Source: Trichococcus sp.
GTDB lineage: Bacteria > Bacillota > Bacilli > Lactobacillales > Aerococcaceae
DNA length: 64,000 nucleotides
Assembly (NCBI RefSeq): GCF_049684335.1
Contig: NZ_JBAVFV010000007.1
Location: 2,968-66,967 of the forward strand
Direction: 5' to 3'
Positions 1 through 64,000 of the stretch are shown piece after piece. Made by a program: the position numbers and the translations under genes. Within the stretch, counting starts at the first letter, position 1, and every line of letters begins with the position of its first letter. The notes beneath the pieces are model-generated. The model had not been told where the DNA came from. It searched no databases and saw nothing but the letters and a program-made list of their open reading frames with translations.

Positions 1-1030
1 AGAACGCAATGTCGATCACGTCGGCATCGAAGTATTCCGTTTCCGCATACCCGGCAGCTGTGATGACACGACCCCAGTTGGCATCCTCGCCGAACATCGC
101 CGTCTTCACGAGACTGGAAGTCGCGACCGATTTTCCGATTGAAACCGCATCAGCCATTGTCTTCGCTCCGGAAACCAGCACCTCGACAAATTTTGTCGCC
201 CCTTCGCCGTCCTTGACCAAAAGCTGCGCCAATTCGGAGCAGATGGACAGGACAGCCGCTTCAACTTCGGCATAGCCGGCATCTTCAGCAGAAACAATCA
301 GCGGATTATCGAGTTTGCCGGTAGCGGCGACAAAGACGGAATCGTTCGTGCTCGTGTCCCCATCGATAGTCGCGTGGTTGAAGGTCGCATCCGCGGCTTT
401 CAGTAACATCGCATGCAAGGCCGTTTGGCTGATTGCGACATCGGTTGTGATGTAGCCCAGCATAGTGCCAAGGTTCGGATGGATCATTCCGGATCCTTTG
501 ACCATTCCGCCGATGGTAGCCGTCTTACCGGCGACTTCAAAGGTGAAGCTGACTTCTTTCGGAACGGTATCCGTCGTCATAATCGCCTTACTGGCTGCAG
601 CGCCGCCAAATTCGGAAACTTCCGGCGCGATCGCCTTGACCCCTTTTTTCATTGTCTCCATGTTCATGAACATCCCGATGACGCCTGTCGAAGACACCAA
701 CACTTCTTCCGGTTGGATGTTCAGTTCTGCAGAAAGGAGCTTCACGGTCTCTTCCACATCGGCTTTTCCTTGTTTGCCTGTACAGGCGTTCGCGTTGCCG
801 CTGTTGATCAAGATTGCCTTGAAGCGGTCATGTTGCTGCATGGCTTGTTGATCGTACTGGACCGGAGCCGCTTTGACTTTATTTTTGGTAAAGACGCCCG
901 CAACTGTCGCCCCATCAGGGAAATACAGCAGCGCCATGTCTTTTTTGCGTTTCTTGAATCCAGCGTGGATACCTGCGGCTTGCACACCTGCAGCAGCAGT
1001 CACACCGCTTTTATGTAATTTCTTTATCAT
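1..1030 (-). CDS. argJ: Ornithine acetyltransferase / N-acetylglutamate synthase ArgJ; the 3' end runs off the window
   Basis: Absent from the ORF track because there is no stop in the window. Reverse translation from the ATG at 1030 gives MIKKLHKSGVTAAAGVQAAGIHAGFKKRKKDMALLYFP...LINSGNANACTGKQG, an ArgJ-type N-terminus. An AGGAGG RBS lies upstream and the gene sits directly downstream of argC. Confidence 0.85.
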   Translation of the reverse strand, partial: MIKKLHKSGVTAAAGVQAAGIHAGFKKRKKDMALLYFPDGATVAGVFTKNKVKAAPVQYDQQAMQQHDRFKAILINSGNANACTGKQGKADVEETVKLLSAELNIQPEEVLVSSTGVIGMFMNMETMKKGVKAIAPEVSEFGGAAASKAIMTTDTVPKEVSFTFEVAGKTATIGGMVKGSGMIHPNLGTMLGYITTDVAISQTALHAMLLKAADATFNHATIDGDTSTNDSVFVAATGKLDNPLIVSAEDAGYAEVEAAVLSICSELAQLLVKDGEGATKFVEVLVSGAKTMADAVSIGKSVATSSLVKTAMFGEDANWGRVITAAGYAETEYFDADVIDIAF

Positions 1031-1061
1031 TTCTTCCGTCTCCTCCTTCAGTCTTCCGTTA

Positions 1062-2102
1062 TTACGGGAAAAGTCCAATCATCTGTAACCCTGTCGTTTC
1101 GGCAAGCCCGAACATCAGGTTCATGTTCTGCACTGCTTGGCCGGCAGCACCCTTCATCAAGTTGTCGATGACCGACACGATGATGACCCGGCCAGTTCGT
1201 TCATCGTAGGTGACACCCAATTGGCAGTTATTTGTACCTTTTACCGATTTCGTCATCGGCCACATGCCCGCAGGCAGGATCTGCACAAATGGTTCGTCTG
1301 CATAAGTTTCCTCAAATAGGGCGTGGATTTCGGCGGCTGTATGTCCCCCGGTGACCGTCGCATAGATGGTGCTGAGGATGCCTCGGCTCATCGGCACAAG
1401 ATGCGGCGTGAACTGGATCATCGTGTCCGTGCCGGCCATCTGCGTCAACAGCTGCTCGATTTCCGGTGTATGACGGTGATGCGCTACCCCATAGGCTTTG
1501 AAGCTGCTTTCCACCTCTGTGAAGAGGTTCGCTACGTTGCCGGCGCGGCCCGCTCCGGAAGTGCCGGATTTGGAATCGCAGACGATGCTGTTCGGCACGA
1601 CCCAACCTTTTTTCATCAACGGCATCAAGCCCAAGAGGATGCTCGTCACGAAGCAACCCGGGTTCGCAATGACTGCGGCATCCTTGATAGCATCACGGTC
1701 CCATTCAGGCAGACCGTATACAGCTTCTTCCAAAAGTTCCGGCTCTGTGTGCGGGACTTTGTACCATTCTTCGTAAACCGCTGCATCCTTCAACCGGAAA
1801 TCGGCCCCCAGATCGATGACTTTTTTGCCTTTTTCTTTGGCTTTCTTGGCTATCGGCAACGCGTGTCCATGCGGCAATGCCACAAAAATAACATCGCTGT
1901 CCGTCGTCACTTGTTCCAGATCCAATTCTTCGCAAGTGTGATCGACATTACCCAATAGGTGCGGAAAAAGATGCTGGATCTTTTGACCCGCATACGTGCG
2001 GGAGGTCAGATGATCCAAGACCACATCCTCGCGCAATCCCAATAATCGGACTAATTCCACCCCCGTGTAACCTGTTGCTCCAATGATACTGACATGAATC
2101 AT
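1062..2102 (-). CDS. argC: N-acetyl-gamma-glutamyl-phosphate reductase
   Basis: ORF 1062..2168. The start was moved to the internal ATG that gives MIHVSIIGATGYTGVELVRLL (NAD-binding GxxGxxG) with a GGGGGATGGGAAG RBS. The protein has the PGCF..T active-site region. Confidence 0.9.
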   Translation of the reverse strand: MIHVSIIGATGYTGVELVRLLGLREDVVLDHLTSRTYAGQKIQHLFPHLLGNVDHTCEELDLEQVTTDSDVIFVALPHGHALPIAKKAKEKGKKVIDLGADFRLKDAAVYEEWYKVPHTEPELLEEAVYGLPEWDRDAIKDAAVIANPGCFVTSILLGLMPLMKKGWVVPNSIVCDSKSGTSGAGRAGNVANLFTEVESSFKAYGVAHHRHTPEIEQLLTQMAGTDTMIQFTPHLVPMSRGILSTIYATVTGGHTAAEIHALFEETYADEPFVQILPAGMWPMTKSVKGTNNCQLGVTYDERTGRVIIVSVIDNLMKGAAGQAVQNMNLMFGLAETTGLQMIGLFP

Positions 2103-2174
2103 ACTTCCCATCCCCCTTTTTTTATTTGTTGCAAAAGCAGGCCAAGCCCGTTTTACAAAGACTTGCATATATAC

Positions 2175-2456
2175 AAAAAAAACTTCCGTGCCTATACCAA
2201 ATCAAATAGATTCAGTATAGGGACGAAAGTTCGTGGTGCCACCCTTATTTTCCAGCATGCGCGCAGGCCGGACTCAAGTATTGCTACTTTTGCGATAACG
2301 GGGCAACCGGATTAAACTTTATGGATCACATTCAGTTTATCAACTCAAAGTTCCTTTTCATCCATCGCGGTTGACCTTGCTTTCACCCTCCAAGGTTCGC
2401 TTCACTGTGCAAATGGATTACTCTTCTTGTCAAAGTTTTTGTTTGTGTTAGATGTT
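2175..2456 (-). promoter_or_regulatory. T-box leader (tRNA-sensing transcription attenuator) upstream of argC-argJ
   Basis: Read on the minus strand. The promoter is TTGACA (2487-2492), 17 nt, TAAATT. Stem I carries AGAGTA and GGTGAAAG motifs. The T-box sequence AAGGGTGGCACCACG lies at 2232-2246. A ~15-bp terminator helix (CTTTCGTCCCTATAC / GTATAGGCACGGAAG) and a U8 run ending at 2175 follow. Confidence 0.75.
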
Positions 2457-2502
2457 GTTTGACATTTGCATTAAATTTATCATCTGTTTTTCACTTTGTC
2501 AA

Positions 2503-3516
2503 TCAAACTTTTGGAATAAATAAATTTCCTAAGGTCGCAGCCATGATTGCCTTGATGGAATGCATGCGATTTTCAGCCTGTTCAAACTGAAGACCATGCT
2601 TGCTGCGGAAGGCGGCGTCAGTCACTTCCATCTCGCGCATGCCAAATGTTTCCGCGATTTCCTGTCCATATTGCGTTTTAGTATCATGGAAAGCCGGAAG
2701 GCAGTGCAACATGATCACATCGTCATTGCCGGTTTTCTCTATCATCTCCATATTGATTTGATAAGGCGTCAACAAGTCGATACGTTCCGCAAATTTATCT
2801 TCTTCGCCCATCGATACCCAAACATCGGTATAAAGGACATCAGCCGCTTTTACGCCTTTGGCTACATCAGCTGTGATTTCGATTTTGCTGCCGCTCTTTT
2901 CAGCGAATTTCTGTGCCATCTCAACCAATTCCTCAGTCGGGAACAGCGATTCCGGCGCGCAAATTGTAACGTCAACACCAAGAATAGCGCCGGTAACCAA
3001 CAGACTGTTGGCGACATTGTTGCGTCCATCCCCGACATAGACCAGCTTAAGTCCGGCCAGCTTGCCGAAATGCTCTTTGACCGTCAGGAAATCGGCGATC
3101 ATTTGCGTCGGATGCCATTCATCGGTCAAGCCGTTCCACACCGGTACACCGGCATATTTCGCTAAATCTTCGACAGTTTTTTGGCTGAAGCCGCGGAATT
3201 CGATGCCGTCGAACATGCTGCCTAGCACTTTAGCGGTGTCTTCAACGGATTCTTTTTTGCCCAATTGAATATCATTTTTCCCTAGATATTCAGGATGCGC
3301 CCCAAGATCGATGGCAGCCACTGTAAAAGCGGCTCTGGTACGGGTGGATGCTTTTTCGAACAAAAGGCAGATGTTTTTGCCTTCCAGATAACGGTGCGGA
3401 ATATTTCGTTTCTTCAGATCCTTCAGATGCGCCGAAAAATCAATCAGATACTCCAATTCTTCCCGAGTGAAATCTTTTTCCGCCAATAAGCTTCTTCCTT
3501 GAAATACTTGTTCCAA
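2503..3516 (-). CDS. argF: Ornithine carbamoyltransferase
   Basis: The protein has the STRTR carbamoyl-phosphate motif, HPTQ, and HCLP. ORF track start is GTG at 3549. A TTG at 3516 ([16 protein letters not shown]) with an AAAGGGGA RBS fits OTC N-termini better. The exact start is uncertain, and the argF versus arcB role is unresolved. Confidence 0.85.
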
Positions 3517-3742
3517 AATTCTGCCATCCCCTTTTAATTTTATTCTCACTATCGTTCTTGCGAACGATCATTTTCGAGTCGTGATGCAACTATTATTGGA
3601 CTCATTTTATACCCAATTCTAATGAATTACAAACTATATTTTAACAATCCGGCAAGTCGGCTCTGGCTGAACACTTATTTTCGAAACTTTTATTTGACAA
3701 TACTACGGATTGGGATTATCCTAGAGACAACTTAATTGAATA

Positions 3743-3969
3743 GTCTTCAGGGACGGGTGAAAATCCCTACCGGTGGTAAAGCCCACGAGCCTTTAAAGCA
3801 GATTCGGTTAGATTCCGAAGCCGACAGTCAGAGTCTGGATGAAAGAAGACAGAAATCATTTATTGAATGGCCCCATACGTTTATTTGCCATGCAAAAAAC
3901 GCCTGTGCGCCATCCGTTCATGAATCAGAATGTCAATCCCTGGGTGTAGTCTATGCCCAGGGATTTTTG
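3743..3969 (+). promoter_or_regulatory. FMN riboswitch (RFN element) with intrinsic terminator
   Basis: Sequence GTCTTCAGGGACGGGTGAAAATCCCTACCGGTGGTAAAGCCCACGAGC...GATTCCGAAGCCGACAGT...AGTCTGGATGAAAGAAGAC matches the RFN consensus, with P1 formed by 3743-3748 and 3845-3850. The terminator AATCCCTGGG/CCCAGGGATTTTT is at 3935-3969. A candidate promoter TTGACA-N17-TATCCT starts at 3693. Confidence 0.92.
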
Positions 3970-4054
3970 GCTTTATTTAGCTGGCCTTCCTTTGTCGAGC
4001 CCTGAAGCAGAAATGTTCAGGGCTCTTTATTTTGGAAAAGGGAGGCACGCAAAG

Positions 4055-5158
4055 ATGCAAGATAAGGATACACACTTTATGCAAATGGCTCTGGAACTTG
4101 CAGAGAAAGGCCGCGGATCCGTCGCACCAAATCCGATGGTCGGCGCCATCATCGTCAAGGACGGACGCATCATCGGGTCCGGTTACCACGAAAAAATCGG
4201 GGAAGGCCATGCTGAAGTGAACGCGTTCCGCTCGGCAACAGAAGATGTGGCGGGCGCAACCATCTACGTGACCCTGGAGCCTTGCTCCCATTACGGCAAA
4301 ACGCCGCCCTGCTCCGACAAAATCATCGAAAAGAAAATCGGGCGGGTCGTCATCGCAGCTTTGGACCCCAATCCGTTGGTTTCCGGGCGTGGAGTCAAGA
4401 AATTGCAGGCTGCCGGCATCGAAGTGGTGACCGGCGTCCTGGCTGAAGAAAGCAGCCGTTTGAATGAAATATTCATGAAATACATAGTAAAAAAAGAGCC
4501 CTTCGTCGTCATGAAAGCAGCGATGTCCCTGGACGGAAAAATCGCGACCCGGACCGGCGAATCGCAATGGATCACTGGTCCTGCCGCAAGGGAACGCGTG
4601 CATCAACTGCGCAGCGCGCTCACCGGAATCATGGTCGGTGTCCAGACCGTCATCATCGACAATCCGCAGCTGACCTCCCGCATTCCGGGAGGGAAAAATC
4701 CGGTGCGGATCATCGTCGACAGCACCTTGCGCATCCCGTTGGAAGCAAAAGTGCTCCAGGATCAGGGCACGGCCAAGACTCTTGTCGCGACGACAGATCG
4801 AGCGGACCGCAATAAGGCAGCCCTGCTCGAAGAAGCCGGCATCGAAATTTTGACCGTACCCGCCAAGGACGGCCGGACCGACCTGAAGGCGCTTATGGGA
4901 GCTCTCGGAGAGCGCGGCATCGACAGCATCCTCCTGGAAGGCGGCGCGACTTTGAACTTTTCCGCATTGCAGGCAGGCATCGTCGATAAGCTGCAGGTCT
5001 ACATCGCCCCGAAACTGATCGGAGGAGAAACGGCAAAAACCCCAGTCGGCGGAGCTGGCATCGAAAAGCTGAGCCAGGCTTTCAACGTAATCGAGCTGAA
5101 GGCCAGCACCGTCGGGGAAGACATTCTCTTGGAAGGCTACATTTCCAAGAACGAATAA
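4055..5158 (+). CDS. ribD: Riboflavin biosynthesis deaminase/reductase RibD
   Basis: Start was moved to the ATG at 4055 (MQDKDTHFMQMALELAEKGRG) behind an AAAGGGAGG RBS. The protein has the HAE...PCSHYGKTPPC zinc deaminase motif and a C-terminal reductase domain. Confidence 0.93.
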   Translation: MQDKDTHFMQMALELAEKGRGSVAPNPMVGAIIVKDGRIIGSGYHEKIGEGHAEVNAFRSATEDVAGATIYVTLEPCSHYGKTPPCSDKIIEKKIGRVVIAALDPNPLVSGRGVKKLQAAGIEVVTGVLAEESSRLNEIFMKYIVKKEPFVVMKAAMSLDGKIATRTGESQWITGPAARERVHQLRSALTGIMVGVQTVIIDNPQLTSRIPGGKNPVRIIVDSTLRIPLEAKVLQDQGTAKTLVATTDRADRNKAALLEEAGIEILTVPAKDGRTDLKALMGALGERGIDSILLEGGATLNFSALQAGIVDKLQVYIAPKLIGGETAKTPVGGAGIEKLSQAFNVIELKASTVGEDILLEGYISKNE

Positions 5159-5181
5159 TAGAGGAAAGTGGGAGGAAATTC

Positions 5182-5835
5182 ATGTTTACTGGAATCATCG
5201 AAGAAGTCGGCACCTTAAAAGGTATCCGCCATGGCCAAAAATCTTCCGTCGTGACAGTCGGCGGAAAAAAAGTGCTGGTCGGGACAAAAATCGGCGACAG
5301 CATTTCCACCAACGGCATCTGCCTGACGGTCACAAAGCTGCATAAGGACGCCTTCGATGCGGATGTCATGCCGGAAACGCTGAAGCGCTCAAACCTTGGC
5401 GCCCTTCAGATGGGCGGCCGCGTCAATCTGGAACGGGCATTGCAGCTCGACACCCGACTGGGCGGGCACATCGTAAGCGGCCATATCGACGGCACCGGAT
5501 CGATCAAGGAATACCGCAAGGACGATAATGCGGTCTGGATCACTATCTCAGCCGGCCCGGACCTGCTCCGCTACATCATAGAAAAAGGCTCGATCGCCAT
5601 CGACGGCGTCAGCCTGACGGTCGCGACCGTCGATAACCAATCGTTCCAGGTATCCATCATTCCCCATACCGGAGCAGAAACGATCCTGCTTGAGAAGAAT
5701 TTGGGCGACACGGTCAATCTAGAGTGCGACATCATCGGCAAATACGTGGAAAAGCTGCTGGGCCTGAGCCCGCAGATACAAACGAAACAAAGCAACCTAT
5801 CTGAAGCTTTCTTGAAAGAGAACGGCTTCTTCTGA
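5182..5835 (+). CDS. ribE: Riboflavin synthase alpha chain
   Basis: [11 protein letters not shown]-terminus and a duplicated lumazine-binding repeat ([10 protein letters not shown] / [10 protein letters not shown]). Confidence 0.93.
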
Positions 5836-5857
5836 AATTAAGAGGAGGGAAACATAC

Positions 5858-7054
5858 ATGTTCAATACATCTGAAGAAATCATCGCGGACATCAGAGCCG
5901 GCAAAATCATTGTGCTGGTCGATGATGAGGATCGCGAAAATGAAGGCGATCTGATCTGCGCAGCGGAATTCGCGACGCCGGAAAACATCAATTTCATGGC
6001 CATCTACGCGAAAGGCCTGATCTGCATGCCGATGGATCGGACACTCACCGAAAAATTGGTGCTGACCCCGATGGTGGACCGCAACACCGATAATCACGGG
6101 ACAGCCTTCACCGTCGCCATCGACCATGTCGAAACGACAACCGGCATCTCAGCCTTCGAACGCTCTTTGACCGTCATGAAGGCAGTGGAGGATAACGCCC
6201 AGCCCGAAGATTTCCGCAGACCGGGCCACATCTTCCCGCTGAAAGCTGTGGACAACGGCGTACTCGCGCGCAACGGCCACACCGAAGCCACCGTCGACTT
6301 GGCGCGTTTGGCCGGGCTGAAGCCGGCAGGGCTCTGCTGCGAAATCATGGCCGATGACGGCACGATGATGCGCACAGCCGAACTGATCACTTTCGCCAAA
6401 GAGCATGACCTGAAGATCGGCACAATCGCCGACCTGATCGCCTACCGTAAGGAGAACGAACAGCTCTACAAACGCGAAGGCAAAGCCAAATTGCCCACCA
6501 AATACGGTAAATTCGACATTTACACTTACGTGAGCACCATCGACGAGGACGAGCACCACGTTGCCTTGGTCATGGGCGATGTCACAACTGAAGAACCCGT
6601 TCTGGTGCGCGTCCATTCCGAATGCTTGACCGGTGACGTATTCGGGTCGAAACGCTGCGACTGCGGCCAACAATTGGACGCTGCCATGAAGCAGATTGCC
6701 GAGGAAGGCCGCGGGATCTTGGTCTACTTGCGCCAAGAAGGACGCGGCATCGGCCTTGTCAACAAAATCCACGCTTATGCACTGCAGGACCAAGGCTACG
6801 ATACAGTTGACGCCAACCTGATGCTGGGATTCCCCAGCGACCTGCGCGAATACTACATGGCTGATGAGATGCTGCAGGATTTGGGCGTCAAGGAAATCCG
6901 GCTGCTGACGAACAACCCGCTTAAGATAGAGGGATTGAAAAATCACGGTCTGAAGATAACTGAACGGATTCCGATCCAGCTGGAAATCTTCGACGAAACA
7001 CAACGCTACATGGAAACAAAGAAACAAAAGATGGGACACTACTTGGATTTATAA
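5858..7054 (+). CDS. ribBA: Bifunctional 3,4-dihydroxy-2-butanone-4-phosphate synthase / GTP cyclohydrolase II
   Basis: DHBP synthase motif [11 protein letters not shown] plus the GTP cyclohydrolase II motif [15 protein letters not shown]. Confidence 0.93.
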
Positions 7055-7087
7055 AAAAATAATACAACCAAACAGGAGGAAAACAAA

Positions 7088-7549
7088 ATGAACATCATCG
7101 AAGGACAATTAATTGCACAGGATTTAAAAATCGCTATCGTGGTGGCAAGATTCAATGAATTCATCGGCTCGAAATTAGTGGGCGGCGCCTTGGACGGTTT
7201 GAAGCGCCATGGCGTGGCTGAAGATGCCATCGATTTGGCATGGGTTCCCGGTGCATACGAAATCCCATTGGTAGCACAAAAAATGGCAGCTTCCGGAAAA
7301 TATGATGCCGTCATCACTTTGGGAGCCGTCATCAAGGGCGCAACGGCGCATTTCGATTACGTCTGTTCCGAAGTTTCCAAAGGCGTAGCAACAGCTTCCA
7401 TGAGTACAGGCGTGCCGGTCATCTTCGGCGTACTGACGACTGATACGATCGAACAAGCCATCGAGCGCGCTGGCACGAAAGCGGGCAACAAAGGCTATGA
7501 TTGTGCCGTATCCGCTATCGAAATGGCCAACCTGCTTAAAAATTTATAA
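7088..7549 (+). CDS. ribH: 6,7-dimethyl-8-ribityllumazine synthase
   Basis: 153 aa with [10 protein letters not shown] and the [17 protein letters not shown] lumazine synthase signature. Confidence 0.93.
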
Positions 7550-7555
7550 AAATTC

Positions 7556-8221
7556 ATGGGAAAACTAATGTTCAAAGGAGTCCGCACCATCATACTTGAC
7601 TACGACGGCACCCTCCATGACAGCACCCGGAATTACATCCACGCTTTCAAACAAGCCTATGCTTACCTTGTCGACACCTGCCACGCTGTTCCAAAGGATT
7701 GGGCAGATGCGGAAATCACGAAGTGGCTGGGCTACAGCAGCAAAGCGATGTGGGAAAATTTCATGCCCGACTTGGATGAGGAAGTCCGATCGAAGGCCTC
7801 AAAAATGATCGGCCAGATCCTGCTGGAAAAAGCCCAAACCGGGCAGGCAGTCCTTTACGAAGGCGCTCTGGAAACCTTGCAGGCATTGAAGGAGAAAGGC
7901 TACCGCTTGGTATTTTTGAGCAACTGCAGCCGGGCCTACATGGAAGCGCACCGGGAAAGCTTCGGCTTGGAACGCTACTTCGATGGCATGTACTGCACGG
8001 AAGATTTCAGCTTCATCCCCAAATATGAAATCTTCGAATCGATCCGAGCTGTTTTTCCTGGCTATTACCTAATCGTGGGCGACCGTTTCCAGGACATCGA
8101 GGTCGCCGAGCATCATCCCGTCCGCACAGTGGGTTGCCGCTACGGATTCGGCTTTCCCGGAGAACTGGACTCGGCAGATGCACTGATAGACGATATCCGC
8201 GAATTGAATGAGTTGCTGTAA
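7556..8221 (+). CDS. HAD-superfamily phosphatase (DxDGT type), last gene of the rib operon
   Basis: HAD motif I is ILDYDGTLHDS, with a later LSNCS and a GDRFQD motif. It starts 7 nt after the ribH stop, and the only terminator follows it. Confidence 0.7.
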   Translation: MGKLMFKGVRTIILDYDGTLHDSTRNYIHAFKQAYAYLVDTCHAVPKDWADAEITKWLGYSSKAMWENFMPDLDEEVRSKASKMIGQILLEKAQTGQAVLYEGALETLQALKEKGYRLVFLSNCSRAYMEAHRESFGLERYFDGMYCTEDFSFIPKYEIFESIRAVFPGYYLIVGDRFQDIEVAEHHPVRTVGCRYGFGFPGELDSADALIDDIRELNELL

Positions 8222-8227
8222 CAATAG

Positions 8228-8260
8228 AAAGAGGCTGGGAAAAATCCCAGCCTCTTTCTG
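8228..8260 (+). terminator. Intrinsic terminator of the rib-HAD operon
   Basis: AAAGAGGCTGGGA aaaa TCCCAGCCTCTTT followed by CTG. Confidence 0.8.
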
Positions 8261-8415
8261 CGCTTCCGGATATTAGATGCATAAACGTGGAACAGCCTAC
8301 ATAAAAAGGATTCGTCGGCTGTTTGTAAAACTACGACTGCTTATCAGCCGACACAAAAGAGAGTCCTTGACTGTTCGCACGGAGGCACATGACGAATAAC
8401 CGACGAAGCACACTT

Positions 8416-9093
8416 TCACCGGAAATTCCGATTCAACCGGTCCAATAAGCGATAAAGCAGCTCCCTGTTGCTCGCAGGTATCGAATAACTCCGTATTTCC
8501 GCTTCTGTCTGCGTATAAGTGCTTCCGTCCAAGAAGGCCGCATCGTTCTGGAGGATATTTTCGATGCTTTCCTGTGTAGATTCGAAATGGAATTGCAGAC
8601 CAATCACATTTTCATTATAGACAAAACCTTGATTCGGACAGACATCGCTTGCGAACAGGCGCTCCGCTCCTGCTGGCAAGCCGAATTGCTCGCCATGCCA
8701 ATGGAAAACGACCAGTTCCTCAGGTAGAGCACCGACAATTGTCGAGCCCATCGTTTGGATCGGCAGCCAGCCCGCTTCCCGGTATTCCCCCTGAAAAATG
8801 TCGGCTCCCAAAGCTTTAGCAATCTGCTGCCCACCCAGACAAACACCGAACATTGGCTTGCCCTGACTGATGAGTGCCCGGATAAGCTGCCGCTCCTCCT
8901 CCATCCAAGGCAAGTCATCCAGGACGCTCATAGGACCTCCCAATATCACAAGGGAATCCGTTTCTTCCACTTTCGGCACAGCCTCCCCCAAGAATAGGCG
9001 GTATATCCTGTATTCGTTCCCGGTCTGTCGGCACCAATTCTCGATTTCCGCTGGCCCTTCAAAATCCACGTGCTGCAAAATTGCGATTTCCAT
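8416..9093 (-). CDS. Class I glutamine amidotransferase-like protein (GuaA-N-like)
   Basis: 225 aa with the nucleophile elbow FGVCLGGQ and a HWHGEQF motif. AAGGAGGG RBS. Confidence 0.75.
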   Translation of the reverse strand: MEIAILQHVDFEGPAEIENWCRQTGNEYRIYRLFLGEAVPKVEETDSLVILGGPMSVLDDLPWMEEERQLIRALISQGKPMFGVCLGGQQIAKALGADIFQGEYREAGWLPIQTMGSTIVGALPEELVVFHWHGEQFGLPAGAERLFASDVCPNQGFVYNENVIGLQFHFESTQESIENILQNDAAFLDGSTYTQTEAEIRSYSIPASNRELLYRLLDRLNRNFR

Positions 9094-9251
9094 GCTGATC
9101 CCTCCTTAAAATTGATTGTTCCCAGCATAATATATGAGCCCGCAACCGTTACCCATCGCCGGGTTATTGAGTGCAGATGCAGGTGGAGAATGTTATGATA
9201 GACCTATAGAAAACACTTGATCCAAAGCCATTTCCGAAGGGAGCAAGCACC

Positions 9252-9560
9252 ATGAGAAACCTGGACAAAGAAATTGCGATCATCAAAAAATTCAAAGCTG
9301 AGCACCCGAACAAATCCTACAAACTCTACATCGAAACAAGCGATGACTTCGACTTCCATGACGAAACCGAAAGCGAAGACTACATCGCCGTCCTCATCGC
9401 CGAACTGGAAACCGAAACACCCGTAGAAAACCCGTTCCTGGAAGGCACATCCGCCTATACCTGGGATGCCGAATACGTCATCTACATCGACAAACCCACT
9501 ACAGCAGACCGGGAATTGATCACCAAGCTTTATTATGACGAACTGCTCCAATATGTCTGA
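9252..9560 (+). CDS. Hypothetical acidic protein
   Basis: 102-aa ORF with an AAGGGAG RBS. A terminator hairpin CTGAAGGG/CCCTTCAG plus a T-run lies at 9557-9590. No family recognised. Confidence 0.5.
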   Translation: MRNLDKEIAIIKKFKAEHPNKSYKLYIETSDDFDFHDETESEDYIAVLIAELETETPVENPFLEGTSAYTWDAEYVIYIDKPTTADRELITKLYYDELLQYV

Positions 9561-9566
9561 AGGGAA

Positions 9567-9746
9567 TCACCCTTCAGGCATTTTTTCATCCGTTTCATCT
9601 TTAGCAGTTTCCTCCAAAACACGCTCTTGGGGTTTATGCTCTGCTGGTTTCCCCTCATCGGGCCCACTCCCGCTTGGTTCCGTTTTTTTGGACGAACGCA
9701 GCATCTTCTCCACGAGCAGTTTGACCAACCGATCCAGTTCAACCAT
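9567..9746 (-). CDS. Hypothetical small charged protein
   Basis: About 59 codons behind a strong GGGGAGGAA RBS. Its 3' end overlaps the terminator hairpin of the convergent gene. No family recognised. Confidence 0.3.
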   Translation of the reverse strand: MVELDRLVKLLVEKMLRSSKKTEPSGSGPDEGKPAEHKPQERVLEETAKDETDEKMPEG

Positions 9747-9866
9747 CACGATTCCTCCCCTGCTTTTTTACCATCATACAATATCTGCCCGAATATTTCG
9801 GGATATTTTTTTATTTTTATCCTAGTTACGACAAACAGATTAGTCGTTCAAGGACTGTTCGGACAT

Positions 9867-10066
9867 TCAGTCCAAATCGGCTCCGTTTGAAGCGATGACT
9901 TTTTTGTACCAGTGGAACGAATCTTTTTTGCTGCTTTCCAGACTGCCTTTTCCTTCATCATCCTGATCGACATAGATGAAGCCGTAGCGTTTGGATATTT
10001 CGCTGGCGCTGATCAGATCGATGCAGCTCCAGGGCATGTAGCCCATCAGATTTACACCTGCTCCAC
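9867..10066 (-). pseudogene. 3'-terminal fragment of a GH1 6-phospho-beta-glucosidase gene
   Basis: The minus-strand frame reads ...[63 protein letters not shown], a typical GH1 C-terminus. No upstream ~400 codons exist. The fragment abuts and overlaps the stop of the LevR-like gene. Confidence 0.8.
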
Positions 10067-12022
10067 TGCTTTCCTGTCCTGATAGATGCTCATATAGTCG
10101 TTCACCTTCAGGGTTTCGACGTAGACTTCACGCAGACTGCAGCCGATCATCGCTTTTCTGCTGGCCTCGAGGACGTGCATCGTGCTCACCAAGGGGATGG
10201 ACTCGACCTTCAGAGGGAATAGTTTCTCCAATTCCCCCGCAAAAGTCGTCAGACTGCCCATGTCCACTAGCAGCAGGATATCATCGGTGATCTGATGGTT
10301 TTTGATGTAACGGACCAGCCTTTCGAATACTTGCTGGGGCTCCTCATCCAAGCGCGCATTGATTCCGATGGCCCCCTCGAGGTTCAGGAGTTGGTTCGCC
10401 GTGTCGCAAAGCGCCGACGCAATCCCCGATCCGTGCGCAATCACGATGACCTGCACTTTTGCCAATCTTTCGATCGCATCCATTTCATCGTGCATCAGGA
10501 ACATGATGAAATAACTCGCTTCCTCTTCCGGAATACCCACACCAAGATCCGCTTCCAAAATCATCAGGCACTCCTTGGCGACGCCGTACATCTCCGGATA
10601 CTTGTCGATGATCGCTTCATGCATGTCATTCTTCAGCACATGATCCTGTTGGCTTCGCTTCACAAGGTTGTAGATTTGAATAGCCATCATCTGGAACACC
10701 TTATCGCTCATCACCTTACCGGTCTTGATCGTGACGTGGCGGAGGATTTTTTCAAGTTCCTTGATGATGTTCTCCGGCACAAGCGCAATCAGATTTTGTT
10801 TGTTGCAAAAAAATTGCTCCAATTCCCGATAGCGTGTGTTCATTTCCCGGTAGATGGTGCTTTCGCTCGGCACGCTGACTTCCGTAACGGTAGCGTTGGC
10901 GGGCAGATATTGGATCGCCTGTCGGTTCGTCCCCTCGTATTTCGACCACATCTGACGGTGGTCCGCATTGCTGAGCAGACCCGCCCGGATATAATCCGGC
11001 AGATCTTTGCTGCTGACTTTCAAATAATCCTCTTTGACGGCCAAGAGCCGCGCATAGCTTTTTGCGAAAGCGATCCGGATATCCGCTTTGAATTGCCCGA
11101 TGTTCAATTCACATTTGTAATGCAGAAAGGCTTTCAGCGCATTCTTGCTGAAATACATCGGCACTCCCAACTGATCGACTTCCTGCTGGACGAATGCATC
11201 GAACAGCTGATGGCGTTCCTCGACGGACCTCTCCCTTAAGCTCGGCAGATCGATGATGATCGGCAGCCTGCGGATGAACGTCTTCAAAAGTGTGTCCTTT
11301 TTCTCGGTCGTCGCGCCGATGATCAGGACATTGGCATGATGATCCTTTTCTGTTTCACCAAGCGGTCGGAAAACCCCTCGGTCGATATAGGTGAACAGCG
11401 TCTCTTGGCCTTCAATCGGTAAGCGATGGATTTCATCCAGAAAAAGGATGCCTCCGTTCGCCTTCTCGAGAAGTCCTGTCTTATTTGTTTCCGCACCCGT
11501 ATAAGCCCCTTTTGCATGGCCAAAAAGTTGGCTCATCAAAAGTTGCGGATTATGGGCATAATCGGCGCAATTGAACTGGATGAAAGGGGAAGATTCCGCC
11601 AGCTTCCCCGATTGGATGCCGTATTTATGCAGCAAATCGGCAAACAACGACTTGCCTACGCCAGTTTCGCCCAGCAACAGCATATGCATGCCGTCTCCTG
11701 GATACAGGATCGCCGCCTTCCCTTGCTCAATCTGATGGAAAAGGCTGGGATTCTTCTTCAGGAAATTATCCATGTCCACGATTTTGGGCGTTTTTTTTAG
11801 TGCCGCAGCCTGTTGGGACAGCTTTCGTGTGCACGGAAAAAAACGCACCGGTCTTGTTTTTTCTTTGTAGCAGCGTTTTTCTTTATGTAGCTGATTCAGA
11901 TCACGCGAAATATTGCTTCTGTCGCTTTTCAATCTATAGGCGATTTCCTCGGCCGTTATACCCTGCTTTTTCTCCTCGTAAATCATGTTCAATGCCTCAA
12001 ACACTTTTTCAATCCTCTGCAA
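10052..12022 (-). CDS. Sigma-54-dependent, PTS-regulated transcriptional activator (LevR/CelR-like), apparently C-terminally shortened
   Basis: N-terminal HTH. AAA+ sigma-54 interaction domain with GETGVGKS Walker A, GAYTGA and [13 protein letters not shown]-like segment and an EIIA(Man)-like segment ([14 protein letters not shown]) follow. It has 656 aa, whereas LevR-type proteins usually have more than 900 aa. TTG start. Confidence 0.75.
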
Positions 12023-12254
12023 ATATCATCCCACCTTGGCAAGCGTTTACATTCTAATGACAATCGTACCATACTTTAGGGATGGAGTAACCGAAAAAGT
12101 TATAGTTGCATGAATTCCAAGTTAACTAGTAGACAGCGATAAGATGATATATAATAGGCTTTATGCGGAGTATGCTGGCGCAATCAATATCATGACCACG
12201 CTGGTATGTATTGTAACCATGCCCATCTTTGTCATCCTGTATTATTTATAAAAT

Positions 12255-12312
12255 AAAAAAATCCTGGGAAACATTGAAGAAAATTACTTCAATGTTTCCC
12301 AGGATTTCTGTT
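12255..12312 (-). terminator. Long intrinsic terminator, probably the original tRNA-Lys terminator displaced by the integration
   Basis: Perfect 18-19-bp stem ATCCTGGGAAACATTGAAG / CTTCAATGTTTCCCAGGAT. On the minus strand a U-rich run follows. It lies immediately outside attL. Confidence 0.7.
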
Positions 12313-12321
12313 TAAAGACTG

Positions 12322-12335
12322 ATGGGTAATGAGGG
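12322..12335. repeat. attL: 14-bp direct repeat copying the tRNA-Lys 3' end
   Basis: ATGGGTAATGAGGG is identical to 25661-25674. Confidence 0.8.
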
Positions 12336-12464
12336 TATGCTATTTCTTCCATTATATAGGGTATATTCTTGTCACTTGTTTAATCTATCGGGCTTTTAAC
12401 ATTAAACGCTTGTCATAGATTCCCATGAATTCAATTCGTTACATATTCAAAAGCATATTCAATT

Positions 12465-13175
12465 TTATATACTGCCGGGGGCCTTTGGTTCGCTATCTTT
12501 AATGGTGGCGGATTTTTTATTTGTCAAAACCTCCTCTTCGTAAAATTCCTCGATTTGTTTTTTTACTATATCAAGTTTTTGCAATAATTCTAATCTTAAT
12601 TTTTTGTAAACTTCTCTTTCTACCTGAAGCACGCCTTTTAAAACGTCAACCTGAGTTTTATCAATAGTTGGGACTCCAATCTCTCTGCAACTAAAAAATA
12701 TTTTACTAATCGGAGTGCTAATACTAGAAAAGATAAGATTCAGATCATTTTTATTAATTTTCAATTCTTTATAAATTGTTTGTTTTGAATAGAGTATCGA
12801 TAATGCTGATCCTAGTTCTGTATATTTCTCTTGTAACAGATGGGAATTTTCAATCATCAATTTAAAATAACTTAACCCCATATCTATTATATTTATTTCT
12901 CCTTCAATTTTTTGAAGTACATCTTCGATTTCATATATAGACTTATATATATCTTCATATTTTTCAACTCTCAATCTAATGCTAATCATTAGTTTTTCTT
13001 TCTGAATATCTTTTTCACTTTGCTTTTCAACTTGAATCTTTGCAACATTAAACGCAATCAAAGCAGAAAAAAGTGAGGCAATTAAAATACCGACTACATT
13101 AAAAATGTTTCCTACCCAATCAGTAGCCCCTATTTGCTCCACTGCATTAATAAGCCCTTCTTCAAATGGTGTCAT
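12465..13175 (-). CDS. Hypothetical membrane-anchored coiled-coil protein (cargo gene at the att-distal end)
   Basis: 236 aa with one N-terminal hydrophobic helix (VGNIFNVVGILIASLFSALIAFNVA). The rest is K/E-rich helical sequence. Very AT-rich. No family recognised. Confidence 0.6.
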   Translation of the reverse strand: MTPFEEGLINAVEQIGATDWVGNIFNVVGILIASLFSALIAFNVAKIQVEKQSEKDIQKEKLMISIRLRVEKYEDIYKSIYEIEDVLQKIEGEINIIDMGLSYFKLMIENSHLLQEKYTELGSALSILYSKQTIYKELKINKNDLNLIFSSISTPISKIFFSCREIGVPTIDKTQVDVLKGVLQVEREVYKKLRLELLQKLDIVKKQIEEFYEEEVLTNKKSATIKDSEPKAPGSI

Positions 13176-13490
13176 GTGTTTCCCCTTTTCTTTTTAAATG
13201 ATTATAACAAAAATAAGGCTGCACCGCCTTGGGGGACCGATTCAACCTTACACCTTTAATATACGCAATGAATTCCAGGCGCATTTATTTATTTTAATAT
13301 TCTTTCGCGTTCCTCGCGTTACCAGTCTTTCATTCTGAATATGATACAACTTTTTAACTCCTGTTCGAGTGTTTATATATCTTAATGCAAAAGCTTGTTA
13401 GAACGTCAAAAAAGGCCCTTAAAATGGATTCACTTTATTTCTTTTTACTGGTCCTTACTAAGTATAATAAAAAGAAAGGGGGTCTTTATC

Positions 13491-13640
13491 ATGGCTGATT
13501 CACCTAAAAAGAAAAAAGAACGAAAACATTATGAAGTTATCAATCGAGATAAAAACGGTAATATCATCCCGGATTTATCAAAAGTCACTCTTTCAAAGGA
13601 GTTAAGCCGGGAAATCATTCAAATTATGAATAGATGCTGA
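13491..13640 (+). CDS. Hypothetical small basic protein
   Basis: MADSPKKKKERKHYEVINRDKNGNIIPDLSK... (49 aa) behind an AAAGGGGG RBS. The longer track ORF (13395) has no RBS. A hairpin at 13650-13679 follows. Confidence 0.45.
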   Translation: MADSPKKKKERKHYEVINRDKNGNIIPDLSKVTLSKELSREIIQIMNRC

Positions 13641-13644
13641 TCAA

Positions 13645-13686
13645 TAAAAAAGGACCCTATCACAATTGATAAGGTCCTTCTTTGTG
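13645..13686. terminator. Bidirectional terminator between the tape-measure gene and the small plus-strand gene
   Basis: AAGGACC ...loop... GGTCCTT flanked by an A-run and a T-run. Confidence 0.6.
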
Positions 13687-13692
13687 TGCTGC

Positions 13693-16473
13693 TTATTTCC
13701 TACCGGTTCCAAAACTTAAATCTCTTGCATTGCTTTGCATGTTTCTATCAACATGCTTTGTGGTAGATCTTGCAATTTCTTTACCATCCAGATAAACCGG
13801 AGAAACCACGGTAACGCCTGCACCTGTCATTGTTGCGGCAATACCTTTCCCAATCGCTCCCAATGTTTCTGCATTCAATGGTAATGCTGCTTCCGGTTCT
13901 GGACCATCCCCGAAACCTCTAACCCGGCCATTTGCTGCCTGGAATATTGTAGGCTCCGAGAAAATACCACCGTTTTTATACCAATCAATCGCCAATTTCG
14001 GAACGCTTGGAGGGTTCAGGCTAAACGATCCGCTTACGCTGAAGTGTGGCATTTTCAATTTTGGCAATGACCAACTGAAGTTCATAACACTTTTAATTGC
14101 GCTGATTGCTGAAGATACCGCGGTTTTCGCTCCATTGATTGCGTTCGATATAGTCGATTTAATGCCGTTCCATACGCCATCAACCGTGCTTTTAATGCCG
14201 TTGAAAACACCTGATACAGTGCTACTGATTCCATTCACTGCGCTTGATATAGTGGATGTAATGTTATTCCAGATATTTGAAGCCGTGCTGCTGATTGATG
14301 AAAAAACGTTGCTTACTGAATTGCTGAAGTTCGTAAAGGTATTACTTGCGCTTTCCACTAATTCAGTAACTTTAGAAACAATTGCATCCCTAATCTCCTG
14401 GAATTTCGCGGCAATGGCTGCGCCCATGTTGGCAAACAGTTCACTGATCCAGGTTGCAAAGATATTGAATTTTTCTGAAAGCCAGTCTGTAATAGTTCCC
14501 CAGTTCTGGAAAACTGCCATTATTCCGGAAATGATTCCTGTCACAGCGATAACGGCACCTATTACAATGGCCAATGTTGAACCGAACGCCATAAACCCGG
14601 CAACAATTGCAGCAATAACCGGTGATAACACGACAAGAACCGCGCTGATACCTCCGAATGTTTCAATATACGTTTGAACCGGACCGGATAAATTGCCAAA
14701 CCATTCGGATAAAGTGCTAATAGCATCAATAACCTTCGGCAAAACATCCTGTGCAATCTCAACTAACTTTTCTCCCAGTGGTAAAAGCTGCTCTTGTAAC
14801 GATCTGATACCGCTTTGAAATTCTTCTGTTGGGTTCTTTGTGGAAGCTGCTTCCGCTGCACCTGCTACATCATTTAGGCCCTCTGTTACTCCTAACAAGG
14901 ATAAGCTTGCATTAATCCCCAGGTCTTCATATTGGGAACCTAAAACAGTTAAGGCCGCTTGTTGTTCTGAAGGTGACATTTTTTTCATATCTTCAGCAAT
15001 ACTGTTGGCCACATCCTGCACGGTTGCTTCGTTATTTTTCCATTTATCAATGACTGTATCTGTCGCATCTGAAAATGATTCTTTGAAGGCTTCTACTTGT
15101 GTATCATCGCCTAGTTTTACTTGCAGTTCCTTTACAGCATCCTGGACTAAATCTGTTGACCTGGCCCCGGCTTCCATTGTCGTTGTCATGACCGCAAACA
15201 TTTCCTCCGCAGAATATCCGGCATCTTTGAACAGTGGTGTGTATTCCGTCAATGTGTCCAGATAATCACCGGATTTATTCAAATTGTTCTGATAGCCATC
15301 AGCGATAAGGTCAAGTGCTTCTGTCGCGGTTATTCCGTATGTTTCCATGACTTTTTCTAAAGCATTGGTGTTTTCCAGTACGTCTGTACCGGTACGCTTT
15401 GAAATGGTTGTGATCTGATTTGTCAGATTTTCCAGGTCAGTATCATTTAAATCGCCAAAAGCACTTTTAACAACTATTAGCGCTTCTGTTGCTTCTTCCA
15501 CGGATCCCACAACACCATTTTTAAACACGTCTTGCACAACACCATTCAAGGCTTCGGCTTCTTCTGCAGTCAGTCCTAGATTTGCTTGTAATTGTGTTTG
15601 AGAATCTCCCCAGGACAAAGCGGAATCAAACGCGGCTGTTCCAATTTCAATCAATTTATCAGACACGGCTTGTAAAGCTTCGGCACCTTCCATCAGTGTA
15701 TTGGCATCAATCTTCTTGCCTAAATTCTCCATGCCATCAGCTGCAGAATCACCGCCACTTTCAATATTTTCTAGTGAATCGCTGAACTGTTTGACCGTTG
15801 TTTTCGCTTCGTTCAGCTTCGTTTCTAGCTGCATCACCTCTACAGAATTTTCACCGTATGCAGTTTTCGTTTCGTTTAGTTGTTTTTCCAGGTTCTGCAC
15901 GGCTCTTTCTGTCAATCCCATCTGTGCATCAAACTGCTTTTGGGCCAGTTCCGCTTTTTCGGTTTCCGTTGCGTTCTTCCCTAGTTCTGCAGTCTGCAGT
16001 TTGAAAGAACTTGTAAGATTCTTTTGTTCTGCATCCAATAGTTTTGCTTCGCTTTTCAGTCCGTCCAATCGGTCCTTTGCATCCCTGGCATCTTGCGCCT
16101 GATCGGATAGACCGGCATTAACTCTTTCCAGTGATTTCTGCAGTGACGTTTCCGCGCGTTCGGAATCAAGCAATTTCCCATACATTGCTGTTAATTGATC
16201 CGTTGTCGCGTTGGTGTCCTTTCCCATCGCTTCATATTCGGCTCTTAACATCTTTGTTCTTTTCTGTGCGCCATCCATCTGGATTTCAAGCTTCTTCTTC
16301 TCGGCTCTCAATTTGTCTGTTGCGCTTGCATCGTTCCCCATGGCGGCAATGTGGTTCTTGTATTCTTTGGCCGCCGTATTCATCACCTGGTTAATCTGCT
16401 TCAATGTTTCGGCATATTGTACTTGTCCATCCATTTTGAAATTCAATACAACGTTACTTGCTTTTTCTGCCAT
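13693..16473 (-). CDS. Phage tail tape measure protein
   Basis: 926 aa. The N-terminal part is a long coiled coil. A central hydrophobic segment and a C-terminal tandem ~11-aa periodicity ([59 protein letters not shown]) are typical of siphovirus TMPs. AAGGAGGAAG RBS. Confidence 0.85.
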
Positions 16474-16549
16474 GTTTCTTCCTCCTTTTTAGACGAAAAA
16501 AAGAGGACACCCTGAACAATTAAGTTCAAAGCATCCTCTGGTTTTCCAG

Positions 16550-16735
16550 TCAGATTTTATATTTTTCAGTTTTATCAATGTTTACAATCTTCTTATCTTG
16601 AATTTTTATCAACACTTGGCCAAAATCAGGAATTTTCAATACAGTTGGCTCTCCATCTTTGATAATGACCACACCGTCATTTATCCCAAAATTTGCAATT
16701 GATGGATTTAAGTTTTTATTGCTTGGTACCTCCAT
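16550..16735 (-). CDS. Hypothetical phage protein (position of a tail assembly chaperone)
   Basis: 61 aa with a GGAGGTGG RBS, directly upstream of the TMP gene. Assigned by position only. Confidence 0.45.
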   Translation of the reverse strand: MEVPSNKNLNPSIANFGINDGVVIIKDGEPTVLKIPDFGQVLIKIQDKKIVNIDKTEKYKI

Positions 16736-16749
16736 TATACCACCACCTC

Positions 16750-17121
16750 CTATTTGATTAATTCGGCCAATTCACTTTCTAACTCTTGTACTGACAAGGA
16801 TAATTGCTTCATTTTCGACAAAGCTTCTTTATCAAGCAGCATATCTTCATTGGCTGATTTTTTTGAAATATTTACGATTATTCCAGTCATCTGAATAATA
16901 TCTTCAAACACCGCTGCAGCCTTGGCCAGGCCGCAAAATTTAAATATTTTTTGCTTTCTTTCTAGTTCGTTAGAAACCTGGTTCAGGCCATTTTCAACGT
17001 TCAGAAGGCTATTGACTGCAGCGGCTTTATCATTGGCATCAAACTTAATTTCTTTGAATTCGGTAATGACTTTAAAATACTTGTATACCAATTTTTTGAA
17101 AATAATTTTCGGATTTCCCAA
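16750..17121 (-). CDS. Hypothetical phage protein (position of a tail assembly chaperone)
   Basis: 123 aa, helical, TTG start behind GAGGGGGG. Assigned by position only. Confidence 0.45.
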   Translation of the reverse strand: MGNPKIIFKKLVYKYFKVITEFKEIKFDANDKAAAVNSLLNVENGLNQVSNELERKQKIFKFCGLAKAAAVFEDIIQMTGIIVNISKKSANEDMLLDKEALSKMKQLSLSVQELESELAELIK

Positions 17122-17227
17122 AATATGGACCCCCCTCTCAATTTTTATTTTTTTGGTCTAGCGCGCTCCTTCCATCCCTTACTACCTATCTTTCCCTAAT
17201 CACAAAAATAATTTTTGGTAGGGGGGG

Positions 17228-17518
17228 CTATCGCAGCACGCGCTTTACTATCAAATTGTTTTTCGTGAAAATTTTTCCGTATGGCTGTTGTCTGGTATGG
17301 CCTTGCAAGTCAGCAAGTAACTTGTATACCCTGTTCCGATCGAACTCATGATATAGAATGCATTGATAAGGGATAGTCAAGTTTATTTTGCCGTGCCTTT
17401 CATCCTTGAAAAGTGCAGCCATAACATCGTTGTCTTTATACAGCACCGCAACAAAGCGCCCTTGTATCTCTATGAATCTATCTTCTACTTGTTCCATACG
17501 CTCATACCATCCCTTCAA
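17228..17518 (-). CDS. Hypothetical phage protein
   Basis: 96-aa ORF. The start is uncertain (TTG, or an internal ATG). Confidence 0.4.
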   Translation of the reverse strand: MKGWYERMEQVEDRFIEIQGRFVAVLYKDNDVMAALFKDERHGKINLTIPYQCILYHEFDRNRVYKLLADLQGHTRQQPYGKIFTKNNLIVKRVLR

Positions 17519-17542
17519 GTAATTCTTGTAATGTTGTTTTTT

Positions 17543-18016
17543 TCATTGTTTCAACTCCCAAATTTCATTGTCTATATCAGCAGTATCTCGTTTGAGTTTT
17601 TTAATTCGTTTATGGCTTTCTTTTATGAAGGGATGATCTGCGACAATTTCCGCATGCCTACGCCTAATGTAAACAGCGTGATAATCCAATTCTTCAGCTA
17701 TGACTTTCAGCGTCTTGCCTTCAATATACTTCTTTTTAAGCATTTGGTTTTTATACCCTTTGAATGTATCAATTAACAACATAAGAGATTCCTTGATTTC
17801 CTCCCGAAGTTTCAAACCGTTCTCGATTTTTTTAATCGTTTCTTCAATATGTGCATGTGCGCCCTTTGATTCATTTGTTATTCTGACTTTTGCCAGGTCT
17901 CCTTTTTCTAACCTAATCAATTCAAGTCTTGTTTTATTTAGATTCCATTTCATATTTGCTATCTCTTCTTCAAGTTCTTGGTATTCCATAAGCCATTTGT
18001 ATTTGATCAACGGCAT
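17543..18016 (-). CDS. Phage late-gene activator-like protein (ArpU/RinA-like, sigma-70 region-4-type HTH)
   Basis: 157 aa. The segment YIEGKTLKVIAEELDYHAVYIRRRHAEIV resembles a sigma region-4 HTH. Size and coiled N-terminus fit ArpU/RinA-type proteins. Recognised from memory, not searched. Confidence 0.45.
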   Translation of the reverse strand: MPLIKYKWLMEYQELEEEIANMKWNLNKTRLELIRLEKGDLAKVRITNESKGAHAHIEETIKKIENGLKLREEIKESLMLLIDTFKGYKNQMLKKKYIEGKTLKVIAEELDYHAVYIRRRHAEIVADHPFIKESHKRIKKLKRDTADIDNEIWELKQ

Positions 18017-18092
18017 TCACTCCCAACATATCCCAGATAATATAAAAGACTTGCTCACCAGGAAGCACTGGCCACTGATAAACAAGTCCGAT

Positions 18093-18668
18093 TCAATTAT
18101 ATTTTTTCAAAATTCTATCAATCTTTTGTAACATCGCTTTTCTTTGGAGGGCTTCACTCATTTCAAGCATTCTGTTTATGCTTTCCATAATCGGCAACAC
18201 TGTTCTTCTGTCACCATTCATAACACTTGTATCATCATAGGCCGGATTCTTTACCAGGCTTATTTCTAATAACTCAGCTTTAAGGACAGTCCGATAATTC
18301 CTCTTGTCCTTCCAGGTCCAATTAGATTCTGAATATCTAAACCCTATTGAAACCTTGTTCAATTCGCCTTTGTCCATTTCTCGCATGACGGCTTTTCCGG
18401 TCCTGGTGTTAGGAATAATGATCTTGTATTTTAGCCCTATGCTATCTTCTTCCAGAATCAGTGAACCATCATCAACGCATGCAATACGCTTTGTAACATC
18501 ATGAGAATAGAAAGCATACTGATTTTTATTTTTTAGCGAATCGGCAAAGGCCCCTCTCTCAACTTGTTCAAAGAACCTGTTGCCATTTTCATGTATTTCT
18601 TTCGATAAGCTGCGCCATTTCACGGCATAGCCGCTTATAATTCGTTGTGTGTCGTCCGGTTCCGTCAT
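18093..18668 (-). CDS. HK97-family prohead protease (Peptidase S78/U35)
   Basis: ISGYAVKW...VERGAFADSL...YSHD...LEEDSIGLKY...G.LNKVSIGF...ELLEISLVKNPAYDDT matches the prohead protease motif order, including the His and Ser catalytic positions. Confidence 0.75.
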   Translation of the reverse strand: MTEPDDTQRIISGYAVKWRSLSKEIHENGNRFFEQVERGAFADSLKNKNQYAFYSHDVTKRIACVDDGSLILEEDSIGLKYKIIIPNTRTGKAVMREMDKGELNKVSIGFRYSESNWTWKDKRNYRTVLKAELLEISLVKNPAYDDTSVMNGDRRTVLPIMESINRMLEMSEALQRKAMLQKIDRILKKYN

Positions 18669-18680
18669 AGGTTCAACCCT

Positions 18681-19313
18681 TTAACCCATTAATGTGGCGG
18701 TTAGATTTGGCCGTTGACGGTGGTTCTTGATAACCTCCGGAGAAAACACCTCGTAATTCAGCCGATTATCAAAAGACGGCTGTGCACCTGGATAAGTAGG
18801 GATAAAGGTTTCGGCCTTTACAGTTGTATCCAAAGCCTGAATCTTAGTACAAAAATATCTTTGGTTATCCAATTCACTTTGATAATCCCTAATTGCTGCA
18901 TAATAGGCCGCCTGTGCATCTAGCACCTTCTGTTTATGAACTTCAATTATTTGGTTTTGTTCGGCAAGGATGCGTACAGCTTCATTTTTCACGGCTTCCA
19001 GGTTGATGTATTCGGCTGTTTTCGAATTCTTCAGGCCGTCAATTTTGCGCTTTTCTTTTTTGATTTCTGTTTCTAGTTCCGTGATTTTCACGTCAAAGTC
19101 TTCTTCTTTTTTAGCAAAGAACTTCAGCGGATTCAGTTTGTTCATGCTGTCATTTAATGCCGTCTTTACTGCTTTTTCTTCGAGCGCTGCAATCTCTTTT
19201 TCTAAGTTATAGATACGGCTTTCAGATGCCTGGATAAGTTGTGGCTTCTGGTTCAATGCCTTTGTAGCTTCCTGGTACAATTTCGCTTTGTTCATCATGT
19301 CCTGATAATTCAT
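18681..19313 (-). CDS. Hypothetical coiled-coil phage protein
   Basis: 210 aa with a GAAAGGTGAG RBS. No family recognised. Confidence 0.5.
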   Translation of the reverse strand: MNYQDMMNKAKLYQEATKALNQKPQLIQASESRIYNLEKEIAALEEKAVKTALNDSMNKLNPLKFFAKKEEDFDVKITELETEIKKEKRKIDGLKNSKTAEYINLEAVKNEAVRILAEQNQIIEVHKQKVLDAQAAYYAAIRDYQSELDNQRYFCTKIQALDTTVKAETFIPTYPGAQPSFDNRLNYEVFSPEVIKNHRQRPNLTATLMG

Positions 19314-19316
19314 AGG

Positions 19317-19478
19317 TTACTCACCTTTCTTCTTATCGTTTTTCAACACTGTGTTGATTTTCTTGATAGCTTTCGCCCTGGCTTCTGCTTCTTTGGTGTT
19401 TTCTTCTTTACCGTTGTTCATACCACGGTTAGCGGCTCCGATCATACCTGTTGATGTTTCCATGTGTTTCTTCGTCAT
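19317..19478 (-). CDS. Hypothetical small protein (below the ORF-track length cutoff)
   Basis: Reverse translation gives MTKKHMETSTGMIGAANRGMNNGKEENTKEAEARAKAIKKINTVLKNDKKKGE* behind an AAGGGAG RBS. It fills the gap between flanking genes exactly. Confidence 0.45.
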   Translation of the reverse strand: MTKKHMETSTGMIGAANRGMNNGKEENTKEAEARAKAIKKINTVLKNDKKKGE

Positions 19479-19493
19479 AGTTGATACGCTCCC

Positions 19494-19733
19494 TTATTCT
19501 GCTGATTTAAATTGTCTTGATTCAACTTCGTAAACTGCCTGTGCCAGATTCTTGATAGCTTCATTCGTTACCTGAATGCGCTCATGCCGTTCTGCTTCCG
19601 TTCCCATCCTTACATTTTTCTGGCCAAAGGTTTCTGTGTACTGGTCCACAATGTTTTCAAAACGTTTTTTATCTTCCTCGCTTAATCTTTCCCACTCACT
19701 TTTGAAACCTTCTGAATAATTATTTAGATTCAT
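19494..19733 (-). CDS. Hypothetical phage protein
   Basis: 79 aa with a TGGAGGTGAAATA RBS. Confidence 0.5.
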   Translation of the reverse strand: MNLNNYSEGFKSEWERLSEEDKKRFENIVDQYTETFGQKNVRMGTEAERHERIQVTNEAIKNLAQAVYEVESRQFKSAE

Positions 19734-19822
19734 TATTTCACCTCCAATCTATTTGAATTTTTTTGATATTATGCTGCAGCGGATCACCTCCCTTTGCTTT
19801 GATTAATCCAATAGAACACGCA

Positions 19823-19906
19823 TAAACTTTGGCGAGGGCGTGGGTTTTATTATTAATCACCATTAAACTTTGTTAATTGGTAGGGGCAACGGTGTTTTAA
19901 ACTTTG
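19823..19906. repeat. Three copies of TAAACTTTG in the noncoding gap after the replication genes (candidate iterons / element ori)
   Basis: Exact 9-mers at 19823, 19864 and 19898, spaced 41 and 34 bp apart, inside the 300-bp gap 19734-20034. Confidence 0.3.
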
Positions 19907-20034
19907 ATTGTGTGTTTCTGTGTAATTCGTTTCTTGGTTCAATCCGTCAAAGGTTTCTGATTGATTTTCTAAGTTCATGAGTATTTATGTGTCCGATTAA
20001 GAAAATCGCTCCTAGCTACCTTTTTTTGAACATT

Positions 20035-20910
20035 TTAGAAACCGAATCCGGGCCGCTTGTCATTAATCTCTGAAAAATCAAGTATCTTCAGATTCATTGA
20101 AAGTCGGGAAGAAATCCGTGAATCATATGCCGCCTTCAACTGGTCATAGCTTAAATTGGTGCTTATAATCGTGCTTTTCGTGCCTTCCCTGGCGTTTATT
20201 ATTTTGAACAAAGTTTTGTAAGTGTGTTCCGATGCCTGTTTTGTTGTTGATGTCGTGCCAACGTCAGTTCCTAAATCGTCCAACACTAGAACATCAGCAT
20301 TCTTCATCAGGTCTATGTAATAATCAGCCGTTTTCTTGTCCGTTGCCGTGTTACTGTATGATGCAATGATTAATTCCATCACACTGGTAAAGTCTATGAA
20401 TAGGCAAGTAAGCTGCTTTTTGTAGGATGCCGACATTTCATTGATGTTGAATAGCATCGAATGAGCAATATGGCTTTTCCCTGTTCCGGCCGGTCCTGTA
20501 AGAAGCACATTGGCTATTTGTCCGGAAGCAATGTCTATGGAAATGGCCTTTGCTTTGTCGCACGCTTCCAGTTCTTGCTTTGAATTAGCGCCAAACCCTT
20601 TGAAACCTTTATCCAGGAAGGACCGGCCGCCATAAATGGAATATTTTTTAAGATACTTCTTTTTCTCTTTGTCTTTCCATTGGTCACTGGCTTTTGTTTC
20701 ATCAATGGAAACTTTGGTATTCCTGGTTTCTAGCCTACATTTCGGGCAATAGACTTCATTTGTTTTTAGGTCCATCATCTTTTGAAAGGTGTTCTCATGG
20801 ATACCAGGGTTATCTTTAGCGGTGCAATATTCATCAACGAATAACTTCAGATGCTCAAGCATCACCTTTTCGCTTTCCTTTTTGTTCCCCATAATTTTAT
20901 GTGCATTCAT
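20035..20910 (-). CDS. DnaC/IstB-like AAA+ ATPase (helicase loader)
   Basis: Walker A LLTGPAGTGKSH and Walker B VLVLDDLGTD. The gene follows the DnaD-like gene. Confidence 0.8.
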   Translation of the reverse strand: MNAHKIMGNKKESEKVMLEHLKLFVDEYCTAKDNPGIHENTFQKMMDLKTNEVYCPKCRLETRNTKVSIDETKASDQWKDKEKKKYLKKYSIYGGRSFLDKGFKGFGANSKQELEACDKAKAISIDIASGQIANVLLTGPAGTGKSHIAHSMLFNINEMSASYKKQLTCLFIDFTSVMELIIASYSNTATDKKTADYYIDLMKNADVLVLDDLGTDVGTTSTTKQASEHTYKTLFKIINAREGTKSTIISTNLSYDQLKAAYDSRISSRLSMNLKILDFSEINDKRPGFGF

Positions 20911-20924
20911 TTTTCAATCCTCCT

Positions 20925-21713
20925 TTAGAAAAACATATCGCTATTTTCGATTGGCGTTTCAAGATATTTATCTGCGCTTGCCTTGGCATGTTCTACAATG
21001 CGTTGCGACTGCGTATCAACTGGCCTTTGGTATTTTGGCTTTTGGTTTATATAGCTTTCAAATTTTGTACCAAATAACGTATTGGGCCTTAAATACTGTT
21101 CCATCTTCGGGTTACCTTTCCATTCTGCAACCTTGTTATCAATGACCTGTTTAAAATCTGCTTCTGTGAATTTCTCTTTGATCCTGGAATCAATCAGCCT
21201 TTGAGTGGCCCTGCTAGATTCCTTGAAACTAGTTCCGGCTGCAGCGTTCAGGTGTGCAACGACTGAACTATATATATCTTTATTCTTTTCATTCTTAACA
21301 TTCTTAGCATTATTAACATTCTTGTCTGTGTCCATTTGCTGTCCATCCGCTGTCCGTTTACCGTCCATTTGTTGTTCACTTTCGGTATCTCCACCTTGAT
21401 ATTTTCCCCAATTATCAACGGTTACAACGGTCCATTTGTTGTTCGATTCTAAACTTAAAACGTTCATTTTTTCTAGCAATTTCATGTGTCGCCATACTGT
21501 GCTTTCTGGTATGTTCAGTTCTGCAGCTGCCTTTTTCCTACCAAAGACAAATTGCCCTTTTTTCAATTCAATAGTTTGCAATCCGATAACCGCATTTCTA
21601 TCCTGGTGACTGGATTTAAGCAAACAATATACAAAGACTTTTAGAAGCCTTTCATTTTCAAATATTGGGCTGTCCATCAGTTTTCTATAAAGCTTTATCC
21701 AGCCTTCAGCCAT
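20925..21713 (-). CDS. Phage replisome organiser (N-terminal winged helix plus DnaD-like C-terminal domain)
   Basis: MAEGWIKLYRKLMDSPIFENE N-terminus. The C-terminus ...LNAAAGTSFKESSRATQRLIDSRI...WKGNPKMEQYLRPNTLFGTKFESYINQ is typical of the DnaD / phage conserved C-terminal domain. Confidence 0.8.
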   Translation of the reverse strand: MAEGWIKLYRKLMDSPIFENERLLKVFVYCLLKSSHQDRNAVIGLQTIELKKGQFVFGRKKAAAELNIPESTVWRHMKLLEKMNVLSLESNNKWTVVTVDNWGKYQGGDTESEQQMDGKRTADGQQMDTDKNVNNAKNVKNEKNKDIYSSVVAHLNAAAGTSFKESSRATQRLIDSRIKEKFTEADFKQVIDNKVAEWKGNPKMEQYLRPNTLFGTKFESYINQKPKYQRPVDTQSQRIVEHAKASADKYLETPIENSDMFF

Positions 21714-21747
21714 TTTTCCACCCACTCACATTTATTTATTTAGTCCT

Positions 21748-22083
21748 TCAGATTCCTAATTCTTTTAACAATTCCATTCCGTGAATCAAATCTGCATCCA
21801 ATTCATCAATTAACTTGGTAATAAGATCCAGAAGAATTTCCTGACCTTTCATCACGCGTTGCACTTCGAATTTCAAACCGCACGGTAATTCTTCCTGTGC
21901 TGCTTCAGAAACATCAGAATTGCCATAATGAAGCTGATTTAAAAGTTCTTTTATATAAATCAAGTTTGGCGTTTCAAAGATATCTTGTAGCTTGTCCATT
22001 TTTTCATTCATAAATTTGCTCCTATCCATTTCAATTTTTTTATTGTAGAATGAAACATAAATAGGCTTCCTAAAGCCTTTCAT
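21748..22083 (-). CDS. Hypothetical phage protein
   Basis: 111-aa ORF. The start is uncertain. Confidence 0.4.
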   Translation of the reverse strand: MKGFRKPIYVSFYNKKIEMDRSKFMNEKMDKLQDIFETPNLIYIKELLNQLHYGNSDVSEAAQEELPCGLKFEVQRVMKGQEILLDLITKLIDELDADLIHGMELLKELGI

Positions 22084-22119
22084 ATCCGATTGCCCTCTCT
22101 TGCTTGCCGGCCTGGAGGG

Positions 22120-22314
22120 CTATTTTTTTGCATATTTTTCTTTTCTAATTCCTAGCTGAACTTCATCAATGACTAGCAAAACGCATTTGATTTTTTTATT
22201 CCAATCCATCCCCTTGATTTCATAGCCGTTAACTTGAAGAAAGTTGTCTATTGCCGATCTGTTGAAATTATGCAAAACAATCTCACACCTGGTTAGTTCG
22301 TTTTCGCTTTCCAT
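22120..22314 (-). CDS. Hypothetical phage protein
   Basis: 64-aa ORF in the early-gene string. Confidence 0.4.
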   Translation of the reverse strand: MESENELTRCEIVLHNFNRSAIDNFLQVNGYEIKGMDWNKKIKCVLLVIDEVQLGIRKEKYAKK

Positions 22315-22328
22315 CGTTTCGCCCCCTT

Positions 22329-22427
22329 TTATTCTTCAGTGAAGCATTTCCATACCGTTCGCAGCGTTACATAGGTTAGGAACCCAACGAGTAACCCGGC
22401 CATATATGATTGTGTGATAGCATCCAT
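22329..22427 (-). CDS. Hypothetical 32-aa hydrophobic peptide (below the ORF-track cutoff)
   Basis: MDAITQSYMAGLLVGFLTYVTLRTVWKCFTEE* behind a strong AAGGGAGGTG RBS. Confidence 0.4.
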   Translation of the reverse strand: MDAITQSYMAGLLVGFLTYVTLRTVWKCFTEE

Positions 22428-22506
22428 TTTTTACACCTCCCTTCATTGATAAGATTTCAATTCTCTCAATCCGCCCCCGGATTTCTCTATTTTTATTTTT
22501 TACCGC

Positions 22507-22788
22507 TCATCGTTCTAAAGTTTTCATGAAGTCATCAATTGATTTTCTTGATATAAGTGTTCTGCCCTGCACCTGGATAAGCGGTAACCCGGTATGTATC
22601 AAGCGTTCTAATATCGCTCTTGATACTCCTAGATATTGGGCCGCTTCACCTTTTGAATAGTATGCCTTACGTTCTAGCGGATCATTGAAAGCCGATTGTA
22701 TTGCAGCCCTTACCGATTCTTTTACATGCTGCTCTATAGTTTCGTTTAGGCCTTCCAGTTCAATAGAAAATGTTGGCTTAGTATTCAT
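22507..22788 (-). CDS. Excisionase/MerR-type HTH DNA-binding protein
   Basis: YYSKGEAAQYLGVSRAILERLIHTGLPLIQVQGRTLISRKSIDDFM is an Xis-type HTH_17-like segment. ATG start behind AGGGAAGGTG. Confidence 0.6.
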   Translation of the reverse strand: MNTKPTFSIELEGLNETIEQHVKESVRAAIQSAFNDPLERKAYYSKGEAAQYLGVSRAILERLIHTGLPLIQVQGRTLISRKSIDDFMKTLER

Positions 22789-23047
22789 GAATTTCACCTT
22801 CCCTATTTTTATAAGCCGTGCCGATCATCATGCCTTTGTTGTCGAACAAATCCACTTCTGTTTCTCTGCTGTGATAGCCTGTTTTTGAAATATATACGAC
22901 ACCTTTTCTTCTTGCTTTGGTGTAATACTCAACTGTCAAAGGGCTGATATGATAGCCTAGTTCTTTAAGGTGATCGAGTGACTTCACTTTGTATCCAACG
23001 AAAACCCGTTTTCCGGATTCAGTTATCAAAAAATATTTTTTCAGCAT
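22778..23047 (-). CDS. Hypothetical phage early protein
   Basis: 89 aa from the ATG behind GAGGTGG. Confidence 0.45.
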   Translation of the reverse strand: MLKKYFLITESGKRVFVGYKVKSLDHLKELGYHISPLTVEYYTKARRKGVVYISKTGYHSRETEVDLFDNKGMMIGTAYKNREGEIHEY

Positions 23048-23072
23048 GTTTTCCACCTCAAATCTTGAATTA

Positions 23073-23306
23073 TTATTTACATTCCTTTACTTTTTGTTCA
23101 AAAAAAATTTCATCAATCGTAATGTCTGGAAAATATGGTAACAATACATCTTTCATAGCTTGTTTTTCCCGATCATTAAAGGGTAATTTCCCACGCTCTT
23201 TCGGGCTATATTGCTGCTTGCTGATACCTAACTTCGCTCCCATTTGTTCTTGTGTTAACCCTAGCATTGCACGATAGCCGGCAATTTTATTTATTTTAAC
23301 GTCCAT
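23073..23306 (-). CDS. Cro-like XRE-family HTH regulator
   Basis: IAGYRAMLGLTQEQMGAKLGISKQQYSPKERGK HTH_3 motif. Divergent from the repressor gene. AAGGAGG RBS. Confidence 0.8.
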   Translation of the reverse strand: MDVKINKIAGYRAMLGLTQEQMGAKLGISKQQYSPKERGKLPFNDREKQAMKDVLLPYFPDITIDEIFFEQKVKECK

Positions 23307-23426
23307 CCCTCTCAACCTCCTTTACCTTTCTTTACTCTATAATAACCTGAACATCTTACCATGTCAACAAATACATTTACTTTTATTTACTTTTTAACTA
23401 TAATGGAGTGGTAGGGAGGCAAACAA

Positions 23427-24344
23427 ATGAATATTGATAAAATAAATGTAGGTCTTAGAATTAAATCTATTAGACAAGCCAAAGGGTTCAACATGGAGGA
23501 ATTCGGTAAACTAGTAAACAATACCAGTAAAGGTGCTGTAAATAATTGGGAAAAAGGTGTTAATTTACCTAATACTGAAAGACTATCAATTATTGCTAGA
23601 TTAGGTGAAATATCCGTCAATGAATTGTTGTATGGTTCATTAAATGATTTTGCGTATAGAACTTTAGAATTATTAAAAACAAAACACTCATATAGTGATT
23701 CATTAATTCTAACTATAATGGATCGAATTGATGAATTGATTTTAAAAAGTTTGGGTTTTTCTAAGCCTTATACTAAAGAAATGTTTTATAGTTTTTTCAT
23801 TGATTATTATTCAAAGCTTTTACACAAAACAATGGATCAATTAACGCATGATGATATTAGAAAACCTGATTTTGAAGATAGTCTTGTATCTTTTGTTAAC
23901 AATTACGGTATATCCTTCATGGATATAAAAGAAAAAATTTCTAAAGCAATAGACGGTATACAAGCCGTTGAAATAAATCAATTTAAAAATGACAATTATA
24001 AGCTGCTGTATAATCCATCTTTTAAAAATGAATTATTGGAATATCTTATAAGTGAATATTCATTTGATAACCTATCTGAAGCCGGATTTACTCCATACAT
24101 AAAAGAAATATTAGATGAATATCTGAATAAGCAAGTATTCAATAACAAATATTTACCTTATTCAGTAACAAATGCATCAAATCTATCTGCTGATCTTCTT
24201 AGTGATTTTGTAGTTCCTAAAATAAATGAATATTTCAAAGATTCTAATTTAGATAAGAATTTCCATTCAGATATTTTAGAAACAATATCTGAAGCAAAGA
24301 AAAAAATATATGCAATAAACGCAACCTATTTAGAAAAAGAATAA
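23427..24344 (+). CDS. XRE-family repressor with a long uncharacterised C-terminal domain and no S24 peptidase domain
   Basis: The N-terminal HTH is LRIKSIRQAKGFNMEEFGKLVNNTSKGAVNNWEKGVNLPNTERLSIIARL. About 230 further residues show no Ser/Lys LexA-type autocleavage motif. The gene sits between int and cro. Confidence 0.75.
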   Translation: MNIDKINVGLRIKSIRQAKGFNMEEFGKLVNNTSKGAVNNWEKGVNLPNTERLSIIARLGEISVNELLYGSLNDFAYRTLELLKTKHSYSDSLILTIMDRIDELILKSLGFSKPYTKEMFYSFFIDYYSKLLHKTMDQLTHDDIRKPDFEDSLVSFVNNYGISFMDIKEKISKAIDGIQAVEINQFKNDNYKLLYNPSFKNELLEYLISEYSFDNLSEAGFTPYIKEILDEYLNKQVFNNKYLPYSVTNASNLSADLLSDFVVPKINEYFKDSNLDKNFHSDILETISEAKKKIYAINATYLEKE

Positions 24345-24404
24345 TATTATGCCGGATTCCCGGCACCTCTCGAACCAATGCCCCCGGTGAAAGAGGGAAA
24401 AATC

Positions 24405-25556
24405 ATGGCACAAATAAAAAAATATACAAAAAAAGACGGTTCAACCGCCTATAAGTTTCAAACATACTTAGGAACTGATCCGGAAACCGGAAAACAAAAA
24501 TTCACCACCCGGAGAGGGTTCGCAACTTTAAAAGATGCCAAGTTAGCAGCTTCACGCTTGAAAGTAGAAATAGAAGAAAATGGCTTCCAGGATAACAAGC
24601 GCCATACCTTCAATGAATTATATGAATTGTGGTTCGATTCTGCGTATAAGGCCACGGTAAAAGAAAGCACCTATGCCAGGACAAAAGAACTATTCACGAA
24701 TCACATTCTGCCAAAGTTCGGTAAAAGGGATATTGAAAAAATCAGCGTTACTTATTGCCAGACTACCGTTAACGACTGGTGTAAAACGATGGCAAAATAT
24801 CGCATATTGAAGAACTATACAACCCGGGTCCTGGATTATGCAAGTTCACTCGGACTATTGAAAGATAACCCAATGAAAAAAATCTCAATGCCAAAGCGCA
24901 AAGAGAAAGTTGACCAGGAAGAAGCCGAAAATTTTTATAGTAAAGAAGAATTGCAGCATTTCCTTGCATGCGTAAAGGCTGACGGTTTCCCTCGTTGGTA
25001 TGCCCTGTTTCGGCTCCTGGCTTTTACCGGATTCCGCAAAGGTGAAGCCCTGGCGCTGCAGTGGAAGGATATAGATTTCACCAATGGGAAAATAACTGTT
25101 AATAAAACTTTAGCCAGGGGTGAAAATAACCGCCTGATTATTCAATCACCGAAAACAAAATCCAGTTTGCGGACTATTTCTGTTGATGCCCTTACTATGC
25201 AAGTTCTGAAAGAATGGAAAACGCAGCAAGCGAAAGACTATTTGAAATTAGGCTTCAACACTATGAGCGCTGCACAACCATTATTCACCACTATCAATAA
25301 TGAATATATGCAGCATGCAACGGTAACGAATCGGATAAATAAAATCATTAAGAAGCATGATCTAAAGGTTATCACCGTCCACGGCTTGCGGCACACTCAT
25401 TGTAGTTTGCTATTTGAAGCCGGGGCACCGATCCAGGAAGTGAAAGAACGGCTCGGACATTCTGACATTCAAACAACGATGAATATTTATACCCACGTCA
25501 CCGAAAAAGTGAGAGAACAAACGGCCGAAAGGTTTGCTAAATTTGTGAATTTTTAG
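24405..25556 (+). CDS. int: Tyrosine site-specific integrase
   Basis: MAQIKKYTKKDGSTAYKF N-terminus (SAM-like domain). C-terminal catalytic motifs are ...RKGEALAL..., HGLRHTHCSLL and LGHSDIQTTMNIYTHV. ATG behind AGAGGGAAAAA. Confidence 0.92.
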   Translation: MAQIKKYTKKDGSTAYKFQTYLGTDPETGKQKFTTRRGFATLKDAKLAASRLKVEIEENGFQDNKRHTFNELYELWFDSAYKATVKESTYARTKELFTNHILPKFGKRDIEKISVTYCQTTVNDWCKTMAKYRILKNYTTRVLDYASSLGLLKDNPMKKISMPKRKEKVDQEEAENFYSKEELQHFLACVKADGFPRWYALFRLLAFTGFRKGEALALQWKDIDFTNGKITVNKTLARGENNRLIIQSPKTKSSLRTISVDALTMQVLKEWKTQQAKDYLKLGFNTMSAAQPLFTTINNEYMQHATVTNRINKIIKKHDLKVITVHGLRHTHCSLLFEAGAPIQEVKERLGHSDIQTTMNIYTHVTEKVREQTAERFAKFVNF

Positions 25557-25585
25557 AATTACATATTCAATTACATATTCAGTGC

Positions 25586-25620
25586 AAAAAAAATAAGCCT
25601 TGAAACATTGCAGAAAAGGC
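25586..25620 (-). terminator. Candidate terminator supplied by the element for the interrupted tRNA-Lys transcript
   Basis: The minus strand reads GCCTT-N14-AAGGC followed by TTATTTTTTTT, about 40 nt past the tRNA 3' end. Confidence 0.4.
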
Positions 25621-25661
25621 GCTCTACCAACGTTTCTAAGACTTATTAAAATGATAATGTA

Positions 25662-25734
<73 letters not shown>

Positions 25735-25868
25735 CTATCACGTGCTAATCACGTAACAAATGTTATTTTACTCTTCTTTTCAATAAAATGCAATAACTTC
25801 ACGAAAAAAAGAGTCCACTTCCGGATAGTATCTCCGGATGCGGACTCTTTTTTGTATTCATTAAGGTC

Positions 25869-27167
<1,299 letters not shown>

Positions 27168-27283
27168 TTACTCCACCTCATCTTATTTATTCATAACACT
27201 ATGCTAGTTTACCAATATTACCTATGTCTTTCAATAAAGAATCAAATAAAAGCGCTCACTTCTGAACAATTTGTCCAATATCA

Positions 27284-28651
27284 TCAACTAATTTCCGGCA
27301 TATAGCTCATCGAAGAAAATTTATTGAATTCCTTTTTGAACAGGAGCTTTACGGTTCCCCGCGCTCCGCTCCGGTTTTTTTCAATGATGACCTCTACGAC
27401 ATTGTTCTCCTGCTCATCCCGTTCCGACTCATCGCCGCCTTCACGTTCGTAATAATCGTCGCGGTACAGGAACGCAACGATATCGGCATCCTGCTCGATC
27501 GATCCCGATTCACGGATATCACTCAATACGGGACGTTTGTCTTGCCTCTGTTCCACGCCACGAGACAATTGTGAAAGGGCAATTACCGGTACTTTCAGCT
27601 CTTTCGCCAATTTCTTCAATTGACGCGAAATGTCAGAAACTTCCTGTTGGCGGCTTTCGCGGTTATTTCCTTCAATCAGCTGCAAATAGTCGATCACGAT
27701 GAGACCCAGTTTTCCCTGTTCCTGTAGCAAACGACGGCTTTTTGCCCGGATTTCCGCAATCCGGATACCCGGCGTATCATCTATGAAGATTTTTGACTGG
27801 CCCAAAGTCCCCATCGCCATGATCAAGTTGGACCACTCATCTTCAGAAAGCTGCCCTGTCCGCAAGTGACCGGCATCAATGTTCCCTTCCGCACACAGCA
27901 TCCGGTTGACCAATGACTCCGCCCCCATCTCCAAGCTGAAGATGGCGACTACCTGATCCGCTTTGGTTGCGACATTCTGCGCGATATTCAGCGCAAAAGC
28001 GGTCTTACCTACGGCCGGACGCGCTGCCAGGATGATCAGCTCTTCTTTCTGGAGGCCTGCCGTCATTTTGTCCAAGGCGATGTAGCCTGTTGGCACCCCA
28101 GTCACATCATCGCTTCGTTGAGCCAACGATTCGATATTCTGCAACGATGCCGAAACGACATCCGAGATGCGGATGAAGCCGGATCGGTTTCTCCGTTCGG
28201 ATACCTGAAGGATGTTCTGTTCGGCGCTGTCTAGCATGACGGCGAGCTCATCACCCTCTTCATAGCCTTTGCGGACGATTTCTGTAGCTGACCGGATCAG
28301 GTTGCGCAAGATCGATTTTTCTTCCACTATCTTGGCGTAATATTCCACGTTGGCTGAAGTCGGTACCGCAATTGCCAATTCGGCCAAGTACTCCATGCCG
28401 CCAGCATTTTCAAGCTGATTCTTCGTATCCAACTCATTCGAGATGGTGACGACGTCAATCGCTTCATTCCGATTGTTCAATTGCAAAATCGCATCAAAAA
28501 TAATCTGATGATTTTTTCTGTAAAAATCAGATGATTCAAGGTATTCTAAAACATTCACAACCGTTTCGGGATCCAAAAAAATGGAGCCTAGAACGGATTG
28601 CTCTGCTTCTATACTATGAGGGGGTATGCGATCTTGAAGTGTTTCTTCCAT
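27284..28651 (-). CDS. dnaB: Replicative DNA helicase (DnaB family; DnaC in Bacillus nomenclature)
   Basis: IPPHSIEAEQSVLGS N-terminus, Walker A ARPAVGKTAF, and IVIDYLQLI. Confidence 0.95.
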   Translation of the reverse strand: MEETLQDRIPPHSIEAEQSVLGSIFLDPETVVNVLEYLESSDFYRKNHQIIFDAILQLNNRNEAIDVVTISNELDTKNQLENAGGMEYLAELAIAVPTSANVEYYAKIVEEKSILRNLIRSATEIVRKGYEEGDELAVMLDSAEQNILQVSERRNRSGFIRISDVVSASLQNIESLAQRSDDVTGVPTGYIALDKMTAGLQKEELIILAARPAVGKTAFALNIAQNVATKADQVVAIFSLEMGAESLVNRMLCAEGNIDAGHLRTGQLSEDEWSNLIMAMGTLGQSKIFIDDTPGIRIAEIRAKSRRLLQEQGKLGLIVIDYLQLIEGNNRESRQQEVSDISRQLKKLAKELKVPVIALSQLSRGVEQRQDKRPVLSDIRESGSIEQDADIVAFLYRDDYYEREGGDESERDEQENNVVEVIIEKNRSGARGTVKLLFKKEFNKFSSMSYMPEIS

Positions 28652-28932
28652 TTTATATTTTCACCCTTTAGGTTTTTTCATTCGGATGAGGAAATCATTA
28701 CTGGCTTCTTCATCTTTTGCTTCCTTATTGTATCCTAAATCAGCCACATTTACAATTCAGAATACAGAACGTTTGTTCCCTTTTTTTCGAAAATTCTGCT
28801 GGGACTGTCCGCCTTAATAAGGCTGTCAGATTTATTTTCTTCTATATTATAGGGGTGCCTCAGTGATCCTCATAAACAAACGAAAAGACAGAGATTGATA
28901 TCTCTGCCTTTCATTTTATATTTGGAAAATCA

Positions 28933-29382
28933 TTATCCTTCCGTCACTTGCACTGTCAACATTGCTGTCACTTCCGGATGAATTTTAACGGACATTTTTG
29001 TGAAACCCAACGCGCGGATAGGATTTTCTAATTCAATTTTTCGTTTATCTAATTTAACATTATGTTGCTTTTGCAATGCTTCAGCAACCTGTTTCGTTGT
29101 AATGGAACCGAACAAACGACCATCTTCGCCAATTTTTGCCGACAATTTGATGATTGATTCCTCTTTCTCCAGCAGTGCCTTCAATTCTTGCGCAACTGCC
29201 AACTCTTCAGCCTGCTTCTTCTCTTCCGCTTTCTTTTGGCCTTTCAATGCGGAAATAGTGGCGGCATTCGCTTCATCAGCCTTACGGTTTTTGATCAGGA
29301 AAGTAGCATAGCCATCTGCTATGTCTTTGACTTCCCCTTTTTTTCCTTTACCTTTAACATCCTCTAAAAAAACAACTTTCAT
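28933..29382 (-). CDS. rplI: 50S ribosomal protein L9
   Basis: [29 protein letters not shown]. Confidence 0.95.
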
Positions 29383-29385
29383 TTA

Positions 29386-31404
29386 TTATTCCCCTTCCTT
29401 GATTTTTTCTGGATTTATAACTGCCTTCAGTTTCTCAACGACTTCATGGACTGTCGTATTCTCAATCTGAGTAGCTGCATTGGATAAATGTCCGCCGCCG
29501 CCTAATTTTTCCATGACTGTCTGCACATTGTATTGACCCAGACTTCTGGCGCTGATGCCCACTCTACCGTCCTGGCGTTTTGTGACGACAAATGAAGCAT
29601 CTACCGCTTCCATCGACAACATCGTGTCGGCTGTTTGAGCAGCGACGACCGTGTCGTATATTTTTTCATCTTCTCCATGAACAATCGCCAGGTTACCATC
29701 CACAAATTCCATAGTCTGCAATAAATGACTACGCAACAGATAAGTATCCAAGTCCTCTTTCAGTGATTTCTGGATAAGTACGGTGTCCGCTCCATTGGAC
29801 TGCAGATAACTGGCAGCATCAAACGTCCTTGATCCGGTTCTCAAACTGAAGTTTCGGGTATCGACGATAATCCCCGCCAACATAGCCGTTGCTTCTATTT
29901 TATTGATGGCATCCATCTCATTGGATTGATATTCGAACAATTCAGCAATCAATTCTGACGTGGAGGATGCATAAGGTTCCATATAGACCAAAACAGAATC
30001 TTTCGGAAACTCTTGTCCGCGTCTATGATGATCCAAGACGACTATTTTTTTAGACAGATTCAACAGCCCAGGTGCTGGCGTCATGGATGGGCGATGGACA
30101 TCGACCATCACGATGAGCGTCTGTGACGTCACCAATGCCATTGCTTGCTCAGGCGAAATAATCCGCTTCGCAATCAAAGGATCTTTGTCTATCTCTTGCA
30201 TAATACGATTCACATCATTGGAAAATTGTTGTGGATCCAATACTATCCAGGCTTCCCGATTGTTCATCTGAGAAATACGGCGGATTCCTAAGCAGGAACC
30301 GATGACGTCCATATCCGGATAACTATGCCCCATGATGATCACCTTATCGGCATGGACAATAAGCTCTTCCAAAGCCTGGCTGATCATTCTCGCACGGATA
30401 CGGGTCCGTTTTTCCATTGGGTTAGTTTTGCCGCCATAGAAACGGGCATCTTCATTTTCGGCTCTCACAACAACCTGATCGCCACCTCTTGCCAAGGCTA
30501 AATCAATATTCGACTGCGCCATTTTGGCGACTTCTTTAAAATTAGTTTGCTCAAAAGTTTTTTCATATGAGAAGCCCATGCTCAATGTCAACGGAAAATT
30601 TTGCTTGTAGGTTCTTTCTCTTATTTGATTTATAATATCAAAATTATTTTCTTCGATTTTCTTTAAAGCTCGCATATTGGTCAATGCTATAAAGCGGTCA
30701 TCATCCACTCGTTTCAAAAAGACATTATTCATGTTTGCCCAATTTGTGAGTTGATTCGTCAGATAGTTGTTTACATTCGATCGCTTACGATCGTTCATGG
30801 ATTGAACAGCCTCATCATAATTGTCGACAATGATATTCCCAAAAACAAATTTTTCGTCTTTGTACTTTTCTTCAATTTTGGCATATTCTGTTATATCCAT
30901 CAAATAAATGACGCCAATATCCTCTTGAATGATCATATCAAAATAATGATCTCCCCATTTCACACGGCGTATCACATAGTCCTGCGATTCTTTAAAAAGC
31001 TGATATAATTCTTCATCAACCACATTCAGCTTTCTTCCAAGTATATCTTTCTTGCCAAAATACTTTATTAAATATGGGTTCATCCATTGGATTTCTTCTT
31101 GCTTATTATATAGAAGTATCCCAATAGGCATTTTAATCAAAGCCTCTTGTTCACCTTTTTTGATTCGATAAGATAAGTCAGATATGTATTGATTTGTCTC
31201 ATCAATCAAATACTCCGAAGAATAACTGATGAATCCAACAATCCCAACGCATAAGAGCATAATTCCAATTCCGATTTTCCAATCTGCAATGAAAGTCAAC
31301 ACAACGATCACCAGCAATAAGAATACGATAATCAGGAAAGGAACCTTAATCTTGTCAGCCTTTATGAAGTGAGGAAGATTCTTTAACTTTTCCTTTATTT
31401 TCAT
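29386..31404 (-). CDS. gdpP: Cyclic-di-AMP phosphodiesterase GdpP (two TM helices, PAS-like, degenerate GGDEF, DHH/DHHA1)
   Basis: DHH motif (IMGHSYPDMDVIGS, DHHRR) and DHHA1 (GGGGH). Start was moved to the ATG at 31404 (MKIKEKLKNL) behind AAAGGAG. Confidence 0.9.
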   Translation of the reverse strand: MKIKEKLKNLPHFIKADKIKVPFLIIVFLLLVIVVLTFIADWKIGIGIMLLCVGIVGFISYSSEYLIDETNQYISDLSYRIKKGEQEALIKMPIGILLYNKQEEIQWMNPYLIKYFGKKDILGRKLNVVDEELYQLFKESQDYVIRRVKWGDHYFDMIIQEDIGVIYLMDITEYAKIEEKYKDEKFVFGNIIVDNYDEAVQSMNDRKRSNVNNYLTNQLTNWANMNNVFLKRVDDDRFIALTNMRALKKIEENNFDIINQIRERTYKQNFPLTLSMGFSYEKTFEQTNFKEVAKMAQSNIDLALARGGDQVVVRAENEDARFYGGKTNPMEKRTRIRARMISQALEELIVHADKVIIMGHSYPDMDVIGSCLGIRRISQMNNREAWIVLDPQQFSNDVNRIMQEIDKDPLIAKRIISPEQAMALVTSQTLIVMVDVHRPSMTPAPGLLNLSKKIVVLDHHRRGQEFPKDSVLVYMEPYASSTSELIAELFEYQSNEMDAINKIEATAMLAGIIVDTRNFSLRTGSRTFDAASYLQSNGADTVLIQKSLKEDLDTYLLRSHLLQTMEFVDGNLAIVHGEDEKIYDTVVAAQTADTMLSMEAVDASFVVTKRQDGRVGISARSLGQYNVQTVMEKLGGGGHLSNAATQIENTTVHEVVEKLKAVINPEKIKEGE

Positions 31405-31519
31405 GATAGCTCCTTTACTGAACCTACATTTTGCACTTGTACATTTTAACATATCCAGATAATAATAGCTATAATGCCCTTTCTGACGGGATTAGTTGAC
31501 ATCTCAACGAAAAATTTAA

Positions 31520-31535
31520 TGTTTCACGTGAAACA
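31520..31535. promoter_or_regulatory. parS site 1 (ParB/Spo0J binding site)
   Basis: TGTTTCACGTGAAACA matches the Firmicute parS consensus TGTTNCACGTGAAACA at 16 of 16 positions. It sits inside an 18-bp perfect palindrome. Confidence 0.8.
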
Positions 31536-31889
31536 TTTTTCTGGATAATGTTCGTATTCCAGACAGCAGATTTTCTGAGTGCAACCAGTCAACTTTATGT
31601 TTTCGACGTTTAAAGTATAATTTCCTCAATTACAGTATGCGCTCTGGGACAGATAGACTAATTCCAAACTATCCAGTCTTCATTACGCCCATCAACCAGA
31701 TTGGATTATAGTGCTGCATTTTTTCTGGATATTTTTCAAAGCATAACTCTATTTTTGGTGAGTAATTATCCGCAATCGGATTTGGACGCCTTGAAAATAT
31801 ATCTCTCAAAATAGTAACCACTGCCAATCAAAATGTAATTATTATTATAGTTCTCACTTAATTGCAATTCCCTCTACACTATTTTCAAA

Positions 31890-31905
31890 AGTTCCACGTG
31901 GAACT
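31890..31905. promoter_or_regulatory. parS site 2
   Basis: AGTTCCACGTGGAACT, inside the 22-bp perfect palindrome 31887-31908. Confidence 0.65.
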
Positions 31906-31964
31906 TTTTTAATTACCCCCATAAATTTATCCTCAAATCCTGTGTAAGTATATTTCTTTAACGA

Positions 31965-31980
31965 TGTTCCACGTGGAACT
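31965..31980. promoter_or_regulatory. parS site 3
   Basis: TGTTCCACGTGGAACT. Confidence 0.7.
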
Positions 31981-32265
31981 TTTATGTTCGCTCATGTTGT
32001 CTCTTCGATTTGATCCCTTCAGCTGCTATTTTTTTTCAGCATAAACTCGCTTTCTTTCACCACCGATTACTCTAACAACCATTTTTACGGAAAACGATTT
32101 TCATGATTCCTTCCCTTACTATTTCACTAATAATTTGAATAATCTAGTTATACGATGTTCTCCTATTTTTCATGCAATTTACAGAATTTATTTTATTGTT
32201 TGAAAATGAATTTTCATCCTGTCTATCTTTTCTAAGTTTCCTGTTCCTGTAGCAACTCCTGTTCT

Positions 32266-32772
32266 TGTGGATAACTCAAACCATTGTCAACCTTTTTAGT
32301 TATCCACATTATCCGTCGTTCGCCTGTGCACAACTAAATTAAATAGTACGATCTATCCTTGATAGAACAGGATTTTCGCCATAAAATAATTTTGTTGATA
32401 ACTTATTACCCTGATATTATTTATGATCCCTTTGGTGCTGCCGAACACCTGTGGACATCCTGTGTATAAGTCGGAATTAACAAGCGAATCCCTCTATATA
32501 CAACTGAACATTTGTTTGATTAGTGTGTTTATGAAATAATGCCCTTTATTTTGGATGAATTTACTATCATTTTAATGAAAATTGTTGAATCTTGAAATAG
32601 TCACCCTTATATCCAGCTTTTAGTCATTACTGCTCGCTTGCAACTGCATAACAGAAGTCAGTTGATTTTAGCGAGATCTTTCTGTGGATAAAGTTAAAGA
32701 AATAGTTTTCCACATCCTATATTTGAATGTACACTAAGTCTTGGAATCATCGCCATATCCTTTTATGGATAA
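32266..32772. promoter_or_regulatory. DnaA-box cluster outside oriC
   Basis: Perfect TTATCCACA/TGTGGATAA boxes lie at 32266, 32300 and 32683. One-mismatch boxes lie at 32461 (TGTGTATAA), 32706 (TTTTCCACA) and 32764 (TATGGATAA). Two-mismatch boxes lie at 32309 and 32450. Confidence 0.7.
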
Positions 32773-33824
32773 CTAAAAACAAAAATACAATCAGCCTGTC
32801 TGTATACAACCTGCGGATCATTATTTCCAGTGACATTAAATGTTACGATGAAATCATCTCATTAATATAGTATGCAAAAGATAGTCTTTTGCTCTTCCAG
32901 CACCTGACTTAATTTTAATGCATCTCAATTCGTAGAAAAACTATCCCTTGATTCGAATAGGTTCGATTATTCTGAGTGAATCATTCCTTTCATATTTCAC
33001 GAATAACTTTAATTAATCCATCATTTTAATTCAGCACACATATTAGGAATACACAGCCTGAACGGAAGCCTTCAACTGTGAAGCTGATATATTTCGAATA
33101 GTAGCAATCTATTTTTAGATTTAGTCATTATATCTGCGATTACTATAGATTTGCATGTGTATTTTTTGTCAGTCCTAGACCTGATTATTTGAATCTACTA
33201 ATAAGTTCTATGGCTATGAATGCAGAACCGGAACCTTTTTGCGCACTGCTGTTTGATACCTCTGATGCGAATCCTCAGATTCTCTGTAATTTATCATTGA
33301 AATAATCTACATTTTGTAGTGTATCCCTATCTTTTATATGGCCTTAAGATAAAAGGGGGGCTTTCGCTGCTTTATGCTGCCTGATCTCGGATATCTGATT
33401 TTAGATTTGTGTCAAACGAGCTAATTTATTCTTGCTACTTTTTTCAACCACCAAGTCCTCCAGTCATCGTAATTTTTTTGCATGCATCAATCAGAACTAC
33501 TCTAAGTGGAATCTGCTGCTGTCGGTAATATAAAACTGTACTGGAAGAGTATGTATTTGTTTGCCCTGCGGGATATCTGCAGGATGGGGAGATAGGAAAG
33601 ATCTTACTTCTTCTAGATTGTACGCTGTGGACATTCCCCAACAACTCCGTTCTTCCTCCTTTCAGAAATGTTTTACTATCGCCGAAGTATACGCTTTAGC
33701 CAATGGCATTGATCAGCAGATGATGTTTTTTGACATCCAGCATTCCATTGTTAAGAACACTACTCCCAAGGTTGATCCAACAGGAGCGATCTAAATATTT
33801 TTTGCATCAAAAACAGTGCTAAAA

Positions 33825-33840
33825 TGTTCCACGTGGAACA
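33825..33840. promoter_or_regulatory. parS site 4
   Basis: TGTTCCACGTGGAACA at the centre of the 40-bp perfect palindrome 33813-33852. Confidence 0.75.
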
Positions 33841-34081
33841 TTTTAGCACTGTCGATTTTCCTTTGTTCAAATCGCCAAAATTTAAGCTTCTGACAGCATC
33901 TGCATTCTTGCTTGAAGATTTACCCACGACTAAGTTTAATTCGTTCTCCCAGGGGTAAAATAACCCGATCAGAGCATCATAGTACCTAGCCTTATACCAC
34001 AATGAAGAATATCCAGTCGGTGCGCCAGCGCTTATGGAAAGAAAAATTTCCGAATTCCTCTGCTAGCGTGACGAGTAGGGG

Positions 34082-34245
34082 AGGGCATTTAGATAAGGCA
34101 GAATCCTTGGTGTTGAGCTTTCAAATAGGCTGTTCAGTGTACCCGAGACGAGCAATAAATTGGCGGAGATCTTAAGGGGAATGATCCGCTAAGGCTGATG
34201 CATAAAAACAGCCTAGCCTTCTTAGTTTGCCTATTTAGTAATGCC
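34082..34245. ncRNA. Candidate structured RNA (strand and identity unknown)
   Basis: Nested complementary segments are 34082-34088/34239-34245 (7 bp), 34095-34099/34227-34231 (5 bp) and 34125-34133/34206-34214 (9 bp, perfect). An alternative 9-bp hairpin (34187-34196/34208-34216) competes for the same 3' strand. The region is GC-richer than the neighbouring ORF-free DNA. Confidence 0.25.
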
Positions 34246-34433
34246 CGAAGGAGACATGGGAGGAGCCGCTCAGAAAAATACAGCAATAAGTTTGCTTCAC
34301 CTAACCATATGATCGTTCAACAGAAACGGATAAAGCGCATCGAAAAAATTTGTATCCGGAAGAGGTGAAAGGGGCGCGATATCGGGTGCAGTGCGGTGTG
34401 TCTGTTGTCCAGCAGCTCTTTTTGGGTACAAAA

Positions 34434-34459
34434 AAAGGAGCGCTCCTAGAAGCGACTCC
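34434..34459 (-). terminator. rpsR terminator
   Basis: The minus strand reads GGAGTCGC ttctagga GCGCTCC followed by TTTTTTT. Confidence 0.7.
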
Positions 34460-34466
34460 CTTAATA

Positions 34467-34709
34467 TTATTCTGCTAATGTAAATGGCATAAGAGCCATG
34501 ATACGAGAACGTTTGATAGATACAGTCAAAGTTCTTTGATGTTTAGCGCATGTACCTGTTACACGACGAGGTAAAATTTTACCTTTTTCAGATATATAAC
34601 GTTTCAATAAATCAGTCTCTTTGTAATCTACATGATCAATGTGGTTAGCACAGAAATAACAAACTTTCTTACGTTTGCGTCCGCCTCTGCTGTTACGTTG
34701 AAATGCCAT
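34467..34709 (-). CDS. rpsR: 30S ribosomal protein S18
   Basis: [20 protein letters not shown]... from the ATG at 34709 behind GGAAAAGGAGGAA. Confidence 0.95.
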
Positions 34710-34752
34710 GTCAATTCCTCCTTTTCCTAAACTAACCATTCTGTCCTAAAGA

Positions 34753-35304
34753 CTAGAACGGTAAATCATCATCTGAAATGTCAATTGATTCCCCGTTTGA
34801 TGAAAACGGATCAGCAGTTGAGTTAAAATCAGAAAAACCGTTTTGTTTCGGAGAAGAGTATTGATTATTATACTGTCCTTGGTTTTGGTTAGATTCAAAA
34901 GATTTGCTTGATCCGAAGTTTGCACTCGGAGCTGCTTGATTTGAAGAACTTGCGCCAGTCTCTCTCGGTCTTTGTTCGGTAGTTGTTTTCGATTCCAACA
35001 ATGTGAAATTATCTGCAACGACTTCAGTCACGTATACGCGCTGTCCTTGTTGATTATCATAATTCCTTGTTTGGATTCGGCCAGTGATACCGACTAAAGA
35101 GCCTTTACGAGTGAAATTCGCGAAATTCTCTGCAGATTTTCTCCAAATGACACAATTGATGAAGTCAGCTTCTCTTTCTCCTGCTTGGTTAGTAAACTGT
35201 CTGTTTACTGCAAGAGCGAAGGTTCCGACTGCTGTGCCGCTGGATGTATAGCGTAAATCAACATCTTTTGTAAGTCTGCCGACTAAGACAACATTATTAA
35301 TCAT
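34753..35304 (-). CDS. ssb: Single-stranded DNA-binding protein
   Basis: [22 protein letters not shown]-fold N-terminus and the acidic tail DISDDDLPF. Confidence 0.95.
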
Positions 35305-35324
35305 TCATCTTACTCCTTTCAAAA

Positions 35325-35340
35325 TGTTTCACGTGGAACA
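35325..35340. promoter_or_regulatory. parS site 5, in the rpsF-ssb intergenic spacer
   Basis: TGTTTCACGTGGAACA. Confidence 0.7.
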
Positions 35341-35342
35341 CT

Positions 35343-35636
35343 TTACTTAGTTTCTACTTTAACAACGATGTGGCGAATGATATCGCTATTGATCTTTGCT
35401 AGACGGTCGAATTCGTCGATTGCTTTAGCATCTGAAGCAGAAATTTTCACGATATGGTAGATACCTTCACGAAAATCTTTGATTTCATAAGCTAAACGGC
35501 GTTTCGCCCAGTCTTTTGATTCAATAACTTCAGCGCCATTATCAGTTAAAATAGAATCGAAACGTGCGATCAATTCTGCTTTAGCTTCTTCTTCGATGTT
35601 AGGACGGATAATGTAGTTGATTTCGTAATTGCTCAT
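35343..35636 (-). CDS. rpsF: 30S ribosomal protein S6
   Basis: [17 protein letters not shown]... Confidence 0.95.
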
Positions 35637-35749
35637 TTGACTGTCACCTCCTTGTGGACTTTGGCCCTTACTTATGTAAGAGCAAGGAGAGTACCTTTTC
35701 AGGATTACTCACATCTAAAGATTGTACCATAACCCATTTTTCATGGCAA
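35637..35749 (-). promoter_or_regulatory. rpsF promoter and ~80-nt leader (possible S6:S18 autoregulatory leader)
   Basis: On the minus strand, TTGCCA (35744-35749), 17 nt, TACAAT (35721-35726). The leader function is inferred from the known rpsF-leader family and was not verified. Confidence 0.5.
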
Positions 35750-35771
35750 GCTTTTTTTTCCTCGCATTAAA

Positions 35772-35820
35772 AGGGGCCGAAAAAAAACGGAGGGCCCCGT
35801 CGCTGGACAGTTCCCTCCAT
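35772..35820 (-). terminator. gyrA terminator
   Basis: The minus strand reads GGAGGG...CCCTCC followed by GTTTTTTTT. Confidence 0.7.
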
Positions 35821-35850
35821 TTTTAGGCTATTAGCTTTAGTATATAAGTT

Positions 35851-38478
35851 TTATTCTTCCGAATCTTCCTCATCCAACAGTTCATCTGCGAAATCGCTCA
35901 TTTTATCGGCTATTTCGGAGGTTCCCGCTGTATCTGGTGTATTTGCCTGTTCAGTTGAATCAGCCGCTTCTAGGGCGCTATTTTCGACCTCTGAAAGCAG
36001 GGCTGCATCCAGGGGAGCCACAGCTTCCACATCCTCTTCGCGCTCAACTTTTGCCATTGTCGATACAATGGCTTCACCATCAAGCTTGATCAAGCGTACG
36101 CCGAGAGTAGCACGGCCTGTTTGGGAAATAGCATCCGCGTGGAAACGGATCATGACGCCTTTATCCGTGATGATCATGATGTCTTCATCACCGGAGACAG
36201 TCGTCAAACCTACCAATTTACCGTTTTTCTCAGTAATGTTAGCTGTTTTGACCCCTTTGCCGCCGCGTCCTTTGATAGCATATTCGTCTGCTGCCGTACG
36301 TTTGCCGTAACCATTTTCCGTGATGATCAGAACTTCCGACTCATGTTTCAGCACATCCATGCCGACAACATAGTCATCTCCTCTTAATTTCACACCGCGG
36401 ACACCGGTAGCAGTCCTACCCATATCACGGACGTCCTTTTCATCAAAGCTTACGGAGTAGCCGAAGTGCGTTCCGATAATGATGTTCTGGTTGCCGTCAG
36501 TCAAGGATACTTTAATCAGCTCATCCTCATCCTTCAGGTTGATTGCGCGCAGACCGCTTTGACGGATATTTTGGAATTCAGTAGCAGATGTCCGTTTGAC
36601 GGTACCCATCCGCGTCGTGAAGAACAAGTAATCCCCGTCTTGCGGGCCACCTTTGACGTTGATGATGGCTTGGATTTTTTCGTTGGCATCCAAGTTCAGC
36701 AAGTTGATGATCGGCAAGCCTTTTGCCTGGCGGCCGTATTCAGGCACTTCATAGCCTTTTGTTTTGTATACTTTCCCTTGGTTCGAGAAGTATAGCAACA
36801 CATCGTGCGTCGATGCCGAAATTAGTGTTTCGATGAAATCATCATCATGGATACCCATGCCTTGGACACCGCGTCCGCCGCGTTTTTGGGCTCTGAATTC
36901 GCTGTTCGGCAAACGTTTGATGTAGCCGTTATGAGTCAAAGTCAGGACGATGTCTTCCTCTTCGATCAAGTCTTCATCCTCAAGCGACAATACTTCTCCG
37001 ACCAAAAGTTCCGTGCGGCGTTTGTCGCCGAATTTTTCTTGGATTTCAAGTAATTCCGTATAGATGATGTCAAAGACACGCTGCTCATTCGCTAAAATAT
37101 CAGTCAAATCAGCAATCAAAGTCATCAGCGCATCATATTCCGCTTCAACTTTTTCTCTCTCCAAACCGGTCAAACGTACCAAACGCATATCCAAAATGGC
37201 TTGCGCTTGTTTGTCGGAAAGGCCGTATTTGTCGATGAAGATTTGTTTGGCTGCATCGCCATTGGTTGAACCGCGCAGAATTGCTACAATTTCATCGATA
37301 TGATCCAATGCGATCCGCAAGCCGGCCAAGATATGCGCACGTGCTTCCGCTTTTCGTTTGTCGAATGCGGCTCTTCTGCGGATGACTTCTTCTTGGTGTT
37401 CCAGGTAGTGGACCAAAATCTGCTTGAGTCCCAGCACTTTAGGGATGCCTTTTACGATTGCCAACATATTGAAGCCGAACGAAGATTGGAGCGGCGTCAA
37501 TTTGTACAGATTATTCAGAATGACGCCGGCACTGACATCTTTGCGGACATCAATGACAACACGCATGCCGTCGCGGTCGGACTCATCCGCCAAGTCGGTT
37601 ATGCCTTCGATCCGTTTGTCGCGGGCCAATTCAGCAATCCGTTCGACCAATTTCGCTTTGTTGACCATATAAGGCAATTCGGAAATGATGATGCGTTCTT
37701 TGCCGTTTTTCAGGATTTCGACTTCTACACGTCCGCGGACAATGATGGAGCCTTTGCCCGTTTCATAGGCTTTTCTGATGCCTGATTTGCCCATGACGAT
37801 ACCGCCTGTAGGGAAATCGGGGCCGGGTACGGCCTCCATCAAATCGGCAGTCGTGGCCTCCGGATCATTCATCAGGATGTGCAGGGCGGAAATGACTTCC
37901 GTCAGGTTGTGCGGCGGGATATTTGTCGCCATCCCAACAGCGATACCGGAAGCCCCATTCACCAAGAGGTTAGGGAAGCGGGCTGGCAATACATCAGGCT
38001 CCGTTTCGGAACCGTCATAGTTGTCGTGGTAATCGACTGTATCTTTGTTGAGGTCGCGCAGCATTTCCAAGGCGATTTTTGACATTCGCGCTTCGGTGTA
38101 ACGCATCGCTGCGGCACTGTCTCCATCGATGGAGCCGAAATTTCCGTGTCCATCGACCAGCGGATAACGGTAACTGAAATCCTGGGACATGCGCACCATG
38201 GATTCATAGATGGCACTGTCACCGTGGGGATGGTACTTACCCATTACGTCCCCGACGATACGTGCGGATTTTTTGTGCGCTTTATCGGGTGTAACGCCCA
38301 ATTCACTCATGCCGTAAAGGATACGGCGATGGACCGGCTTGAGCCCGTCACGGACGTCAGGCAAAGCCCTGGCTACGATAACGCTCATGGCATATTCCAG
38401 GAATGAAGTTTCCATTTCATGGCTTAATTCCCTTTGTTCCATGGCTTGATCATTTATTTTTTCAATTTCATCAGACAT
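35851..38478 (-). CDS. gyrA: DNA gyrase subunit A
   Basis: 875 aa with the AMRYTE active-site tyrosine region and [18 protein letters not shown] (QRDR). It carries an acidic C-terminal tail. Confidence 0.97.
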
Positions 38479-38496
38479 TTAATTTCCAACCCCCTT

Positions 38497-41556
<3,060 letters not shown>

Positions 41557-41560
<4 letters not shown>

Positions 41561-41832
41561 GCTTCGGACTCACTGTTGTTTTGCTCAGCCTCATCTTTAT
41601 CCGATTTTGTTGACTGGATGAAGAAAGTGCCTTCACCAGGGATGTCGATCATCGTACCGGGAAACAATTTGCGGCCTCTACGGTCTTCTTTTTCGTTATC
41701 TACGTACACCACGTATTCTGAAAGGAACCATTTGGCCATTCCACCGCTGGAAATCAGATTGACATGTTTCAGTAGTTGACCAAGAGTAATGAACTCTGCA
41801 TCAATATTCACAATATTTTTCAAGAAATTCAC
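41557..41832 (-). CDS. yaaA: S4-domain RNA-binding protein YaaA
   Basis: EFITLGQLLK...GGMAKWFL... is an S4-like fold. The gene holds the conserved position between dnaN and recF. It has an acidic C-terminal extension. Confidence 0.8.
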
Positions 41833-42127
41833 CTATTTTCCAATAAAATAAGCGTGGAAAATAAAACCCACGCAACAACGCTCATTAATATGTTTATTAT
41901 ACTATTTTTTTTGATCAATTTCAAATTTTCGCGAAAAAAAAGGCCCTTATTTCAATTTTTTTCGAAAACAATACAAATTAGCTATATCCAAATGAAAGCG
42001 TCTATAGGCTTATAAATTTAAAATTCGCGTTTTTCGGTCATTTTATCTTTATCTGAATAAATGGAGCAGATGCAGACTTTCTTCCTATGGGAAAAACGGC
42101 TGGTCCGAGCGTTTTCATTTTAGATAA

Positions 42128-42165
42128 GCAAAAAGCAAGGAAACGATCGAATCGTCTCCTTGCTT
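42128..42165 (-). terminator. dnaN terminator
   Basis: The minus strand reads AGCAAGGAGACGA ttcga TCGTTTCCTTGCT followed by TTTTG. Confidence 0.7.
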
Positions 42166-42185
42166 TTTGGATTTTACCAATCGGA

Positions 42186-43337
42186 TCAATAAGTCCTTAC
42201 AGGCGTGATCAATTGGATGAACGAATTATCGTTATCGTCTTCACGATCTGCCGGCACGACTGTGAATGGGCGTACAGCAGAAGTGAAATTGACTTGGACA
42301 TCCTGTTGGCCGAATGTGCGCAGCGCATCCTTCATGTAATCGGGATTGAAGGAAATGATCAGCGGATCGCCACTGGCAGACTCATAGGCTAAGGATTCTT
42401 CCACATTGCCGACTTCAGGGGAGTTTCCTGATAACTCGACTTTGTTTGCGTCAATGGACAATTTGACGACGTTGTTTTTTCCTTCATGCGAAAGCAGGGA
42501 GGCGCGGTCGGTAGCCTGCAGCAGATCATAGGCATTCAGGACGATCTGCGTGCTGGAGCTGGCCGGAATCAATCGGTTTGTATCCGGATAGTAGCCTTCC
42601 AACAAGCGCGAATAGAAATAAACATTTTCGGCTTTGAAAAGGACCTGGTTTTCTGTGATCATCATTTCAATTGTCGCTTGGTTCTCAACAATCCGCGAGA
42701 GTTCCACCAAGCTTTTTCCGGGAATGATGACATTGTAGGTTTTTTCCAGCTGTGATTCCGGAGCCGCGATCGAGATGACGCGCTGGCTCAAACGATGGCT
42801 GTCCGTAGCGACAGCTGTCAATTTCCCATTTTGGATGGTCATGTTCACCCCAGTCAAGATCGGACGGCTTTCTTGTGTCGACGTTGCGATTACTGTATGC
42901 TGGATCACTTGTTTGAACAAAGCGGTCGGCAAGGTGATGACTTCATTCGAATCGATGACCGGGAAATTCGGATAGTTGTTTACATCGATTCCGTTGATGG
43001 TGAAAGATGCTTTTGCAGAAGTGATGTTAGTCTGGAAATGATCTTTGACTTCAATCGTGATTTTTTCATCAGCTAATTTTTTTACGATTTCGCTGAAGAA
43101 ACGAGCCGGCAGGACAATGCCGCCTTGTGTGTGGATTTCGATCTGGTTATTCTCTTCCGACACAGGGATCAGCGTTTCGATGGAAATATCCGAGTCGCTT
43201 CCGCTCAATACGATGCCATTTTCATCAGCACTGATTTTTACCCCTGTCAGAATAGGAATGGTCGTTCTGCTGGAAATAGCTCTTTGTACGTCAGATAAGT
43301 GTTTGATCAAAACCTGACGATTAATGGAAAATTTCAT
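42186..43337 (-). CDS. dnaN: DNA polymerase III beta sliding clamp
   Basis: MKFSINRQVLIKHLSDVQRAISSRTTIPILTGVKI from the ATG at 43337 behind GGAGG. Confidence 0.95.
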   Translation of the reverse strand: MKFSINRQVLIKHLSDVQRAISSRTTIPILTGVKISADENGIVLSGSDSDISIETLIPVSEENNQIEIHTQGGIVLPARFFSEIVKKLADEKITIEVKDHFQTNITSAKASFTINGIDVNNYPNFPVIDSNEVITLPTALFKQVIQHTVIATSTQESRPILTGVNMTIQNGKLTAVATDSHRLSQRVISIAAPESQLEKTYNVIIPGKSLVELSRIVENQATIEMMITENQVLFKAENVYFYSRLLEGYYPDTNRLIPASSSTQIVLNAYDLLQATDRASLLSHEGKNNVVKLSIDANKVELSGNSPEVGNVEESLAYESASGDPLIISFNPDYMKDALRTFGQQDVQVNFTSAVRPFTVVPADREDDNDNSFIQLITPVRTY

Positions 43338-43364
43338 AATAAGGGACCTCCGATGGTTATTCAT

Positions 43365-43514
43365 ATAAATTAAATAATATTAGTAATAGTAGTAGGGCCT
43401 GTTTATACTGTGGATAAGTGAAAGAAGCTGACAATACAAGTAGTTTTCCACTTGTGGATAACGTGTTCGTAAATGCAGTCTTACTTATTGGCTTATCCAC
43501 AATGCGCGAGAGCA
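43365..43514. promoter_or_regulatory. oriC, dnaA-dnaN half: AT-rich tract, TAG/TAA trinucleotide repeats, DnaA boxes
   Basis: Perfect DnaA boxes lie at 43409, 43453 and 43493. TAGTAATAGTAGTAG (43381-43395) and a GGGCC spacer sit next to them. An AT-rich stretch (43365-43380) lies next to dnaN. Confidence 0.8.
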
Positions 43515-44855
43515 TCATTTTTTCAGACTGTTTTTGATCGTCTCGATTTCGCGTTGCAGAACAGGGTCTTTTTTTACGGAAAGGGCAATCTTGTCATGTG
43601 CGTGAATGACAGTCGTGTGATCCTTGCCGCCGAATTCGGAACCGATTTTCGGTAAGGAATTATCCGTCATCACTCGGGAAAGGTACATAGCGATTTGTCT
43701 TGGCACAACGATACCCTTGGTGCGCTTCTTGCCTTTCAATTCCTCGACGGTCACATGGTAATATTTCCCGACCGCTTGCTGGATGGCATAGATGGATAAA
43801 GCTTTTGGTTTTTCGGAAGGCATGATGCTCTTCAGAGCGTCAGCTGCCAGACTGGTGGTGATGTCGGTCCCTTGTATCGCTGAATAGGCTTGAACCCGGA
43901 CGAGGGCGCCTTCCAGTTCCCTGATGTTGGAATCTATCTGCCCAGCGATATAGCTGAGGGTGTCATCAGGGATTTCCAGGCGCTCGCTGTTGGCTTTTTT
44001 GCGCAGAATGGCGATGCGTGTCTCCAGGTCGGGCGGTGTGATATCAACCGATAAGCCCCAAGCAAAACGCGAGACGAGCCGTTCCTGTAGCTTAGGGATC
44101 TCGTTCGGCAAGCGATCGCTCGTCAGCACAATCTGCTTGCGTTCATCGTAAAGCGCATTGAAAGTATGGAAGAACTCTTCTTGTGTTCCTTCTTTGTCGG
44201 CAAAAAATTGAATATCATCGACCATCAATAAGTCGACGCTGCGGTATTCATTGCGGAATTGTTCCTGCGTCCGATTCTGGATGGAATTGATGAAATCATT
44301 GGCGAATGTTTCGCTGCTGACATATTTTACTCTGGCGGTTGGCCGTAGTTGCAACATTTGATGGCCGATGGCGTGCATCAAATGGGTCTTGCCTAAGCCT
44401 ACTCCCCCATAGAAGAAGAGCGGGTTGTAGATTGTGCCGGGTTCCTCCGCCACGACGAGGGCAGCAGCATGAGCCATCTGGTTTCCTTTTCCTATAACAA
44501 AGGTGTCAAAGGTATACTTGCTGTTCAGTTGGGCATCCTTGAAGAGACGATTGTTGTTGGTGCGTTTGATGGTCGGTTTTGCAATATCAGGCATTTCCTC
44601 ATTCTTGATCATAAAAATGGGAGTCAGTTCTTTGCCGCTGAATTCGTAGATACCTTCGACAATTCTGCTCATCAAATTATTTTGCCAATAATCTTTATGT
44701 AAAGAAGAGGGAACTTCGATGATGATATTCGTATCAGTCAGTCGGACCGGGACTGCGCTGTCTATCCAAGTATCGTAGCTGACTTTGGACAGTGATTCTT
44801 GAAATTTTTCTTGCAGATAACGCCATAATGAATAGATGTCATCCAAATGGGACAC
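43515..44855 (-). CDS. dnaA: Chromosomal replication initiator DnaA
   Basis: 446 aa with Walker [11 protein letters not shown] and the C-terminal DNA-binding domain ([11 protein letters not shown]). Confidence 0.97.
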
Positions 44856-45316
44856 CTCCTTTTAGTGAGTCCTTTTTATTTTAGCATTATATCAAAAAGT
44901 TTTCCACAACTCTTTTCATCTGTGAATAAAACAATTAACCGGTGCATAAATAGTTTTCCACAGGCTTGAGGAAGGTGTGGAAAAGGTTTGTGTGCGAAGT
45001 TGTTATCCACGGTCGGTTGTGGAATTCCACGTTTTCAAAACGTTGATTGTTACGGCGTTTGATACACTTTTCCACAGGTTTTGGAGGTGAGGTTTAGGTA
45101 GAAATACACACGCTGTAGGGATGTGGATAAATCGGATCGAAGGTGTGAGCAATCAAGAAGGCTGCAGGAGTTATCCCGTGCCATTGTGTATTAAAAAAAA
45201 GGTTGTGGATAATTTTATTTTGATGAGAATCAAATTTTTTTCAAGAAAGGTGTTTTATCTTTCAATTTTTTGTGCTATTATATCTCAGTGAGTTCAATAA
45301 AATGAACCAATTTTAC
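44856..45316. promoter_or_regulatory. oriC, upstream-of-dnaA half: DnaA-box array and the dnaA promoter region
   Basis: Perfect boxes lie at 45122 and 45204. One-mismatch boxes lie at 44900, 44921, 44954, 45003 and 45068, and a two-mismatch box at 44976. An AT-rich tract follows the boxes. Confidence 0.8.
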
Positions 45317-45346
45317 TTGACAGGTCACATTCTGTCTCTTTATAAT
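45317..45346 (+). promoter_or_regulatory. rpmH promoter
   Basis: TTGACA, 18 nt, TATAAT. Confidence 0.6.
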
Positions 45347-45416
45347 GTTAATGGACTGTCTAAACAGTGAAATATAACCTATTTGAAAGATAGTTTATCA
45401 GGAGGTGTAAAGATCA

Positions 45417-45551
45417 ATGAAAAGAACATACCAACCTAAAAAACGTCACCGTCAATCCGTTCATGGTTTCCGTAAACGTATGAGCACAAAAAACGGCCGT
45501 AGAGTATTAGCAAGAAGACGCGCTAAAGGCAGAAAAGTTATCTCTGCATAG
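45417..45551 (+). CDS. rpmH: 50S ribosomal protein L34 (below the ORF-track cutoff)
   Basis: [44 protein letters not shown] behind a CAGGAGGTG RBS. Confidence 0.95.
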
Positions 45552-45776
45552 ATCACTGACCGTTTCAGTGGTCTTTTTTTTTAAGTATTTCGAAAAATGC
45601 AAAAATGTCTTTCTTAAATGGAGAGTATGACAAATGTGTCCAACAGAACCGAAAGCAGAGATGCCTCGGGAGTGGGTTCAGATTTGTGATGATAACGGAG
45701 AGAGAAATTTTTCTGTTTTTCTCCATTTGGGAGAGATTTTTTTTGCATGTTATGATTGCAGATTTGAGGGAAGAAC

Positions 45777-46121
45777 ATGAGGAAATCTTTTCGTGTTAAG
45801 AAAGAAAAAGAATTTCAGAAAGTATTTCATAATGGTGTGTCCAAAGCTAACCGCCAATTCGTGATCTATGTGCTCGATAAAAAGGAGCAACCGCATTTTC
45901 GGGTCGGTTTGTCCGTCGGCAAAAAAATCGGCAATGCTGTCGTGCGGAATGCTGTCAAAAGAAAGATTCGCCAGGCACTCACGGAATTGAAGGCAGATTT
46001 GGTTCAGGACATTGACTTCATCGTTATCGCGCGCAAACCGGTTGCTGAAATGTCGGCTGCGGAAGTCAAGAAGAGTCTGGTCCATGTCCTTAAGCTTTCC
46101 AGCCTTTTGAAAAATAAATAA
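45777..46121 (+). CDS. rnpA: RNase P protein component
   Basis: [25 protein letters not shown]...[14 protein letters not shown] (RNR motif). Confidence 0.93.
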
Positions 46122-46152
46122 ACTATATTATTCCTATTAAGGAGGAGTTCTC

Positions 46153-46983
46153 TTGTCAAAGCGTAAGCGATTACTTTTTACACTCAGCTTATTTGCTGTT
46201 ATGATGGTTTTGTCAGCGTGTGGAACGGAACCAATCACCTCGGAAAGTACGGGTTTTTGGGATCGTTATGTTGTTTTTAATTTCTCCAACATGATCGTGT
46301 GGTTGTCCCAACTATTTTTCAGTAATTATGGTCTAGGAATCATTGCCTTTACGATCATCATCAGGGTTATCCTGTTGCCGCTTAATCATTTCCAGACGAA
46401 GAGCACGAAAAAAATGTCGGCTGTTCAACCGCAGATAAAAGCGTTGCAGGCAAAATATGCCTCTAAAGATCGGGAAACGCAGGAAGTCCTGCAAAAGGAA
46501 GTTTCCAAGCTGTATGCGGATAACGATGTGAATCCCTACATGGGTTGTTTGCCTGTTTTGGTTCAGATGCCTGTCTTGATGGCATTGTACCAAGCAATCA
46601 GCCGAACTGAAATTTTGAAGAGCGGCAGCTTCCTATGGATGAACTTGGGAGAACGCGATCCATTATTCATTTTGCCGGTAGTGGCCGCCATCTTGACATA
46701 TGCCACAAGCAAGCTGACGATGATGTCACAGACGGAAGCGAATGCCGCGACAAAATCGATGACCTACACGATGCCGATCATGATTTTGATGATGGGTATC
46801 AACTTCCCGAGCGCCTTGTCATTGTACTGGGTAGCAAGTAATGCCTTCTCTGTCGGTCAAACGTTGATGCTGAACAACCCGTATAAGGCCATCCGCGAGC
46901 GCGAACAAGCGGAAGCACAAATAAAAGCGCGCGAAAAAGCATTGAAGAAAGCTCAAAATCCTAAAAAGAAAAAGAAAAACTAG
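46153..46983 (+). CDS. yidC: Membrane protein insertase YidC/SpoIIIJ (lipoprotein)
   Basis: Lipobox LSAC, then the 60-kDa inner membrane insertase core (RVILLPL...MPVLMALY). It has a basic C-terminal tail. TTG start. Confidence 0.9.
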   Translation: MSKRKRLLFTLSLFAVMMVLSACGTEPITSESTGFWDRYVVFNFSNMIVWLSQLFFSNYGLGIIAFTIIIRVILLPLNHFQTKSTKKMSAVQPQIKALQAKYASKDRETQEVLQKEVSKLYADNDVNPYMGCLPVLVQMPVLMALYQAISRTEILKSGSFLWMNLGERDPLFILPVVAAILTYATSKLTMMSQTEANAATKSMTYTMPIMILMMGINFPSALSLYWVASNAFSVGQTLMLNNPYKAIREREQAEAQIKAREKALKKAQNPKKKKKN

Positions 46984-47018
46984 TTATACTTTGAAGTAGG
47001 AAAGGATGACATTCTATT

Positions 47019-47834
47019 ATGGATAAAGTAATTGCGAAAGATACGACCGTTGATAAAGCGATTCGCAAAGGTCTGGATTTGTTGGGCGTTGATAGCCATG
47101 AAGCCGATATTGTCGTAGTCTCTGAAGGTAAAAAAGGGATTTTTGGATTCGGACAAAAAGAGGCAGTCGTGGAAATCACGCGCAAGGAAATCAGGGACTT
47201 TGATGAACCAGGCGATATCCAATTAGCTGAAATCGAAGAGACAGTCGAAGATATCGTAGAAGATCTTGAAGAGGATTATCCGGAAACTGCGGAAAAGATA
47301 TTGGCTGATCAACCTGAAATCGATAGACTGATTTCTTCCGATGAGGATGAGGAAGCCGAAGATTATGATGAAGAATCCGGCCGCGATGAAGCGATTGCCG
47401 CAGTGACCGAGTATCTTACTTCGGTATCTGAAGCATACGGAGCTCCTGCAATCGTGACGGTCGAAGAAAAGAACAATATGCTGATTTTCCAAATGGAAAG
47501 CGAAAAGGCAGGGTTATTGATCGGCAAATATGGAAAAATCGTCAATGCTCTCCAGATATTGGCACAAGCGTTGGTGCAACGCTATGTGCGTCGCCGCCTG
47601 TCCGTCATCGTGAATGTCGGTGACTACCGTGAGCGCAGAGCTGCCGTTTTGGAAAGTATCGCTGACCGTACTGCGGAACGCGTCATCAAAACGAAACAGC
47701 CCGTATTCCTTGAGCCGCTGCCTGCTTTCGAAAGAAAACAGATTCATGCGCGTTTGAGCCAGAACAAACGCATCAAAACCCATTCCGAGGGCAAAGAGCC
47801 GCATCGTTATTTGGTTGTTGAGATAGCGGAATAA
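47019..47834 (+). CDS. jag: Jag/KhpB RNA-binding protein (Jag-N, KH, R3H)
   Basis: The C-terminus LEPLPAFERKQIHARL...HSEGKEPHRYLVV is an R3H motif. The gene holds the conserved position after yidC. It has an acidic linker. Confidence 0.88.
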   Translation: MDKVIAKDTTVDKAIRKGLDLLGVDSHEADIVVVSEGKKGIFGFGQKEAVVEITRKEIRDFDEPGDIQLAEIEETVEDIVEDLEEDYPETAEKILADQPEIDRLISSDEDEEAEDYDEESGRDEAIAAVTEYLTSVSEAYGAPAIVTVEEKNNMLIFQMESEKAGLLIGKYGKIVNALQILAQALVQRYVRRRLSVIVNVGDYRERRAAVLESIADRTAERVIKTKQPVFLEPLPAFERKQIHARLSQNKRIKTHSEGKEPHRYLVVEIAE

Positions 47835-47844
47835 GCGTACATCC

Positions 47845-47892
47845 AAAAGCCATCACCAGGAATCAGCTTGATTCCGGATGATGGCTTTTTTG
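47845..47892 (+). terminator. jag terminator
   Basis: 20-bp stem AAAAGCCATCACCAGGAATC / GATTCCGGATGATGGCTTTT followed by a T-run. Confidence 0.8.
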
Positions 47893-47990
47893 CATGGGCG
47901 CTGTTCTTGCTGCGTGGCACTCAGAAGAGGTCGCAAATTATGCAAAGATGGACTAAACTGAAGATAATACAAACGGAAATGAGGGGTAGT

Positions 47991-48998
47991 ATGGAAGATT
48001 TCAAGGCTTTATGGGCAGAAAATGTAGATGCGAAAGTGGAAACGACGATCAGAACATTCAAAAAAGAGGACTTGCCTGAGGGTGAGGTGCTGATCGAAGT
48101 GCACTATTCGAGCGTCAACTACAAGGACGGGCTGGCCGGAACCAATCCGAAAAGCGGGGTTATCCGCAACTATCCTATTATTTTGGGGATCGATTTGAGC
48201 GGCGTGGTTGTGGAATCGCTCGACCCAACTTTCCAGGCAGGGGATAAGGTGATTGTGACTGGCTACGGTTTAGGTGTGAGTCATTTCGGCGGATTCAGCC
48301 AATATGCCCGGGTCCCTGCAGCCTGGGTCGTGCCGTTGCCGGAAGGGTTGAGCCTGAAGGAAGCGATGATCATCGGAACGGCCGGGTACACAGCGGCGGA
48401 ATCGGTGGATGCCTTGGAGAAGCAAGGCATTCAGCCACAAACGGGGAGTGTTTTGGTGACAGGGGCTTCCGGCGGTGTCGGCGGGATGGCGATTGCTATG
48501 TTGAAGCGTCTAGGGTATACGGTCGAAGCTGTGTCCCGCAAAAAAGCGGACTGCACGGATTACCTGAAGGTACTGGGTGTTGAAACGGTTCTCCATCCCG
48601 ATGAAGTGGCGCTGGAGAAGAAGCGGCCTTTGGCGCAGCAGCGTTGGGCGGCTATCATCGATCCGGTCGGCGGTCCGCTGCTGCCTGATTTGCTGGCGCA
48701 GCTGCATTACGGCGGCTGTCTGGCTTTGAGCGGAAATGCCGGCGGAATCGCATTCGAAGCGACCGTGCTGCCGTTCATCCTGAGGGGCGTCAAACTTGTG
48801 GGGATCGATTCAGTGAACCATCCTTACGCTGAACGCATCAAGCTTTGGGGGCGCATGGCAAGCGATCTGAAGCCGGAAAAGCTTGATTTGCTGGTCGAAC
48901 AGGAAATCACGCTGGAAGATTTGCAAGCGGCTTTCGGGAAAATCATGGACGGAAAGATGCATGGGCGTACGTTGGTGAAAGTGAAACAAGGAATATGA
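47991..48998 (+). CDS. YhdH/YhfP-family NADPH:quinone oxidoreductase (MDR superfamily, AcuI-like)
   Basis: From the ATG at 47991 behind GAGGGG. Contains VEVHYSSVNYKDGLA and the VTGASGGVG nucleotide-binding motif. Confidence 0.8.
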   Translation: MEDFKALWAENVDAKVETTIRTFKKEDLPEGEVLIEVHYSSVNYKDGLAGTNPKSGVIRNYPIILGIDLSGVVVESLDPTFQAGDKVIVTGYGLGVSHFGGFSQYARVPAAWVVPLPEGLSLKEAMIIGTAGYTAAESVDALEKQGIQPQTGSVLVTGASGGVGGMAIAMLKRLGYTVEAVSRKKADCTDYLKVLGVETVLHPDEVALEKKRPLAQQRWAAIIDPVGGPLLPDLLAQLHYGGCLALSGNAGGIAFEATVLPFILRGVKLVGIDSVNHPYAERIKLWGRMASDLKPEKLDLLVEQEITLEDLQAAFGKIMDGKMHGRTLVKVKQGI

Positions 48999-49118
48999 TC
49001 GGCTTGGCATAATCAAGAGAAACGGCAAGGAATCAGACAAATCCGATTCTTTTTGCCGTTTTTTTTTTGATGGTGTTGTCCACCTTGTTAACGCTTCATA
49101 AAATACGGAAAACAGGTA

Positions 49119-49216
49119 ACTTGTCTATACAAGTAAAGATAAAGCGGACAGAAAACGTTTGCAATGCAAAGTGTTCCGCGGTAAAATAGAAATGTCAGGA
49201 ACATGTATATACAAGT
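49119..49216 (+). promoter_or_regulatory. Two TreR-type palindromic operators, plus a cre-like site, upstream of the trehalose operon
   Basis: ACTTGTCTATACAAGT (49119-49134) and ACATGTATATACAAGT (49201-49216). The cre-like site is AGAAAACGTTTGCA at about 49150-49163. Confidence 0.6.
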
Positions 49217-49231
49217 CGAGGAGGAGAAAAA

Positions 49232-50677
49232 ATGGTAGATTTCAACAAAGATGCAAAAGATTTGCTGGAGTATATCGGTGGCCCCGATAATATTTCTGCA
49301 GTCAGTCACTGTGCCACCCGGATGCGTTTCGTTCTGAATGATCCGGCTGCCGCCAACATCAAGAAGATCGAAGACATACCCGCAGTAAAAGGAACCTTCA
49401 CCCAAGCAGGACAATTTCAGGTCATCATCGGTAATGAAGTGCCACAATTTTATAACGAGTTCGCGAAGGTATCCGGCAAAGAGGGCGTCTCAAAAGATGA
49501 GGCAAAAGCGGCAGCCAAGCAGAATCAGAATGTCGTGCAGCGTGCCATGGCTGTTCTGGCGGAAATCTTTACGCCGCTGATTCCGGCCATCGTAGTAGGG
49601 GGGCTTATCCTTGGGTTCCGCAACGTGCTTGAAGGAATCAATTTTGCCAACGGCACAATCGTTTCCAATTCTCAGTTCTGGACAGGCGTCAATGATTTCC
49701 TTTGGCTGATCGGTGAAGCGATTTTCCACTTCTTGCCAGTCGGCATCACTTGGAGCATCACGAAAAAGATGGGCACTACGCAAATTCTGGGTATCGTTCT
49801 CGGGATCACATTGGTATCACCGCAATTATTGAATGCTTATGGTGTCGCTGGCGCAGAACAGATTCCATTCTGGGATTTCGGTTCCTTCACGATCAACAAG
49901 ATCGGATATCAAGCGCAAGTCATTCCGGCCATGTTGGCTGGATTTGTGTTGGCCTATTTGGAAATCTGGCTGCGTAAATGGATTCCGCAGTACATTTCGA
50001 TGATTTTTGTTCCGTTGTTGGCCTTGGTTCCTACTGTCATCATCGCGCATACGGTTCTGGGTCCTATCGGTTGGACGATCGGACAATGGGTTTCCGAAGT
50101 CGTCTATGCCGGATTGACAGGGGACTTCAGATGGCTGTTCGGTCTGTTCTTCGGTACGCTCTATTCGCCGCTCGTCATCACAGGGCTTCACCATATGTCC
50201 AATGCCATCGACTTGCAGCTGATCGCCGATTTCGGCGGCACGAACCTGTGGCCGATGATTGCCCTTTCGAATATCGCACAAGGCTCGGCAGTAATGGCGA
50301 TTATCTTCCTGCACAGAGGAAATGAGAAAGAGGAACAGGTTTCCATACCGGCCGCCATTTCCTGTTACTTGGGCGTAACCGAGCCAGCCATGTTCGGGAT
50401 CAACATCAAATACATCTATCCGTTCGTTGCAGCGATGATCGGATCCGGCATCGCCGGTTTGGTGTCTACGACGTTCAACGTCATGGCGAACAGTATCGGA
50501 GTCGGTGGAATTCCTGGTTTCTTGAGTATCCAGACCGATTCGATGGCGATGTTCATCGTATGTATGGCCATCGCCATCGTCGTGCCCTTCCTGTTGACGA
50601 TTGTGTTCGACAAGAAACAACTTTTCGCTCCTAAAGGCGAAGTCGAGGATGCACCAGTTATCCAAACTCAAAAATAA
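49232..50677 (+). CDS. treP: PTS trehalose-specific EIIBC component
   Basis: EIIB motif NISAVSHCATRMRF and a glucose-family EIIC domain. A phosphotrehalase gene follows. Confidence 0.85.
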   Translation: MVDFNKDAKDLLEYIGGPDNISAVSHCATRMRFVLNDPAAANIKKIEDIPAVKGTFTQAGQFQVIIGNEVPQFYNEFAKVSGKEGVSKDEAKAAAKQNQNVVQRAMAVLAEIFTPLIPAIVVGGLILGFRNVLEGINFANGTIVSNSQFWTGVNDFLWLIGEAIFHFLPVGITWSITKKMGTTQILGIVLGITLVSPQLLNAYGVAGAEQIPFWDFGSFTINKIGYQAQVIPAMLAGFVLAYLEIWLRKWIPQYISMIFVPLLALVPTVIIAHTVLGPIGWTIGQWVSEVVYAGLTGDFRWLFGLFFGTLYSPLVITGLHHMSNAIDLQLIADFGGTNLWPMIALSNIAQGSAVMAIIFLHRGNEKEEQVSIPAAISCYLGVTEPAMFGINIKYIYPFVAAMIGSGIAGLVSTTFNVMANSIGVGGIPGFLSIQTDSMAMFIVCMAIAIVVPFLLTIVFDKKQLFAPKGEVEDAPVIQTQK

Positions 50678-50755
50678 AAAGTGAATTACTGGAGGCAAAA
50701 AGCTGTTAGTGAAGCTTTTTGCCTTTAGTCATAGTGAGAAGACGGGGGTATTACA

Positions 50756-52411
50756 ATGAAAGACTTTCAAAAAAAAGTGATCTATCAGCTTTATCCAAAA
50801 TCATTCAAGGACTCCGACGGCAACGGCATCGGTGATATCCAAGGGATCATCAGCAAAGTGCCTTATTTGGCGGAACTGGGCATCGATATGATCTGGATGA
50901 ATCCAATCTTCGTATCTCCGCAGATGGACAATGGATATGACATCACTGATTATTATGCCATCGATCCTGTTTTCGGCACGATGGCAGATTTTGAAGAACT
51001 GATCCGGAAATTGAAGCAGTACGGCATCGAAATCATGTTCGACATGGTGTTCAACCATACGTCGACTACGCATGAGTGGTTCCAGAAAGCATTAGCGGGG
51101 GACAAAGAGCACCAGGATTATTACATCATCCGCGATCCTAAAGAAGACGGCGGCCTGCCGACCAATTGGGGTTCGAAATTCGGCGGGGGGGCGTGGGCGC
51201 CATTCGGGGACACCGGCAAGTACTATTTGCATCTGTTTGATGTCACGCAAGCGGATCTGAATTGGCGCAACCCGAAAGTGCGCCAGGAACTGCAGGAAGT
51301 AGTCAATTTCTGGTTGGGAAAGGGCATCAAGGGTTTCCGTTTCGATGTGTTGAACCTCATCGGCAAGGATGTCGCGTTGGTGGACAGTGAAGGAAGCAAC
51401 GAAAAGAGCCTCTACACGGATCGACCGATCGTCCATGATTACATCCACGAGCTGAATCAGGCATCGTTCGGTACGCTGGAGGACATCATCACAGTCGGTG
51501 AAATGTCTTCGACCACTGTCGAGAACGGGATCCTTTATTCGAATCCGGACAGGAACGAATTGTCGATGATCTTCAGCTTTCACCATCTGAAGGTCGACTA
51601 CAAGGATGGTGAAAAATGGACGGATCATCCGTTTGATTTTCTTGAGCTGAAGCGGATTTTGAATGAATGGCAGGCTGGAATGTCGGATGGGAACGGCTGG
51701 AATGCACTGTTCTGGAACAATCATGATCAGCCGCGCGCCAACAGCCGCTTCGGCGATCCGATCCGTTATCCTTTTGAAACAGCCTCTATGCTGGCGCAAA
51801 CGATCCATCTGCTGCGGGGCACGCCTTACATCTATCAGGGCGAGGAAATCGGCATGACGAATCCGGATTATGACGACATCAGCGTTTATCGGGATATCGA
51901 GTCGCACAATGCCTACCGCGATCTGAAACTTGCCGGATTGACGCACCCGGAGGCCATGCGCATCATCAAACAAAAATCCCGCGACAACAGCCGGACGCCG
52001 ATGCAATGGGACAGCAGTCCGCACGCCGGCTTTACGACCGGCGAACCCTGGCTACAGGTCGCGGCCAATTATCCAGAAGTGAATGTCGAAAAGGAACTCG
52101 CGGAAGGGAAAATTTTCCGTTACTACCAAGAGTTAATCCGTATCCGCAAAGAGAATCCGGTCATTGCGGACGGTTCCTACGAGGGTATCCTGTTGGACGA
52201 TCCCGAAGTGTTTGCCTACATCCGGGAGAATGATACGGAAAAAGTGCTTGTCCTGAACCATTTCTATGCCGGCGATTATACGATCGCCATACCGGAAGGC
52301 TGGGCGAACAAGGCCAGCAGTTTCCTGGCCGGCAACTACGGGGAGAGGCAGCTTGCGCCGTCCTTCACGCTGAAGCCGTACGAAACCATCGCTTTCAGGA
52401 TAACCAAATAA
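50756..52411 (+). CDS. treA: Trehalose-6-phosphate hydrolase (GH13)
   Basis: VIYQLYPKSFKDSDGNGIGD, GFRFDV, GEM and FWNNHDQPR, the GH13 conserved regions. Confidence 0.88.
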   Translation: MKDFQKKVIYQLYPKSFKDSDGNGIGDIQGIISKVPYLAELGIDMIWMNPIFVSPQMDNGYDITDYYAIDPVFGTMADFEELIRKLKQYGIEIMFDMVFNHTSTTHEWFQKALAGDKEHQDYYIIRDPKEDGGLPTNWGSKFGGGAWAPFGDTGKYYLHLFDVTQADLNWRNPKVRQELQEVVNFWLGKGIKGFRFDVLNLIGKDVALVDSEGSNEKSLYTDRPIVHDYIHELNQASFGTLEDIITVGEMSSTTVENGILYSNPDRNELSMIFSFHHLKVDYKDGEKWTDHPFDFLELKRILNEWQAGMSDGNGWNALFWNNHDQPRANSRFGDPIRYPFETASMLAQTIHLLRGTPYIYQGEEIGMTNPDYDDISVYRDIESHNAYRDLKLAGLTHPEAMRIIKQKSRDNSRTPMQWDSSPHAGFTTGEPWLQVAANYPEVNVEKELAEGKIFRYYQELIRIRKENPVIADGSYEGILLDDPEVFAYIRENDTEKVLVLNHFYAGDYTIAIPEGWANKASSFLAGNYGERQLAPSFTLKPYETIAFRITK

Positions 52412-52418
52412 ACAGCAA

Positions 52419-52458
52419 GAAAAAGGAGATTCCTCATAAGCGGAATCTCCTTTTTTTC
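52419..52458. terminator. Bidirectional terminator (treA / DUF438 gene)
   Basis: AAAAGGAGATTCC...GGAATCTCCTTTTTTT. Confidence 0.8.
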
Positions 52459-52488
52459 TTGCCTGTGTGGTGTTGCAAAAGCGGTAGT

Positions 52489-53997
52489 TTAGGACAGTGT
52501 CCGCTTTTCGCCGTCAAGATCGATGATCGGTTGGATGTCCTGCACGTATTCAAGTGTTCCCATATAGCTGTCATCGTCATCCCTGACGGCGCGGTAGGTG
52601 ACCAGGATGAACTTGCCCATCGCGCGGAACCACATCGATTCGCTTTCTTTCGCGCCTGATTTTAGGTCGGTGAGCAGTTTCGTGACGATCGGCAGGCTCT
52701 TCGGTGGATGGCAGTTCATGACGTCGCGGCCAATCGCGCTGCTGGTGCGCTTGAAAAATTTTTCTTCGCCGTTGTCATTGTAGTAGCGCACGATATTGTC
52801 CGCATCGACAAAAGTCAATTCCAAAGGGATGTTGTTCAGCATCTTTTCCAATTGATGCGGCGTCAGATGCCCGGTTTGGAAAGTGATGTAAGAATTTGTT
52901 TCCGTCTGCTGTGTTTCATGTGAAACATCCTCGGGGATAGAACGTTCCGGCACCCATTTTGTTTCCGGTTTGACGATGCAGTAGCCGATCTCTTCGGACT
53001 CCTTGGCTATCTGCAGCCAGTGGTCCTCATTGAAGATGTCGATGATCATCGGCAGGAGGATGTCTTCTTCCTTCGTGATCATCTCCGTCATTTCGTATTT
53101 CAGATCGGAGAAAGCTTTGGGAATCGCGGCAAAGTCCTCGTTTTGCAGAATGGTTTTGAAGTCCTTATACATGGAGCGGATATCGTCATCGACACCCCAC
53201 ATGACTTTCGGCGGGGCAGTGATGCCTTTGTTCTCCATAATCGGGAAGAAGGCATATTCCTTGCGGGCATAATGCTTATCGAATTCGCCGAGTAGCGCCA
53301 ATTGTTTCTGGATGCCTGCCTTCAGGCTCGGTTCCTTCGTTTCAAGGTAAACGGCCAGTAATTTGCTGACTTTTTCCAGCGTGTTTTCGATGGCCAAATT
53401 TTCGAGTTTCATAACTTGGATCGGATGCCCGGCATGCTGCTGTTCCGCTGAAGTGGTGTAGACAGCTTCGATTGATCCGCCGAAGAGTGAGGCATGCACG
53501 TTGCAGAGGCGTTGGATGTCTTCGGCGTCTATCCCTTTGCCCATCAGGCCTTGCTCCATGACGGAAATCTCGTAGGCGCTGACGCCTGTGAAATGTTTCT
53601 TGAAGTCGGCTTGCACCGCATCCCAATCCTCTCCTCTATGCAAGCGCAGGATGAGGCTCTGCAGGATGTCTTGGCGTTCCTGGAATTCCGCTGAACCCAT
53701 GCGGGCAATTCCCCCGGTTGGAGCGGCGGGCTCTGCCGGTTCGCTTGGAGCAACCGTCCCCGGTGACGGCGCCAATTCCTTCACGCTGAATCCGTTGTTT
53801 GCCAGCATTTCGACGAATGTATCCTCCGGCACGTCGTTGCGTTTGAGAGCCTTCCCGATGGTCATGATTCGGCCGGCGGTATTCAGCATCTTGTCGCTGC
53901 GCAATGGTTCAAAGCCCAGACTGATGATGACTTCCCTGATTTCAGGGTATTGCTTCACCAGATTATAGACCGTATCGTTCAAACTGATTTCTTTCAT
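52489..53997 (-). CDS. DUF1858 / hemerythrin-like / DUF438 / PAS multidomain protein
   Basis: 502 aa. The N-terminus is DUF1858-like (TVYNLVKQYPEIREVIISLGF). The middle carries H/E-rich hemerythrin-like helices. The C-terminal part is PAS-like (FVDADNIVRYYN...). Recognised from memory. Confidence 0.6.
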   Translation of the reverse strand: MKEISLNDTVYNLVKQYPEIREVIISLGFEPLRSDKMLNTAGRIMTIGKALKRNDVPEDTFVEMLANNGFSVKELAPSPGTVAPSEPAEPAAPTGGIARMGSAEFQERQDILQSLILRLHRGEDWDAVQADFKKHFTGVSAYEISVMEQGLMGKGIDAEDIQRLCNVHASLFGGSIEAVYTTSAEQQHAGHPIQVMKLENLAIENTLEKVSKLLAVYLETKEPSLKAGIQKQLALLGEFDKHYARKEYAFFPIMENKGITAPPKVMWGVDDDIRSMYKDFKTILQNEDFAAIPKAFSDLKYEMTEMITKEEDILLPMIIDIFNEDHWLQIAKESEEIGYCIVKPETKWVPERSIPEDVSHETQQTETNSYITFQTGHLTPHQLEKMLNNIPLELTFVDADNIVRYYNDNGEEKFFKRTSSAIGRDVMNCHPPKSLPIVTKLLTDLKSGAKESESMWFRAMGKFILVTYRAVRDDDDSYMGTLEYVQDIQPIIDLDGEKRTLS

Positions 53998-54178
53998 AAA
54001 TTTTCCACCTCTATTTTAAATTGTGAAATGTTTCGTTTAGTTTAGTGCTAGCTTCATTATACTTGAAAGGAGTTGCCTAGTACCACAGCATTCGTGCGTT
54101 GCAGCGATAGTTAGGGCAATGCCTTAGAAAGCGGTTGTGATATAATGAAGACAACTAAGGCAGAAGGTGGGAAAAAAC

Positions 54179-55315
54179 ATGGGAAAGAAAGTTTCGAACC
54201 TGATGGTAGCGTTATTGGTGCCCCTATTAGCTTCTTGCAGTCTCTTTGGAGGGTCGGCCACCGATTCGTCAGCTGATTCTTCGGCTGTCAGCAGTGTGTC
54301 CTCTTCCGTGTCCAGTTCGACAGACAGCGGATCGGCTTCTTCGTCCTCTTCCGAACCTGCAGACGCAGCGACAATCGAGGCTTTTTATCCGTTCAGCGCA
54401 TCCGTATTCACAAAATATTTAGGTGAAGGGAATGAGTACGCTTCCTTCACGGTCTACCCACAATACATCGAAGGCAACCGTATGCAGATCACTTCCAACA
54501 ACGGCGGCACTCAAATCGTGACGGTATTGGAATTGGCTGACGGGGAACTCAGAGAAGTTTTCACGCGTCCGGAGACCTACTTCAGGGAAAATATGCTTGA
54601 AAAAACAGCAAGCGGAGATGCGGCAAACCAGTTGGATATTCTGTTGAAGGAACCTTTGGAAGTCGGGAACAGTTGGATGAATGCGAGCGGAGTCCCTTCC
54701 GAAATCACCAATCTGACTGCACAGATCGAAACGCCGATGGGCAATTTTGAAGCGCTGGAAGTGACGACGACTTATGAAGCCTCCACTACCAAGGATTACT
54801 ACGTAAAGGATATGGGCTTGGTGAAACGGGTGACGGATCTTGGGGATGACATGGTTGTCTCTTCCAGTCTGGAAGCCCGCAACGAGAACGTTCCGGAAAT
54901 GCAACAGTTGCGCGTTTTCTATCCGGACGGCGATCTGATGGGATTGGATGCAACAAGTATTGCCTTATCCTATGCGACCAATGACGTTACCCGCACCATT
55001 CTGGCGGAGGCGTTGAAGAACGTGCCGGATGCACCAGGGGGAAGTCTGATCGGACCGAATGTCTCCATCAACAGCTTGTCCTTGAGTGACGACGGGCGTG
55101 TCTATGTGGACTTCTCGCAGGAATTCGTTTCTGAGATGAATGCCGGGACATCGGCTGAATCCCTGATTTTGCAAGGTGTCGTCAATACAATCGGGGAATA
55201 TTACGGTGTGCAGGAAGTCTACCTGACCGTGGCCGGAAACCCATATGAATCAGGGCATATCCTGATGGCCGAGGGTGCCTACTTCACCGTTGATTATACG
55301 AATGTCAATGAGTGA
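54179..55315 (+). CDS. Lipoprotein with C-terminal GerMN-like domain
   Basis: Signal peptide with lipobox LLASC, a Ser-rich linker, and a C-terminus (VFYPD...LSDDGRVYVDFSQEF...) resembling GerMN. ATG at 54179 behind GAAGGTGGG. Confidence 0.6.
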   Translation: MGKKVSNLMVALLVPLLASCSLFGGSATDSSADSSAVSSVSSSVSSSTDSGSASSSSSEPADAATIEAFYPFSASVFTKYLGEGNEYASFTVYPQYIEGNRMQITSNNGGTQIVTVLELADGELREVFTRPETYFRENMLEKTASGDAANQLDILLKEPLEVGNSWMNASGVPSEITNLTAQIETPMGNFEALEVTTTYEASTTKDYYVKDMGLVKRVTDLGDDMVVSSSLEARNENVPEMQQLRVFYPDGDLMGLDATSIALSYATNDVTRTILAEALKNVPDAPGGSLIGPNVSINSLSLSDDGRVYVDFSQEFVSEMNAGTSAESLILQGVVNTIGEYYGVQEVYLTVAGNPYESGHILMAEGAYFTVDYTNVNE

Positions 55316-55332
55316 TCAGCTCTTACATAAGC

Positions 55333-55368
55333 AAAAAAGATGAAGCCGGCATGGCTTCATCTTTTTTC
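55333..55368. terminator. Bidirectional terminator (lipoprotein gene / treR)
   Basis: AAAAAGATGAAGCC ggcat GGCTTCATCTTTTT. Confidence 0.8.
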
Positions 55369-56091
55369 TTATAGGCTATGTTTTCTGCGGGCGAACTCGA
55401 CGAATCGGAAGCGGTCCAAACGATGGCGCGACTCTGTGTACTGGAACAGACGTGTATCTTCCAGATAGACTTCACTTTTGACGACGACGACATGCGTGTC
55501 ATCCTTCAGATTCATCAGCTTGTGATCTTCCCGTGTCGCTGCCTCCACAACAAATTCCTTTTTTGCATAAGCGATATTCAGGCCCAATTCATTTTCCAAA
55601 TACGCATAGATGGAATTTTCGGCAACTTCGGAAGGGATTTGTTCGATAATATCATTGAAGAGGTAGTCCTTGTCCATGATGACGACTTCTCCGGCAATCT
55701 TGCGCAGTCGGACAAGGGAAATCACTTTTCGCTCGGGATCGACTTTCAGATCTTCGGCAAGAAAATCCGGAATGGTCTCGAGCTTATTTTTGATGACGAT
55801 TGTTTCATTTGGAATCTGTTGGGAATCCTGGAGTTCTTTGAAACTGGTCAGCCCGGAAACGGGAAAGTTGAACCGTCTGATGTCCAGCACAATCGATCCT
55901 TTGCCTTGCTTCTTCTGGATATATCCACCTTCCAGTAAAAGCGCCAAAGCCTTTCTGATCGTTTCCCGTGAAACATGATAATGCTCCGAAAGGGTTTTTT
56001 CGCTAGGCAACAAGGATCCGGTTTCGAATTCTGCATGCTCAATTTTTTTTCTTAAATCCATATAAATATCAAAAAATTTATTCATGATCAT
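55369..56091 (-). CDS. treR: GntR/HutC-family repressor, probable trehalose operon repressor
   Basis: GntR HTH LPSEKTLSEHYHVSRETIRKALALLLEGGYI plus a UTRA domain. The treR assignment is inferred from matching operators at 49119/49201 and from proximity. Confidence 0.7.
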   Translation of the reverse strand: MIMNKFFDIYMDLRKKIEHAEFETGSLLPSEKTLSEHYHVSRETIRKALALLLEGGYIQKKQGKGSIVLDIRRFNFPVSGLTSFKELQDSQQIPNETIVIKNKLETIPDFLAEDLKVDPERKVISLVRLRKIAGEVVIMDKDYLFNDIIEQIPSEVAENSIYAYLENELGLNIAYAKKEFVVEAATREDHKLMNLKDDTHVVVVKSEVYLEDTRLFQYTESRHRLDRFRFVEFARRKHSL

Positions 56092-56363
56092 CGAGCCTCC
56101 TGTGAGTGGATGGGTTTGTTGGGAGTTACATAAATAAGTTGAAAAATCATATTTAATAATATTATTTCATTTTATTCTATAGGATAAAAACAGAAATAAA
56201 AAGAAAATCAGTAATTTTTTAGTTTGAAAGGGTTTGCATATTATCATTTTATCATATTATTGCCATTAATGGTGGAGAAGAGTTGATTTTTGAATAAAAA
56301 AACAGGAATTTTTTTAATGAAAAATACGGGTATCGGTTGTCCGGATTGGAATCAAAACAGATT

Positions 56364-56376
56364 ATTTCCGAACGAA
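56364..56376. promoter_or_regulatory. PurBox-like site upstream of purE
   Basis: ATTTCCGAACGAA against the PurBox AWWWCCGAACWWT; the core CCGAAC is intact. Confidence 0.45.
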
Positions 56377-56463
56377 ATTGCCGTTTGTTCCCAAAAACGT
56401 TTGGAATAATGAGAGATGATGTGCTATATTAAAAATGAAAAATTGATAATGGGGGAAAAATGG

Positions 56464-56952
56464 ATGAATACGGTTGTTTCTGTCGTAATGGGTAGTACTT
56501 CTGACTGGGAAACTATGAAAGAAGCTTGCTTGATACTGGATGAATTCGGCATCGCTTATGAAAAGAAGGTCGTTTCGGCTCACCGGACACCGGATCTGAT
56601 GTTCACTTTTGCGGAACAAGCACGGGCTTCGGGAACAAAAGTCATCATTGCCGGCGCAGGCGGCGCAGCGCACCTTCCGGGTATGATTGCTGCGAAAACG
56701 ACGCTTCCGGTTATCGGCGTTCCGGTCCAATCGCGCGCATTGAGCGGTATGGACTCCTTGTTGTCCATCGTCCAGATGCCAGGCGGTGTTCCGGTTGCGA
56801 CTGTAGCCATCGGCAAAGCAGGGGCAATCAATGCCGGTCTGCTGGCGGTACAGATTCTTTCGATTGAAAATCAGGATTTGGCCGATCAATTGGAAAAGAG
56901 ACGGGAAGAATTAAAACAAAAAGTTTTGGAAAGCAGTGAAGACCTTGTATAA
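56464..56952 (+). CDS. purE: N5-carboxyaminoimidazole ribonucleotide mutase
   Basis: [15 protein letters not shown]...VSAHRTPD...[10 protein letters not shown]. Confidence 0.93.
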
Positions 56953-58078
56953 AATACTGAAACCAAATGACGTGATCGGCATCATCGGCGGGGGACAATT
57001 AGGGCGCATGCTGGCACAGTCCGCGAAGAGGATGGGATTCACCGTCGGGATTTTGGATCCGGGAGAGAATTGCCCGGCAGCCCAAGTAGCGGATTGGCAC
57101 ATCCAGGCAGCATACGCTGATGCGGTGGCTTTGCGTGAATTGGCCGAAAAATCCGATGTCGTGACATTCGAATTTGAGAATATCGATGCGGCAGCTCTGC
57201 AGGAAGTGGAAGCACTGTCCTGCATTCCGCAAGGTAGCGAAATTTTGACGATTACGCAGGATCGCATCAAGGAGAAGGAATTCCTTCAATCCGCTGGGGT
57301 ATCGATCGCACAATTCGCGGTAGTCGAAAAAGCGGAACAACTGGATGCAGCCATCGCTAAAATCGGCTATCCGAGTGTTTTAAAAACGACCCGTTTCGGG
57401 TATGATGGTAAGGGACAGGTTGTCCTGAAATCGGAAGCGGACAAAGAGGAAGCAAGGAAGCTGGCAGCGGACAGCATCTGTGTCTTGGAGGCATGGGTTC
57501 CGTTCACCAAAGAGCTTTCGGTCATGATCGTACGCAATCAAAAAGGTGAAGCTACGGTATTCCCGGTTTCCGAAAATATCCACATCAATAATATTCTGCA
57601 CGAATCGATCGTGCCGGCCCGCGTCACACCTGCGGTAGCCGAAAAAGCAAACAAAGCTGCCCTACAAATCGCCGATGCGCTACAGTTGGTGGGTACGCTT
57701 GGCATCGAAATGTTCCTGGCAGCGGATGACACGATCTTCATCAATGAGTTGGCGCCGCGTCCGCATAATTCGGGCCATTACACAATCGAAGCAATGAACG
57801 TTTCCCAATTTGATGCTCATATCCAAGCAGTCGCCGGATTGCCGATGCCGACAGCGCGCCAATTGTCGCCTGCCATCATGGTCAATATCCTTGGACAACA
57901 TATGGAAGGCACGATCGCGCTACGGGAAGAAAAAGCGGATTGGTTTTTCCATTACTACGGCAAAGCGGAATCACGCACAGACAGAAAAATGGGACATATC
58001 ACCATTTTGACGGATGATCAAGAAGCAACCTTAACAGAAATAGACAACACCCAAATCTGGAACGGAGGAACAATTTAA
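56936..58078 (+). CDS. purK: N5-carboxyaminoimidazole ribonucleotide synthase
   Basis: [12 protein letters not shown] and an ATP-grasp domain. The GTG start overlaps the purE end. Confidence 0.92.
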
Positions 58079-58079
58079 A

Positions 58080-59378
58080 ATGATTACACGTTATACACGC
58101 CCTGAGATGGCTGAAGTTTGGTCCGAATACAATCGTTACAAATGCTGGTTGGAGGTAGAAATCCTGGCTGATGAAGCTTGGGCTGCCCTAGGCGAAATCC
58201 CTGCGGAAGACGTAGCTAAAATCCGCGCGAATGCGACATTTGACATCGACCGTATCCTTGAAATCGAAAAAGAGACCAGACATGACGTAGTAGCGTTCAC
58301 ACGCGCCGTTTCCGAATCTTTGGGAGAAGAAAGAAAATGGGTCCACTATGGCCTTACGAGTACCGATGTGGTCGATACTGCCTACGGGTACCAATTGAAA
58401 CAAGCCAATGATATCCTGCGCAAGGATCTGCAGAACATGCTGGAAATCATCGGCGAAAAAGCGAAAGAACACAAAAAGACTGTCTGCATGGGCCGTACGC
58501 ATGGTGTACATGCGGAACCTACGACATTCGGACTGAAGCTGGCTACTATGTATTCGGAAATGAAACGCAACATCGAGCGTTTTGAACATGCAGCTAAAGG
58601 CGTTGAAGCCGGAAAAATCAGCGGGGCTGTCGGGACTTTTGCAAACATCCCGCCATTCGTGGAGGAGTACGTCTGCGAAAAATTGGGAACAAGACCGCAA
58701 GAAATTTCGACGCAGGTTCTGCCGCGCGATCTGCATGCCGAGTATATGGCAACGATCGCTCTGATTGCGACAAGCATCGAACGCTTTGCTACTGAAATCC
58801 GCGGATTGCAGAAATCGGAAACCCGTGAAGTGGAAGAATTCTTCGCGAAGGGTCAAAAAGGTTCTTCCGCTATGCCGCACAAACGCAATCCAATTGGTTC
58901 CGAAAATATGGTAGGCCTTGCCCGCGTCATCCGTGGCTACATGGTCACTGCTTACGAAAATGTAGGCTTATGGCATGAACGCGACATTTCGCACTCTTCA
59001 GCGGAACGGATCATCCTACCGGATGCAACGACATTGTTGAACTACCAATTGAACCGTTTTGCGAATATCATCAAGAACTTGACCGTGTTCCCTGAAAATA
59101 TGCTCCGCAACATGAATGCGACTTTCGGCTTGATCTATAGCCAACGCGTTCTGTTGAAATTGATCGACAAAGGCATGAGCCGTGAAGAAGCTTATGACTT
59201 GGTACAGCCGAAGACTGCCCTTTCATGGGATAATCAGACTGATTTCCGTCCATTGGTGGAAGCGGATGAAGTCATTATGGCAAAATTAACGAAAGAAGAC
59301 ATCGCTGATGCCTTCAACTATAACTATCACTTGAGTCACGTCGACGAAGTATTCGAAAGACTCGGATTAGGTGACTGA
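58080..59378 (+). CDS. purB: Adenylosuccinate lyase
   Basis: [10 protein letters not shown]... and the [11 protein letters not shown] signature. Confidence 0.95.
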
Positions 59379-59381
59379 TGG

Positions 59382-59412
59382 AAAGGCTGGGACTACGGTT
59401 CCGGCCTTTTTC
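59382..59412 (+). terminator. Candidate terminator after purB
   Basis: AAAGGCTGG gactacggtt CCGGCCTTT followed by TTC. Confidence 0.5.
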
Positions 59413-59480
59413 TGTACACCGGAGGCCTTGAAATCATTGAAGATAAACCGGAATTTATTTCAATTTTCATGAAAATTCCA

Positions 59481-59553
59481 TTGACAAGCGGGTGGCAGAT
59501 GATACAATATAAACGAATGAATTAGGCGTTTATGTAAATTAATGTTCGGATTT
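59481..59553 (+). promoter_or_regulatory. purC promoter with a PurBox between the -10 and the RBS
   Basis: TTGACA (59481), 16 nt, TACAAT (59503). AATGTTCGGATTT (59541-59553) is the exact reverse complement of a consensus PurBox (AAATCCGAACATT). A degenerate partner ATAAACGAATGAA lies at 59509. Confidence 0.6.
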
Positions 59554-59570
59554 AGAAAGGGACGGGAACG

Positions 59571-60281
59571 ATGGAGAGAAAAGAATTGCTTTATACTGGG
59601 AAAGCTAAAAAGATGTACGCTACAGATCAGGAGAATGTCCTTTGGGCAGAATACCTAAATCAGGCTACCGCATTAAACGGCGTAAAGAAGGACACTATCG
59701 AGGGCAAAGGCAGACTCAACAATCAGATCACCGGCCGCATCTTCGAGTATCTGGCTGAAAAGGGTATCGCGAGCCATTACATCCAAGAACTATCAGAAAC
59801 CGAACAATCAGTAAAAAGAGTCAATATGTTCCCATTGGAAGTGGTTGTCCGTAATGTATCCGCAGGAAGCTTCGCGAAACGTTTCGGCATGGAGGAAGGC
59901 ATCGACTTGCCGTTCCCTGTTTTGGAGTTCTATTACAAAGACGATGCGCTCAATGATCCTTTCATCAATGATGCCCATGTACAGGTTCTGGGAGCGGCAA
60001 CTGAAGAAGAAGTTGCTGAAATCAAGCAGCAAGCGCTGAAGATCAATGCAGCCTTGATCGAGATGTTCAAGGCAATCGGCATTCGCCTGATCGATTTCAA
60101 AATCGAATTCGGCAAGACAGCTGAGGGAGAAATCATCCTGGCTGATGAAATTTCACCGGATACTTGCCGCCTTTGGGATATCGAAACGAACGAACACTTG
60201 GATAAAGACATCTACCGCCGTGACTTGGGAGATCTGATCCCGGTCTACGTGGAAGTGCTGGACCGCCTGAATAAAATGTAA
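59571..60281 (+). CDS. purC: SAICAR synthetase
   Basis: LLYTGKAKKMY...LEVVVRN...ADEISPDTCRLWD. Confidence 0.95.
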   Translation: MERKELLYTGKAKKMYATDQENVLWAEYLNQATALNGVKKDTIEGKGRLNNQITGRIFEYLAEKGIASHYIQELSETEQSVKRVNMFPLEVVVRNVSAGSFAKRFGMEEGIDLPFPVLEFYYKDDALNDPFINDAHVQVLGAATEEEVAEIKQQALKINAALIEMFKAIGIRLIDFKIEFGKTAEGEIILADEISPDTCRLWDIETNEHLDKDIYRRDLGDLIPVYVEVLDRLNKM

Positions 60282-60346
60282 GCCATCCGAATGTAACCAA
60301 CGAATAAACAAAAAAAACAAAAAATAAAAAAACAAAAGCGAGGAAT

Positions 60347-60604
60347 TTGGACATGTATAAAGTAACCGTGTATGTAACGTATAAAGACTCAGTATTGGAC
60401 CCGCAAGGAGAAGCCGTGAAGGGTGCCGTCCACCGTATGGGCTACCCAACGATCGAAGATATCCGCATCGGAAAATATTTTGAAATCCAAGTATCCAAAG
60501 ATGAAGAGAACGTTGAACAAGTCATCGAAGAGATCTGCGACAAATTGCTGGCTAACGTGGTTATGGAAACTTATCGTTATGAAATCCAGGAGGTTGAAGC
60601 TTAA
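60347..60604 (+). CDS. purS: FGAM synthase subunit PurS
   Basis: [21 protein letters not shown]. The start is 60347 or 60353. Confidence 0.9.
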
Positions 60605-61284
60605 TGAAATTCGCTGTCATCGTTTTTCCTGGATCTAACTGTGATTTAGATATGTATGCAGCCATTAAAGATATTCTTGGAGAAGATGCAGAGTATGTGC
60701 AACATTATGAAACAAGTCTTGAAGGTTTCGATGCTGTCCTATTGCCTGGCGGATTCACATATGGCGATTACTTGCGTACAGGTGCGATTGCCCGCTTTGC
60801 GAACATCATGAGCGAAGTAGTCCGTTTCGCTGAAGAAGGCAAGCCTGTATTCGGCACTTGCAACGGATTCCAAATCTTGGCTGAAGCCGGTTTATTGCCG
60901 GGTGCTTTGCGCCGCAATGATACATTGAAGTTCGTCTGCAAACCGCAGGATCTGAAAGTCGTGAATGCTGATACGCAATTCACTTCCCTCTATAAAGAAG
61001 GTGAAATCATCTCTGTTCCGATCGCACATGGTGAAGGAAACTACTTCTGCGATGCAGAGACTTTGGCTGACCTGAAAGCCAACAATCAAATCGTATTCAC
61101 TTACGCCAACGGCAACCCGAACGGCAGCATCGAAGACATCGCCGGCATCATCAACAAAAAAGGCAACGTCCTCGGCATGATGCCTCACCCGGAGCGTGCT
61201 GTCGAAGCTTTACTGGGATCAGCAGATGGCTTGCGCCTGTTCCAATCCATGGTTGAAAATTATAAGAAGGAGCTGAACAAATAA
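60604..61284 (+). CDS. purQ: FGAM synthase glutaminase subunit PurQ
   Basis: [14 protein letters not shown]...GTCNGFQIL...MMPHPER. Confidence 0.95.
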
Positions 61285-63512
61285 TGGCATTTTTAGAACC
61301 AACGCCAGAACAAGTAAAAGAATCCAAAATTTATCGTGAATGGGGTCTGACAGACGAAGAGTACGGCACAATCTGCGATAAAATTTTGCATCGTTTGCCG
61401 AATTATACTGAAACTGGCCTGTTTGCCGTTATGTGGAGCGAACACTGTTCTTATAAAAATTCAAAACCAGTCCTGAGAAAATTCCCTACTACCGGCCCGC
61501 AAGTATTGCAAGGACCTGGTGAAGGCGCTGGTATCGTGGATATCGGCGACGGCCAAGCTGTCGTTTTCAAAGCGGAAAGCCACAACCACCCATCAGCTAT
61601 CGAGCCTTATGAAGGCGCGGCTACCGGTGTCGGCGGAATCATCCGTGACATCTTCAGCATGGGCGCACGCCCGATTGCGATCCTGGACTCTTTGCGTTTC
61701 GGCGAATTGGACAATGAGCGCACGAAACACATCTTCGAAGAAGTCGTTGCCGGCATCAGCGGTTACGGCAACTGTATCGGTATTCCGACTGTCGGTGGCG
61801 AAACGGTCTTCGACCCTTGCTACAAAGGAAACCCGTTAGTCAACGCAATGTGCGTCGGCTTGATCGATCAAAAAGATATGCAAAAAGGTCAAGCTGCCGG
61901 AGTCGGCAACTCGATCATGTACGTAGGTGCAAAAACTGGCCGCGATGGTATCCATGGCGCGACTTTCGCTTCCGAAGAATTCAAGGAAGAGGAAGAAGCT
62001 CAACGTTCGGCTGTCCAAGTAGGCGATCCGTTCATGGAAAAACTATTGATGGAAGCTTGTTTAGAATGCATTTATGACTACTCCGACGCTTTGATCGGTA
62101 TCCAGGACATGGGTGCTGCCGGTTTGGTCTCTTCCAGCTCGGAAATGGCTTCAAAGGCAGGCAGCGGCTTGCTTTTGAACCTTGATGATGTTCCGCAGCG
62201 CGAAACAGAAATGACACCTTACGAAATGATGCTTTCCGAGTCGCAGGAGCGTATGCTTTTGTGCATCAAGAAGGGCGAAGAGCAACGCATCGTCGACTTG
62301 TTCAAAAAATATGAATTGGATGCAGTCGTGATCGGTGAAGTTACCGATGATGGCATGTACCGTCTATCCCATGCAGGCAAAGTGGTGGCTGAACTTCCGG
62401 TTGATGCTTTGGCTGAAGATGCACCGGTCTACTACAAACCGACTGCAGTACCTGCCCGCATCGCTGCATTCGCAGCTATGGAAGACTACAAACCTGTCTT
62501 CACATCAGCGCAGGATACATTAGTGGCTTTATTGCAACAAGCGACGTTGGCTTCCAAGAAGAGCGTCTATGATACATATGATTCCATGGTCCGCACCAGC
62601 ACGGTCGTAGGGCCAGGAAGCGATGCTGCAGTTGTCCGCGTCCGCGGCACCAAAAAAGCGATCGCAATGACAACGGACTGCAACGGCCGTTACCTGTATT
62701 TGAATCCAGAAATCGGCGGACAGATTGCTGTCGCTGAAGCTGCCCGCAATATCGTTGCCAGCGGCGGAAAACCATTGGCGATCACAGATTGCTTGAACTA
62801 CGGAAATCCTGATAAACCAGAAATTTTCTGGGAATTAAGCACTTCCGCAGACGGCATCTCTGAAGCTTGCCGCCAATTGGATACACCTGTTATCTCAGGG
62901 AACGTTTCCCTTTACAACGAAACCGACGGCGTGGCCGTTTATCCGACACCGATGATCGGTATGGTCGGTTTGATCGAGGATCTTGCGCACATCACTACGC
63001 AAGCTTTCAAAGCTGCCGGCGATCGCATTGTCCTGATCGGCGCCACAAAAGCTGACTTTAACGGTTCCGAACTGCAAAAAATGGAATTGGGCAAAATCGA
63101 AGGGAAACTGATGGACTTTGACTTGGCTGTCGAAAAAGAAAACCAAGCGAACGTCCTGAAAGCAATCAAAGCTGGTCTGATCGCAAGCGCGCATGACCTA
63201 TCCGAAGGCGGCTTGGCTGTCGGCTTGATGGAGAGCGTCTTTGATACTGGCTTAGGTTTCGATGTAACGGTTGCCATGGATAAAACGTTGTTATTCAGCG
63301 AAACGCAATCACGCTTCATCCTGACCGTGAAACCTGAAAATGTGGCCGCTGTGGAAGCGATCTTCGGATCTGCTGCTGCACAAATCGGAACGGTGACTGC
63401 TGACGCTGTCGCAAAAATTGCTGCCGAGAATGAAACAATCACTTTGGATGTTAAAGAAGTACAAACGAAATGGGAGGAGGCTATTCCATGCTTGCTGAAA
63501 CAAAAAGCTTAA
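61284..63512 (+). CDS. purL: FGAM synthase subunit PurL
   Basis: 742 aa with MWSEHCSYK and ESHNHPS motifs. Confidence 0.95.
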
Positions 63513-64000
63513 ACGAAGAATGTGGCGTATTCGGCATTTGGGGAGACGATAATGCCAGCCAGTTGACTTACTTCGGTTTGCACAGCTTGCAGCACCGCGG
63601 ACAAGAGGGTGCGGGGATAGTTTCATGTGACGAAGGGGAATTGTTGGTTCACCGTAATCTGGGACTGATCAGCGAAGTCTTCAAGGACGGAAATGATCTG
63701 CAGCGGTTGACTGGTAACCGTGCCATCGGGCATGTGCGTTACTCAACTTCCGGCCAGAACAGCATAGAAAATGTGCAGCCGTTTTTGTACCATTTCTATG
63801 ATATGGACATCGCCATTTGTCACAACGGCAACTTGGTGAATGCCAAATCATTGCGCCGCAATCTTGAGGAAAATGGCGCCATCTTCCACTCTACTTCGGA
63901 TACGGAAGTTCTGATGCATCTGATCAGACGCAGCCAGAAAGACAGCCTGATCGAAAAAATCAAAGAGAGCTTGAATCAGGTCAAAGGCGGCTTCACATAT
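63488..64000 (+). CDS. purF: Amidophosphoribosyltransferase; the 3' end runs off the window
   Basis: Absent from the ORF track because there is no stop in the window. The ATG at 63488 gives [19 protein letters not shown]...[10 protein letters not shown], with the propeptide and Cys nucleophile typical of PurF. Confidence 0.9.

Follow-up and report, generated by a model that had tools for sequence, protein, structure and literature searches.

On the basis of its motif content and of comparison with related genomes, we consider it probable that the long gene-free interval between gdpP and rpsR in this Trichococcus genome is an expanded origin-proximal ParB-loading site together with a DnaA-box cluster, with neutral spacer DNA between them. 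The rpsR-gdpP region would then be a cis-acting platform near the origin that has been enlarged in Trichococcus. We infer that ParB and DnaA bind at the motifs described below: the four parS sites form a predicted ParB-binding array, which would act as centromere and SMC-loading site, and about eight DnaA boxes would bind and titrate the initiator DnaA. The cluster, we likewise infer, would damp initiation, and the platform would organise the origin region. The remaining ~2 kb would be neutrally drifting filler that encodes neither protein nor conserved RNA, probably built up through insertions (for example, of IS elements) and then decay.

The island is bounded by two genes of the window (the whole stretch of DNA analysed, 64 kb in length):

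29386-31404, minus strand: gdpP (start methionine at codon 17 of the listed open reading frame)
34467-34739, minus strand: rpsR

As gdpP starts at 31404 and rpsR ends at 34467, the limits of the island are 31405-34466 (3062 bp); its GC content is 0.37, compared with 0.43-0.49 in the flanking genes. A model's sequence-only reading of the window had reported an AT-rich gap of about 3 kb between these genes, and this is borne out. The gene order that it gave (purA-dnaB-rplI-gdpP on one side, rpsR-ssb-rpsF-gyrA-gyrB-recF-yaaA-dnaN-dnaA on the other) likewise matches the Pfam-annotated neighbourhoods of relatives. The small membrane-protein gene that it placed between rpsR and gdpP in related Lactobacillales is absent from that place in every relative sampled. 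Its view that a 3-kb gap is unexpected still holds. In most relatives sampled gdpP comes directly after rpsR with a gap of 165-443 bp; the gap is 0.6-1.3 kb in Jeotgalibaca and L017 and 2494 bp in Bavariicoccus.

The window carries seven parS matches to TGTTNCACGTGNAACA with at most two mismatches, against 0.21 expected. Four fall within the island, where four sites had indeed been claimed from the letters alone, and these have between zero and two mismatches:

31520..31535, unstranded: parS-d, TGTTTCACGTGAAACA, perfect, its start 131 bp from the gdpP ATG
31890..31905, unstranded: parS-c, AGTTCCACGTGGAACT, two mismatches, both at the outermost positions
31965..31980, unstranded: parS-b, TGTTCCACGTGGAACT, one mismatch, 75 bp from parS-c
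33825-33840, unstranded: parS-a, TGTTCCACGTGGAACA, perfect, at the centre of a 40-bp palindrome (33813..33852)
35325..35340, unstranded: a further perfect parS nearby, the fifth, outside the island in the gap between rpsF and ssb

The four sites bracket the island, with parS-a at its rpsR end and the other three at its gdpP end, and are retained in all nine complete Trichococcus loci, T. palustris included; the core of parS-c (GTTCCACGTG) is invariant in 10 species. The distance from parS-d to the gdpP ATG is 127-132 bp in all Trichococcus, and a parS lies 82-208 bp upstream of gdpP in every outgroup but Bavariicoccus (nearest at 1070 bp); parS-d is the ancestral site of the locus. Other spacings set T. 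palustris apart: b-c is 313 bp there and 65-77 bp in nine species, a-b is 2589 bp versus 1708-1917 bp elsewhere, and c-d is 162 bp versus 321-373 bp elsewhere. Every Trichococcus has a parS in the rpsF-ssb gap, as do six or seven of nine outgroups; Granulicatella and Bavariicoccus lack it, and the L019 site is mismatched. There is no parB, parA or noc in the 64-kb window; open reading frames at 20035-21725 were considered as a parAB pair and rejected, as they encode phage replication proteins (IstB-like, Phg_2220_C) in a prophage-like element.

DnaA boxes with at most one mismatch number ten in the island, three of them perfect, where ~0.7 are expected per 3 kb. The cluster announced in the sequence-only reading is real, with seven boxes, the three perfect ones among them, within the 507 bp of 32266-32772 (~0.12 expected), plus a tandem pair at 32450-32469. 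With degenerate boxes included, the cluster reads:

32266..32274, minus strand: DnaA box, perfect TTATCCACA, invariant in 10/10 species
32300..32308, plus strand: DnaA box, perfect here, in T. collinsii and in T. palustris, TTATGCACA in the others
32326..32334, minus strand: degenerate DnaA box, TGTGCACAA here and TGTGTATAA, TGTGGATAA or TGTTGATAA in other species
32393..32401, minus strand: DnaA box, TTATCAACA, one mismatch, invariant in 10/10 species
32450..32469, minus strand: two tandem DnaA-like boxes 11 bp apart, TGTGGACAT-CC-TGTGTATAA
32683..32772, both strands: three further DnaA boxes, at 32683 (minus, perfect), 32706 (plus, TTTTCCACA) and 32764 (minus, TTATCCATA)

The boxes at 32266 and 32300 form an inverted pair, 34 bp from start to start, and those at 32683 and 32706 are kept in nine species. 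Elsewhere the tandem pair reads TGTGGATAA or TGTGGATAT, then TGTGGATAA or TGTGCATAA, and two conspecific polymorphisms lie within the degenerate box. About eight DnaA boxes are held fixed across the genus within ~510 bp, and the cluster is situated 860-1370 bp from the gdpP start.

Clustered DnaA boxes in AT-rich DNA, including an inverted pair of perfect boxes, might be taken for a second or displaced replication origin. Several observations make this very improbable. A canonical bipartite oriC flanks dnaA, with DnaA boxes at 43409-43501 and 44900-45212 (three perfect boxes between dnaA and dnaN; eight upstream of dnaA, two of them perfect), and the island is 9-14 kb from oriC/dnaA as measured to these boxes and to the GC-skew minimum. 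That minimum of the cumulative skew is at 40-44 kb, and the curve falls straight through the island with no switch there; gene orientation flips at dnaA/rpmH and not at the island; and no DnaA-trio-like array adjoining a box was seen on inspection.

Comparison within the genus drew on nine Trichococcus species or MAGs with the complete interval and on four further, partial contigs. The complete gene-free interval measures 2.7-4.3 kb in these nine, and the order rpsR, parS-a, DnaA boxes, parS-b, parS-c, parS-d, gdpP is the same in the nine complete and four partial loci, so that the alignment of relatives that had been suggested as a check on the island, its parS sites and its DnaA boxes finds both interval and motifs kept genus-wide. 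For most of its length, the island has changed slightly more rapidly than have fourfold-degenerate sites in the flanking genes. Compared with the window, close species are 0.80 identical in the island, T. ilyis 0.55 and T. palustris 0.46; at fourfold sites of seven flanking genes, the corresponding values are 0.84-0.89, 0.62 and 0.53. Held fixed are the four parS sites, the DnaA boxes, a 58-bp element, the gdpP promoter and the rpsR terminator. In T. palustris the blastn alignment is reduced to 74 bp beside gdpP, yet four perfect parS and three perfect DnaA boxes are present. Conspecific contigs give a similar picture: the number of differences per kb is 11-19 within the island and 2-5 in the flanks, and the parS cores, the perfect DnaA boxes, the 58-bp element and the hairpin are free of them. 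The parS and DnaA motifs are far above chance and under purifying selection; the filler is not.

The island has no discernible coding content. Its longest stop-free stretch is 100 codons, compared with 97 +/- 19 in Markov-1 simulations, so its content of open reading frames equals that of random noncoding DNA. The statement that no open reading frame of at least 60 aa occurs within 31453-33443 is confirmed, and those after 33443, described as short and unconvincing, prove to be just that: in nearly all nine congeners, stops or frameshifts interrupt each of the five short frames at 33444-34368, and comparison with the congeners yields no conserved small open reading frame in the island. A six-frame Pfam search (E<=10) found no pseudogene, its sole match being a DUF454 fragment of 23 residues (E 0.11), and the plasmids of PLSDB and the phages of INPHARED, searched by blastn in 'distant' mode, yielded nothing beyond 29 bp of a Clostridium phage that match a parS. 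The proposed check for decayed genes thus finds no remnants by these two routes, with ancient ones undetectable at such divergence. Rfam gave no match at the gathering threshold and nothing meaningful at E<=1, where the one match was a plant miRNA (E-value 0.2) on the parS hairpin. No tandem repeats were found in the island, and its direct repeats are limited to parS sites plus A/T flanks, which indicates no recent duplication. Periodicity of AA/TT at 10-11.5 bp (intrinsic bending) remained at |z| <1.4 in ten species, and the filler is without A-tract phasing or other structural signal.

The sequence-only reading had offered three explanations for the island: a chromosome-organisation locus, a large noncoding RNA locus, or decayed coding or mobile DNA. 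Comparative data favour the first, because, besides promoter and terminator signals and the 58-bp element, only the parS sites and DnaA boxes resist neutral divergence. A large noncoding RNA fares badly, given the empty Rfam search, the lack of excess folding and the conservation of sequence in motifs only. As for decay, it may be where the filler came from, since an IS does sit in the T. flocculiformis copy, but no remnant was found by Pfam or blastn and the conserved motifs would be unaccounted for. In its strict form, decay would leave only dead genes or mobile DNA in the island, with parS sites and DnaA boxes as functionless chance or relict matches. The filler is indeed neutral and AT-rich, as dead DNA would be, and one segment has coding-like GC. 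However, the chance that a 16-mer is retained is about 0.53^16, or ~4e-5, in T. palustris, yet four parS sites and the DnaA boxes persist in order in all lineages; the proximal parS is older than the expansion; and neither Pfam nor blastn detects a remnant. This form of the argument is already contradicted by the conservation pattern, and we give it next to no credence.

Outside Trichococcus, the same gap was inspected in nine relatives, in which Bavariicoccus is the sole member of the Enterococcaceae sampled and no Enterococcus genome is included. Given in turn are gap length, parS count and count of DnaA-like boxes:

C. divergens (Carnobacterium): 165 bp, 1 parS, 0 boxes
Desemzia: 270 bp, 1 parS, 0 boxes
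Granulicatella: 310 bp, 2 parS, 1 box
L015: 376 bp, 1 parS, 3 boxes
L018: 443 bp, 1 parS, 4 boxes
Jeotgalibaca sp. A122: 605 bp, 3 parS, 7 boxes
L017: 1099 bp, 3 parS, 5 boxes
J. ciconiae: 1312 bp, 2 parS, 3 boxes
Bavariicoccus: 2494 bp, gene-free, 4 parS, 5 boxes

Judged by these sequences, the outgroups form a graded series leading up to the ~3 kb of Trichococcus.

Beyond parS sites and DnaA boxes, the island divides into the following elements:

31405..31493, minus strand: gdpP 5' UTR and promoter, with an extended -10 TGTTAAAAT at 31443-31451 (minus strand)
32116..32173, unstranded: 58-bp conserved element, TTACTATTTCACTAATAATTTGAATAATCTAG...TTTCAT
32359..32387, plus strand: candidate sigma-A promoter, TTGATA-17-TAAAAT, directed towards rpsR, 10/12 consensus, with DnaA boxes on either side
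32773..33812, unstranded: AT-rich spacer, identity at or below the neutral level, unconstrained
33813..33852, unstranded: perfect 40-bp palindrome with parS-a central, then a T-run on the plus strand; a terminator-like hairpin or cruciform
33853..34440, unstranded: GC-richer segment, GC 0.44-0.46, purine-rich on the plus strand, with reversed skews
34441..34454, minus strand: rpsR intrinsic terminator, hairpin plus T7

The two gene-proximal ends are well conserved. At the gdpP end, 31405..31493 averages 0.94 identity with nine other species and includes long runs without change, a further conserved block lies upstream of the promoter (31461-31475), and gdpP of Carnobacterium, Jeotgalibaca and L015 is likewise preceded by TGnTAAAAT; at the other end, the rpsR-terminator block (34419-34462) has a conservation of 0.90. 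The 58-bp element, with a mean identity of 0.90 in nine species, is recognisable even in T. palustris; it was not found in the outgroup gaps and on inspection matches no promoter, CodY box or DnaA-trios. The spacer, by comparison, contains a lineage-specific insertion (~33445-33565) and has the highest polymorphism density, and it is at the equivalent position that the T. flocculiformis island carries its IS, with a gene for a 464-aa transposase. In the GC-richer segment, composition is common to all species and sequence is not. This segment had been described as holding nested helices; the segment is real, but the helices are no better than those of shuffles (z = -0.08 on the plus strand, +0.76 on the minus strand).

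In the palindrome around parS-a, the twenty paired positions are paired in 12/12 Trichococcus sequences, with two to five different Watson-Crick pair types at positions 11-20, such that the arms covary between species. Perfect arms could also be maintained by quasi-palindrome correction, which is a mutational process. As RNA, the hairpin has a predicted stability of -28 to -30 kcal/mol (z about -8 to -9), and a T4-T7 run follows the stem after 0-3 nt on the plus strand in 11/12 sequences and on the minus strand in most. It thereby resembles intrinsic (bidirectional) terminators, which likewise have a stable hairpin and a 3' T-run (here on the plus strand), with a 5' A-run in most species. It differs from them in that the AT-rich stem of 18-20 bp is atypically long, parS sits at the apex and three unpaired bases precede the T-run, which is poor in T. 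ilyis. Extended palindromes around parS also occur without a T-run in relatives such as L015.

One possibility raised by these elements is a noncoding transcription unit, in which transcription would start from the candidate promoter at 32359-32387 (plus strand), run for ~1.45 kb against the direction of the neighbouring genes and end at the parS-a hairpin; the functional product would be the RNA itself or the process of making it. The promoter's 10/12 match to consensus, with the TTG of its -35 and a -10 hexamer of TAAAAT, TAAATT or TAATAT kept in 9/10 species, is consistent with this, as are the DnaA boxes just upstream of the promoter and directly over the expected start, and the strong hairpin with its plus-strand T-run in nearly all species. 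Nevertheless, we regard the possibility as improbable: the stretch that would be transcribed shows a neutral or faster rate of evolution and cannot be aligned in T. palustris, it matches no Rfam family, promoter-like matches in the island number 13 against 12.8 in shuffles, and parS in relatives such as L015 also has extended palindromes with no T-run after them.

While the platform model accounts for the conserved motifs, what can be said of the DNA between them? As relatives such as L015 and L018 need at most ~450 bp, the model leaves the survival of ~2 kb of apparently neutral DNA unaccounted for, and its persistence since the genus diverged counts against the model, given the usual deletion bias. 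The 58-bp element and the covarying 40-bp palindrome are also outside what it explains, as are the higher GC and reversed skew of the rpsR-proximal segment in all species. Alternatively, the multi-kb gene-free state may itself be selected, the island then being a regional centromere dedicated to that role and insulated from transcription: ParB-CTP clamps, which would load at the parS sites of both ends, would fill a roadblock-free zone, from which the terminator-like parS hairpins and the rpsR terminator would exclude RNA polymerase. This has some points in its favour. A multi-kb interval is present in every Trichococcus lineage, even with neutral sites near saturation; parS sites stand at both ends; the parS-a hairpin, with its T-runs, is kept by compensatory changes; and Bavariicoccus has, at the same locus, 2.5 kb of gene-free DNA with four parS. 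On the other hand, parS spacings vary between T. palustris and other species, the transposase-bearing IS is tolerated in T. flocculiformis, 165-450 bp suffices in relatives, the filler lacks A-tract phasing or other structural signal, and persistence of length could be due to chance and a slow deletion rate. We therefore hold this alternative to be rather unlikely. The same doubt attaches to its fuller form, in which the spacer became a gene-free regional centromere in Trichococcus and independently in Bavariicoccus, the hairpin parS would combine ParB loading with a role as terminator or cruciform, and loading would be physically coupled to DnaA titration by the box cluster.

The expanded platform has parallels in known systems. 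In B. subtilis, DnaA-box clusters (DBCs) outside oriC are negative regulators of initiation, act most strongly near oriC and are synthetic with spo0J, and such clusters near oriC are common in Firmicutes and Actinobacteria (PMC3245932). Like the island, DBC[yydA-yycS] and DBC[ywcI-vpr] (Okumura et al. 2012, PMC3245932) are intergenic, near but outside oriC, and contain several consensus or near-consensus boxes; E. coli datA may be regarded as a functional counterpart by analogy. The position of the Trichococcus cluster is orthologous to none of the six B. subtilis DBCs, and, in contrast to these, it adjoins no gene for it to regulate. The B. subtilis DBCs interact genetically with Spo0J/Soj. 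A further difference is that the Trichococcus cluster shares its gene-free gap with four parS sites.

Multiple oriC-proximal parS sites, which load SMC, are the rule (PMC7022226), clustered examples being parS1-4 of P. aeruginosa, the four of S. pneumoniae and the eight oriC-proximal sites of B. subtilis; intergenic parS upstream of genes in P. aeruginosa can repress those genes (PMC7022226). The Trichococcus sites share with these sets the canonical 16-bp palindrome, multiple copies and location in the ori domain. They differ in three respects. First, all four are in one 3-kb gene-free interval and not scattered through genes over tens of kb. Second, one is at the apex of a covarying 40-bp palindrome. 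Third, the array grew from one to four at a single locus, in a phylogenetic series that can be traced. In the literature we found nothing specific on a combined island of parS and DnaA boxes, on parS in cruciforms or terminators, or on the origin biology of Trichococcus.

Taken together, the comparisons suggest that the island hides no gene or RNA but is a control region of a known, origin-proximal kind that has grown larger. Should the filler be no more than junk, the locus would be a control region of the ordinary origin-proximal sort, and even then it would bear on annotation: gene callers have placed hypothetical small open reading frames in the interval in L021-L023, and such calls should be avoided. 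Because parS sites and clusters of DnaA boxes normally lie dispersed among genes, their roles in cis are hard to separate from effects on neighbouring genes; in the island, both kinds of element occur in a gene-free interval in which evolution has marked the functional bases against a neutral background. Growth from 165 bp and one parS to ~3 kb and four can, moreover, be traced stepwise through living relatives. The island thus offers a natural system for asking what an origin region needs in parS number, spacing and DnaA-box content, and why bacteria would retain kilobases of seemingly neutral DNA, and also for finding out if the loading of ParB and the titration of DnaA are linked in mechanism.

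The interval between rpsR and gdpP, referred to here as the island, has the following boundaries:

29386-31404, minus strand: gdpP, with its true start at codon 17 of the listed ORF
31405-34466: island, 3062 bp
34467-34739, minus strand: rpsR

The near absence of ORFs claimed in the sequence-only reading was borne out. The ORF listing of the window contains none of 60 aa or more between 31453 and 33443, and the longest run without a stop codon, over all frames of the island, is 100 codons; first-order Markov simulations of this sequence give 97 +/- 19, so ORF content is that of random DNA. Island GC is 0.37, versus 0.43-0.49 in neighbouring genes. The DNA comes from a Trichococcus (Carnobacteriaceae) whose GdpP matches the T. 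collinsii DSM 14526 protein at 100% identity. Metagenome contigs with 99.3% identity to the window contain this interval too, so an assembly artefact is ruled out.

One explanation put forward for such an interval was decayed coding or mobile DNA. A check for remnants recovered no recognisable gene (the six-frame Pfam scan was empty, and there was no similarity to plasmids or phages), so that a decayed gene is not supported at the level these searches can recognise. Five small ORFs at 33444-34368 were also rejected as genes, being broken in nearly all congeners. A 59-aa ORF has been called automatically in four contigs carrying the same island (L021 2283-2462, L022 2287-2466, L023 755-934 and L027 784-963); it corresponds approximately to 33457-33636 (minus strand) of the window, lies inside a lineage-specific insertion and has stops in every other species, and is almost certainly a false call. 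A large noncoding RNA was the second explanation, and nested helices had been described in a GC-richer segment. That segment folds no better than its shuffles and an Rfam search of the island was empty, so a known or evidently structured RNA is rejected as well. Neither a repeat array nor phased bent DNA was found in the island.

The island was also considered as a replication origin. oriC has the usual bipartite layout on either side of dnaA:

43409-43501: three DnaA boxes, all perfect
43515-44855: dnaA
44900-45212: eight DnaA boxes, two of them perfect

As these boxes flank dnaA, the cumulative GC-skew minimum falls at 40-44 kb of the window and gene orientation points the same way, this possibility is rejected; the island lies on the leftward replichore, at a distance of 9-14 kb from the origin.

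Motif counts set against chance uphold a further claim of the sequence-only reading, that the island holds four parS sites and a cluster of DnaA boxes. The parS pattern TGTTNCACGTGNAACA, at two mismatches or fewer, has seven matches in the 64-kb window against 0.21 expected, and four of the seven are inside the island (31520, 31890, 31965 and 33825; the last, nearest rpsR, is called parS-a below). For the DnaA box TTATCCACA, at one mismatch or fewer, the island has ten matches, and seven are clustered within 32266-32772 (three perfect); chance expectation at this threshold is 15 over the whole window. Matches to the parS pattern outside the island are:

35325-35340: fifth parS, a perfect match, in the short rpsF-ssb intergenic gap
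52912-52927: parS-like site, one mismatch, within a hemerythrin/PAS protein gene
55960-55975: parS-like site, two mismatches, within a GntR/UTRA regulator gene

The site in the rpsF-ssb gap is found in all Trichococcus and most outgroups, and is absent in Granulicatella and Bavariicoccus.

Elsewhere, the window carries a prophage-like element (12400-25750; GC 0.34-0.43 versus about 0.45-0.5 around it) next to a tRNA gene (25662-25734). Its genes encode a minor tail protein (13693-16473), a prohead protease (18093-18668), IstB-like and Phg_2220_C replication proteins (20035-21725), a tyrosine integrase (24378-25556) and HTH regulators. There is also an FMN riboswitch (3739-3854, plus strand, 112 bits) and a T-box leader (2216-2442, minus strand, 95.8 bits).

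A protein-guided scan recovered 13 Trichococcus loci, nine of them spanning the whole interval. In all nine, rpsR and gdpP are 2714-4347 bp apart with no convincing ORF between them, and four parS sites occur in the same order, one by rpsR and three by gdpP, with 2-4 perfect DnaA boxes between the two sides. The comparison across related genomes suggested earlier thus finds the island, its parS sites and its DnaA boxes kept genus-wide. Flanking genes share 88-97% DNA identity among Trichococcus and the island is far more diverged. Measured against a neutral yardstick of 1200-1430 fourfold-degenerate sites from seven flanking genes, aligned island identity is slightly lower, and there are many indels as well.

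Identity to the window at fourfold-degenerate sites and in the island
Five closest species: fourfold sites 0.84-0.89; island 0.80-0.81
T. pasteurii: fourfold sites 0.78; island 0.70
MAG L005: fourfold sites 0.72; island 0.61
T. ilyis: fourfold sites 0.62; island 0.55
T. palustris: fourfold sites 0.53; island 0.46

Since island identity does not exceed that of fourfold sites, the bulk of the island is under no constraint at the sequence level. The exceptions are blocks showing little or no variation across the ten sequences scored:

31405-31493: gdpP promoter and 5' UTR
31520, 31890, 31965 and 33825: the four parS sites
32116-32173: 58-bp element
32266, 32393, 32450-32469, 32683 and 32706: DnaA boxes
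34419-34462: rpsR terminator block

Two small conserved blocks were also seen, an inverted repeat, TGAAAATGAATTTTCA, at 32203-32218 and CCTTTATTTTGGATGAATTTACTAT at 32543-32567. For T. palustris, blastn alignment of the island is limited to 74 bp adjoining gdpP; nonetheless, this species has four perfect parS sites and three perfect DnaA boxes, among which is the same inverted pair, spaced by 34 bp. Polymorphism among contigs of the window's own species runs at 11-19 per kb in the island versus 2-5 per kb in the flanks, with none in the parS cores, the parS-a hairpin, the perfect DnaA boxes or the 58-bp element. Selection maintains these clusters of canonical parS and DnaA-box motifs close to the origin.

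Outgroup gaps were retrieved via GdpP homologues. None of the relatives below has a called gene between rpsR and gdpP, and the membrane-protein gene that the sequence-only reading had expected there is in none of those sampled.

The rpsR-gdpP gap in relatives (DnaA-like boxes at one mismatch or fewer; L-numbers are homologous loci)
Carnobacterium divergens: 165 bp; parS 1; boxes 0
Desemzia: 270 bp; parS 1; boxes 0
Granulicatella: 310 bp; parS 2; boxes 1
L015: 376 bp; parS 1; boxes 3
L018: 443 bp; parS 1; boxes 4
Jeotgalibaca sp. A122: 605 bp; parS 3; boxes 7
L017: 1099 bp; parS 3; boxes 5
J. ciconiae: 1312 bp; parS 2; boxes 3
Bavariicoccus seileri (Enterococcaceae; L030 1507-4000, gene-free): 2494 bp; parS 4, three perfect; boxes 5

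By this series the gdpP-proximal parS is ancestral, and the DnaA-box cluster was added to it in the Jeotgalibaca/Trichococcus lineage. One parS in the Bavariicoccus gap lies within a perfect palindrome of 40 bp, which has 20-nt arms and a T-run after it. In that species, from a different family, this locus seems to have expanded in parallel, and gap growth there and in Trichococcus was probably independent. One visible route of growth is IS insertion: in T. flocculiformis a DDE transposase gene (L006 409-1803; 464 aa; Pfam DDE_5, DDE_Tnp_1) lies within unconstrained spacer, the contig beginning just upstream of the IS. A further insertion, at about 33445-33565, is private to the window lineage. 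At another point, gdpP, rplI and dnaB are contiguous except in L015, where four extra genes (a 136-aa ORF, peptidase S41, an ABC transporter and an Rgg-like regulator) separate rplI from dnaB at 10480-16319.

Several features are left over by a model of motifs in neutral spacer. A perfect 40-bp palindrome (33813-33852) is centred on parS-a. Its 20 positions per side pair in 12/12 Trichococcus sequences, two single G-T wobbles included; at positions 11-20, 2-5 kinds of Watson-Crick pair are found, and pairing ends at position 20 in ten of the 12, followed by a T-run on the plus strand. As RNA the hairpin is predicted at -28 to -30 kcal/mol on either strand. Extended perfect palindromes also occur at intergenic parS sites in relatives (L018 6814, L019 6810, L015 7884 and T. 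palustris L009 9399, 9712 and 9874), and many intergenic parS sites of the family lie in such palindromes, which reach 10-22 bp past the 16-bp core, with arm sequences varying between taxa. Possible readings of the parS-a palindrome are a bidirectional terminator, a cruciform and a product of quasi-palindrome correction, a templated mutagenesis process able to produce such palindromes. A promoter-like site on the plus strand (32359-32387), with TTG and -10 kept in 9/10 species, has DnaA boxes on both sides; a DnaA-controlled plus-strand transcript running from this candidate promoter to the parS-a hairpin is possible. The segment from rpsR to parS-a (0.45-1.1 kb) is unconserved in sequence, yet nine of ten species share a GC of 0.40-0.50 together with reversed skews; in T. 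ilyis the skew is in A/T only. Finally, multi-kb island length persists throughout the genus, with varying spacings.

ParB is loaded at parS, spreads from there and brings in SMC, thereby organising and segregating the origin (PMC7022226). Outside oriC, clusters of DnaA boxes bind DnaA and hold back initiation, with best effect close to oriC and in synergy with Spo0J/Soj (PMC3245932). We infer that the island would act as the main ParB-loading site of its chromosome arm, fused with a DnaA sink; both parts would be copied early in the cell cycle, since their replication comes within seconds of initiation. The filler DNA is most simply neutral. A published description of such a parS and DnaA-box locus was not found in the searchable literature. 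The components are textbook; what is unusual is their packaging in one gene-free interval conserved across the genus, the embedding of one parS in a covarying hairpin, and an expansion of the interval that can be traced stepwise through living relatives.

Follow-up and report, generated by a model that had tools for sequence, protein, structure and literature searches.

The origin region of the Trichococcus chromosome (Carnobacteriaceae) carries five 16-bp palindromes that, judged from their sequence, are almost certainly genuine ParB-binding sites for chromosome segregation (parS). Such sites are an ordinary kind of element, and a cluster of them is also of an already known kind. The unusual part is the composite gene desert between rpsR and gdpP, in which parS sites are combined with DnaA boxes. 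We consider it highly likely that the following account holds as a whole: the five palindromes are origin-proximal parS centromere sites, the rpsR-gdpP spacer is a platform for ParB and DnaA, and parS4 is set in a hairpin. The analysis covered a 64-kb stretch of DNA (the window), and the features discussed below are listed in Table 1.

Table 1. Predicted features of the origin region, in window coordinates
Feature	Position	Strand	Remarks
gdpP-rplI-dnaB (dnaB, replicative helicase)	27284..31404	-	downstream of rpsR-gdpP spacer
Gene-free spacer, rpsR stop to gdpP start	31405..34466		3,062 bp; holds parS1-4 and DnaA-box cluster
parS1 TGTTTCACGTGAAACA	31520..31535		0 mismatches
DnaA-like box TTATCCAGA	31540..31548	-	1 mismatch; 4 nt from parS1
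parS2 AGTTCCACGTGGAACT	31890..31905		2 mismatches, both at outermost bases; inner 14-mer perfect
parS3 TGTTCCACGTGGAACT	31965..31980		1 mismatch; 75 bp from parS2
DnaA-box cluster	32266..32772		7 boxes in 507 bp, up to 1 mismatch
Perfect DnaA boxes TTATCCACA	32266, 32300, 32683	-, +, -
One-mismatch DnaA boxes	32393, 32461, 32706, 32764	-, -, +, -
Extended palindrome around parS4	33813..33852		20 bp per arm; A-run on one side, T-run on the other
parS4 TGTTCCACGTGGAACA	33825..33840		0 mismatches; centre of 40-bp perfect palindrome 33813-33852
rpsF-ssb-rpsR operon	34467..35636	-	oriC side of rpsR-gdpP spacer
parS5 TGTTTCACGTGGAACA	35325..35340		0 mismatches; in 38-bp gap, rpsF stop to ssb start
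oriC	43365..45212		flanks dnaA (43515-44855)
Weak parS-like site TGTTTCATGTGAAACA	52912..52927		1 mismatch in core; inside hemerythrin/PAS gene; candidate only
Weak parS-like match	55960		2 mismatches

Five parS sites cluster near oriC

The whole window was scored for the 16-bp palindrome TGTTNCACGTGNAACA, allowing up to 2 mismatches. This yielded 7 matches compared to 0.21 ± 0.41 in 100 dinucleotide-preserving shuffles, none of which (0/100) reached 7. Five of the matches lie within 3.8 kb; three are perfect, one has a single mismatch and one has two, with the mismatches at the outermost bases only. An earlier note on this DNA had listed the same five 16-mers, called them origin-proximal matches to the Firmicute parS consensus and given the spacing of parS2 and parS3 as 75 bp. 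All five were found where the note had placed them, the spacing was exact, and the consensus matches proved to be far above chance and kept in syntenic loci. The distance of 10-13 kb from oriC given in the same note was roughly right, the measured values being 8.0-11.9 kb to the unwinding site and up to 13.7 kb to the farthest oriC DnaA box.

The window has the gene order dnaA-dnaN-recF-gyrB-gyrA-rpsF-ssb-rpsR-[spacer]-gdpP-rplI-dnaB. Its cumulative GC-skew minimum lies at ~42 kb, next to dnaA. The dnaA-dnaN spacer contains an AT-rich stretch, DnaA-trios (TAGTAATAGTAGTAG) and three perfect DnaA boxes, with the DnaA-trio/AT-rich unwinding module at ~43365-43420. Further DnaA boxes are found at 44900-45212, and the oriC region upstream of dnaA holds 2 perfect and 6 one-mismatch boxes.

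The remaining two matches in the window are weak. The one at 52912 recurs in L018, a locus with a PurL exactly matching that of the window. No further perfect parS site was found in ~74 kb of origin-region sequence (the 64-kb window plus a 10-kb extension from L018), and the 18-kb loci of relatives contained no perfect parS beyond the sites described here. Within these ~74 kb the motif therefore does not look like a dispersed repeat, a possibility that the earlier note had raised.

The parS sites are conserved across Trichococcus and in part across the family

We compared 13 Trichococcus loci and 6 outgroup loci. The order and syntenic position of the parS sites are kept across the 13 Trichococcus loci, apart from parS4, which is missing in one of them (L004), while the flanking DNA drifts. 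That the sites are retained at syntenic positions amid drifting DNA speaks strongly for a protein that binds them sequence-specifically.

The parS1 core was present in all Trichococcus loci, at -82/-83 in the main clade and T. ilyis or at -78 in the T. palustris group; these offsets were counted from an upstream gdpP start of the 31452 type as reference. In the window we place the gdpP start codon at 31404, which gives a 672-aa protein fully covered by homologues of 672-676 aa, and parS1 lies ~115 bp upstream of it. The DnaA-like box beside parS1 is kept in most main-clade species. The inner 14-mer of parS2 (GTTCCACGTGGAAC) hardly varies within the main clade, the outer bases of the site being either A or T. 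The spacing of the parS2-parS3 pair is 65-78 bp in the main clade and T. ilyis, and 313 bp in T. palustris. parS4 is present in 11 of the 12 Trichococcus loci that span its position, and wherever a Trichococcus locus extends to the rpsF-ssb gap, parS5 is found there.

Beyond the genus, a perfect parS upstream of gdpP was found in Jeotgalibaca, Carnobacterium divergens, C. maltaromaticum, Granulicatella and one further relative, and a site with 1 mismatch in Desemzia. Counterparts of parS5 were present in Jeotgalibaca, Desemzia and the further relative, with 1 mismatch in both Carnobacterium species, and absent from the Granulicatella locus. Going by this comparison of sequences, the positions of parS1 and parS5 are ancestral and common to the Carnobacteriaceae.

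The rpsR-gdpP spacer is gene-free and expanded in Trichococcus

The noncoding setting described in the earlier note was confirmed, with parS1-4 in the rpsR-gdpP spacer and parS5 in the short gap between rpsF and ssb. The spacer is AT-rich (GC 0.33-0.38 in 1-kb windows) and contains no ORF longer than 80 aa. Across all 7 close relatives no ORF of at least 30 aa stays intact, nor does any show codon-position bias. A degraded gene was rejected on the basis of these ORF-conservation and codon-position tests and of a six-frame Pfam scan, which was empty at E ≤ 1. A known RNA was likewise rejected, as the only Rfam match, in searches at the gathering threshold and at E ≤ 1, was a spurious miRNA on the palindrome. 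We also rejected an origin in a plasmid-derived partition or replication module, as no blastn match was found in 72,556 plasmids.

Identity of the spacer to close relatives was 0.80-0.84, compared to 0.71-0.85 at the four-fold sites of gdpP; the bulk of the spacer thus drifts at about the synonymous rate, and it has accumulated many indels. No alignment of this bulk with T. ilyis or T. palustris was possible, and four-fold-site identity to T. palustris is 0.33, that is, saturated. In a k-mer comparison of 10 full spacers, the only k-mers of at least 10 nt common to all were parS, DnaA boxes, a 14-mer upstream of gdpP and the T-run of the rpsR terminator, which in the window forms a terminator-like hairpin at 34441-34454.

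Spacer length at the Trichococcus loci ranges from 2.7 to 4.3 kb. The corresponding spacer is 1.3 kb in Jeotgalibaca, ~0.38 kb in one further relative and 0.17-0.31 kb in Carnobacterium, Desemzia and Granulicatella. By this comparison, a spacer that once measured a few hundred bp has expanded, specifically in Trichococcus, to 2.7-4.3 kb of noncoding, nearly neutrally evolving AT-rich DNA. The expansion adds three parS sites and the DnaA-box cluster to the ancestral parS1, and the Carnobacteriaceae form a stepwise series from a 0.2-kb spacer with 1 site through a 1.3-kb spacer with 2 sites to a 3-4 kb spacer with 4 sites and the box cluster.

Drift at about the synonymous rate, the many indels and the variable length are what would be expected if the spacer were decaying junk left by lost genes or an integrated element, with the extra parS sites and DnaA boxes as leftovers or chance matches that have no function beyond the two ancestral sites; the outgroups, moreover, get by with a spacer of 0.17-1.3 kb and with one to three sites. 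We regard this reading as very improbable. There are no traces of protein-coding ancestry and no similarity to plasmids. Deletion bias in bacteria removes functionless DNA over time, so a functionless spacer should have been lost, whereas this one persists across a genus in which four-fold sites are saturated. parS2-4 and the DnaA boxes are retained even where the spacers can no longer be aligned, and chance would give only ~0.2 parS per 64 kb and ~1 DnaA box per spacer.

The spacer contains a DnaA-box cluster

The spacer is laid out as parS4, ~1 kb, the DnaA-box cluster, ~0.3 kb, and then parS3, parS2 and parS1. In 10 of 10 species, 7-10 DnaA boxes with at most 1 mismatch lie within 600 bp, compared to ~1 expected for the whole spacer. 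Several boxes within a few hundred bp of intergenic DNA are what defines, in sequence terms, a DnaA-box cluster outside oriC.

Three perfect and four one-mismatch boxes in 507 bp of AT-rich gene-free DNA could also point to a second or former replication origin with parS sites of its own, since parS sites commonly flank origins. This seems to us scarcely credible. The cumulative GC-skew minimum is at ~42 kb near dnaA and not at 32.5 kb, and it is in the dnaA-dnaN spacer that box, GC clamp, DnaA-trios and AT-rich DNA form the canonical module. No DnaA-trio array was seen beside the boxes of the rpsR-gdpP spacer. A duplicate of oriC was rejected as well, the sole matches between the spacer and oriC being boxes of 9-15 bp.

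parS4 is the centre of a covarying palindrome

Base pairing in the palindrome around parS4 extends well beyond the parS site. Of 110 cells at arm positions 11-20, 109 hold Watson-Crick pairs; each position shows 2-4 types of pair, G.T does not occur, and in most loci pairing ends at position 21. This covariation was counted directly on the centred sequences; the MAFFT alignment of the parS4 region was gapped, which broke the pairing register. As a minus-strand RNA the palindrome folds with -29.8 kcal/mol (z = -7.2). A T5 run follows the palindrome on the minus strand in main-clade loci. The T. palustris group has a T-run on the opposite strand only and none for the rpsR-sense strand. With its A-run on one side and its T-run on the other, the palindrome resembles a bidirectional terminator or a cruciform-forming sequence. 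Strictly Watson-Crick arms that lack G.T are consistent with a constraint that acts on both strands or on the DNA as such.

The surroundings of several sites invite another reading, in which the palindromes serve an unrelated transcription factor as operators with a CACGTG core, or are mere terminator hairpins, and in either case control the flanking operons and have no role with ParB. parS1 and parS2 are each located ~50-60 bp upstream of conserved -10-like elements: the conserved 14-mer ~50 bp downstream of parS1, just upstream of gdpP, is probably the gdpP -10 region, and a conserved TATAAT on the minus strand (31843-31848) is found ~50 bp downstream of parS2. parS5 is inside an operon, between rpsF and ssb, and parS4 is inside the covarying hairpin with its flanking A/T runs. 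We nevertheless consider this reading very improbable. What stays constant is precisely the parS consensus of 14-16 bp, and the flanks of the hairpin are free to change, which indicates that the sequence itself is selected and not only the ability to pair. In main-clade species neither parS2 nor parS3 has a longer stem or a T-run. No other regulator of Firmicutes that uses this 16-bp operator is known to us, and the sites occupy the origin-proximal position typical of parS. Moreover, Trichococcus genomes encode a ParB-domain protein (PMC6950789). The operator and ParB readings are also compatible, in that ParB bound near a promoter could regulate it as well.

ParB and its partner proteins

A motif scan detected no parB gene in the window. 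One ParB/Sulfiredoxin-domain protein, which could in principle be Noc, is recorded in 9 of 10 Trichococcus genomes, ScpA in 10 of 10 and ParA-type ATPase domains in 9 of 10 (PMC6950789). The Strepis 2020 table gives IPR004437 (ParB/RepB/Spo0J) as 0 for Trichococcus. This zero comes from an annotation artefact, as the same columns show 0 for B. subtilis, FtsZ and SecA too.

In the locus with a PurL identical to that of the window, trmE-mnmG lies just beyond the end of the window and forms the end of that locus, and in an Enterococcus relative the trmE-mnmG block continues into rsmG-parA-parB-ychF. The Trichococcus parAB genes are probably located beyond trmE-mnmG on the other replichore. A protein search with Enterococcus ParB returned Enterococcus only among the best 120 matches, and a metagenome scan with TrmE gave one truncated Trichococcus contig and otherwise enterococci and similar bacteria. 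The partial MnmG matched truncated proteins only, and no record matched the protein encoded at 1062-2168, at the left end of the window.

Discussion

We propose that the parS sites and the DnaA boxes of the spacer are used in the following way. Following established ParB biology, ParB dimers would recognize each 16-bp site, and CTP-bound ParB clamps would close and slide onto the flanking DNA. One partition complex would then cover a zone of 4 kb on the left replichore, 8-12 kb from oriC, where it would load SMC-ScpAB and aid separation of the sister origins. The box cluster may bind DnaA outside oriC, as do the B. subtilis clusters or E. coli datA, and DnaA bound there may damp initiation and/or regulate the adjacent gdpP-rplI-dnaB operon. 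The spacer would in this way be a composite platform for two origin-management proteins. The palindrome around parS4 would most likely act as a bidirectional terminator that keeps read-through from rpsF-ssb-rpsR out of the zone.

The closest counterparts are the chromosomal parS sites of B. subtilis and other Firmicutes, bound by Spo0J/ParB (consensus TGTTNCACGTGAAACA), which have the same 16-bp palindrome, the same origin-proximal location and the same expected partners, namely ParB, a ParA-type ATPase and SMC-ScpAB. The B. subtilis sites are scattered over a far wider region, with several located within genes, whereas Trichococcus has its five sites within 3.8 kb, all intergenic and four of them in one gene-free spacer. 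Tight parS clusters are known from Caulobacter, Myxococcus, Corynebacterium and Pseudomonas, where several sites in a few kb provide one ParB nucleation zone near oriC, as the Trichococcus cluster would. Those clusters are usually around parAB, while the Trichococcus cluster is located between ribosomal-protein and helicase operons, in a 3-kb noncoding stretch.

The B. subtilis cluster DBC[yydA-yycS] and E. coli datA are, like the cluster described here, intergenic and origin-proximal groups of consensus or near-consensus DnaA boxes outside oriC; in Trichococcus, by contrast, the predicted boxes are interleaved with parS in one spacer. B. subtilis, which has eight origin-proximal parS sites, represses early initiation through its DnaA-box clusters outside oriC, synergistically with Spo0J (PMC3245932). 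The parS4 palindrome, for its part, shares with bidirectional intrinsic terminators a long stable hairpin, an A-run upstream, a T-run downstream and covarying arms. It differs from ordinary terminators in that the tip of its stem is a predicted protein-binding site, its pairing is strictly Watson-Crick and its T-run is one-stranded in the T. palustris group.

The suggestion in the earlier note that the density of sites creates an unusually strong ParB/SMC loading centre remains speculation. In Hi-C of 12 gut bacteria, the number and position of parS sites were uncorrelated with the strength of the secondary diagonal (PMC10197239). A figure in that paper marks several parS sites within one 5-kb window, so tight clustering is not exceptional. 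Four features of the region had escaped the earlier note: the DnaA-box cluster, the growth of the spacer within this genus, the age of parS1 and parS5, which are shared across the family, and the covarying 40-bp palindrome around parS4.

A more far-reaching version of the proposal would treat the spacer as an "origin-management island". Here a transcription-insulated gene desert of 3-4 kb, its length selected, would juxtapose the ParB complex with DnaA titration, couple segregation and SMC loading with control of initiation, and carry parS in cruciform or terminator palindromes by design. We think this rather unlikely. To our knowledge, a composite centromere architecture of this sort is undescribed in bacteria.

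The parS cluster alone adds a genus and no new principle, as origin-proximal clusters are textbook knowledge. The arrangement may matter, since in otherwise compact DNA it consists of 3-4 kb of drifting, gene-free sequence in which the conserved content is only predicted ParB and DnaA sites and putative insulating hairpins. If the juxtaposition is functional, Trichococcus would offer a natural system for the interplay of ParB spreading and SMC loading with DnaA titration, for why the length of the spacer is kept, and for whether a bacterial centromere is kept free of transcription by design.

Results

A search of the whole 64-kb window for the consensus TGTTNCACGTGNAACA with up to two mismatches returned seven matches, compared with 0.21 expected from shuffles. 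Five of them reproduced exactly the coordinates of the 16-mers that an earlier note had picked out from the sequence alone, at 31520, 31890, 31965, 33825 and 35325 (parS1 to parS5). Three of the five are perfect; one mismatch occurs in the site at 31965 and two, both outermost, in that at 31890, where the inner 14-mer GTTCCACGTGGAAC is intact. The two weaker matches, at 52912 and 55960, are inside or adjoining genes. We consider it quite probable that the five are real parS sites, and an origin-proximal parS cluster is an already known kind of element. The one-mismatch match at 52912-52927 (TGTTTCATGTGAAACA) lies within a hemerythrin/PAS-domain gene on the other replichore, ~8–9 kb from oriC, and recurs (L018:1629) in L018, a locus fetched by its exact match to the PurL protein of the window.

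Gene order was obtained from NCBIfam and Pfam scans. In the dnaA-dnaN spacer (43365-43420), an AT-rich stretch is followed by DnaA-trios (TAGTAATAGTAGTAG), a GC clamp and the box TGTGGATAA; this is the textbook layout of the B. subtilis-type unwinding module. The cumulative GC skew reaches its minimum at ~42 kb, and the two observations together indicate that oriC is at dnaA. The parS sites had been placed 10–13 kb from oriC; they are indeed near it, but the measured distance is 8–12 kb, to the left of the dnaA origin. The jag-trmE-mnmG block, the usual neighbour of oriC, is broken up in the window (47868-63512) and in L018. Following jag there is first an acrylyl-CoA reductase-like gene, next a trehalose PTS/hydrolase operon and the hemerythrin/PAS-domain gene, then a Germane-domain gene, a GntR-family regulator and a complete pur operon, and trmE-mnmG is reached only ~27 kb from oriC.

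Features of the origin region (minus-strand reading) and of the prophage-like or satellite-like element
Feature	Position	Strand	Remark
oriC boxes	44900-45212		
dnaA	44855-43515	minus	
DnaA boxes and unwinding module	43365-43514		
dnaN, recF, gyrB, gyrA	gyrA 38478-35851	minus	order as given
rpsF	35636-35343	minus	
parS5	35325		between rpsF and ssb
ssb	35304-34753	minus	
rpsR	34739-34467	minus	
3-kb geneless stretch			between rpsR and gdpP
gdpP, rplI, dnaB, purA, tRNA-Lys	dnaB 28651-27284	minus-strand reading	beyond geneless stretch
Integrase	24378-25556		in element
HTH repressor-like gene	23427-24344		in element
DnaC/IstB-like ATPase and phage replication-domain protein	20035-21725		in element
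Prohead protease	18093-18668		in element
Tape-measure-like protein	13693-16473		in element

The ~13.3-kb element (12322-25674) has its integration site at the 3' end of tRNA-Lys(ctt) (25662-25734, minus strand). A direct repeat of 14 bp, ATGGGTAATGAGGG, marks its boundaries at 12322 and 25661, and its GC content is 30–43% compared to 45–55% outside. A riboflavin-type operon is preceded by an FMN riboswitch (3739-3854); this and a T-box leader (2216-2442, minus strand) are ordinary.

No parB was found within the 64-kb window. L018 reaches ~10 kb past its right end, through the pur operon to trmE-mnmG; in an Enterococcus relative the trmE-mnmG block runs on as rsmG-parA-parB-ychF. In a published domain matrix, one ParB/Sulfiredoxin-domain protein is listed for 9 of 10 Trichococcus genomes, the tenth also being without many other domains, while every one of the ten has ScpA and nine have ParA-type ATPase domains (PMC6950789). 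These counts predict that Trichococcus likely encodes a cognate ParB. The same table gives zero for its TIGRFAM-based ParB entry, which is an artefact and not a real absence, since its values for B. subtilis, FtsZ and SecA are zero too.

The gdpP gene starts at ATG 31404, with the ribosome-binding site AAAGGAG, and its 672-aa product is covered in full by GdpP homologues of 672–676 aa. This start sets the limits of the rpsR-gdpP spacer, which holds parS1–4, at 31405-34466 (3,062 bp). The spacer has no ORF >80 aa, no Rfam family at gathering score or E <= 1 and no similarity to plasmids, and its six-frame translation gave no Pfam match at E <= 1 except one 13-bit noise hit. None of its ORFs of at least 30 aa is intact across all seven close relatives, nor do these ORFs show first/second-versus-third codon position bias. 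The earlier proposal that parS1–4 lie in noncoding DNA is borne out by these negative tests.

A GdpP search of one-genome-per-species contigs identified the window as Trichococcus (Carnobacteriaceae), with 97–100% protein identity to most named species, 88–89% to the T. palustris group, and ~92% DNA identity to the best loci in the gdpP region. We compared 13 Trichococcus loci; a 14th, labelled as an Oscillospiraceae MAG, matches Trichococcus. Read from rpsF, all 13 share a parS site in the rpsF-ssb gap followed by an ORF-poor spacer, 2.7–4.3 kb long, with parS4 0.45–1.1 kb past rpsR. Measured from one shared reference gdpP start, a DnaA-box cluster lies 0.6–1.5 kb and parS1 78–83 bp ahead. 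The paired sites parS2/3 are 65–78 bp apart in T. ilyis and in the main clade. The few spacer ORFs of 100–176 aa in some species are not common to species and look like translated AT-rich noise. One locus (Trichococcus sp. K1Tr, L004) is without parS4, and another (T. flocculiformis, L005), whose contig stops before parS4, has a single site of the parS2/3 pair, so the count of parS sites is not strictly constant across the genus.

Spacer identity to close relatives was 0.80–0.84, and four-fold degenerate gdpP sites of the same pairs gave 0.71–0.85. No alignment of the spacer was possible with T. ilyis or with T. palustris, to which four-fold identity was 0.33. Only four groups of k-mers of at least 10 nt were common to ten full spacers: parS, DnaA boxes, the T-run of the rpsR terminator, and a 14-mer directly ahead of gdpP, the probable -10 region of that gene. 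Retention of motifs while the bulk drifts is the pattern typical of selection on protein-binding sites. That the spacer is junk DNA is unlikely, because the motifs outlast the loss of alignability and the spacer holds no coding remnant.

After 31455-31553, just upstream of gdpP, the most conserved spacer block is the AT-rich 32115-32173 (92–93% all-pairs identity in 8 species, retained in part by T. ilyis), in which no obvious ORF, promoter or known motif was seen. Fully conserved -10-like elements lie ~50–60 bp downstream of parS1 (TATAGCTATTAT, 31461-31475) and of parS2 (TATAAT, 31843-31848, minus strand), so ParB at these sites might also affect transcription towards gdpP-rplI-dnaB.

The DnaA-box cluster of the window (32266-32772) contains three perfect TTATCCACA boxes and four with one mismatch. 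Every species has 7–10 perfect or one-mismatch boxes within 600 bp, compared to ~1 per whole spacer in spacer shuffles. The cluster is similar to the DnaA-box clusters that B. subtilis has outside oriC, which repress early initiation and are synergistic in action with Spo0J (PMC3245932). A rival reading makes the spacer a second origin; against it, the skew does not switch there and the spacer contains no trio or unwinding element. A further one-mismatch box, TTATCCAGA (31540-31548), 4 nt from parS1, is kept in most main-clade species, and predicted ParB and DnaA sites may directly abut at parS1.

A 40-bp perfect palindrome is centred on parS4. Beyond the parS core, arm sequences vary among 11 loci but complementarity is kept: 109 of 110 cells at arm positions 11–20 are Watson-Crick, with 2–4 pair types per position and no G.T, and in most loci pairing ends at position 21. 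The RNA form of the hairpin has a folding energy of -29.8 kcal/mol (z = -7.2). In the main clade an A-run precedes it and a T-run follows, as at a bidirectional terminator; the T. palustris group has the T-run on the opposite strand only. The absence of G.T fits a both-strand constraint (bidirectional termination) or a DNA-level constraint, through a cruciform or through template switching that lengthens the palindrome. In the T. palustris group (L008–L010), parS sites upstream of gdpP also sit in perfect palindromes, much longer ones, with arms of 14–31 bp (e.g. L009:7761, L010:3621), indicating that extended palindromes recur around parS beyond site 4. The sites could instead be operators of a different CACGTG-binding regulator, or pure terminators, but what stays invariant is precisely the parS consensus, with stems that vary, which makes this reading unlikely.

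GdpP homologues of other Carnobacteriaceae were traced to their contigs, which were then scanned. The parS sites upstream of gdpP and in the rpsF-ssb gap indicate that sites 1 and 5 are ancestral in Carnobacteriaceae. The expanded spacer, sites 2–4 and the large DnaA-box cluster are, judging from the loci compared, Trichococcus features.

Spacers between rpsR and gdpP with their perfect DnaA boxes, and parS sites, in other Carnobacteriaceae
Species	Spacer	parS upstream of gdpP	parS in rpsF-ssb gap	Perfect DnaA boxes
Jeotgalibaca ciconiae	1.3 kb	2, 41 bp apart	1	0
Relative with 73% GdpP identity	376 bp	1	1	2
Carnobacterium divergens	165 bp	1	1 (1 mismatch)	0
C. maltaromaticum	231 bp	1	1 (1 mismatch)	0
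Desemzia incerta	270 bp	1 (1 mismatch)	1	0
Granulicatella adiacens	310 bp	2, 48 bp apart	0	0

Discussion

Together, the sites should seed a single ParB partition complex near oriC, on the left replichore. By established ParB biology, ParB clamps would load at parS in a CTP-dependent manner and then slide, and the complex would load SMC-ScpAB and support origin segregation. ParB and DnaA would both use the spacer as a common platform, and hairpins would limit the transcription that enters it.

The idea of an unusually strong ParB/SMC loading centre found no support: in one Hi-C study of 12 gut bacteria, parS number and position did not correlate with the strength of the secondary diagonal, and most detected parS were clustered, in some cases with several sites per 5-kb window (PMC10197239). 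The unusual part is the long gene desert, kept genus-wide, that also bears a DnaA-box cluster. Should the spacer length and the close placement of ParB and DnaA sites prove functional, this architecture could be a new form of parS cluster.
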